From positions 115,599 to 179,598 of the forward strand of contig NIVC01002376.1 of assembly GCA_002269645.1 (NCBI GenBank): 64,000 nucleotides of DNA, in the 5' to 3' direction. The position numbers were made by a program, and so were the translations under genes. Positions 1 to 64,000 of this stretch are shown here, piece after piece (the stretch's first letter is position 1; the number at the start of each line of letters is the position of its first letter). The notes under the pieces are model-generated. The model had not been told where the DNA came from and made no database searches. It saw only the letters and a program-made list of their open reading frames with translations. The DNA comes from Macrostomum lignano. Its lineage: Eukaryota.

Positions 1-233
1 GAAATAGTAAGCGTGGGGGGTAGCCCGCTAACTGATAAAAACGCGCGCGCGCAAGCATCAATCGAAGGCAGAATGCAAGTCAGTCAGCCAGCCAGCCAAT
101 TCTTCAATCTATGGTTAGTTAATTTAGCTATTCTCTTGCTTGCGAGTTTTGATCATTTCACGCATTTCACCCAGTCTCCGCTTCGTTTGATTGTTTCTAC
201 GTTTAATTGGATTGGATGGTCACATCACCTTAG

Positions 234-950
234 TGACTGGTGATGTGACCTCTACTGGTGTCATGACCTCTACTGGTGTTTTGACCTTAGGGACTGGTGA
301 TGTGACCTTGGTGACTGATGATGTGACCCAGTTGACTAGTGATGTGACCCAGACTGACTGGTGATGTGACCTAGACTGACTGGTGATGTGACCACGTTGA
401 CTGGTGATGTGACCATGTTGACTGGTGATGTGACCCGACTGACTGGTGATGTGACCCAGTTGACTGGTGATGTGACCCGACTGACTGGTGATGTGACCAC
501 GTTGACTTGTGATGTGACCCGACTGACTGGTGATGTGACCCAGTTGACTGGTGATGTGACCCGACTGACTGGTGATGTGACCTCGTTGACTTGTGATGTG
601 ACCCGATTGACTGGTGATGTGACCCGACTAACTAGTGATGTGACCACGTTGACTGGTGATGTGACCCAGTTGAATGGTGATGTGACCCGACTGACTGGTG
701 ATGTGACCCAGTTGACTGGTGATGTGACCCGACTGACTGGTGATGTGACCACGTTGACTTGTGATGTGACCCGACTGACTGGTGATGTGACCCAGACCGA
801 CTGGTGATGTGACCCAGTTGACTGGTGATGTGACCCAGACTGACTGGTGATGTGACCCAGTTGACTAGTGATGTGACCCAGACTGACTGGTGATGTGACC
901 TAGACTGACTGGTGATGTGACCACGTTGACTGGTGATGTGACCCAGACTG
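234..950. repeat. 21-bp minisatellite (alternating CCCAGTTGACTGGTGATGTGA / CCCGACTGACTGGTGATGTGA variants)
   Basis: Direct tandem copies visible; explains the VTSPV/LTGDV repeat ORFs. Confidence 0.95.
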
Positions 951-1013
951 ATGCGAGCGCAGCGGTTCCCCAGAATAAATGAGGCTGTTGTATGCGTTAT
1001 GGTTAGCGTAGGG

Positions 1014-1093
1014 GTGTGTGTTGTGTGTGCGCGCGCGTGTGTGTGTGCTGCGTGTGCTGTGTGTGTGTGTGCGCGTGTGTGTGTGTACGTGTG
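1014..1093. repeat. (GT)n/(GC)n microsatellite
   Basis: Seen directly. Confidence 0.85.
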
Positions 1094-2076
1094 TAAGATA
1101 CTAATGTAATTAGTTAAGTTATAACTTATATAACACGGGCACTAGTGGAAATCTTAATAAATTACTAAATATAGATAGTTACTATTTTGGGTATCAAATT
1201 GTTACCATAATTAGAATGTCATACTACCCCCTAATCAGGGTTAGGGCTAGGGTTAGGTGGTGTATGAATATCCTAAAAGCGTATGAACCTCCTAAAAGTG
1301 TATGAACCTCCTAAACACTTACTATATATACCGATGAACCTACTTTTTATAGCATTTCATACTTTCATAATTCCCTACGTCTACTTAAACCTATTAAAGC
1401 TAATTAAAGCAATCTCAGCGAATTGCCTATGGCATGGCGTATGCTGGCGAAGACGATGGCTTAGGTGATTTGAGACATGCAAATCCTCGCTGATCTCTTT
1501 GACAGAGATTTTATACAATTTCTTCTAGGTTATTATTAAAAATGCATTGTAAAAATAGAATAGAAATGACATTTTCAACAATAAAATTAAAAATTCTAGC
1601 TGGGGAAGGGAAGCAAAGAGAAGTGCTTTTAGGATGTTTGTTTCATAAAATATATAGAGCTGGGGCTTCTTTTTATTTTAATATATTTATATATATATAT
1701 AATGGAGGAATAAATCAGATTATGGTTTGAGTAGGAGGGCAAGGATTTTTTCTATGGCAATAGCTTTTTAGGGTATGTTTTACTTTGAGGACAAATGTCT
1801 TTTTGAGGGGCAACTGTTATTACAAAATTATTTTCAGCTGCACCCTATTTAGGAGGGGATATAGTGGGTACTTTATGAGGGGTTATGGAATTGCAGGTCG
1901 TAGTTATGGCGTTATGGCGTTGTTGCGTAGTTATGGCGTTATTTATCTCCATAATTTTTTTAGTTTAAAAGATTTTCTTAAGTTTACTCCATTCAACTCT
2001 ATTTTGTGCCATATTTTGCATAAATCATTTATATAATAAATAACTTCAGCTTTCTTGTTAATTCGGCTGGGCAGAC

Positions 2077-2778
2077 ATGGCGTGCGCCCGTCCAGATGGA
2101 GGGCATGAAGACGACCTTCAAAATATTGATAAAGACTCCCGGGATATTCTAGTGGAGCTCTTCCAATTGCCCATCGATGAGTACCACATTGCCGAGGAGG
2201 AATCCAATGCGGCAACAACTGCAGTAGACACTGCAGGAGCTGCTGCTGCACAGAAGAGGCCGCGTGGCCCCACCGGCAGCCCGGGAAACCACGGGCCCTA
2301 CCGTAGGTGCCCGCTGTGTGGGGCGGTCCAACAGTCAGATAACCTCCGGGAGCACCTTAAGACGGTGCACAATGAACAGCACCCCCTCCGGAGGGCCGTC
2401 ATTACGGGCCTGGCCAGCCTAGAGGCCCGCGTGGAGGAGAACGCCAAGAGATCCCGCTTGGGCCTCCTCATGTGCGCAGCCTGCCCAAGGGTGGGGCAGC
2501 GCATGATTCAGCATTTTCAACAAAAGCATCCCCAGCTAGACAAAGGCCTCATCCATGGGCGAGACGCCAACGCCCGTATGCGGAATATGCTCGTAGACTT
2601 CATGGAATACCGACGGCATTATATCCGCACTGGCAGCGTTGACCCTGTCAGCCACCCAAAAAAATGGCCGAAATACGCAATTCATGCCAACACTAGCAAC
2701 CAGCCGGCGCCAGGCCGACCGCGGCCGGGTCCCCGTGCTGGTGGCACCGCCTTGGAGCGCGAATTCATGTACTGCGAG
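2077..2778 (+). CDS. ORF with two C2H2-like zinc fingers, interrupted at 2779 by a hAT end
   Basis: CPLC-x9-HLKTVH and CAAC-x8-HFQQKH motifs; GC-rich coding-like sequence stops abruptly at CAGGGTTTTTT. Confidence 0.5.
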
Positions 2779-4200
2779 CAGGGTTTTTTTTTGTGCGCAG
2801 AGTGTGCGTATGCACCCTAAATTTTAAAATCGCACCCTGAAATTAAAAAAGTAGGTGCGGTTTAGGTGCGGTCTGTAAGATATTATAATATATGAAAAGT
2901 TATATAAAAATCATTTGATCTTTGATCACATTAAATTTGGCCTTTTTAATCAATGATAAATGATGATAATTTTAATTTATCTAGTATATTAGTATAAAAT
3001 TCAACTTTTTTATTTTGACATCTTCACTCTTGACTCTTCGGAGTCTTCACTCTTTCTTAGAATGTTAAGTATGAGTTAAGCGGTAGCCTTGTGTTTATTT
3101 AGTTGTACTTGTATATATAATCTATAGATATAATACAAATGCAAATTATAAGAATCTAAAGGTCTATCTAATCATAAGCTCTACTGAAGTAAAGTATTAA
3201 ATTCAAGTTCATAAATTTATCATATTCATAATCTAATAGCCTAAGGCTTATATATACAATTAAATCATAGTCATAGACTCATAGATAATCAATAGGCCTA
3301 GAATAGATATATAAAATCAATAGATATAGACTATCTATAAGGACTAATGCCAATTTCTATTGTTTGTGTAGTAGGTAGTTATAAGTTAAAGTTATCAATG
3401 ATAAATTATAAGTCAAAAAGGCTGTTAGAGTCTAGATAACATAATCAGTGACAGTGAGGCGAGTGAGCTTCTATTGCAAAAATGTTTGAGTAGGCAATAG
3501 GGCCAAATTACATTTACTTTATTTTTTTTATTTTTAGTATAAGTAATTATTTACAATTATTATATAAAATTATTGTAAAATAATTGTAACAGTAAAATTA
3601 AAAAATTATATTTAAATTACTATTTAACTGTACTATATTATGTCTATGCTAGGCCTATGTATGTACAATAATATTATAATACTAATAGTATACATACATA
3701 CTAATATTTATACTAATATTATTATATATTATATACTTTGAGTATGTATATAGTATAGTTATGGGCTATGGCTTATAGTAAATTAAAGTAGACTTGGACA
3801 AAAAAGTATTAGTATTTTTAGTATATTTTAATATAATAATAATAATTTAACAAATCAACTACAAACTAATCTATCTTATATTGTTATAATCTAAAAACCT
3901 TTTATTAAACTAGACATAGAATGTCTTTATGTATTAATAATAATGTCTTTAATTGTTTTAATGCCAGATTTGATATACATATAGCCTTGTTTAGTCTATA
4001 ATACTTTTATTTTTAATATATAATATATACCCAATACATATGTTTATTTAAATGCAAACAAAAACAATAATACAAAAGCTAAATTAGTATTCAGCAAAAG
4101 CAATTGTTAATTTGCTAAAGTTATAACTATAAATCATTAAAATGTACTATATTATAACATTTCAGTGACCAGTCTCAATTTATTTTATTAATAAAATCAA

Positions 4201-7200
4201 ATGAATCCACCAAAGCCAAAGCAGCCTCGTAATAGCTGTATAACAGCATGGCTCTTACCAGCACCAGCCCAGGGGCCCAAGGCTACTGCTGGTCCTGCCC
4301 AGGCCACTGCTGCATGCACTGCGTCTGCGTCTATTGCTCCTGCTGCCCAGGCCACTGCATGCACTGCGTCTGCATCTGCATCTGCTGTCCAGGCCACTGC
4401 ATGCACTGCGTCTGCATCTGCATCTGCTGCCCAGGCCACTGCATGCACTGCGTCTGCGTCTGCATCTGCTGTCCAGGCCACTGCATGCACTGCGTCTGCG
4501 TCTGCATCTTCTGCCCAGGCCACTGCATGCACTGCGTCTGCATCTGCATCTGCTGCCCAGGCCACTGCATGCACTGCGTCTGCATCTGCATCTGCTGCCC
4601 AGGCCACTGCATGCACTGCGTCTGCATCTGCATCTGCTGCCCAGGCTACTGCATGCACTGCGTCTGCGTCTACTGCTCCTGCCCAGGCCACTGCATGCAC
4701 TGCGTCTGCATCTGCATCTGCTGCCCAGGCCACTGCATGCACTGCGTCTGCGTCTGCTGTTCCTGCCGAGGATCATTCAGTTTCAAAAGCTGGAAAAAGC
4801 TTTACAAAGTTTCAAAGCCGCTATTTGTTGATGTTTAACTGGCTCGAGTATGATGGGAAGGCAGACAAGGCTATTTGCCGCCTATGCAGAGCCTTTTCAC
4901 CAGCAACGGAGCAAATTTTTACGCCCGGAAAGGATGGGTGGCGCTTGCATGTGCTGAAAAGGCATGTTAAATGCCAGACACATCAGGCTGCACTCGCTGT
5001 ACCCAAGTCGCAAGCCAACTGGAAGAGTGCAGTCGAGGAGAACGTCCGCCGCGCTCGGCCTGAAGTGAAGTGTAAGTCAGTGGATTTTCTGCCATTCCTA
5101 TTGTTGAGACTTCTATTTTTAGATGTATATTTAATATTAAAAATATTAATGTACATACATATATGTGTATCTCTCTCTACCCTACCCCACCCTTATTAAA
5201 ACCAGGCCAGATGATGAACATCTTGTTCTGCCTCCAGAAGGAGCGGCCAATTTCATTCGCATCAGAGTTGCATACTCTGGTAAGAACGCAGCTTGAGCAA
5301 CTCACACGGCAGCCCGAATCACAGCCGAATCAGGCTGTGCCTGGCAGCGAGTCTGCAGCACCGGTTCGACCTGGCACTGACAGTGACACGGTTGACACCC
5401 CAGCCCCAGGTCATCATTCTGCACAAAGAAGCAACCCCTGCAACTTCATAATGTCAGCTCATCACTGCTCGAATTACGCAACATACCAGTTTGCTGCAGC
5501 TATGGACAGCTGGGTGAAGCAGGATGATGTCAAAACACTCCAGAAGGCTCCCTGTTTCAGTTTGCAGGTAAGTACTTAGTACCGGTATTGATACTGATTG
5601 AATTAGGATTGACTATTGATTACTAAATATAGGATTGTCTTATATGTTCCTAATCCTAACCCTCAGGTTGATGAGGTCACTGACCGTTCGATGGAAAAGT
5701 CACTCCTCATTATGGTCAACGTTGCCGATGTGAGCCAGGCTGGTGCAACTCAGCCTCTAAAAACGCTTCACTGGAAGCTGTGCGCTCTGGAGCGTGGAAC
5801 GGCCAATGACATAACGGAAGCAATTCAGCGTAGCTTCTCCAGTCGAGGTGTGAGCCTCAGAAAGTGCATACTTTTTGTGTCCGATGGTGCTGCTGTGATG
5901 TTGGGTCGCCATAACGGAGTAGCACGTCAGCTACAACGAGCCAGCTGCCCAATGCTGACGGAGTTGCACTGCGCAGCGCATCGGCACAACATATGCGTCC
6001 GTGACGCGTACGAGGCCTGTCAGGTTATAAGCACGGTTGATGACCAGCTGCACGGCCTTATCGCCTATCTGAGGACATCGAAAAATTTGAAGCTGCTAAA
6101 AAGACTCGGCCAAATTCTTCAGGAAGTAAGTCTTGGTTAAGATACAACCTCATTCAATGCGAATCCAGAGAAAAATATCAATCCCGACGGCATCACATAT
6201 TCCAATTACAGACATACACATCCATTCGATCCCTAATTATTTCTATGCAAAACTTTGAGAAAGTTACACAATCAATGGTTGTACAAAACCTCCAACTAAG
6301 TCAAGCCTAATCGCCCTAATGTCAAGCATTACTCACATGATGCCTCACTCTACCTGCAGGATTTTGTGCGCCCTGAGCGTTTTATCGACGTCAGGTGGCT
6401 TGGGCGCCACACAGCAGTCAGTTGTATTTTTCGCTCGTTGTCTGTTATAATGACTCTGCTCGAGTCAAATGCCACTTCGGATGTAGACAGCGGCGGTGCT
6501 AAAGCTGTTGCTCAAGGCCACCTGAAGACGGTCTGCAGCACAGGCTTTCTACTGACGCTGGCAGTTATGCATGACGTGCTGGGCATCATGGCGCACCTGA
6601 ACAAGGCTTTCCAGCAGTACGTTTGTATTTAATCCTGGTTCTTGTGCCACTTCCCACACCTAGCTCGTATAATAATGTTGTATCATTACTTCGTCTTTAA
6701 CCTCCTAGCAGCATCCTTACTTTCTCCCTTACATCCTCGACCTCACCTGATCAGGCACGGCTTGCATCCATTCGACCTGAGAAGCCGTGTCAAAGCCGCC
6801 CAAATTGAGCTGCAGTCCGTACTGCTGGACGACCGTGGGAAGCTTCGCAGAACTCCGTCCATGGAGCAATTGCAGGAACTCCTGGACCTGAACTTAGAAC
6901 TGGAACCATCGGATGTACCTGCTACTGACCAAATTGGTTCCAACCGACTGAACCGAGTTTCTGCGCGAACACGAGCCGAAATTGCAGCAGCTTGCTCAAC
7001 TTCAGTGTTGATAACCCCTATCGCTGACCAGCTGACTAACTTCGTGCATCAGTTAATTAAGAATTTGGCCGACCGGTTCCCTGATGTAAAACGATCAGAG
7101 CCAGAAATTCTACCTGAGGCAGAGCCAGGCTTTGGAGTGCACGCAATGGACACGGAGCCCGCGGATTCAGACAGCTGCAATACTCTGCCAGCTGTTGATG

Positions 7201-7637
7201 AGGACGTAGAGTCCGAAACAGACGACTTGCTGACTCATTTACGCATCTTCGATCCTGCAGAAATGCCGGTCTCGGGCCAAGGTGAAGCCTTTGCCAAGTA
7301 TGGCCATAGGAGCATCAAATGGCTTGGTCGTTTTTACCATGAAATTCTGGTTTCGGCTGCTGATCGCGAGCAGGACTTCGATACAGACGAACTCGAGGAA
7401 CAGCTGACATCAGAGTGGCGCAGTTTCTGCTTCAGTGTGCTATACTTCCGCAATAGCGAAACCTCTGACTGGCGTACTTTCCTGCTCGTGGCTGCACGAA
7501 ATTCTGCGGAGTGGCCACTCCTATCGTGTTTAACGAAAATTTTTCTAACTTTTACTGCGGAAAACGCCACTGTCGAGCGAGGCTTCTCGCTTCTCGCAAG
7601 GCTAAAGGGCACTAAATTCGGACTTCTTGAACTTTAG
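4201..7637 (+). CDS. ZNF862-like hAT transposase; exons about 4201-5071, 5206-5567, 5667-6125, 6360-6616, 6755-7637; C-terminus probably truncated
   Basis: TTF-type zinc finger (WLEY..CRLC..KRH...H), catalytic DEVTD, SDGAAVM, HCAAH, RW and ERGFS motifs; GT-AG introns phase-compatible by hand. Confidence 0.9.
4290..4760 (+). repeat. 42-bp coding tandem repeat (AQATACTASASASA) in the transposase N-terminus
   Basis: Seen directly; frame preserved. Confidence 0.9.
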
Positions 7638-8545
7638 TAGATAAAATAGTTGCAATTCTGATAGGATCAAAATTTTGTATCTATAGGGGTTTTTAATGGT
7701 GCTGATTTTAAATTTGAGCTTAATTTTTTTATAGCTTAAAGCCAACTACTGGGACATGGGGAATGGGGGTTTTAGGGTAGGGAGAATCTTCATGGGAATT
7801 GATTTTATCTACTTAAACTTCAATAGAGGCATGGGGGTCTATTAAAGATTAGATAGATAAATTTAGAGACTGAGGGTTCCAGAGTGGAAATGTAATGAAG
7901 CTTAAATAAAAACTTTCAGCAAGTAATCAAACACTTCCATTGAGAAAAATTATAATCTTATCAAAATAATTGATATCAGCAGCTATAATTACATTTCAGA
8001 ATAGAGAAGACAATGCAGATTAGTAGAAATTAAGTATAGGTAAACATTTAAAGAATGTACAGCTAGTCACAACCATGAGAGAACAATAGCAAATCAAAAG
8101 CAGGAGGCGAGGCCAGTGGCAAACCATGAGTCAGCATTTTTTAAAAACACTAATTTGATGTAGCACTCTCGGTGCACTATAATAAACTGAGTAAAGATGA
8201 ATTACTCGTAGAATAGACACTCCTTTTATTGGAGTTAAAAATCTAACCTCCTAAATGTTTTTTTACAATGAATTCATCAAAATTTTAGACAATATTTACC
8301 TTTGAGAGCCATGATTCTAAAAAAGTTTAATTTTCAAACATACAATTCTCCGAAACTGCTTACATCAAATTATCATTAATTACATAGGGGGATTAACAAA
8401 TTGAGCTCCTGTTAACTGTGACAGTAATTTTTTTGCAGTTTTCTTTGCTTTATTATCATTTTGGACAGCCTCTAAGACTCTGGCAAAAGTTTTAGAAAAA
8501 TTGGAAAATCAGAAGTATTTTACGTACCTAAAGTTCAAGAAGTCC
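7620..8545. mobile_element. Probable non-autonomous insertion bounded by an 18-bp inverted repeat
   Basis: GGACTTCTTGAACTTTAG (7620-7637) / CTAAAGTTCAAGAAGTCC (8528-8545); no TSD found. Confidence 0.5.
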
Positions 8546-9738
8546 CTAAATTCTGCTATTTTTGCAATAAAATCCCTTAGTTGGCTAAAAATCTACTCCA
8601 CTTTGGCATTACTATGGGGCATAGGGCAATACAAGTAGCGCTTGTATAAGCTTTATAAGTAAAAGGATTGGCTGGTATTTAAAATAGCTTCCTAGAAGCT
8701 AATTAATCAATGAATATAGTCATATAGTGGACAAGTTTTAGTAGAAGACTAGCAAGAATCATCTTAGTGGAGATGTACCTTTACTTTGATGCTATAAATT
8801 ATAGGTTTATAAGTTATAACATGATCATGATCCTGACCATTTTGCGGATGGTGGGGTGTACGCCAGAAAATTCCGGTGTACACTTGATTTCTGTGGCATA
8901 TACCAGCGTCCATTTCTTGGCTGTGTACAGTGTGGCATACTGGGTTTTTTTCGCTAGAGACAAGGTGCAAAATCGCACCTTGTGCTAAATTTCAAGGTGC
9001 GATTTTAAGGCTCAGAGTGCAATTTCTCTTGAGTCTTGTTTTAAGACAACTGGGAATGTATATTTTAATATCTTACATAAGGCTATAGCCATAGGTAGGG
9101 GTTCCAGTGAGGTTTTGAAACATTTTTTATTCTTGGATATTTTTAGGCAGCTAAGTAGATCTCTGCAACCAAAATCCAAAATGGCCTCACTTGTTAATTT
9201 CTGTCAAGGAATAAAAAGTTATAGCATTTTTAGTTGTAGAAAATTTTGTAATTCCTTATGGCATTTTTGCATTACGGCCTGTGACCTTTTTTGCGCAAAA
9301 AGTACAATTTTTCATATACTTTTATTTATAAATTTTTTGTCCCTTATCCAATTTTAATATGTTTGGTGTCATTTTTTTGCATTTTTTATATTTTTGTGGC
9401 CCTATTAGTCTTTTTAAAGACTAGAGGGCCTTGGCTAGTAGGCTTAGTTGGAGTCGGCTAGATATGCTGAAAATCATATGTGCAAATGTGTATTACATGT
9501 ATATATGTGCATTTTTACAATACATAGGTATTGTTCTTTTGAATATATATTTTTTAGGTATTTAGCATTTTTACCAAGATGTACAGAGCAAATTCTAATC
9601 AAATTTAACTGAATTTTCTTACTTTTTAGGCCTAGGCCAAGGCTAGGGACAGTCATTAGTTAGTATATTTCAGTCCATCTTGCTTACATGTATTGACATT
9701 ATAACTGCAGTCATATTACTCATACACCAATTTCAGCA

Positions 9739-10861
9739 ATGAGCAGTGCCAGTGATGAAAACCGGCCTCCAGATACCCCAGGGCCAGATCCAGTGCTGAG
9801 AGTGACAGTTGGGAAGGCATTGCAGTTAACCCAAAACTGCAAGGCCCCAGAGGCGATGCAGCACCTCATGCAGCATGTGGGTCTGCCTGCGAGTCATGTT
9901 GGCAGCTTGGCAACAAAGAATATCATGAAGAGGATAGCCAGGCTTCGCCAGCAGGCACGTGAGCTGCAACGCAGCCACTGCAGAGACCTGGCTGCAGGAA
10001 AGCAGTCAGAGTACCAGCAGTTGCTTGCTGGTGAGTTTCAGGTGACTCTGACTGATGAGTAAGTTAATGACTGCATTTGACATTTGGATTTGCTATTAGT
10101 ACTACCACTGCCTGTCTCTTAAAATCAATAATTAATTTGTTTAACAACCTGTGGTATTTTAGAGATCGTCCTGCCGAAGGAGAAGTCCACCATCCTCAAC
10201 TTCATTGCGGCTGGTGTCCGGCGCAGTGTCCCCCAGTTACGTACCCAACTGAAGGAGCTTCTGGGGATACTGCAGCAGCAGGATTCAGCATCGCATCAGT
10301 CCACATCCCAGGCCTCGAGCATTCAGCTGGACACAAGCTGGATTGCTACCCACTGAGGACAGAGCCCTCTGCATTCAACAGGCCATCGATGGCAAGCTGG
10401 GTGGCGCCGCGAAACACTCAACTGCAGTGCGGCCAGCTGGGCAAGTTGCTCGCGGTGGTGCCAGTCACCAAGGTGCCAGACGCCGAGGTGCCGGTCGCGC
10501 TGGTGCCTCTGTCACAAGCGCGGGAAGCAGCCGTGCAACCGCCCGCCCTAGCAAGAGAGCCGCAAGCCCAGATGCTTCAACCGATGGCGATGACCTCGAG
10601 GCCGCCGACCCTGCGCCGAGTCTCAGCAACTTGCTAGAGTTGGTGGGGCACTGCATAGAGATGCTTTTCGCCTATGCTGATGGAGAGGAGTGGGACGAGG
10701 GAGTCGTCGTGAAGCAGCTTCCTGCAGCGGCTCGCAGCAGAGACATTCTGGATTGGGAGTTTGTTGTTGTCTTTGATGACCATCCATCCAAGCAATTCAA
10801 GTACAACTTGTACAAGGACTTTCTTGCTGGGGACCTGCATATACTTTCAGATGATGAGTAG
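9739..10861 (+). pseudogene. Two-exon ORF (intron about 10031-10162) ending in a Spindlin/Ssty-like Tudor domain; disrupted by a stop or frameshifts near 10240-10340
   Basis: LVGHCIEMLF...W.EGVV...FVVVFDD....KYNLYKDFLAGDLHIL resembles the Spin-Ssty repeat (VG+.+EH.F...W.GMVL...Y.Y.LLDDY..GDL.I). Confidence 0.6.
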
Positions 10862-13800
10862 AGAGAGAGAGAGAGTTGGCAACCCCCTTCCCGGCTGATG
10901 GATTTCGTATCAGCATTAGTAATGACTATCCTGCAGTAGGCTTTTATTTGAGACTACAGGGACTGTTTTACAGCCATATATATGTTCCATGTATATATGT
11001 TGTATGCACACTTTAGCATTCTTGCTTTCTATATCCAATAACCATATTCATTGTAAGTATACAATGATACACTGCATTGACTGATCTGCTTGAATGTCGC
11101 CATGCTCCCCCGAGAACATCACAACTTTTTTGTAATTCGTAATTCATGTGTCCCTTTAAATTTGACACTGACAAGCAATTCAAATATTCCATGCCACCAT
11201 TGTCTACATAACAATTCACATATGTTCCATTAGACTTCAACTAAAGGGAGTTGGCGTCGCTGACCAAGCGAATGCTAGGGGTCGCTTGTTGGGATCGTCT
11301 TGTGCTAGGGTCTAAATATCCAGCGACTTTCCAACGGAAGCCTCCCTTGTTGACCCCCAAAAAAAACTTTATAAGTTTATATAACTATTTAAACCTTTCA
11401 ACGTTCCTATACATGCCCTCTTTGCATTCAGTTTCATTAAGGACATAATATTGATCGAAAAAAGCAAAATAAAAAAACAAAAAAAATCTGCAAATTTACC
11501 ATTTATCTACTACAAGTAGACGCGCATTTTTTGGCAGGTTAACTTAAATATTAACCTTGCGGCAAACTTTCATGCAATGGGACTTATACCATGTCATTCA
11601 GCATGGAAATCTGCATATTAAACATGTTTAATTTCCTCATCTCCGCATCAGAGGCTCAGCTGCCTTGCGGCAAGTCATCCGAGATGCCTCTTTTTGGCAA
11701 AATGGAGCAAAGGTTACCCGCATATCAAATTGAATTGTTTAAAATATGGCCTTTCATGACAACACAAAGAAAAATGTATTGAAAATTTTTAACTGACAGT
11801 AGAGGGGCCTTAGAAATTTTTTTTCATTTTTTTTATTGCAAAATTTGTGCTTTACTATATCCTTTATTCATTCCTTTCATTTAATTTGTTATTCCTAGCA
11901 CGCTTTAAGGTGATATTTCAATTGGCCATATGAACCCTCATTTTTACAATTGGCTTCATTCCATAGTCAGGAAGGTGTCCGTACGCCGGAATTTTCCGGC
12001 GTACATCAGCCCCCCCCCCAAAAAAATGGCGTACAGTTTCGCGTACACGCGGTCCGAAAAATGGCGTACAGAGTTCTTGGCGTACACAACACAGTTTTCG
12101 CATGCAAAAATCTGTCCAAAAATCGGCCTACAATATTTGCATGTGATTGGCGTAAGAACAAACGTTTAAAAAACCTGCAAACAACCCAATTACTTCGACA
12201 AAGTATTGTATATCGTTCAATTTTAGTGAATTGGTAAATCTATTTTCATCTTTAAAACGCTGAAATTACGTAAATTTTGAATCTGATTTATTGTTAACAA
12301 AACTTTACTAAAGTTTTGTGTAAGTCAGTTATTTATTTTAACTTATTAACTAATTCTGTACAATAATTACTTTAGTATTTTAGATTTCTTCACGTTACAA
12401 CAGATGACATACAGGTAAGGTAAGATTTAAGTTGCAAATTTCGCGCATTTGCAGTTTTATTTTATTACATTTGTTAGCAATTTCGTCGTCGAGTTCGTCT
12501 TCTTCAAGTTCGTTCTTCAGACCATTCAAATTGATCTGTTCTCTCTCCTGGATTTTTGCAACTATTATTATTGTATTTGTATATACTAATATACTGATTG
12601 CTTCGCTTGTTGTCTTGTCTTGTGTTGTGTAACTTGTGTGTAACTTTGTAAGCACAATCGAATCCACAAGGAAGGAAGTGAAATATAAATATTCAGTGTT
12701 GACTCGACTGTGTTGTCGTGTTGATATAGCCAGGCTCATCGGCTCAGAAACTTTAACCATACCATTGCAAGTTGCAACACCAATGGAAACTAGTGACACT
12801 GTCACTGTCACTGACACTGACACTGAGGACGAGGTCGAGGAGATGGAAGTTTCTTCTGATAATGTCAATGCTATTGATAAAGCTTTGGATTCAACTTCAA
12901 GCTCACTTAGCTCAGCTATTGATTCTAGTAAGTGTGGCCTGTTTGCTAATTGCCTGTTTTCAATATTCTTTTCTTATCTTTTATTATAAATTATAAGTTC
13001 TGAAGAAAATAAATTTTAGACAGAATATTAAACATTGAGCTAGGGACCAATATGAATAGCCTTGATTCTCAAATTTTGCTTTTAAATATATTATGCTAAT
13101 CAGCTAATGCAGCCATGCCCATAGCATACATGATACATACAGTACAGGCTACAGGCTACAGCCTTGCCTATACTTTTGTTAACATTGACAAGTCTAGTCA
13201 TTAAGTCTTAAGTCTAGTCATTCATTCATGATGATTCATGTTATTGTTATTGATTGTCAGATTCCGACAAGTAGGCCAGTTTTTATCCAATCCAAATCCA
13301 ATATATGTATATGTTCTATTTTAGTGTAGTGTAGTCAAACATCAATAAGTATAAAGTATGTATATTGTTTAATTTCACATTCTATTATTTACATGAGATC
13401 TGACTCTGACTCATACATTGATTTGATAGTGATTGATAGGTGATAGCTGATACTGCCATACTCATACTTAACTTTATTTTATTGTTGACTTATTATAAAT
13501 TTTTGACTTACTTTTCTTAGACAATACAGTTAGTTAATTAGTTTTGTATATATGTAGCAATGCAATCCAAAGCTGTAGGCTGTGCCTGTAGGTAGAATGT
13601 ATGTAGCATTCAAAATCAGAGTCATCAGACCAAGACCATTTTCATTATTACCATATTATATTAATCCCCGCCCTTTCTATCTATTCTATAGCAACATTAT
13701 TTTAAACCCCTTAAGTAGCCCCAATAAAACCCTTTCACTAAAACAGGTTTTTCGGCTGCTTCTACTTCATCAAAGGCAGCTGGTCCTAAGACAGGTCTTA

Positions 13801-14203
13801 AAGAAGGCTGGGGATTTTTTGCAACCCCAAATCAGCTGCAGCCTATTTCTAATTCTAACAATCGCAAGCGAAAGTCTGTTAGTAATTCTGGCCCAAGTCA
13901 GTTAGAAGCCAAGCAACCCAAAAGAGTAATTGCACAGGATGTGCACTACTGTTTGTCCTGCTTAAGGGCTGGTCGAAATTTGCGAAACTGCCGAACAGTC
14001 CGTGGTCTTCCACATGATCTTAATCGGCACTGTAAGAGTCAACACCAGGGGCGCAAAGGTGTTGGACATGCACCTCCTGATTTCGCTCGAAGAGATAACC
14101 AGGAGGTTCGAAGGCTGTTGAATGAGCGTGCCCTGCAAAATGTAGCTACTGTGAAAGACGAAGAGGACGACTTGAGTGCTGAGGTTGATCAGTCTGAACA
14201 GCA

Positions 14204-14736
14204 GCAGCAGCAGTCATCCGATCAGCAGCAGTCATCCGATCAGCAGCAGTCATCCGATCAGCAGCAGTCATCCGATCAGCAGCAGTCATCCGATCAGCAG
14301 CAGTCATCCGATCAGCAGCAGTCATCCGATCAGCAGCAGTCATCCGATCAGCAGCAGTCATCCGATCAGCAGCAGTCATCCGATCAGCAGCAGTCATCCG
14401 ATCAGCAGCAGTCATCCGATCAGCAGCAGTCATCCGATCAGCAGCAGTCATCCGATCAGCAGCAGTCATCCGATCAGCAGCAGTCATCCGATCAGCAGCA
14501 GTCATCCGATCAGCAGCAGTCATCCGATCAGCAGCAGTCATCCGATCAGCAGCAGTCATCCGATCAGCAGCAGTCATCCGATCAGCAGCAGTCATCCGAT
14601 CAGCAGCAGTCATCCGATCAGCAGCAGTCATCCGATCAGCAGCAGTCATCCGATCAGCAGCAGTCATCCGATCAGCAGCAGTCATCCGGTCAGCAGCAGT
14701 CATCCGGTCAGCAGCAGTCATCCGGTCAGCAGCAGC
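14204..14736 (+). repeat. 15-bp coding tandem repeat (QQSSD), about 35 near-identical copies
   Basis: CAGCAGTCATCCGAT units seen directly. Confidence 0.95.
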
Positions 14737-17024
14737 AGACAGACCTGCAGTGTCGTCTACAGTTGCGACTCGAAGCTGTTGATTCAGCACCAGCTCCAGA
14801 AAACATGGCTAAGAAGATCACTGCTCTGCAAAAGGCGTTCGAGTCACAGACGCAGGAGATTGTGCAGATGAAAAAACTGCTTGAAAATATATCCGTCAAT
14901 GCTGTTGCTACATCTAAATGTAGTAAGGGCAGCAATCAAGAAAATAAGTCCAAAATCGACCTCGGCAACGATGATGTGGCGGCCACAAATAGTTTCGCTG
15001 AGTTACTGCAGTTTGAGTTTTGTTCGCTCAAGTCGTGCGAGAATGGTGACTCGATTTTTAACTGCGTTCCCTGTGTCACGTTCCTCTGCAAGTCGAAACT
15101 GATGCCTACCAACTGTACAGCCGAGCAAATCTACAGCATTCTGTAAGTCGAATGTTTTTTATATGTACTGTATGTAGAGTCCGTTTAGACGGGATAGTCT
15201 TAAAGAAGTACTTAAGGTGTTAATGTACCGAGCTTTTCACTTTTCCAGGAACCCCACCACCACTGAAAAGAATAAGTCCTTCAGCAGAGGGCTACGACTT
15301 TCAGCCGAACGAGTCGCAGGTTTGCTAAGTGGTGTGGACGAGTTCTCCAAATTTCGCAATGAACTCGTAAACCACTGTTCGACAAGCAAGACCCACTATT
15401 CGGCTGTGAAGGACTACCGAACCGAAGTCGTACAACAGACGGCACAAGGCAAGGTTGTGCGCACCCTTCTCCGCTGTGCTATTGCGACAATTGAAATGGC
15501 TGCTGCGGGTTCGCATTACGAGACTCTAATGAGTCTGCTCGATGCGTCTGATTGTGAAGTTGGTCAGATTGGCCATGGCTTGTAAGTTTACCTGCAAACA
15601 TATCTATAAATAATTTTATTTAAATGCAATCAGATATACTTAATAAATAATAACTTTGTCATTTCACCTACCCTCCCTCCTTACACAGTGCATTCTGCAA
15701 AGAACTTTGGAAGTTATTAGACGCCTGCGTAAACGACGAAAGTGCAGAGTTTCTGCGGTGTCCTCTGCCTTCGACTGGACAGCCGCCTCTGCTGACCATC
15801 ACCTGCGACAAAAGCACCCCAGGCCGCACAACGAATCAGGCGGCACTCCTTCTAGCTCGCTGCGAAAATGGCGAAGCCGTAGCGATTCCTGCGGGTGCAC
15901 CTGCTGTGTACGACTCTGCAATGCAAGCAGATGGGGAAGCCCTGGCCAAAAGACTAATGCAGACACTTAAGGTAACCGTCACTAACGTATTATTTTTTGG
16001 ACGATTGAAGGGATTCTAACAGTTTTAAACTTTAAATTAGACGAGTGCTTAATTTCATCATTTTGAATCTATCAGGTGTTGAAGACGCCCACTGCAAGCA
16101 TCATGGGTATCGTCGCTGATGGCCAGTACCAAGCTGGCACATTCTGCCGCGCTATTCGGACCGAGCTCGGGGCCCCTGTCGATGACGTCGAAAAGATTCC
16201 TGTGATGTGGGATGCGGCACACTACTTGAATCTGGCCGTCACTGATGTTCGCGATGGACCTGATGGGGAGTCATTGCGCCGGTTTATAAAGCGAGCGAAT
16301 TTTTTTGCTACCTATTTCAGCCATGGTCGTGGTGAGGCAGCACTGAAAGAAGCGTCAGACGGTTCAGCTCGAGCGATGTCGCATTTCGCAGCCCAGCGTT
16401 TCACGAGCTCTGCAATCAAGTAAGTACCAGCTATTATCAATAAATAGTCTAATAAAAATGGTGATGAAAAGCGTAAATAAAAATTTATTTAATGTCCTCC
16501 CACTACGCTTCTTTTTTTAGACAGTGGTCCGCCATTGAGGCAAGTTACGCCGCTCTGCACACCGCATTTCGAGCAGAAAATCCGTGCTGCTCTGATGACG
16601 AAGAGTCGCAATATGCAATGTTCGGAAGCGACTTCGTTTTTGACTTGCTGTGCCTGCAGGACCTTTTTGGTCCACTAGTCTCCCTGATGGAAGTGGCTCA
16701 GAACCTCCAGTTGCCTCACTGGAAGGTTTCCGTGCTGGCCGATCGGGTAGCGAAGCATTTTGCTGATCGCTCAGAGGTTTTCCGAGTTGAGGATTACCCA
16801 CGACTGCAGGTAAATGATTTGGGCCTATATGTAAGGGCTTAAATTATATTTAAAGGGCTTAAATTTGCGCATTCATTTCTTTCCTACTTCACTTCAATTT
16901 TTACAGCCCTTCTATGAGTCCATCAAACCGGGAGGCTCATTCAAATCGGTCGAATTGATGGGCGGATGGCTTGTACTGCCGGACAAGCCCACGGTGACCG
17001 CTCGAGGCAACCAACGCACCTATA

Positions 17025-17886
17025 AGACTTAGAAATCTGAATTGAATTTAAGTGAGCGTTAGTTGGTAACTAAAACTAAAAATAGCAACAGCAGAAGGTG
17101 CGAGCAACCGAAAGGAGAATGATTAGACAAAATCCGCCCCCAGAGATCAACTATTCATTTCAGCGCAGGCCCGGTTCGGCATGACAGCAGCTGTGCCAAC
17201 GTGGAGCTGGCCGAGACCGGATCCACAGAGGCGCTGACGTGGAGCTGCCGGAGACCGGATCCGCAGCTGTGCTGACGTGGAATGGCCCGAGACCGGAACG
17301 CAGCTGTGCTGACATGGAGCTCCCGGAATCAACCCGGCCTACCCCGACCTGCAGCTGCCTGCATCGACCCAACCCAGCAGAAACTGGAGCCGCCCGGACC
17401 CGATCGGGAACGAGATCGAGAGGAGGCCGAGTCCGCACAAGAAGGCGGGATCGATGAAAGGAAAGGGGTTGGCGTGCCTGCCAACCAACTAGTTTAATGA
17501 CAATAACTGTACTAGACTCGAGGCTGCGACCTCACTCACCCCAAATTCCCATGCGTACTGTTGCTATGGTATTATCTCCCCCTCGGATCGAGGGGTTTTA
17601 AAAACACTATATATATCGGAGCGGAGCGCGGAAAAAGATTCCCTGCTCCGGTGATTATAGACTCACTTCGAGTTCCGTTTAGATAAACTAGAAAATCATT
17701 GTGTTTGTGTTCTTTCTCAAGTAGGATCAGCGATAACGATCTAGAGAGATCACTACGACCAGCCGAAATACTGAGCTTCGATAGTCGTTAGGAGTTATAG
17801 CCTTCAAGACTTTTAGACTGCAATAAACCGCTAGACAAACTATAGGAAAACTACAAGTGAAGAAGAAGAGACATAAACTTGAAGCA
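17025..17886. mobile_element. 862-bp insertion (retroelement/LTR-like fragment) inside a transposase exon
   Basis: CTATA duplicated at 17020-17024 and 17887-17891; removing it restores the frame TY|STGRPSSRVDW; contains a TATA-like run, AATAAA and short tandem repeats. Confidence 0.7.
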
Positions 17887-20509
17887 CTATAGCACCGGTA
17901 GGCCAAGCAGCAGGGTCGACTGGCAACTCCGAGAGTCCCAGGATATGGAGCGGGTAATTTTTAACTCTGAGTTTTAGCACCGCTACTGTGTAAAAGTATA
18001 AACTTCTGTCATGTCATGATTAGTGTATTAACGCACTTATATATATTTATAATTCTCTCCAGGACCTAGTCCAGTTGGCTTCAAGCCTGCACCGCTCCTT
18101 TCTTGCGCGATTGGAGAAATGCTGCGTCAGGGATCCGTCAATTGTCCTGGATGCAGCATCTGCCGTTAGCCTGTTGACTGCCGAGGACATCAAAGAGGCA
18201 GTCGAGAATGCAACTCATGCCGTTGAGATGAAGCACCTTGTCCGCCTTGCTGAAAAGCACGAGCATCTCGCACCGCACGTGAAGTCGTCCCTATCACGGA
18301 AGTATTTGGAGGCTTTTATCACGACTATTCACGAGGCATTCATCTCAGGCGACGGCCGAGATAACTGGCTCACACCTGCTGTACAGGGTCGCATTATTAA
18401 GGTCTCTGCGGAACCCCGCAAGTCAGGCGATCTGGCGCTTCGACTGCGACTGACTATAGAGCCAAGTGAGTCTGTCTGCGCCACGCTTAACGAGTCAGCA
18501 GTATACGCGGCTTTTTACAAGGACCCTCGGGTTTATTCCCACGCTGGTCAAGCCACGTGTCTGTTGCTCGACTTTGCTCTTCACCGCGGCGGCACAGGTG
18601 AGCATGAGCTAGTCTGAAAAGTTTTAGGTATGCAGAATTTTAATACTTTGTAATTATGGAAACTTTCGTTTTTTTAGAAGCGATTGTCGAATCCTACTAC
18701 GTGACAATGCGCTCGCAGCAAAAAATCGGTGGTCAGCTCAACGACACGCTCAAGGTAAGAACGAAGCTACGCTGGATGCTGCCGCCAGTGGGTACCAGTG
18801 CCAATGAGCGACTCTTAGGACGAGCTGTGAAACTTTATTACACTGGCGACAGTCAAAGAAGCTTTCGGCAACACCGTGGACCACTCTTCTTCGACCCCAA
18901 AGCCCGCGCTCGCAAGAAGTATGAATCTAGCAAAGTGATTGATCGGCGCCGGGAACAGGGTAGTCGGTGTCCGTTCGTCGGAGCCGATAAGTCTCTGTCA
19001 GAATCGTTGTCTGAAAACAAATGAACTTTTTAATGGGTAATTAATACGTAAATTTTAAATCTGTAAATTGCAGCATTTTTTGGGTCCTCAATTTTGGCGT
19101 ACGCTTTTTTGGGCTATTCAATTTTGGCGTACGTCAAAAAGCGCTTTTTTAGGGCTTTTCAATTTTGGCGTACACAGCATTTTTTCTTAATTTTCATTCC
19201 GGCATACACTGGACACCTTCCTGACTATGGGCTTCATTTCGTATTTGTGACACTTTTTGTGGTAACTTTCGACACGTATAACTTTTTTCTTATGTCATAC
19301 ATTTTGTGACACATAGAAGGTTCAACACATTTTGGAAAGTATAATTTGTCTAGTTTCTGTTATAATTTATAATTTGTAATTTAGTACCTTTTTTCTTCAT
19401 TCTACGTAGGACACATTTTCATGTTTTTCATGTTTTGGGACATATTTCACAAACCTCATTGGAACCCCTACCATAGGCTATATCGCCTATATGACTTAAT
19501 AGGATTTGAAGAGTTATTTTGTTTCATATTTTAAGGCAATGCATGAAAAATAGCTTAAGCATGGTTAAGCCTTTAAAGAAAAATGGTTATAAGACCGCAC
19601 CTAAACTGCATCTACTTTTTTAATTTCAGGGTGCGACTTTAAAATTTAGGGTGCATACGCACACTCTGCACACAAAAAACCCTGGTGGTATACGGTGTCG
19701 TGTATGTGACTAGCATAGAAATTAATATAAATAATTTTTTGTGCTTTTTCTGTGTTAAGTTATTTCAAAAACCATTTTTTCTGCTACTATTTTCTCATAT
19801 ATCAATCATTTTAATTACCGGAGTTGTCATGACAATCATCATGTCGTTATCAATTTTTTGTATTTTAAATTTAAATTTAAACATTCGCTGATTTTTTTAC
19901 CATTTTTAAGTTGGCGTACATTTAAAATCTGTTGGCGTACAATTGAAAATTTAATAAAAATGTGTCCGGCGTACACAGAAAACCTTCCGCAATATGGGAT
20001 CCTGATTCCTGACTATGATAAAGTTGGGGCCTTGGGCCAAAATTAATAAATACATAACATAGGCCTTACAAAATAATCAGTCTAGACTAAAGAGTCTAAC
20101 AGTTAATTATAATTTTAATATTAGTTAAATAAATTAGTGCTATCTACAAAAGATAACACTGTATATAATCATATAATGAAACTAAAAAATGCAACAGGCA
20201 TTAGTACTCACCTCGTCTCTTGCATATTGTTAAGTCAAGATGTTATACTTATATGTTTAATGCATCAGGATCTGGCATGTCAAAAAAATAGTGAGGTGGG
20301 CCTGGTGGGGGCGGAGAAAAAACAAGATTTAGAAGTAGTAGTTGGTAAGTTTGGCTCAGGCAAAAAGCCTCTTTGGCCAATATAAGTCGATGTATTTAAT
20401 TCTTCTTCAAAAGGTTGGATACTTTTAAATGATGAATGACATACAAGTTACGAATTGATATTTGTATTAAATATGGTATTTGAAAGAGCGTCTGGACTTT
20501 TTTACGGTA

Positions 20510-20830
20510 TGTAATGAAATGAATAACCGAAAATCATAATTGGAATTTTAAATCGAGAGGTGCTGAATCAGAGCGGCGAACTCTTATGGCAACGATGCGG
20601 CAATTTATTATAATTATACGCTAGTTAATATTGAGCAACAAAACAAAGTACGTTATAAACCAGTTATGCAAACTTATATAAATCAAGGACTACTTAAGTC
20701 GTCCTTGATATAAATACGTACAGTAAAAAGTACAGTAAAATATAAATAGAATACAAATACAAATAATGCACAATGTGAAATAAGTACAAAGTTATGATTA
20801 CTTTTAAAACAGATATGAAGATACATTACG
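20510..20830. mobile_element. Possible degenerate solo LTR
   Basis: TGTAATG...CATTACG ends; flanks GGTA/GGCA (3/4 match). Confidence 0.4.
20684..20707. mobile_element. 24-bp TIR-only relic (excision footprint) of the CAAGGAC family
   Basis: CAAGGACTACTTAAGTCGTCCTTG flanked by perfect 8-bp ATATAAAT repeats; halves match the ends of the MITE at 35108-35724. Confidence 0.85.
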
Positions 20831-21876
20831 GGCACGGCCTCCCACTACGCGTAATCCACCGGCTGGATGACTCAATGAACCGTCATTCCCGGCGTGGAAA
20901 TCTGTGACACTCAATGTAACTTTCCTTCCCACCCCCTGGCTAAGTTTTGTTTTTCCGTGCTTTTCCCTGGGGTCCACCCGGTGCTATTTTCGTCACCACC
21001 CGGTGTACCCGATCTTTTCCTTTGCGTGTACAACTCTCTTCCCACCCGGGGTAACCCGCTTCCTCCCGGTGGTTCCTGAGAGCCTAATTTAATTTTAAGA
21101 GTCTGCGCCCCGCCTTTCCCAGCCAGACTCTCGTGGCCCGTGCCCGAACTCCGTGGAATCGCCCGCCTTCCTTGACTCTATTTACAGCCCATTACGAGCG
21201 GCCCCTAATTGTAAGCCCAGCAGCATCCCGACCCGACCAGCTCCTCACCCGACCAACTAATCTAAGCTAATAATTATCATCATAGTACATTGCTTATAGT
21301 GCGTGCAACAGCCGATAATAATAATGAATCCGGAAAATCGCGAAGTCGAATCTCAACGGGTTTTCTCCTGAATACTCCGTTTGCCGCGGTCCTCAGATTC
21401 GGGGGGAGGATAGTCGTTGTCGTAGTCGAGCGGTCTTCGTTAGGCACGGTCCGAGGACCAATTGGGTCCTTAGACACCATCGATTTAATGTACGTCGATT
21501 TGCTTAGTTGCTTACTAACAGTGTAGAGTAAACGTTGATTTCTCAGAGCTCGTTTGGAGTTGCGATTAATTGGATTTTACGCCCCACGGGCAAATGACTC
21601 AAGATAATGCTATGGGCTGCTTCGATTAGTTAATGAAAATAAATACATGTACTGGTACAGAGTTTACTGGTCACGCTGGATATTAACTAAATTAACGCAG
21701 GAAAATTATTATTCATTTATTAGCGATTATAGCGATTGAAACAGAGGAAAACTAAAAGTCTTCAAGGAATAAACTAGTAATTGGTTGTCAAAATAAGCAA
21801 ACAGGAACAGAGACGAACAGGTAAAAGCAAGGAAAGGGGTGGGTATTTTTAAAGATGACAGGACACGCAAAAATTG

Positions 21877-22189
21877 CCCGCATAGCAAAATTGCGTATCC
21901 AATAGAAAGTGGGACGTCTCCAATACGTAACTTTTTTGGTTGCAGGAACGACTCCTTGATACGTATCCAATTTTTATGATCCTCTAAAGAAGCTCTATCG
22001 TTTCTACAAAAACGGTGAACAGATAATGCTTGTAATTTTATTGATTATTTATTCCACCATTTTGGTAGAAACCAGCTTCTTTAGAGGATCATAAAAATTG
22101 GATCCGTATCAAGGACGTTCCTGCAAACAAAAAGTTACGTATCCGAGACGTCGCACTTTCTATTGGATTACGTAATTTTGCTATGCGGG
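21877..22189. mobile_element. Foldback MITE with about 120-bp TIRs, CACTA/EnSpm-like
   Basis: CCCGCATAGCAAAATT...AATTTTGCTATGCGGG; 3-bp TSD TTG. Confidence 0.8.
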
Positions 22190-22989
22190 TTGGCATAATA
22201 TAGTGAGCAAAAATCGAACGCTTAATTGGGGTGTGGCCGGGCACATGGTGGGTAAACCGGTGGGGCAACCGGTGGATGGGATTCCCGGGTTGGGTCAACG
22301 CACGAAAAACAGCCAAAAAAAGAATTAAAACAAAGTTAATACCAAAATGGGACCAACGGTGGGGGCAGGAGTTGGGCCAGGGGAAGGACCAGAGAGGCCA
22401 CCGGAAGGGTCAAACACGGGAGCGGGCGATGACGACAGATTTCGTCATCGAAGGAAGGAGGCGGGGGAGAGTGACACACACAATGTCAGGAACGTACGGT
22501 AGTACCAGAATTTCACAGTTGGTAGCCCCGTCCTACCACAATAGCTACTAACTATATTCAAAGAGTGCCCAATTTTCTATAACAAAACCAGGGTCTAGAC
22601 TATTTCGAACCCGTTGTCCATTAAGACGGGCGGTTCCTCGGGCCACAATTCGTGTTTACATTAAAACTTCAATTTATATGTGGACTCTTACTGGACGTAA
22701 TTAAACTCAGATGCCTTGAATTTTTAAATGGTTGTTAAACTTATGAAAAAATAAAGTTTCGGAACGTCGCATTCATATACGAGTTTTAACAAAGCTGCCA
22801 TATAAATTTTCTTTAGCCATGGTTTTAAACTCAGAGAACGTGAGTGCAACTGTGTGCACAGCGTTTGGTCCGGTGGATGAAGGCTTGGATCGGGGGTCTC
22901 GTAGGACCGCGGGTGATCGATGGTCCAGCCACAGTGACGTGACATCGTCCGCATAAGCCTATCTTCTGCACCGACTCCGGATACGGACT

Positions 22990-23270
22990 GCTGAGCGAAT
23001 CGTTCATGACGAATCTTCAGAGGATTGGGAGAGGACTCCACCTCGGAGTGTCCGAGGAGGTGCGAGATGGCAATTCCAGGGCTTCAAGAAGCACATTATC
23101 GAAGGTTACCATCAATGTCGATTGAGAAAGAGCGAGAGCGCGTATCCGCTGACGAGCACGCCGCGCTCCAGCTTGTGGACAATTGCATGCAGCGCACTTT
23201 CGATAGGAGGTCCAATTCGAAAGGCTTGCTGGTATCATCAAAACAATAAAACAATTCACTACCTCGTCTG
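22990..23270 (+). pseudogene. Degenerate Gypsy integrase N-terminal fragment
   Basis: LHLGV.., W.FQGFKKHI...CRLRK..YPL..P...W..GP pattern across shifting frames. Confidence 0.4.
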
Positions 23271-23526
23271 ACCAACTCGATACAAAAAAATAAAAAACGA
23301 AAACGAAATTCGATTACTGCTTGAGAAGTAAATGAAATAAAATTTACGCAACCACTTGTATAAAAAAAACTCAAACAATACTGGCAGCACCATAATTATA
23401 GCATCAATTAAGTCCGCAACTGATAAATTTCTAAGCGTTCATTATTCTCAGTTTGTTGACTCATTGTGGCTCATTTATACCATCATACCAGTGCAGGAGC
23501 GCCCCGGTTATTGTGTTCCCACGTTG

Positions 23527-23754
23527 CTAAGGCTGCAAAGGCTCTGTGTCCTCTGCCGCTTCCGTGGGCAGAGGACATGTAACGGCACGCAGTTGTCGAC
23601 ATGTCAGCAGGAGTCGTGGCTGAGGATCACGGTGGTGGGCGCTCGTAATTCTCAAAATCACATGGGGCTCGGACAGGCGGCTGCTTAGTTTGCCACGAGC
23701 AAAGGGCCGCCTCACGAGTACCCATTCGCCGATCTCGAATATAGAAGGTGGCAA
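23527..23754 (-). pseudogene. Gypsy integrase C-terminal (GPY/F-region) fragment
   Basis: FEIGEWVLVRRPFARGKLSSRLSEPHVIL. Confidence 0.65.
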
Positions 23755-24559
23755 CTTGGACGTGTTTCACTGGCTCAACTGGCTGCAGTTTATTACTCTC
23801 TATGGTCGATAGTTTTCGAATGGCGCCTCCTAGCATGGCGCTCTATTTCTTAATATTACAACAGGAGACTGGAAATTGTTCTGCAAGGTTTGAAAGATAC
23901 TCGCTACATTGTGAACGACTGCATAAGTGTGACTATCACAGCCAACTAGGGATGTCGATTCCACGGGGGATTTTCTTATCGGGGACCCCGGGGAAATTTA
24001 CTGTCATTCCCCGGCTTCTTGACTGTCATCAAGAAAAAATAAGTAAAAACGGAGGATAACTTAGATTTTAAGTGGCTTTTTTAAACTCTGATTTAAGCTT
24101 TGGACGAGGATCGGAGGATAATTCATGAATGAGACTGTTTTTATAATCGGAATTTTTATTTCTTGCAGATTTTATTTCTTAAAATCACCATTTTATCCTT
24201 GTCTAATAGGGAGCATTTAGTGACTGAATGACACCCCGCTATGCGTCAGTGACTGACGCAGGACCAGCGCTGTGCCTGCGTCAAATGCATCAAGCCGTCA
24301 ACGCAGACCAACACAATAGTCAGTTAGGCTTTTTTTCCTGACGGGTTTCTAGGTGCAATTGGCTTGATTGAAAGACTCATAGTGAAGAAAAACATCCAAA
24401 CGTGTGTTGCGTTTGAAATTATACATTGAAATAAGCAGTGATGCGGTAAAAAAAGCATAGACAGAGTTTCAATCAGCTTTCTGTGAATCATTTTCTTTTT
24501 TAATGGCATTTTTTTTCTCCCCGGAGTCGCCAGTCCAATTCCCCGACAAGCTACCTGGG

Positions 24560-24930
24560 GTCGACGCCCCTACAGCCAACATTCAGGCTGTTCGTGAACT
24601 TAATCATTGTGACGAGAGAGGAATTGCATTGAATATAAAGAAGTTCATATTTCTTGTCTTCGTCGAGAAAATGCCACGTTCGCGTATTTTTGCTATCACG
24701 AAACAGTTATCTGGTAATCCCTGGCATGACAGCAGACATTGCTCAATTTCCAGAGCTGTCTAATATTACAGAGTTACGCGCATTCATGGGCTTAGTGAAT
24801 CAGACAGACCATTCACAGACTCGATCGCGGAATGTACCTCAACGCTAAGACCTCTTTACGCTCAAAGAATTCATTTAGCTGGAATGAGGAGTATCGAAAG
24901 GCCTTCAATAAGGTCCACGAATCCACCTTC
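24560..24930 (+). pseudogene. Degenerate Gypsy reverse transcriptase/connection fragment
   Basis: CDERGIALNIKKF, IAQFPELSNITELRAFMGLVNQ, KNSFSWNEEYRKAF in shifting frames. Confidence 0.7.
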
Positions 24931-25143
24931 CAAGAATTGCCAACAGCATTGCAAAAATGTGCAGCAATCATGCAACCAAATCATGGAAGGGCTGAATCTG
25001 CAGTTTAATCTGCCAATTAAGAAGATTATCAGAGGATCTTCGAACTATCAAAACAATGGCAACATAGACAAGGACAGGACGGCAGCAGAAGGCATACTGA
25101 TTCACAGAAACACTTCCATGTACGATATAGACGCAGGAGTACA

Positions 25144-25531
<388 letters not shown>

Positions 25532-26113
25532 TTCTGGCAGGAGGCTGGATGGCCCATGTGCAGATGGCGAATGCAATAAAAAAAGCTGCCATTGCACGAG
25601 CGCATGTGAGCAGCCGCAGGAACAGTGCACAGCCGAATTTCAGCAAATGCACTGCCGTGGTTTTTTCAATACAGAGATCCGCTCCAGTCCGCTACTCACT
25701 GGATCTGCCGTTTCCTAGGCAACGGCAACTCACAGAGAGGCTTGGCAGTGGGTGGGACATGCGCAGAATGCGATCCTTCGTTTTGTTGTACGCAAAAAAG
25801 ATGAGTGGAAGAAAAACTTCTAACCTGGCCACTGGATTAGCAACTGCAACATAAAATTATGTTTGATTGGGTTTTTATGTTATTGAGGATTGAGGTAGAA
25901 GAGGAGCAATTGTCAAGGAAGTGAGAAGACTGCAGATAAAGCAGAGCCTCTTCTGCATGCGGCCAAAATGTCGAACATGCCAAAGATGTTCTGACATGTC
26001 AAAATTTCAGAGATTACTTACTTACTTACTTACTTACTACTGACGGGGGGCGCAGGCGCCGCGAATAGGCCGCGAGGCCCCTATCGCAACCCCAAGGTAA
26101 AAGAGCACAAGGA

Positions 26114-29800
<3,687 letters not shown>

Positions 29801-29925
29801 TTAACAGGTTGGTTCGCCGGCGGCGGATTATTTATTTGGTTGCTGGTGGCAGTGTCATCATTGGGCTGGCCGAAGGTTCGCCCTCAGCGCCCCGCTCCTA
29901 GTTTGGCACGGGGTTGGGAACGGCA

Positions 29926-31194
<1,269 letters not shown>

Positions 31195-32469
31195 TTAGCC
31201 AGCAGCCAACTACTTAGCAGCCACCTGCCCCGCAAAAAAGCAGCAGGGGGGATCCGTCCCCCACCAGCAGACCAAGACGAGGAAGCTAGCCGCTTCCACG
31301 CCAGGCCAGAACGAAAAGGAGGGGGAAGAGCCTCCTCGAAAAACGAAAAGCTGGCGGATGTCACAGAGTCCCTCGGTTTAAGTTGCCGTTTGCCCCCCTT
31401 TCAGAGATTAAAAATGTCAGACGTGCCAAAAAATAAGAGCATATGATGAAGTGCAATGATAAACTCAGAAATGTAACAAATGTTCCAAGTTTTTTGGTTC
31501 AAATTGTTTCAAAAGTGATTGGGTATATTTCTTAACGTTCAAACAAACGTCGAGAATGCTCTTCATACACTTTTTGATCGACATGTAATAAAGATGTTGG
31601 GGTTTTTTTGAAATGCCTTGTGCTCAGTCGTTTATTTAGATTTGATTAGAAGAGCCAATGGAATGCAATAAAATAAATATATTTGTGGGTCTGATATGGC
31701 AGATTCAAATTCTCTCTCTACGTTCCAAAAAGCTGACCTACACAGCTTATCCGACAATTAGGCGAAAAGGCCAGCCGTCGATAGCTCGATAGACATGGAA
31801 CGAGATTGTATAATTTACCAAAATTCTGTCGACCAGTAAAAACTGGCAGCGACGTCATGCGAATTTGATCTGACATCAAATCTGATCGAAAATAAATAAA
31901 TTTGGCGGTTACAGGCGGTACATTAGCTGTGTTTAAACGTGTAGAAATCATTAACGATCAGAACAATATTTAATTAATTTAAATTTGCGCCAGAGCCGGA
32001 AATTCGATCGCATTGATATTTTTAATTTTATAAATTCAGCGTATTTATTACACCAGATTGTTTAAATTTTAATTGCTGTTTAGTTCAGAGAAAAGTATAT
32101 ATTTATTTTTGTTAAAACTGATTACTCGTAATTTCCCACCTGGACGCAAATTATAGTTTTTCAATAACAATAATAATAAAAAAGAATGTCCTTCGGGTTT
32201 GCAATAAAAACTGTATTGAGACATATTATAACCACTAAGGCGGGCTATGCATGATAAACGATTGGTTTATAATGTGTCCTAGAAAATTTAAAGGAATAAG
32301 CTGTTAAAAACTTATGAAGAAGCTGTGAGCCCACGGCATTACATGAATTTTTTGTCATTTGTCTACCAAGTTGGCACACAGCAACTTAGTCTGCTGCTAT
32401 TTTTGAAATCGAAATTGAACCGATGTTGCTTATTTAGTCCTCCATATTCCATTTTTATTTGCGTTTTAA

Positions 32470-36716
<4,247 letters not shown>

Positions 36717-37189
36717 GTTTCTAATGCTTTGCTTCTTGCTGGTTTTTCTTCTTCTGCAGTATCAAATGTCAAAAATGATGCCAAAAGCTTGGAGCAGAAA
36801 TTTCGCCTCTAGACTGAGCTTAATAAATAAATTGGTGTGCGCGATGCGTCACGAGGAGGGGGGTTGGGACTCTGAGCGATGCAACTCAACGCCCATGGAT
36901 ACGCTCCAAGCCTGTCAACAAATAGAAACTCTTACCTGAGAGGCCAGGGGGGCTCCGCAGGGCAGGGTGATTCAGATCATTCAATCTGGAGTGGAAACCG
37001 AGTGGCCTTAGCTTATTTCTCTGCTCATTGTCTGCAACGATAATAACAACAGAATGCATAGATTGGTGGGTAGTAAGTAGTATGGGGCCGAAGCGGCGTG
37101 CTCTGGAATTTTTTATTGGAGGGGACAGCAGCCCCTAAGACCGTCAATATTTGGTGTCTTCGAGCCATTTGGTGGGTGCCCCTGTTTCT

Positions 37190-37400
37190 TGCTGGGCGCC
37201 CCTGTCTCTTGGTGGTCTTCCCTCTCTTGGTGGGTTGTCCCTTTCTCTCGGTGGTTGTCCCTGTCTCTTGGTTGGCGCCCCTGTCTCTTGGTGGGTTGTC
37301 CCTGTCTCTTGGTGGTCACCCCTGACTCTTGGTGGGTTGTCCCTGACTCTTGGTGGTCACACCTGTCTCTTGGTGGTCACCCCTGTCTCTCGGTGGGTGA
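37190..37400. repeat. Approximately 21-bp minisatellite CCCTGTCTCTTGGTGGGTTGT
   Basis: Seen directly. Confidence 0.85.
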
Positions 37401-38238
37401 TCCTGTCTCTTATTTGACGTCCTAATCCTTGTCTGCATGGGCGTTGGATGCCACGCCCTATAGGTGGCAAAAGTCGGCAAAAGAAAGGCCACACCTCCTC
37501 CAGCTCCAGATAGGTACCCTCAGAGCTCCATGACCAAGGGAAAGCGAAGTCAAGAGTGGTTGGAAAGAAAAGTTCTAAAAATAGACTCAAGTTACGAGCG
37601 TAAGTTGGCGTACAACTAATGGACAATGCGGGGTTCTGTGACGCCCTCCCCCGGAGTCGCTATGAGTTGTAGTGCTGTGAATCCGTGAGAGCAGGCAAGC
37701 TGTACTCATCTGCCGATGCTGACCCAGGCTGAGCAAGCAAAAATATGTGAAGTATAAATGGGGTGGGGTTTGAGGGTAGAACTGAGGCTGGGCTACTCAA
37801 GCTCTGCATAGGCATTTTCTCTGTTGGAACGGAAAGCGTGGGTGAGGCTCACAATGAAACTTCATTGAAAGCCTTTGGCCTAACAACAATAAAAATTGCC
37901 AGGCTCAATAAAATTATGGATTACTGGGTTGTAAACATCTGCGCCCTTCCACTGCTGGCTGGCATCACGTGGCTTGGGGGTAGCGGATTGGAGCGCTCTT
38001 GCTGTACTGACTTTTACAGCCCTCCCTTTGAAAACCAGGATCTCGCCTGCTGGGAAACTCTCTATCAGCTGACCCTATCATCCACTTCTACCTCTCTCCC
38101 TTCTCCTTCTCCTTCTCCCTCTATTCTTTTCCTCTCTTATCTCCCTCTCCATCTCCCTCTCTTATTTCCCTCTCTCTCCCTCTCTCTTCTCTCCCTCTCG
38201 CTCGTTATCCTCTCCGGCTCTCTCCATCCCTATTTATA

Positions 38239-38917
<679 letters not shown>

Positions 38918-39234
38918 AGATATATATCTATTTTTTTCTAGCTATTTACGCTTTCAACTTGTTTTGCGATCTAAAATAGACCGTGATTCAGAGAAAGCGA
39001 AGCAACTAATAAAAACATTTTTAAGTATATTTTCTTTTTAACATTATAGTGGCATTATAAGATTATGCTACTATTCTTATCATTAAGAGTAGTAGAACAT
39101 GCATTTTAATATATAATTTTGCAAGTGGAATGCGATGATTTTCCAAACATCATTTGAGATTTACAAACAACAGAGAAATGTGAAACAGCATGGACAACTC
39201 CATGTTACAAGTTTATTGACACTTTGAAAAAACT

Positions 39235-41550
39235 TCAAGATCGCAGACTGACGAACACTCGTCCCACAGACTGACGAACATCAATTTGTTCGACAAAGGA
39301 TGTTACAGAAGGCGTCTTCATCAGCTTCACCACCATAGCAACGGTCTCCTCGTAACGGCAGATCACGGTCCTGTGGCAGTGCATAAGCTGCATGAGCAGA
39401 TCTTTATCCTGACAGAACTGAAGCACCAGAAGCAGTTCTTGAACATCACTGTCATCCTGCTGTAGATACTGCTTGAACCATTTCATAGCCAGTGACTCGC
39501 TGACAATGTTCAGCTGGAGACACAGACATCTCGCTAGTGCCATAAAGTTGATGTAGAACCATTCGTTGTACCCAATGACGACAGGAAAGTGGCTGGCAAC
39601 TGTGTCTGGCAGGAAACCACTTAGATTGGGTCTTTCGCTATAGCGGAAGCAAAACTTCCAAGCATTGTCGGTGGTTTCAAGGTGTCGCCAAACTTCGGCA
39701 GCTGAACGGGCCGACCTCGGCGCACCGTTTGACACTCGGTAAACATTCTGAGTGTCGCAAAATTGCATCAGCGTTTTAATGGCGGAATTGTTTCTGCCAA
39801 TCTTCAGTAAAGCCAGGGCGGTCAGGCAAAGCCGGGCTGTCTTGGCACTGTTCGGCAGACTCTTGATCAGCTCCCAGAACTCAGCTGAAACTCCGTGGTC
39901 ATCGAGCATTGAAAATAGTGCTCTCACAGTGTCGTACAGCTCGTGATATGCCGGACACCGTGAAGTCGCAATGGGTCTCGGCGTCAGATTTGGAATGATT
40001 AGGAACGGGTGAAAGGTGAAGACGGCCTCGGCAGGTAGAGGACGCAGAGTTGACTCGAACTGACTGAGTAGGGTGGGCAGCTGGTCAATCGCAGCCCTGA
40101 TGCATTTCACTAGCGCTTGTTTCTTGGCGTGTCCAGACTTCAAGTACAGCCAAGCGTCCCGCAGGAAGAAGTGACGCACGCAGCGGTGCGGGTGCAAGCC
40201 CTGATCTTCCATGGAGCAGCAGAGCCTTTGAAGCCCGGCTCTGACCAAGGACACCAGTTGGCTCGGCTGCCAATTCTCTGGCGGAGTCTCGTCCAACAGG
40301 TAGAATATCAGCGTCTTTGCGTGGTAAGTTTTTAAGCCGACCATTTTCGGGGAGATGATCCGTTTGATAATGTACTTGAGCATGACGAACACCTGGCCCT
40401 GCTCGCTAGTCAGGCTGCGCATGAGCCTTCGCTCCAGGAAGTTCGTGCTGACCCGAAGGCGCTGGTCACCTCGGCCTGGAGGGGCCGCCGCCACGAGGTG
40501 ACACGGGCAGGTGGGCAGTGCTCGGCGTAAAGAATCCAGCACTTGGAGTCGGATTTGCGTTTTGTAATTCTTCTTGAGAACGGCTATTGGAGGGTAACGG
40601 CAGCAGGGGAAGGCCCAGACTCGATCGCTCGCCGGTCTGAGCACTGAACCGTCCCAGGCCTGAGCTGGGTTCGATGCTGAAATAATGCGAGAATGCTTTT
40701 TGTTTTTTACCTATTGCGTATCTTAGATGAAATTTTTTAATTCTAGAAAAGGCATTTGACCTGCCCTGGCATCAATTAAATCAATGCAACAACATGGAGT
40801 GAGGGTGATTTATACTCAGCAACACAAGGCCAAAAGTTTTGCGTGCCATCGGTGATTCAGAGTCCGAGTGCGTCATGGGGGAATTGGTGTTCAATTGAAG
40901 TGACCGTCTAGGTCTCCAGACAGAGCACATCACCAGCACAGAGCGTGCAACACTACCTGAGGTTGAAGGTCAATGCCGCTTCACGCCCTGTGTGAGCGGT
41001 AGCGTGCTCAGGGGTCAGTGGAATCGGTCTGCGTACGCAACCGTGTGCTCGGGGTGTACGTACCCAGAGCCTTGTGGAATAATAGCAAGCCGGCTTCTTG
41101 TGAGACCTCGATTTCTTTCTTGAAAAACGTCCATCAAAATCCTCGTCACTCACCTGCGCCAGTGCAAATGACGTGTCCATCTTCGTAGTCGACAGTTTCC
41201 TCGGACGACTCTACTACTCTGCATTGGCAGCGTCCGCGGATGTGAAACAGCCGGTTCCGCAAAATCTCGGTGATGTCAATGTCGGAGTCGAGGTCCGTGC
41301 GGCCGCTCGTGCAGGTGAGGCTGTTGCCCCAGCCCTCCGAGTAGCTGCCTACAATGTTGGTGAAATATTCATCTGAGCGGCGTCGTAAAATGCTCTGCAG
41401 AACTTCGGAGACGGCAACTTGCAGGGCGGCTCGATCGGAGACAAAACCGGCAGCTTGCAGGGAAGCATTCAGCTTGGCGCTGAGCACCGAATCGCTGCCA
41501 ATGGGTTCAAGATTGGTGCACAGTGATTGTTTCTTCTGAGCGATGAACAA
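39235..41550 (-). CDS. Mab21/cGAS-like receptor (cGLR) nucleotidyltransferase; exons 41154-41550 and 39235-40676
   Basis: VGSYSEG...DSDIDI NTase motif, third acidic residue in PASDRV, LRVSTNFLERRLMRSL and GLKTYHAKT Mab21 motifs; phase-1 GT-AG intron 40677-41153. Confidence 0.88.
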
Positions 41551-41675
41551 CTGAGATTGGTATCAGTGGTGCGACTTTGTGAGGCTACTATAGGATGTCA
41601 GGGGGGGGTTGTGGTCTTTCACAAGCTCCAACCTTCGTAATAATTAAAGCGTATTGACCTATTTTAAAACGACAA

Positions 41676-42536
41676 TCACCTGGGAACATGTCCCACGCTC
41701 AGCATCGCGTTGCAGTGCCCGTTAACGCGGTGGTCAGTTCCATTGGCTGAGCCAGACAGGCGCTGACTGAGCAGCAAGTCCACCAGGATCTCGTGACCGA
41801 ACCAGCCAGCAACCTCGGCCGCTGTTACGCCGCTGTTGTCCGCCTCGTCCGACCGGCAGCCCTCGGCAAGCAGCAGTTTGGCGACTTCAACGCGACCCAT
41901 CGAAGCTGCCGCATGCAGCGGCGACCAGCCGGTCGAGTCTCTGCTATTGAGCTCCGCGCCGGCCGCGATCAGGGCCGACACGGCGCTGACGTGACCGAAC
42001 TGAGCAGCGACGTGAAGCGGTGTCCGACCGTCTACGTCCGGGAGGTTCGGGTCCGCAACGGCGTGTCTGGTCAGCTCTGTCAGCACCTCGGCGTGTCCGA
42101 ACTTGGCAGCCGCGTGCGCCGGCGTCCAGCCGGTGTCTCGCCGACTCAGACTGCAGTCAGCGCCGTCCGCTGCCAGTAGGCGTCGAACCACATCAGCGTG
42201 GCCACATTCAGCGGCTACAAAGATCGGCGTCATGCCGTCTTTGTCCTGCACAGAGGAGCTGGCTTGCGACATCACCAAGAGTCGGACGGAATCGGCGTGA
42301 CCGTACCGGCAGGCGAGGTGCAGCGGAGTCCAGCCGCCCAGCTTCTGACTGTCAACTTGAGCCTGCGACTCAACCAGCAGCTGCACCACAAGCGTGTGGC
42401 CTCGGCTGGACGCGCGGTGAAGTGCTGACCGATTGCTGGCATCGAGGGAGTCAACTGAGAGTCTCGATTGCAGGCTTCGCTTCACATCGAACAGGCGGCC
42501 GTCTCGAGCCGCTCTGAGAAGTTCCAGCGTCGTCAT
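41676..42536 (-). CDS. Ankyrin-repeat ORF (about 7-8 repeats), possibly the first exon of the cGLR
   Basis: Repeated G.TPLH.AA..GH...V..LL units. Confidence 0.93.
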   Translation of the reverse strand: MTTLELLRAARDGRLFDVKRSLQSRLSVDSLDASNRSALHRASSRGHTLVVQLLVESQAQVDSQKLGGWTPLHLACRYGHADSVRLLVMSQASSSVQDKDGMTPIFVAAECGHADVVRRLLAADGADCSLSRRDTGWTPAHAAAKFGHAEVLTELTRHAVADPNLPDVDGRTPLHVAAQFGHVSAVSALIAAGAELNSRDSTGWSPLHAAASMGRVEVAKLLLAEGCRSDEADNSGVTAAEVAGWFGHEILVDLLLSQRLSGSANGTDHRVNGHCNAMLSVGHVPR

Positions 42537-42920
42537 TTCGGCTTAGCAACTGATAGTCTAGCTTGTATGAGTTTGAGAGAATTGAGTATTGATTTAAAAG
42601 TCAAGTGGCACTACATATAAATAGTTTTCATAGTGACATCAGAGTTAAATAAGTGAATATTGTTGGCATACTAACAGAAGGAACAAAATGTGGATAATTT
42701 ACTGCCCAGCAGAAAGTCATCTGATTCTAATTGAGCAGTTTTAGCACGGCTAGGCTAGGCTTGAACGGCTAGGCTATTTATAGCTCATATTTTCAAGAGG
42801 TTTTAAAATTCTGAATACGAACCGCATTATCAATGTCAACATAGCTCGTATACAAGGTACTACACTACATGTAGATATAGCTAAAAATAGCGGCCTTCGG
42901 ACCAGGCCAAAACTCTCTAA

Positions 42921-43830
42921 GATGTGTACCTGTGCATTTTTCAGATGTATCTATGCATTTTATGGATGTATCTATGCATTTTACAGATGTCTCTATGTAT
43001 TTTACAGATGTATCTATACATTTTACAGATGTCTCTATGTATTTTACAGATGTCTCTATACATTTTACAGATGTCTCTATGTATTTTACAGATGTCTCTA
43101 TACATTTTACAGATGTCTCTATGTATTTTACAGATGTCTCTATACATTTTACAGATGTCTCTATGTATTTTACAGATGTATCTATGTATCTTAAAGATGT
43201 ATCTATGCATTTTACAGATGTCTCTATGTATTTTACAGATGTCTCTATACATTTTACAGATGTCTCTATGTATTTTACAGATGTCTCTATACATTTTACA
43301 GATGTCTCTATGTATTTTACAGATGTCTCTATACATTTTACAGATGTCTCTATGTATTTTACAGATGTATTTATGCATTTTACAGATGTATCTATGCATT
43401 TTACAGATGTATCTATGTATCTTAAAGATGTATCTATGCATTTTAAAGATATATCTATGCATTTTACAGATGTATCTATGCATTTTACAGATGTATTTAT
43501 GCATTTTACAGATGTATTTATGCATTTTGGAGATGCATCTATGCATTTTACAGATGCATCTATGCATTTTACAGATGTATCTATGCATTTTACAGATGTA
43601 TCTATGCATTTTACAGATGCATCTATGCATTTTACAGATGTATCTATGCATTTTACAGATGTCTCTATACATTTTACAGATGTATCTATGCATTTTACAG
43701 ATGTATCTATGCATTTTACAGATACTCCGATGCATTGTGCACATGTCTTTATAAGATTTTACACATGCCTCTATGCATTTTATACATGTCTCTACGAGTA
43801 TGCATTTACAGATGTCTCTGAGTGCATCTT
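42921..43830. repeat. 21-bp minisatellite ATGTATCTATGCATTTTACAG
   Basis: Seen directly. Confidence 0.95.
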
Positions 43831-44583
43831 ACAGACCCTTAAATTCACGTGCTTATCTTGGACTACGGACTGCTTGCCCGCCCTACAGATTAAAAGAGGG
43901 GAAGCAACTGACTGATACACTGTCGCTAATGAATTGAAGAAGAGACCCTATCGGTAGAAGAGGCCGGTTTCCATAGGATACAACTCTAGGCAGGGAATCC
44001 ATAGATAAGAGAATCTATTCTCTCATCCAGTAGCTGTCTTTTGAAGTCTTTTGAAGTCTTTTCGACCTGTATTTTTTCCTTGGCGGGAAGGTACGCAACA
44101 GTCGCAGGTCCCCTCAGAGATGAACAATCGCGGCAATAGAAGCAGAAGATGCTGCTTGTTGGGAGGTACAAAACGAGAGACACGGCTCAATTTTTAGTTG
44201 GTACGGGGGAGTGAGGTTGGCAAAGAAGCTGCGACATGCTCAGTCCCTTGTGAGCGAACGAGGAAGCAAGAGAGAAAGAGAGCAGGAGAGACACAGAGGT
44301 GGGGGAGACAAAGAACTGGGTGGGAAGCGCGGAAGGCCCAGAAGTCTTGCCGTTGCCCTTAGAAACCGGCTTAGTCATGGGATTCTGGACCGGACAGGGG
44401 AAGGGGAAGGAAGAGACAGAAGAGAATGGCATTGTATTTGATGACGGATCTCTTCTGCTGGCTCGCCCCCGCTATTTCATGCCGAGTGCCGACGTCCCGA
44501 AGTGGTCAAATGGATGACAGCTACTGAAGCCGCCACTTGAGACCAGGGCATCCCCCCATCCTGATTGCTGACCGATCAACAGA

Positions 44584-47500
44584 CAGCTAGAAACATCCTG
44601 GAGTCGGCAGCTTCGGCCGGTAGCCGTGGAGGCGTTGGCGGCGGCCGCGGCAACAACAGCAGCAGCTTGGCCGACCGAATTCTGGCCAAACGAAAGTCTC
44701 AAGTGGCCCCAGACGATGAAGCCCTGGCGGCGGCGCTGGCCGAGGAGGAGCAACCGCATCATCAGGTGGAGTACGAGGATGACTTTGAAGACATTCAGCT
44801 GACTGATGAGCTGCCGCAGTCGGTGCGACAATCGAAGGGTCAGCAGGGCCGACAGAAGCGCAAAGAGAAGTTCGAGGAGTCTCCTCTGCTGCTGCCGCCG
44901 CTGAGTAAAAATGGAGCGTCTCCCCGACAGGCGACAGTGCTGACTGACAGGTGAGCGAGCGGGTTTGCTGCTTCACCTGGTGAAGTTGGTGAATCAGTAC
45001 AGTGTGAGTTGGTGAATCTGTACAGCGTGAGCTGGTGAATCTGTATAGTGTGAGTTGGTGAATCTGTATAGTGTGAGTTGGTGAATCAGTACAGTGTGAG
45101 TTGGTGAATCTGTACAGCGTGAGCTGGTGAATCTGTATAGTGTGAGTTGGTGAATCTGTATAGTGTGAGTTGGTGAATCTGTACAGCGTGAGCTGGTGAA
45201 TCTGTATAGTGTGAGCTGGTGAATCTGTATAGTGTGAGCTGGTGAATCTGTATAGTGTGAGTTGGTGAATCTGTATAGTGTGAGTTGGTGAATCTGTACA
45301 GTGTGAGTTGGTGAATCTGTACAGTGTGAGTTGGTGAATCTGTACAGTGTGAGTTGGTGAATCTGTATAGTGTGAGTTGGTGAATCAGTACAGTGTGAGT
45401 TGGTGAATCTGTACAGCGTGAGCTGGTGAATCTGTATAGTGTGAGTTGGTGAATCTGTATAGTGTGAGTTGGTGAATCTGTACAGCGTGAGCTGGTGAAT
45501 CTGTATAGTGTGAGCTGGTGAATCTGTATAGTGTGAGCTGGTGAATCTGTATAGTGTGAGTTGGTGAATCTGTATAGTGTGAGTTGGTGAATCTGTACAG
45601 TGTGAGTTGGTGAATCTGTACAGTGTGAGTTGGTGAATCTGTACAGTGTGAGCTGGTGAATCTGTATAGTGTGAGCTGGTGAATCTGTATAGTGTGAGTT
45701 GGTGAATCTGTATAGTGTGAGTTGGTGAATCTGTACAGTGTGAGTTGGTGAATCTGTACAGTGTGAGTTGGTGAATCTGTACAGTGTGAGTTGGTGAATC
45801 TGTATAGTGAGTTGGTGAATCTGTATAGTGTGAGTTGGTGAATCTGTACAGTGTGAGTTGGTGAATCTGTGTACAGTTTGAGTTGGTGAATCTGTAAAAG
45901 TACAAGTGGGTGAATCTGTAAATGTACAAGTGGGTGAATCTTTACAGTGTGAGTTGGTGAATCTGTACAGTGTGAGTTGGTGAATCTGTACAGTTTGAGT
46001 TGGTGAATCTGTACAGTGTGAGTTGGTGAATCTGTACAGTTTGAGTTGGTGAATCTGTAAAAGTACAAGTGGGTGAATCTGTAAATGTACAAGTGGGTGA
46101 ATCTGTACATTTTACATGTATGTGAATCGGTGAATAGCAGGCTTTAAATATACGAGCGTAAGGATACAGAGCAGGGTATATTTATAGTTTGAAATGAACG
46201 ACAAAAAGGTAAAAAAGTATGCTAGGCTTGTAATCTCGCGCATCTGTCAGTTAAATGAAGAATTAAAAGCCAGTAAGTAGTACAGTAAGGGGCGCTGTCT
46301 CAACTCGCTATTCATACAGCATTTTTATTGTTGTATTTTCATACCCAACTGAGACAGAGTTGTAGCTATGGCTACCTTTAGGCTCCCTGAATAGTCATGC
46401 ATATAGTAGTCAACAAGTTAAAAAAACCCAATTCATTCATTCTGTTTGTCAGTTAGCGAAAACATGGATGGGTTTTCCATCTCAATTTTGCTAATTGCCT
46501 GCATCGAAAGCAGATGCTGAATAGCTCTGTCAATTTTTTAACGCTTCTTTTGTGAATTTAAAAAAGCAACGATGTTTAAAATGCATTTGTTAAAATGTAG
46601 CTACGATGGGTGTTTTTATTAAAAAAGCTCACTTTAAAAAAAAACTTTTTTGTTAAATTAAAGAATGTAAAAAATCGCCTATTCTCCGTAAAAATCGCCT
46701 AAAATAATAATCGCCGGTGTTGTTGAACGACGTTTAAAATTAACAAAGGGTAAAATTAAATTGCTCTTTCAAACAGAAAATATGCGAAAAAAATTGATTC
46801 AAAAATATTTAAATTAAAAAATAAATTTTATGGATCTGAAGAAACGAAATGCGCTTGTTTTGAACAATAAATACGAGCTAGCTGAATTTTCCGGTGTTAA
46901 CTTTTTAAACGTAAAGACGGAGCAAACAAAAAAGTCTTTCCTACTCGTATAGCTGGTCACGCCCACCACGGAGAGCACTTTAGCCTTAAATAACCGCCTT
47001 GAATTCTAAATGCTGAGCAGAGTAGAGGATTCGGGTGACTGCACTCCATTGTCGTTTGTTAGGGAAAATTGATGGAAGCTCCGCGTGGGAGCCAAGCACG
47101 TGCAGCAGGCCGGGAGCTATGGAGCTGTGGAAAAAAAAACGAGAAAATTCCTGGGTTTCTCAATCAGCCGTGAAGATGCGGCTGTTTTGTCTGTCTCTGG
47201 CAGTCTGCTGGGAGGTATTGGGGGGCAAAGCATATTTTTTCTCAATAACTCCGGTCTCTACTAGTTGCTATGGGCTACCGTACGCTTCATGCATGTAAGG
47301 AATATCAGCTAAAGTATTCTAAGCTGCAGGCATCCTGGGAAACTAACGTAAAAAGTTTTATTGCGGAAAATAAAAAACACGCAAAAGTTCCACAGAAATT
47401 TCTCTTGTCCCTGAATGTTTCAAGAGGTGCCCCTTTGAGTGTCGGAGTTGTGCCACTTTGAGTGTCGGAGTTGTGCCACTTTGAGTGTCGGAGCTGTGTC

Positions 47501-50500
47501 ACTTAAGTGTCGGAGTTGTGCCACTTTGAGTGTCGGAGTTGTGCCACTTTGAGTGTCGGAGTTGTGCCACTTTGAGTGTCGGAGTTGTGCCACTTTGAGT
47601 GTCGGAGTTGTGCCAATTTGAGTGTCGGAGCTGTGTCACTTTGAGTGTCGGAGTTGTGCCACTTTGAGTGTCGGAGTTGTGCCACTTTGAGTGTCGGAGC
47701 TGTGTAACTTTGAGTGTCGGAGTTGTGCCACTTTGAGTGTCTGAGTTGTGCCACTTTGAGTGTCGGAGTTGTGCCAATTTGAGTGTCGGAGCTGTGTCAC
47801 TTTGAGTGTCGGAGTTGTGCCACTTTGAGTGTCGGAGTTGTGCCACTCTGAGTGTCGGAGTTGTGTCACTTTAAGTGTCGGAGTTGTGCCACTTTGAGTG
47901 TCGGAGTTGTGCCACTTTAAGTGTCGGAGTTGTGCCACTTTAAGTGTCGGAGTTGTGTCACTTTCCGTGATCAAGGATGCAACGCAGGCCGAATACTGTT
48001 TAATCAATTGAATAGTAATAAAGAGGAACAAATTCGCACCTGCTCGCAGGTCGCACCGCAGCAAGTCCAATCAATCGCCGCACACGGCAAGTGAGGACCA
48101 GAAGCAGCTGCAGCAGCAACGGCAGCCAGTCGGCAGTTTCGCCAGCTCCCGGCAGAAGCGAGAAGAGATTCGGGCCGCCTATTCCGACGATGAGACTCGA
48201 CGGTCGATGGAGCGGCAATGGGCGGCTGAGGACGCCAGGCTGGAGAGGCGGAGAGCCATTCGGTTGAACCAGGTGGGGTTCCGGTTTGATTCTGTTGTCG
48301 TGATTCACACCTATAAAGGGCCAACCCCCCTGCACAGAAAGTGTACATGCCTTACGATTAGAAAGTCAGGGCCGGTGTACACCCTGTCAGAGTCGGAGTT
48401 GCCTGCGTACACCGCCCCGCAGAATCGCGCCTCCGAGCCCAGCAAAGAGAGCAAACGTCGTTTTGAAGAGGCCGAAGCCGCCTACAAGCCTGCGGCGGGC
48501 GGCGCCGAGGACTTGTTCCGTCGGCAGCGCGAGCTCAAGATGGAGCGCTGCCTTCGCAGGCTGGAGGCTGAGCTCCAGCTCGCCCGAGCGGCGGAGGCCG
48601 AGCGACAGGCCGCTGAGGCTGAGAAGCGACGTCGGCGGGACGCTGACATGGCCGACATTCAGCGACGACACGCCGCCAATCTGAGGCGTATCGAGATGAT
48701 TAAGAGGCCGCCAAAATTGCTGAGATATCCGAGAAAGGCAAGAGACAGGTCCAGCTTCTTCTCAGAGTCTGACGGTGAGTTTGAGCTCATTAACCCTCGA
48801 ACGTTGGGGAAAACAATTGTCGGTTTATTATATTTGGGGTCCAATGGACCCCTCTGAGTTGATGCATGTTAACAATGCTTTATTGATTATTTATTGTTCA
48901 AAGCAAAAAACTACCAATACAATGGCGAACGTAATACATTAGTCGCATATTATCTCAAGAACATAGCAACTGATTCAGGTACTTTCTAAATGAAATTAGG
49001 CAATGAAGCTGAGAGTACTGATTAGTATTTGCTAATTACTAATTATTGTAACTGCAGTGTAACTACATGTATAATGAATAATGTCTTGCAATTCTACGAA
49101 TATATTGGAACACGAAGGATAAAGCAGAATTTGTCAGTAAATAGCACACGAAAAGAATTATCTCACTCTGCAGGCTCCCCCATGCATTCGAGGCAGACTG
49201 ACTGCAGGTGCCCGAGCAACAGTACCGTTGGCAGGTAGTGCAGCGTGTGCGAGTTTTGCGATCAGCAGAGCGGCTACACATGTGGCATCTTCCCTTTGGC
49301 ACTGATGCAACTGGGCGCTGAGGATGATTCTGACGTGCTCCTCTCTGGCCAGGCTGTTGCTTCAGCAGTGCCATTCCAAGTGCTCTCAGAAACAGCCTTC
49401 TTCGATGGGGCACTGCACCGTAGCTGTCTGGGAAGACAGCCTGGTGGAGGTAATAGGCGTTAAGGCATGCAATGTTTAGCACATTGCAAAACACGGCTAC
49501 ATGCCATCGTCGTGACTTGTACTTCACTGAGTAGCACATCGTCATCTGGTCCATCAAGTCCGTGCCTCCTTTAGTCTTATTGTAGTCCAGAATTGCTTGC
49601 GGCTTTCTTGTTGCGTTGTTAGACACCGCGGGACTTCTGTGCTGGCTAGAGAGTAGTAGTACAAGCTTATTGGGTTTCGCCTTGTAAGCAAGCAGTTGGA
49701 TCTGATCTTCAGTTGTGTAAACAAACTCAGTTGAGTACAGCTCACGTCCTTGATGGTTTCGCATCTCCAGCGGCACTTCCCGTCTGTGCAGCCGTATTGA
49801 ACCTAGCAGCGACATATTCCTTTGCAGTAAATATCTTGCTAGTGCTAGAGAGCAGAAGAAATTGTCGACGGTCACTCCAATTCCTGATCCTTGTAACCCT
49901 TCCGTCAACTTCAAAACGACGTGCTCACCAAGGCTTGCCTCACGCTCTTCCTCGCGGCCAACATACATATTGATATTCCAGCAGTACCCAGTAGCCGCAT
50001 CGTTTAGGCACCAGAACTTCAGCCCATACTTGGCAGGCTTCTTTGGCATGTACTGTATGTAGCTGCATCTTCCTCTATAGGGAAACAGCTGTTCGTCTAC
50101 AGTAACAGCTTCATTAGGAAAGTAACTCTTCTGTGAGTTCTGGACAAGTCCGTCAAGCAGCAACCTCACAGCGGCAAGCTTATCTCTTTGCAGTCGCGCA
50201 TTTCGAGTTTCGCGGTTGTCAAATCGCAGAAATCGGCGAATAGTCTTGAAGCGCGTCAAAGACATGGAGTTCTTGAAAACCTTTCTTCCGAATTCCTCAC
50301 TCCAGAGCTCATCGATGCTCTCCATGCTTCCTTTGAATACTCCGCGAAGAATGTTTAGGCCAATGAAGGCATTGATTTCCTCTCTGGTAGTTGGATTCCA
50401 AGCATTTCCAAGAACTCTCCTAGCTTCGCGGTTGGTCTCTATCACAATTGTGTCAACCATGTCATTGTCAAAGATGACGTGGAAAGCCGACTCTTCATCA

Positions 50501-53500
50501 TGAATGCGTGCTGCAGCGTAAGCTGTGATTCCTGGTCTATTGCGCAAGATGTTACAGGCTGGCCTCTGTCCAGGACGTGAAGTTTCATGGTGCCATACTT
50601 GACCACTAGGACTGCGATAACTTCTTTCAACATCACCAGCAGCAGCTGCGGCAGCAACAGGTGATGCTGGCCTTGATGAATCACTAGATGCGTCTTCAAC
50701 ATCGGGCAAATCAATATCTTGTTCGGCTTCAGCAATATCCGAAAGAGCCTCGTCTTCGTCCGATACTTCAGCGTCAATATGGGCTTCTGGGTGAGCAACT
50801 GGTTGGTTCATAATCACTTCAAGAGCTCTAGACTTAGCAGCTCTTACGACCATCGGTCTAGAAGAAGCCATTTTGCAAATTTTCGCAAATACTTGCTGAG
50901 TAAATGCTTGGTATAGTAGTTTTCTCTATGAATCAGCTGGAAAATCTTTTGTTATAGAATAGCTATTTTCACAAGATTAGGGCAAGAGGGTGCTCCTTAT
51001 ATACCCATCAGCTATATATAGAATATTCTAGAAATAGAAAATATTAGAAAGTTTAGAAAATATTGAACCGCCCCAACCGACTTTATGTGTTTCAACTATA
51101 TAAATATAGAAAATTAGTTACGGGGTCCACTGGACCCCAAGAACCCCCAATATAATAAGTTCACTTGGTGAACTGGGCTTATATAAAATAAGAACAACGA
51201 TGCTTATACGGTTGAAAACCTTCAAAAATAATAATTCTCCTAGCATCTGGTTGTTTTAACATAATATTTAGTATGATTTAATTCTAACTAAAGATACCGT
51301 TGGGGTCCAATGGACCCCAAAATCTTTCGAGGGTTAATAAAATAATTGTTGACCACAATCAACAATCAACACTCAACAAGTTAGAAGCAAAAAGCAACAA
51401 TCCACTATCAACGATTCACCATTCGTAATCAAAATTAAGCAATCAGCTATCAACAATCAACAATCCACAATCCTCAATCAACAATCCATAATACTCAATT
51501 AACAATCCACAATCAGCAATCAACAATCCACAATCCTCAATCAACAATCCATAATACTCAATCAACAATCCACAATCCACAATCATCAATCAAAACTCCA
51601 TAATTCTCAATCAACAATCCACAATCATGAATCAGAACTCCACAATCCTTAATAATCCATACAATCCATAACAATCCATACAATCCATAACAATCCATAC
51701 TACTCAATTTATAATCCACAATCCTCAATCAACAATCCACAATCATCAACCAACAATCCATAATTCGCAACCAACAATCCACAATCCTCAATCAACAATC
51801 CACAATCATCAATCAGCAATCCACAATCCCTAATCAACAATCCACAATCCTCAATCAACAATCCACAATCCTCAATCAACAATCCACAATCCCTAATCAA
51901 CAATCCACAATCCCTAATCAACAATCCACAATCATCAACCAACAATCCACAATCCCTAATCAACAATCCACAATCCTCAATCAACAATCCACAATCCTCA
52001 ATCAACAATCCACAATCCCTAATCAACAATCCACAATCCTCAATCAACAATCCACAATCATCAACCAACAATCCACAATCATCAACCAACAATCCACAAT
52101 CATGAATCAACAATCCACAATTCGCAACCAACAATCCAGACACCGCCACCAGCGCATCGGACAGCGGACCGTCCCAGCTGCAGCGCCCCTCCAAGCAGCA
52201 GCCGCAGCCGCTAGCAAGCAGCGAAACGGCCGACAGAAAGCAGCAACTACAAACCAATTTGGACACGCGGGAGAATCGGGAAAAGCGTGAGAAGCAGAAC
52301 AAGGCGAAAGCTGTCACCGACACAACCGAAGCCAAGCCAATGTCTACCAAAGCGGAGAAGCCGCCAAAGCAGAAAGCACAGAAGAAAGAGCCGCGGGACC
52401 AGATGCGGCAGCCAAGAGCGTACGGTCTGCACGCAAACGAAGATGACAGTGGAGTCCAGAGAGAGGGCAGCAACTGGGACGATGATTCGAGGTCGACGAA
52501 ACAGGAGGGTCAGGTAATGGGGACAAAGGCCAGTCCACGAGAGACAGCCGAGAGTGCCAGTCCTCAGAAGGTCAACGAGAGCACCAGTCCTCAGAAGGTC
52601 AACGAGAGCGCCAGTCCTCAGAAGGTCAACGAGAGCGCCAGTCCTCAGAAGGTCAACGAGAGCGCCAGTCCTCAGAAGGTCAACGAGAGCGCCAGTCCTC
52701 AGAAGGTCAACGAGAGCGCCAGTCCTCAGAAGGTCAACGAGAGCGCCAGTCCTCAGAAGGTCAATGAAAGTGCCAGTCCTCAGAAAGTCAATGAAAGTGC
52801 CACTCCACAGAAGGTCAATGAAAGTGCCAGTCCGCAGAAGGTCAATGAAAGTGCCAGTCCTCAGAAAGTCAATGAAAGTGCCACTCCGCAGAAGGTCAAT
52901 GAAAGCGCCAGTCCGCAGAAGGTCAGTGAAAGTGCCAGTCCACAGAAGGACAATGAAAGTGCCAGTCTGCTGGTCACAGAGAGCGCCAGTCCACAGAAAA
53001 CAGCTGAGAGCGCCAGTCCTCAAAAGACAGCTGGGAGTGCCAGTCCGCAGAAGGACAATGAAAGCGCCAGTCCGCAGAAGGTCAATGAAAGTGCCAGTCC
53101 TCAAAAGACAGCTGGGAGTACCAGTCTGCTGGTCACAGAGAGCGCCAGTCCACAGAAGACAGCTGAGAGCGCCAGTCCTCAAATGACAGCAGAGATTAAT
53201 AGTCCACAGAAGACAGCTGGGAGTGCCAGTCCGCAGAAGGACAATGAAAGTGCCAGTCCGCAGAAGGACAATGAAAGTGCCAGTCCGCAGAAGGACAGTG
53301 AAAGCGCCAGTCCTCAGAAGGTCAATGAAAGTGCCCCTCCGCAGAAGACAGCTGAGAGCGCCAGTCCACACAAGACAGCTGAGAGCGCCAGTCCACAGAA
53401 GACAGCTGAGAGTGCCAGTCCACAGAAGACAGCTGAGAGTGCCAGTCCACAGAAGACAGCTGAGAGCGCCAGTCCACAGAAGACAGCTGAGAGTGCCAGT

Positions 53501-54535
53501 CCACAGAAGACAGCTGAGAGCGCCAGTCCGCAGAAGACAGCTGAGAGCGCCAGTCCACAGAAGACAGCTGCAGAGATTACCAGTCCACAGAAGACAGCTG
53601 AGAGTGCCAGTCCACAGAAGACAGCTGAGAGTGCCAGTCCACAGAAGACAGCTGAGAGCGCCAGTCCACAGAAGACAGCTGAGAGCGCCAGTCCGCAGAA
53701 GACAGCTGCAGAGATTACCAGTCCACAGAAGACAGCTGAGAGTGCCAGTCCACAGAAGACAGCTGAGAGTGCCAGTCCACAGAAGACAGCTGAGAGCGCC
53801 AGTCCACAGAAGACAGCTGAGAGCGCCAGTCCGCAGAAGACAGCTGCAGAGATTACCAGTCCACAGAAGACAGCTGAGAGCGCCAGTCCGCAGAAGACAG
53901 ATGGGAGTGCCAGTCCGCAGAAGGTCAATGAAAGTGCCAGTCCGCAGACGGACAATGAAGGTGCCAGTCTGCTGGTCACAGAGAGCGGCAGTCCTAAGCT
54001 CACAGCTGAGATTACCAGTCCGTCAGCTGAAAGTGCCAGTCCGCAGAAGACAGCTGAGAGCGCCAGTCCGCAGAAGACAGCTGAGAGCGCCAGTCCGCAG
54101 CAGACAGCTGCAGAGATTACCAGTCCGCAGAAGACAGCTGGGAGTGCCAGTCCGCAGAACACAGCTGAGAGCACCAGTCTACAGAAGACAGCTGAGAGCG
54201 CCAGTCCGCAGAAGACAGCTGCAGAGATTACCAGTCCGCAGAAGACAGCTGGGAGTGCCAGTCCACAGAAGACAGCTGAGAGTGCCAGTCCACAGAAGAC
54301 AGCTGAGACAGAACCTACCGTATCAAACAATATCGAAAACTACAGTCCTCAGAAGCAAGAGACAGTCGATCCTCAGGACAGCGACGACCGGGCAAGCGGA
54401 ATCCAAGTTCCCGAAGAGTCAGCACCTGCTGAGCCGGAGCCATCCAGTGGATCAGCGGAAATGGCAAACCAACGAAAGGAATCCAGTACAGACGAGTCCG
54501 ATCCTGTCAATTCTGACCACGCTAAGGAAGTTTGA
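44584..54535 (+). CDS. Orphan low-complexity/coiled-coil gene; proposed exons about 44584-44950, 48050-48774, 52140-54535 (5' end unresolved)
   Basis: Phase-compatible junctions AG|G and G|AC; AATAAA just after the stop; the third acceptor is weak. Confidence 0.55.
44985..46110. repeat. 23-bp intronic minisatellite AGTGTGAGTTGGTGAATCTGTAC
   Basis: Seen directly. Confidence 0.95.
47452..47961. repeat. 23-bp intronic minisatellite CTTTGAGTGTCGGAGTTGTGCCA
   Basis: Seen directly. Confidence 0.95.
48794..51333 (-). mobile_element. piggyBac transposon, 2540 bp
   Basis: TTAA|CCCTCGAA...TTCGAGGG|TTAA; subterminal GGGGTCCAWTGGACCCC palindromes near 48836, 51122 and 51302. Confidence 0.95.
49063..50871 (-). 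CDS. piggyBac (PGBD4-like) transposase; 1-bp deletion near 49212 shifts the end of the cysteine-rich domain
   Basis: VDEQL, VDNFF, GGTDLMD catalytic aspartates; CHMC..CTTC..CC, with HLQSVCLEC in the shifted frame. Confidence 0.93.
   Translation of the reverse strand: MASSRPMVVRAAKSRALEVIMNQPVAHPEAHIDAEVSDEDEALSDIAEAEQDIDLPDVEDASSDSSRPASPVAAAAAAGDVERSYRSPSGQVWHHETSRPGQRPACNILRNRPGITAYAAARIHDEESAFHVIFDNDMVDTIVIETNREARRVLGNAWNPTTREEINAFIGLNILRGVFKGSMESIDELWSEEFGRKVFKNSMSLTRFKTIRRFLRFDNRETRNARLQRDKLAAVRLLLDGLVQNSQKSYFPNEAVTVDEQLFPYRGRCSYIQYMPKKPAKYGLKFWCLNDAATGYCWNINMYVGREEEREASLGEHVVLKLTEGLQGSGIGVTVDNFFCSLALARYLLQRNMSLLGSIRLHRREVPLEMRNHQGRELYSTEFVYTTEDQIQLLAYKAKPNKLVLLLSSQHRSPAVSNNATRKPQAILDYNKTKGGTDLMDQMTMCYSVKYKSRRWHVAVFCNVLNIACLNAYYLHQAVFPDSYGAVPHRRRLFLRALGMALLKQQPGQRGARQNHPQRPVASVPKGRCHMCSRSADRKTRTRCTTCQRYCCSGTCSQSASNAWGSLQSEIILFVCYLLTNSALSFVFQYIRRIARHYSLYM
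51400..52130. repeat. 21-bp minisatellite ATCAACAATCCACAATCCTCA
   Basis: Seen directly. Confidence 0.9.
52545..54305 (+). repeat. 27-bp coding repeat (ESASPQKTA / ESASPQKVN), roughly 60 units
   Basis: Seen directly; frame open throughout, with codon-sized indels. Confidence 0.9.
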
Positions 54536-55448
54536 CAACAAATAAAAACCTGGTCTAGATTTTCGTTCTATTTTGGTTTAATTTGGAAAATAATCGAAAA
54601 TAATAATATGTGAAGATTAGATTTAAAGAAACAGTTATGTTTTTTCAATTTTATTTTGCTGAAAAAGTTTTTTTATTATTTTTCGCTTGCCTTGATGGAC
54701 GGTTTATAATCTCGCTTCAGTCAGTGTGCGTGCCTTTCGTGAATAAATTTATTTGTTAAAACGTGATAATATTTACTTCTCACTGATTGTTAAAGTCCAT
54801 GTTGTCACAAACTTTAACATGGCGTTAAAATCAATTCTGTCCTATTTTTGATAGGCAGCTGACGACAATTGGCACCTGCTACACATATGAGTAGACAGAC
54901 GAATGTAAAATAGAACTGTAGTGCATTATTAAGAAGACATTTTAGTGTAGTTGAGACTCAGGCCTTGCATCGTCAATAGACAATTAATTTGCTCAGGCAC
55001 AACCAGGCAGCATTGTTATGAGCTCTCCAAGCACGTCGGTACGTTGGCAACGGTTCGCGCGAGAGGCTGAGACAAGATAGGAAGACCTTAGAGCGTTTTG
55101 TGTGGAGCTGAAGAGAAAAAAATCTATTTTTTTCGGTGTTTTGCTCCACCCAAACTGCTTACTAGACTGACAGTAGCGGCAGCAAGTGTAGAGCTGCCTC
55201 TCTCGCTCTCCTTTCTTTACTACATTTGTAGATTGTTAGAAACCCTCCGATAGTGCTGAGCCATGCGAGGGGGGAGAGAGAGATGAAGAAGGGTCGCTGG
55301 TCTAAAAACTCAAACCTTGAGCGCGAGCTTAGCTGCTCATCGTCCGCGCGCTTCCACTCTGAGCGAGGCGTCGCCAGGTAAACAACTTCTGAATCCAGTC
55401 GGGGAAAGTGCAGAGCTGTCAGCCACCCTGGTCAGCTGTTGTCCATCC

Positions 55449-57275
55449 ATGGCAAACCATCCGCGCTACGCTGATGACGACGACGGGTGGATGGACCCGA
55501 ACCTGGTCGAGCCGAAGCTGCAGGACGACCTCAACCGGCAGCTCGGTCTCAATCGTCGAGTTCGTCAGCGTCCTCGAGCTGCGTTCGGTTCGAAGTCAGC
55601 CCCGGATCCGCGGCAGCAGCGGCGGCAGACAGAGCTGACGCAGATTCGCTACTTCAAGTACGTGCCTTTCACCGGCATGAGCGAGCCGGAGAAGCAGCGC
55701 TACCTCAGCCTGGGCCCGGCCCGGCTCACTTCGAGTCGCACGGCCCCGCCAACGCAGCCTGTAGTCGCCGACAAAGCTACAGAAGCCTCCTACTGGTCAT
55801 CGGCCAGTCCAAGTAAGTCTTTGAAGGTGTACGACTATCATCTGGCCGAGTTGTCCATGACCTACCGCAGTCCGCCCTCGCTGCTCGAACTTCCCCGGCG
55901 GGAGCTTGCCACGCCAAGTGCGTCACCGAGGCCTCCCCAGCAGCAGCAGCGTCAAGCAGCGCTGACGGCGGCGCCTCGTCGCCCGCTGTTCTTCCAGCTG
56001 CACAGCAGTCGGGCAGTTCCAGCTAGCGCACCGTCGGCCACGCAGCAGGAGCTGCAGACGAGTCAACGACACGCAACCGACGTTGCCGAAAAGACCACGC
56101 AGGTGTCGCGCGGAGGCACGCCGTTTATTGACAGCGCGCTGAGCGACTACCCCACTGAGCCGATGGACTTGGTGAGCAAGTCAGACTCCAACCGGCTGTT
56201 GAACGTCGTGTCAGTAGACGAGTGCCACATGAGGCATCGACGGCGGCGTCGGAGGCTGCGTCGGGTGCACCCGAGCCGCGAGGCTACTGAAGCCGACGGA
56301 GAGGCTTGGGAAAATAAGGCACCAGAAGAAGGTTACGACGAAGAGGAGTACGACGAGGACGAAGAGGAAGATGGAGCGGAATGGGAGGCCACCGTTGAAG
56401 CAGTCGATGCGGGAGACAAACCAGCTACAGGAGACGCCGCACCAGACGCGACAGAGTTTAGGCAGGAGTTGAGGCAGGGTGAGTGAATTATAAAAGCGGT
56501 AGAAAAGTTGATGACGTAGAAAGGAGCTGTAAACTTAAGCACTGTTAAATTCCTAACCATGACGGTCGACCCCCATAAGAATTTGTACATGTACACAATG
56601 CCTAACGATATTAAAATTTAGGGCCACTGTGCACTGTGTGGGCGCGTGGATGAGTGCGTGCCTGCGTACATGTACATGTATGCGCTCAGGGGTCAGCGGA
56701 ATGGGCAGAATTGCCGTCCGCGCTGGGGTTGTGGGACGATGTCTCGGAAGTGTTTACAATGATGGTCCTCCACAGAATCGGTCGAGCCGCATGAGCAGCG
56801 GGCACCCGAGTCTGCTTCAGCAACAGCGGTAGCAACAGTAGAGCCGACTGTGGCACCTTCGGTCACAGCAACCCGGCCGACGACCGAACGCAGCGGCGGC
56901 GGTCGTAAGAAACGGCGCACAGAGAAGGAGCTGCGTCGAATCGCTGCCGCAAAGTTTCTACGTCGCAACGAAATCCTTCGCGAGAAGATGACCATCTACC
57001 TGGACTGGAAGCTCAACCAGGAGCGCCTGGGTCTGATCCAGCTGCGCCTGGGTGACCCGGCGGCCAGGTTCGAGCGGTTCACGGAGGAGCTGGTGCAGCA
57101 GGAGGCCATGGTGGCCGGACAATATCGCGAACCAGCCGACGACATCGGGGCAACGCCGACGCTCAAGGGGAGTCGCCGCAGCTGCTGGAGTCGCAGAATC
57201 GCCCCGTCAATTTGGCTTCATCCAAGAAGAGGGCCTCGGCCACGGCCGGATCGCCCCAGCAGCGGCAGGAGTTAA
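55449..57275 (+). CDS. Orphan two-exon gene (55449-56478, 56776-57275) with acidic and basic low-complexity tracts
   Basis: Long GC-rich open frames; phase-1 GTGAG donor and CCTCCACAG acceptor in frame; no recognisable domain. Confidence 0.55.
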
Positions 57276-57682
57276 GCCTCACCGAGATGTACGAAGCTCT
57301 GAGGGCGTGAGTTAAAACAAGATTATCATGTAAATGTATGCTTTGTTTAAATCTTGAAGCTTGGCGGCTTGTGTGTGCATGAACCTTGAACCGCTTTAAC
57401 TAATTTAATTGTACACTCGTACAACAATTTTAAACAAATATAAAACTTTCCAAAAGCTTTTCAGTGCACTGTTTCGAAAAAAAATTGAATCTTAATTCTT
57501 TCAACTGTAAACTTACTCCCGGTGATCATGCAAAATGTAGCAGATAAGTACATGACTATACATCTCTCTTAGGTCATTGGAAACGTTAAAAAATCCCAGT
57601 CGGTAACTAAAAAACATGCACGAGAAGTTAAACGTAGATAGTCTGGTACAAGGACCACTGTATATAGCCACTGTGTGGTCCT

Positions 57683-59489
57683 TAGGGTTTGCAATCAAGG
57701 GATCCTGGGATCCCGGGATTAGGGGCCAAATTCTGGGATTTGAATCCTGTGATTAAAATTTGTCGGGATTTACCGGGATTGATAATCCCGGGATTATCCA
57801 TGGCCGGGATTCGGGATCCCGGGATTAAAATCTGTGAATCCCGGGATTTTTCGGGATTGATAAGAAGGAGCAGACACTTTTAATTTTAAATTTTCATCAT
57901 GTATTTTTCAGTTCCACTTCACTTTACAATGCATTTTTTAGAATATCGTTTAGTCATCCAAATAGTGAAATGTGCGAATCGTAAAATTGTTTTTTTGGAA
58001 TGAATTCAAAACTGTTTTGTATTAAATTGAGGTCCCGAATCCCGGTGTGACGAATAAGGCGAATAAGACGGATCTGTGTAGCGGTTAATTTAGATAGTTC
58101 ATGATTAGTTAGCAGATCGGCAAGCCGCTTCAACCCTTAGACTTTTGCTAGTGCTACTTAAAATTGCTGGATCAGTTAATTAACTAATTGGTGTGCCAAG
58201 GTAGACGGCGGAAGAGTTGGTGTAAGGAGGCCAGACAGCGTCACAGCTAAGGGTTAGCAAGCCTAGGTCGAGAAGCGAAGCAAGGGGAAGGGCGAGAGCG
58301 GCTGCTGACTGTAGTGTAAGCATATATTTTAAGGTAAACAGATAACAACAACACCCTTAATCTAAAACCCAGACAAACAACCCCCCACGCGGCGCGCAAT
58401 GTACATGTACAAATTAATCGATAAATATATCATGCAAGGATAACATACGTCAGTACAAGTACATAGGTAGAACTACTTTACGAGAAATAATAACGATATG
58501 AATGAAATACAAATAATAGAATAAACACATACGAGGCTACAAAAACAAAGCAATTAACAGTAAAAATAGCGCGATAATAATACGTACGAATATTGTTAAA
58601 ATAAATGAAAGAATACAGTAGTAGCACGGTATGCATATGAAAATAAAGAAATACGATACACGCTTCTACGAATCACACTGTCACACCGGGACAAATTTTT
58701 GTTTTTATTTTTACGTAAATTGTTGTAATATGAACATAATTGGGTCCACAAGTATGTTATTATACTGCGCTAATTTCCGTTAATTGCCTCAACTACTAAC
58801 TAACTATTAACTAAATAAGTAATAAGGCGCCTCAACCATTGAACAGGCTCTTACGCCACTAGGAATGAATTAGGATCCATGTTGGGAGTGTACTAACACT
58901 AGGTTTCTAAGCTAGGCTAAAAGAACTGTGACCATCAAGCCGAGCAGGCGACACCAGTCGGGCTGAGGGCGGGCCCTACTTCCTACCGTTGGGGCGTCGC
59001 ACCTACTCCAAGCACAAAACTAAACCTCCCCGGGGCTAGAGGGGGTTGAGTGAATCAGGGAAGCCCGTGCCTTCTCCTGGTTTAGTAGGGCCAAAAAACC
59101 GGTCAAATGACCGTGAAAGTTATTCCAATTTAAATTTTGATATTTTATTTGCTTCTTTACTACTAATAAGTACTTTTATACTACTTACTCAAATACGTCA
59201 CAAGATACGTCGTAATGCTGTTTTTCATCTACAAACAGATCATTAACTCTATAACAGTCAAAAATGGAAGCAAAAAACGCTAGCGCATATTTTGTCTTAA
59301 AATTTCAACCCAGAAGCTTAAAAAATTGTATTTTTCTGATCCCGGGGATTGGCCAAATTCTGGGATTAAATCCCGGGATGATCATATCCCGGGATTACAA
59401 ATACTCGGGATTTATCGGGATTGATAATCCCGGGATTGTCCATGTTGCATGGCCGGAATTGACAGAAGACCGGGATTTTGCAATCCCTA
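57683..59489. mobile_element. Non-autonomous hAT-like element with CCCGGGA motif arrays
   Basis: TAGGGTTTGCAAT...TTGCAATCCCTA; imperfect TSD GTGGTCCT / GCTGGTCCT. Confidence 0.75.
58046..58685. mobile_element. Solo LTR (Gypsy-like), 640 bp
   Basis: TGTGAC...GTCACA with 4-bp TSD CCGG. Confidence 0.8.
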
Positions 59490-60540
59490 GCTGGTCCTTG
59501 GTCTGATATTCTTGACAGTAAATTTAGCTCTATGACGGCTATTTGATGGTGTAGTAGAGATCTCAGCGGGACAATGAAACAAGCCCGGAAATTCTCCCTT
59601 ATGAGCGGACGAGAGACGCGTTTATCAAAATTGTACGGCTAACAAAAGCCCGGTTACTAATTTAAGGCATTAATCGCAACCCTTAAAAGGGCCGTTTTAA
59701 AAATTTTAAAAAGGACCCACCGGGCAACAAGCTAGCTGAAATACAGCTTAAAAAGCACCAGGAAAAGTTTTCTGATTTTATTTTTTTCGTCTTATACAGT
59801 GTAAATATGACATGGCTTTTTATAGTTTTTTTATCATACAAATTTTAGCATGCTTAATTTAATTTGCATGTGATATGAGGAAGTTAATGTTACATTTTTC
59901 AATTCAGCTTACTTCACAAATGTTAACAATACTACTAATTCTAATGCTAAATATATTATTTATTTACCATTTTTACTAGCTTTGTTCGACGCGACCACTT
60001 TGATGTTTCAGACAGGATATTTCCTCTTGGTGATTTTTAGAGCCCTTAATAGGGCCGTTTTATAAAGTTTTTAAAATAAAGTGAGAGGGAGTGGATCTAA
60101 ATGAAATCGATGAAAAGATTTTCTGATTCTAATTCTCTTCGCTGTACAGTTAAATGAATTCAGTTGTATGGCTTCAATTATTTCATTGGACATTCTTTCG
60201 CCATTGCTTTTGATATGGACATTAATGGCTTCTCAAAACAGGTTGAAGTATAATAAATTGAGAAAGAAACTATAATTTTAATCATTATAAATTAAAATTA
60301 AAATTTATTGTTATTGAAATACTTTGTACTTCTTCAAAAAAATAAACTTTAACATTTGTTAAAGCTACTATAGCATTTTGCCAAATTTTAACATGGTAAA
60401 TATAATTCCATTTTTTAGAGTGCTGTGTTGTGCTGCGCGCTGATTCATCTAGCTCTGATCTCTACGAAGCTTTTCTGATTTGCAGTTACTTGCGTCTTTA
60501 TATTTTTGGTCTTTTAAAGTTAACTTCTGGTAAATTAACT

Positions 60541-63505
60541 ATGTCCCTAAAGAAGCTGAGCATTGATAATGTTGAACTGAATGGCAAGAGAGTGCTAATT
60601 CGGTAAGTTTGGCAATTCTAATCTACTTTCTGAACAATAATTTGATATGATAGTCAGTAAATATAAACTCAAATTCGTGCAATGAGTACTGCTGTTATGA
60701 TTGTTTTCAGTATGTTAATATCATTGTTAGATACACTGTACTACAGATGGATTATTAGATTCTGTATTCTGTAAGAGTGTAAGACTAAGAGTTGAGCAAT
60801 TTATTTGTAAAACTAAACAAAATATTTATGTTCCTTCTTTTTTATTTTAGAGTGGACTTCAATGTTCCAATGAAAGATGGAAAGATCACAAACAACCAAA
60901 GGTAAGTCAATATAATTTATATTTTATTTGTCAAAGTATATATTTAGTAATCTAAATTTTTATTTTCAAATGTTTTTTTATACATGTTTTATATGCTATA
61001 TGGGATCTTTTTATGAATTTATATTTCTATTAATCCAATGGTTCTTTAGTTAAGGGCTCATAAAATAATACTATTAAAATAATAGTAAAATTTGAATGTT
61101 TAAACTATATAGTTTAATTTAAAGTTTTCAATGCTAAAGAAGTATAATTTTAAAGTTAAGGATCTAGGAATGAATATAAGGTTAAGGATCTAGAAGTGTA
61201 AGGTTAAATATGTGGGAGTGTGAGGTTAATGATCTAAGAGTATGAGGTTAATGATCTAAGAGTATGAGGTTAATGATCTAAGAGTATGAGGTTAATGATC
61301 TAAGATTATAAGGTTAATGATCTAGGAGTGTGAGGTTAATGATCTAGGAGTATGAGGTTAATGATTGTAGAAGGGCTTATGTTTATTCCTAGAAAATTAG
61401 TTTGTTTCCGTGAAATTAAATTCCCGCCAAAATAATAAGTACCGTATGATTTGTTTTAATTTGTAAATTTGTTTTACTGAATAATATTTTGTTTTAATGA
61501 TGCGAAGAATTTGTTTTAGCTATTCATTTGTTTTAATGTTAGATACGTAAGCCAATGAAACAAGACTCTAACTAGTATAAATACAAGGCCAAAATAAAAC
61601 GAAACCTCAACCTTTTGGGTTCCTAATCAGTTAACAGGAAATTAAGATTTCTTGGTTCTTCTGAATTAGTCCTTTGAAGCAGTATTGCAAACTAAGTTAC
61701 CGTGTTGGACAGCAGAAAGCGTTTTGCCAGTACAGTCATACATGCGCAACAGTCGGCCGAGTCGGCCGATTCGGCCGACCGATCTGGCGGCCAACCAAGG
61801 AAGTCGCAAAAATGCCCACCCGAAAAAAAACCCAAGTAGTAGTACTAAGTAGCTGACGAGGCATTTTGGCTTGATAAGACAGTCATAGTTACTCCTGCCG
61901 TTTACCCAAAGTTGCGTTAATTTTGCTTTAGGGTTTTTTTACATGTAAGTCGCATTTTTGGCCAAAAACTACGTCGCATTTTTGGCCAAAAACTACGTCG
62001 CATTTTTGTTGAAACTAAGTCGCATGGCCGACCAAATTTCGGAGGTTGCGCATGTATGAGTACAGTGACAAGCAGGGATTGCTGATCAAAGAGGGTGGAA
62101 TACCTAGTAAAGAGGGTGGAATACCCAGTAAAGAGGGTGGAATACCCAGTACAAAGGGTGGAATACCCAGTGTAGAAGGGTTGGATTACCCAGGAAGGGA
62201 GAATTTTCAGGTTGCTCAGATTAGCGTGATGCAGTTCTAAGTCGTGAGAGACAGTAATAAAGGAAGCCGGAAACCCTCGTCTGTGGTAAACGCCGTGTTT
62301 GGACTGGATAATTTTAGGAATTTAACAGTAGTCAGCAGTGTCTTGCCGCTCGGGCACTGAAGCTACCAGGGGTAACTCGTAGTGACGATAGCCCATAATG
62401 TAAAAGTACACATAAGCATAGAAATAGGATTCTTAGAAATAGCAAATTTAGCAGTTTTAGTACAGTTCAGTGTTTAAACTTTAGAATTAAATAGAGAGAG
62501 CCAGAAGGCCTGCAACAACTTGGTGATTCAGCTGTGGAATTTTAAGCTAGAAGTAGGAACCCCTACGGCAACTTTGTGGCACTTAGTGGGATTCTGAGAG
62601 ATAGAGGAAGCAGGCCTGCTACAACTTGGTGACAAGTCGGTGGGATATTATAAACTAGCGAAGGGGCCTGCAACATGATCTAGGAGTATGAGGTTAATGA
62701 TCTAGGAATGTGAGGTTAAAGATCTGGGAGTGCAAGATTAAGGATTTAGGATTGTGAGGTTAAGGATATGGGAGTGTGAGGTTAAGGTTGGATGTGGGAG
62801 TGTGAGGTTAAAGATCTACAAATGTGAGGTTGAGGATGTGGGAGTGTGAATTTTTTAGAATATTGGAGTAAAATTTGAAATTTCACCGTGACAAAGGCAT
62901 ATACTGTACCTTTTACTTAGGAATCAGATGATGCCTAGCATGTGTAATAAAAAATCCAACACTTCTGCAATCCCGCAGAATCGTGGCTGCTCTCCCAACA
63001 GTCCGCTACGCCCTGGAGAAAGGTGCCAAGTCGGTGGTGCTGATGTCCCACCTTGGCAGGCCTGATGGCAAACCATCGGCTAAGAACTCTCTGGCCCCCA
63101 TCGCTAAAGAAGTTGAAGCCCAACTGGGCCGTCCAGTCACTTTCCTGACTGACTGCGTTGGCGCCGAGGTAGAGGCCGCCTGCGCCAACCCAGCGCCTGG
63201 CACCGTCATCCTGCTTGAGAACCTGCGCTTCCACCCCGAAGAGGAGGGCAGCGGCCTGGACGCTGATGGCAAGAAGTTCAAGCCGGAGAAGGCCGCCATT
63301 GAAGCTTTCAGGCAGTCGCTCACTCGCCTCGGCGACGTGTACATCAATGATGCCTTCGCACCGCCCATCGGGCCCACAGCAGCATGGTGGGAGTGCAGCT
63401 GCAGCAGCGCGCCTCCGGCTTTCTGATGCGCAAAGAGCTGCAGTATTTTGCCAAGGCGCTGGAGAATCCCGAGCGACCGTTTCTGGCCATTCTGGGCGGG
63501 CCAAG
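60541..63505 (+). CDS. pgk: Phosphoglycerate kinase, 5' part; exons 60541-60602, 60851-60901, 62979-63505 (two 1-bp deletions near 63358 and 63500)
   Basis: [65 protein letters not shown] after correcting the indels. Confidence 0.95.
61366..62675 (+). mobile_element. Solo LTR in PGK intron 2
   Basis: TGTAGAAG...TGCAACA with 4-bp TSD TGAT; AATAAA near 62257; internal 21-bp repeats. Confidence 0.75.
61737..62058. mobile_element. 322-bp MITE nested in the LTR
   Basis: 14-bp TIR CATACATGCGCAAC; perfect 8-bp TSD AGTACAGT. Confidence 0.88.
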
Positions 63506-63509
63506 GTGC

Positions 63510-64000
63510 TGTCAAGTGTTCTGTAGGATGGGGTCAAGTGTTCTGTAGGATTGAGAGGGGGTTAAGTTTCCTTAGGATGGGGGTCAAGTGATCTGTAGAA
63601 TGGGGGGTCAAGTGATCTGTAGGATGGGGGGTCGTGCTCTGTAGAATGAGGGGTCAAGTGTTCTGTAGAATGGGGGTCAAGTGTTCTGTAGAATGGGGGT
63701 CAAGTGTTCTGTAGAGTGGGGGTCAAGTGTTTTGTAGGATGGGGGTCAAGTGTTTTTTAGGATGGGGGTCAAGTGTTTTGTAGGATGGGGGTCAAGTGTT
63801 TTGTAGGATGGGGGTCAAGTGTTCTGTAGGATGGGGGGTCAAGTGTTCTGTAGAATGGGGGTCAAGTGTTCTGTAGAATGGGGTCAAGTGTTCTGTAGAA
63901 TGGGGGCCAAGTGTTCTGTAGGATGGGGTCAAGTGTTCTGTAGAATCGGGGGTCAAGTGTTCTGTAGGATGGGGTCAAGTGTTCTGTAGAATGGGGGTCA
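63510..64000. repeat. Approximately 23-bp intronic minisatellite GGGGTCAAGTGTTCTGTAGAATG
   Basis: Seen directly; starts just after the PGK exon 3 donor. Confidence 0.95.

Follow-up and report, generated by a model that had tools for sequence, protein, structure and literature searches.

The 64-kb stretch of DNA analysed here, referred to as the window, contains at positions 9096-19470 one copy of a cut-and-paste DNA transposon, named S, with a damaged gene at 9739-10861. The best explanation, to which we assign as a whole a probability of roughly 0.78, is that S is a non-autonomous relic generated by internal deletion, and that the intact transposase of its family ends in a Spindlin-type Tudor domain. 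A deletion that began within exon 1 and ended within the last intron would have removed ~800 codons, including the presumed DDE region, and placed the N-terminal ~100 residues beside the last exon, which encodes a helical motif conserved in the family, followed by an RG-rich linker and one Tudor domain of the Spin/Ssty type. Subsequently, a frameshift of 1 nt would have severed the Tudor domain from the remaining frame, and the product of S would be at most an N-terminal peptide of 107 aa (unspliced) or 161 aa (spliced). S is in all likelihood inert, a relic whose mobilisation would depend on transposase from a full-length relative and could at best have preceded the insertion of another transposon into it.

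The surroundings of S in the window are repeat-rich and eukaryotic, with minisatellites, a LINE, a piggyBac and hAT-like genes. The left terminal inverted repeat (TIR), TAGGGGTTCCAGTGAGG, lies on the plus strand at 9096-9112, and the right one, TAGGGGTTCCAATGAGG, is read on the minus strand at 19454-19470; there is one mismatch between the two, and the likeness of the left end to the right end extends to ~9124. The window holds exactly two matches to TAGGGGTTCCAGTGAGG, in inverted orientation, with 0.07 expected. An identical 7-mer, CCATAGG, directly adjoins both TIRs (9089-9095 and 19471-19477), and this target-site duplication, together with the inverted TIR pair, indicates that S spans 9096-19470. 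After subtraction of the nested transposon its length is 3,097 bp (3.1 kb). On the plus strand, the gene is preceded by an AT-rich 5' non-coding part (9113-9738; GC 0.31, CpG observed/expected 0.19) and followed by a 3' non-coding part, which runs up to the nested insertion (10862-11960) and picks up again for its last 215 bp (19239-19453) beyond the right duplication copy of that insertion. The GGCGTAC-rich inverted repeats at 8840-8881 and 11981-12022, beside the ORF, were considered as the ends of the element and rejected for that role, since the TIR of M. lignano elements, which is of the same type as that of S, pointed to 9096 and 19470; the GGCGTAC repeats are the ends of other elements. 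The inverted pair at 11961 and 19230 was also discarded, as it bounds a separate nested element with its own duplication.

Relatives of the window protein were sought by a full HMMER pass over 1.84 billion representative proteins, which returned nine. A word-indexed search of 5.8 billion proteins with the conceptual protein gave no match, and Pfam has no family for it. Three long M. lignano relatives, P0003 (1,039 aa), P0006 (1,092 aa) and P0008 (1,317 aa), match window residues 96-216 near their own C-termini, and exon 1 of the window matches the N-termini of P0003 and P0006, as seen by tblastn and in an N-terminal alignment. Six shorter relatives, which are proteins or fragments from M. lignano and from metagenome contigs, carry the C-terminal Tudor domain. 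P0002, an unbroken 399-aa ORF of a metagenome contig, leads from the C-terminal third of a transposase through an RG-rich linker into the Tudor domain. No additional loci came out of two metagenome scans, one run with the alignment of the Tudor domain and the other with that of the full-length proteins.

The extent of the deletion was delineated with profile A4, built from six full-length M. lignano proteins and compared with the whole window. A4 matches solely at its positions 7-91, 900-957 and, weakly, 982-1013, and its positions 92-899 match nowhere in the window; this gap in coverage implies that the window copy has lost ~800 residues, the presumed DDE core among them. The first match (E 3.6e-7) lies in the exon 1 remnant at 9739-10044 on the plus strand, which represents ~aa 1-102 of the transposase N-terminal domain and aligns with the N-termini of P0003, P0006 and P0011. 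The second (E 2.8e-14) lies at 10163-10356, also on the plus strand, in the frame-0 start of the one-time last exon, where the motif IVLPKEKSTILNFIAAGVRRSVPQLRTQLKELLGIL is conserved and identity to P0006 aa 927-982 and P0003 aa 932-972 reaches 50-63%. The segment between them, 10045-10162, comprises the deletion junction and the 3' end of the one-time last intron, with its acceptor tattttag. The start of exon 2 in the window is the exact start of the last exon of the M. lignano gene (P0006 aa 926; intron at 9536-9692 of locus L001). On the other side, the N-terminal homology extends beyond the predicted donor at 10030|10031 to 10044 (AGEFQV versus AREFEPP, KGDLDVP and ESKFVPP), which indicates that the apparent intron is a deletion junction with a fortuitous donor, formed by GGT GAG codons, in former exon 1.

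These alignments bear on several claims of an earlier note on this DNA. It had seen no DDE core in the window ORF, in agreement with a profile that matches both ends and nothing between, and one of the two readings it offered, that of an internally deleted transposase of which both termini remain, the C-terminal one with a reader domain, is supported by the finding that both halves are the ends of full-length relatives. Longer copies, which it had suggested collecting, are available in M. lignano, where the full-length relatives put ~800 residues between the two parts; that these residues are catalytic is read from motifs. S displays the traits of a non-autonomous deletion derivative, in that the termini of its full-length relatives, both TIRs and the duplication are retained while the catalytic region is gone. 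It is comparable in this regard to maize Ds, derived from Ac, and Drosophila KP, derived from P, as it keeps both ends and the duplication, has lost the catalytic middle and is left with a fused N-/C-terminal frame. Unlike in Ds and KP, a frameshift also disrupts the residual frame of S, and a nested insertion splits the element.

The full-length M. lignano proteins of ~1,040-1,090 aa sit in elements of 6.6-7.3 kb with 16-bp TIRs, TAGG(C/G)TGTCCAGTGAG. Two loci with unrelated surroundings, L001 and L002, encode P0006; one copy is next to a PARG gene, the other within a kinase gene. The two loci have in common a 7,305-bp unit, 99.9% identical, which is bounded by TAGGCTGTCCAGTGAG and CTCACTGGACAGTCTA and flanked by 7-bp repeats (CCTATAA at L001, GTATAAT at L002); such identity implies that it was recently copied. 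A third locus, L003, has a 6,560-bp copy whose 16-bp TIRs, TAGGGTGTCCAGTGAG, are perfect; beside it lies a short element of 2,008 bp with TIRs of this type and TTAAAAG as its 7-bp duplication. In Macrostomum lignano the family thus exists in multiple copies and has been active in the recent past; a few environmental contigs contain it too. The conceptual ORF of the L003 copy has a single frame break, but a single frame, ending in ...LHVLSDDE*, covers its last exon, its RG-rich linker and its Tudor domain, which is 59% identical to that of the window. Since it is in frame with the last exon there, the domain belongs to the transposase. At L001 and L002, the Tudor domain is out of frame by -1, and as the unit has spread in this state, the domain is not needed in cis for the spread of a copy.

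In the window, the single Spin/Ssty-like Tudor domain (82 aa) occupies 10613-10858 on the plus strand in frame +1 and is followed by the stop codon TAG at 10859-10861. Compared as a single sequence with the PDB, it matched Spindlins exclusively, at E-values of 0.46-1.1. Family profiles were built with eight and then nine members. The best 17 PDB matches of the family profile are all repeat 2 of Spindlin-1 to -4 (E 1.3e-4 to 1.8e-3), and the next match after the Spindlins has an E-value of 0.15-0.5; the Spindlin matches have 22-28% identity and a modest E of ~1e-4. Structure prediction by AF2 was poor for the single sequence (pLDDT 56), and with an eight-sequence alignment it yielded a predicted five-strand barrel with one short helix (pLDDT 85.4). 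A Foldseek comparison of this model with the PDB gave Spindlin chains as all of the best 44 matches (probability 1.00, E 2e-4 to 8e-3, TM 0.63-0.71), followed by other Tudor-like folds, such as SAWADEE. The C-terminal domain is, as judged from profiles and a predicted fold, Spindlin-like, of the Spin/Ssty repeat 2 type. The resemblance of the ORF end to Spin/Ssty that the earlier note had perceived thus holds in the profile test and in the fold test over the last 82 aa. Of the HMM and structure checks it had proposed, structure prediction gave a Tudor barrel with Spindlins as best matches, while the Pfam Spin-Ssty model remained silent: it did not report the window domain even at E<=10, and it matched none of the eight family members.

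The likeness extends to the residues that read the histone mark. In SPIN1, the H3K4me3 cage is made of F141, W151, Y170 and Y177 (PMC3967050). Their counterparts in the window domain, according to the HMMER alignment, are F19, W27, F54 and F62. Within the family W27 never varies, the positions of F19 and F54 are always aromatic and that of F62 is aromatic in six of the nine members; the window copy keeps all family-invariant positions. The domain also has the strand order of repeat 2 of Spindlin-1 to -4 and their C-terminal motif D(Y/F)xxGDLxI(L/M). It differs from the Spindlins in several respects. Spindlins consist of three packed repeats, whereas no three tandem repeats were found in the window or in any relative, each protein having one repeat at its very C-terminus. 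The window domain has in addition an extra loop of the PAAARSRDILD type and a 7-residue insertion between strands 2 and 3. In the S family, moreover, the domain forms the tail of a transposase, from which an RG-rich linker separates it.

These differences leave room for another interpretation, that the C-terminal barrel is a generic SH3/Tudor-like fold used not to read histone marks but for oligomerisation, for binding the protein's own RG-rich linker or methyl-arginine ligands, or for binding nucleic acids. A single repeat where Spindlins have an integrated triple repeat, the insertion between strands 2 and 3, the constant presence of an RG-rich linker upstream of the domain, a non-aromatic residue at cage position 4 in three of the nine members and the silence of Pfam are all consistent with it. 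We nevertheless consider it unlikely, albeit worth keeping in mind, because the best sequence and fold matches are exclusively to Spindlin repeat 2, that is, to the H3K4me3 pocket, and because aromatic residues fill all four cage positions in the window copy and in the majority of the family.

The window copy itself cannot make the Tudor part, given its frameshift. Its frame starts with the ATG at 9739, and joining 9739-10030 to 10163 and onward, over the GT..AG gap 10031-10162 (donor CTG|GTGAGT at 10030|10031, acceptor tattttag|AG at 10162|10163), keeps the frame in phase 1. The joined frame stops at the TGA at 10354-10356, giving a product of 161 aa, and the unspliced reading from the same ATG stops at the TAA at 10060-10062, after 107 aa. 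Splicing at 10031-10162 is a prediction from the sequence. Homology in frame 0 continues to ~10329 (...SSIQL) and resumes in frame +1 from ~10343 (LLPTEDRALCIQQAIDGKL, matching LLDARERKERVRTAIADRL), which places the switch in a frameshift zone at 10330-10342 on the plus strand. Beyond it, a low-complexity linker rich in Arg, Gly, Ala and Ser extends in frame +1 over 10343-10612 on the same strand, at the place where P0002, L001 and L003 also have RG-rich linkers, and in frame +1 no ATG was found ahead of the Tudor-like domain. The relatives P0002 and L003 read uninterrupted across this stretch. Enumeration of all GT..AG pairs that could form a second intron and bring the frame back yielded no pair with a canonical donor or pyrimidine tract; likewise, no frame-repairing intron was found at L001. 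Continuity in the relatives and the lack of a canonical second intron argue for a 1-nt frameshift at ~10330-10342, which in the window may be a sequencing error. The spliced ORF of the earlier note, in which exon 1 was joined to a Spin/Ssty-like end, therefore stands as to the in-frame GT..AG join and fails as to its end, since the joined frame terminates at 10354-10356 and the Tudor domain lies in frame +1. The TTTCAG acceptor motif that was noted just before the ATG is present, by direct reading, at 9730-9735. This hexamer is absent from the M. lignano copy, which leaves a 5'UTR intron unproven.

What S could still produce might in principle have a role of its own. Truncated P-element (KP) products are repressors of transposition, and the N-terminal peptide of 107 or 161 aa might similarly be a KP-like or Ds-like regulator that binds transposon ends or the full-length transposase, the Tudor domain being irrelevant in this copy. 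Conservation of the N-terminal domain across the family and its intact ATG speak for such a role. However, this domain has no Pfam or PDB match, and the coiled-coil region that comes next in the full-length proteins is deleted in S. A regulatory function of this kind appears improbable.

Even less probable is that the short ORF is a working accessory gene for a small chromatin-targeting or anti-silencing protein, composed of the N-terminal domain and the Tudor reader, which was the other reading offered by the earlier note. In its favour, the deletion happens to permit an in-frame GT..AG join, both frame segments are free of stop codons, and every family-invariant Tudor position is retained. 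Against this, the two parts are separated by the frameshift at ~10330-10342 and are both ends of a full-length transposase, the donor lies inside one-time coding sequence, the ORF occurs once in the window (tblastn found no second copy within the 64 kb), and S is poor in CpG and interrupted by a younger element of 7.3 kb. That the ORF is a captured host gene fragment, or a host gene amid transposon debris, is highly improbable in spite of the TE-rich neighbourhood and of a word-indexed search that gave no annotated homologue, since its relatives are multicopy and bounded by the same TIR type and their Tudor domain is in frame with the transposase body; the one-off capture that the earlier note had considered as a way to be wrong is contradicted by the same findings.

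To which superfamily this internally deleted element belongs is a separate question. The TIRs of the S family start with TAG and are of the short hAT-like YAG/YARNG type (TAGGGGTTCCAGTGAGG in the window, TAGG(C/G)TGTCCAGTGAG in M. lignano). In the full-length proteins, inspection by eye suggests a first aspartate at D385 (DATSKKG), 84 residues ahead of D469 (TDRHVVNK), then 36 residues from D469 to C505xxH508 (FCGMHVIVNLA) and a further 88 to RGNRAY. The motif APKDNVAxERxF follows 324 residues after D469, and its local environment, APKDNVAxERxF...R, resembles the hAT 'SERxFS' block in the same by-eye reading. This spacing from D469 to ERxF in the M. lignano proteins equals that between D248 and E572 of Hermes, which we take to be 324 residues. 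In Hermes, H268 is part of a CxxH motif, and an insertion domain lies between the aspartates and the glutamate (PMC4763223). The CxxH motif is common to hAT, P, Kolobok, MuDR and Dada transposases (PMC3706591).

Other features set the family apart from hAT elements such as Hermes, Ac and Charlie/Buster. A perfect 7-bp duplication adjoins TAG...CTA in four of five insertions (the window, L001, L002 and the short element at L003), the fifth being ambiguous, whereas hAT duplications are 8 bp long. The S-family proteins have neither a BED finger nor a match to the hAT domain, and the two conserved hAT tryptophans, W182 and W319 in Hermes, are replaced by other residues. Pfam searches with whole proteins and with the excised DD and C-terminal segments detected no transposase family and no Dimer_Tnp_hAT (IPR008906), and profile searches of the PDB with the full-length and N-terminal alignments returned coiled-coil noise only, with no Hermes or other transposase. 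Comparison by hhalign with the hAT-like ORFs that the window itself contains gave probabilities below 1%; used as queries for a hAT profile, these ORFs gave no match at E<=1e-5. The designation 'hAT-type' in the earlier note is therefore not established, as the TIRs are hAT-like while the duplication is of 7 bp and neither Pfam, PDB nor hhalign provides a link to a hAT transposase. Because hAT-like TIRs and spacing are weighed against this duplication and the lack of profile matches, and because CxxH is not specific to hAT, S is called here a putative CxxH-group cut-and-paste element with hAT-like ends and is assigned to no superfamily. A catalytic role of the large protein is presumed from its motifs.

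At the level of the family, the intact transposase carries the Tudor domain as its own C-terminus, as the frame at L003 shows. The aromatic cage of the domain would bind a methylated histone tail of the H3K4me3 type; such binding would anchor the protein on marked chromatin and influence where the element lands, as chromodomains do for chromoviral integrases. Holding the transposase on methylated histone tails, and thereby skewing integration, is the most plausible role of the Tudor domain in the intact family; we regard it as close to an even chance, perhaps a little short of it. Integrases of chromoviruses (Ty3/gypsy) and of the Polinton type are recombinases with their own histone-mark reader at the C-terminus; the concept would be the same in the S family, which differs in element class, enzyme and reader fold. 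Alternatively, the Tudor domain may serve self-association via the RG-rich linker, or interfere with host recognition of young elements.

The statement of the earlier note that Spindlin reads H3K4me3 and acts in piRNA-guided silencing in mammals is found in the literature, where SPIN1 reads H3K4me3 and works in piRNA-directed silencing (PMC3967050, PMC11499256). The mammalian host employs SPIN1 to single out young transposons for methylation guided by piRNAs (PMC11499256); if the Tudor domain of the S family reads H3K4me3, the same reader fold would thus be present on both sides of the conflict. A more specific scenario, which we hold as tentative and on balance doubtful, is that a hitherto undescribed transposase lineage acquired or donated one Spin/Ssty repeat with a working cage and reads H3K4me3-type marks, either steering insertion or competing with SPIN1-type, piRNA-linked recognition.

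Histone readers built into retroelement integrases are well known. Full-text searches over 8.3 million papers gave no report of a Spin/Ssty (Spindlin-type) domain on a DNA transposase, and nothing was found on the S family in M. lignano. What is new is not the principle but the type of domain, the class of element and the transposase, which is uncatalogued. The window copy, ordinary debris, is of little weight alone, and its interest lies in the transposase family with its own Spindlin-type reader domain that it reveals. If the Tudor domain reads H3K4me3, this family would be a natural chromatin-guided DNA transposase, with a bearing on target-site choice and on vector design.

The element nested in S, transposon G, lies outside the S gene at 11961-19230 and is 7,270 bp (7.3 kb) long. 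It is bounded by perfect TIRs of its own, 20 bp long (CCATAGTCAGGAAGGTGTCC), and flanked by the two copies of an 8-bp duplication, GCTTCATT, at 11953-11960 on the left and 19231-19238 on the right; it carries GGCGTAC subterminal repeats. The CpG observed/expected ratio is 0.93 in G and 0.19-0.61 in S, and as S is depleted in CpG and G is not, S is the older of the two.

In the Macrostomum lignano loci L001 and L002, which carry copies of the family of element S, an internally deleted cut-and-paste transposon, the Spindlin-like Tudor domain of the transposase (L001 10097-10390, identical in L002) lies out of frame (-1) relative to the upstream exon. The two copies carrying this break are 99.9% identical, and no canonical intron that would account for it was found at L001 10097-10390. 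The break is independent of the +1 shift in the window copy. The Tudor domain is always preceded by an Arg/Gly-rich linker, as seen in the window (10343-10612), at L001 (about 9980-10060) and at L003, a third locus (about 12000-12150), for example RGRGRGRGKGHQREGGRGRGRGRG. Since RG repeats belong to the classic methyl-arginine ligands of Tudor domains, the linker could serve as a self-ligand.

Element S itself harbors a nested transposon of 7,270 bp (window 11961-19230), delimited by perfect 20-bp terminal inverted repeats (TIRs; CCATAGTCAGGAAGGTGTCC) and an 8-bp target-site duplication (GCTTCATT) and containing GGCGTAC subterminal repeats. Pfam gave no match for this transposon; hAT-like motifs are present in two of its ORF pieces, ITCDKSTPG in 15654-16016 and IVADGQY...WDAAHYLNLAV in 16067-16420, and a further ORF (13941-15146) contains an 18-nt minisatellite of 29.5 units. 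The nested transposon looks young because its CpG o/e is 0.93. Ends of the same GGCGTAC-repeat family are found at window 8820-8945 on the left, with repeats decayed to GGTGTAC and GGCATAC, and at 19913-20017 on the right, with the terminus TTCCTGACTATG; a short member of this family appears to be the landing site of element S.

A fragmented hAT-like gene on the plus strand (window 4201-7637) encodes a zf-C17orf113 finger (Pfam E 1.6e-7), the CxxH motif LHCAAHRHN and, close to its end, ATVERGFSLL, and its 5' part includes a 42-nt minisatellite (4295-4757). An 18-nt perfect inverted repeat has its arms at 7620-7637 and 8528-8545. At L003, a DnaJ gene of M. lignano hosts a short element of 2,008 bp (15477-17484) that has the S type of TIR (TAGGGACTCCAGTGAG) and is flanked by TTAAAAG, duplicated perfectly over 7 bp.

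Elsewhere in the window, the minus strand carries an uninterrupted piggyBac-type transposase ORF of 602 aa (49063-50871; DDE_Tnp_1_7, E 5.9e-78), a LINE-type element (26781-31044) with a 780-aa reverse-transcriptase ORF and a 372-aa ORF upstream, and a Mab-21-like ORF (Mab-21_C, E 2.3e-6) preceded by a 286-aa ankyrin-repeat-like ORF, which together (39235-42536) may form a single host gene. On the plus strand, an exon at 62983-63426, its sequence read by eye, looks like phosphoglycerate kinase; it is surrounded by minisatellites of 21-23 nt, which are unusually common throughout the window.
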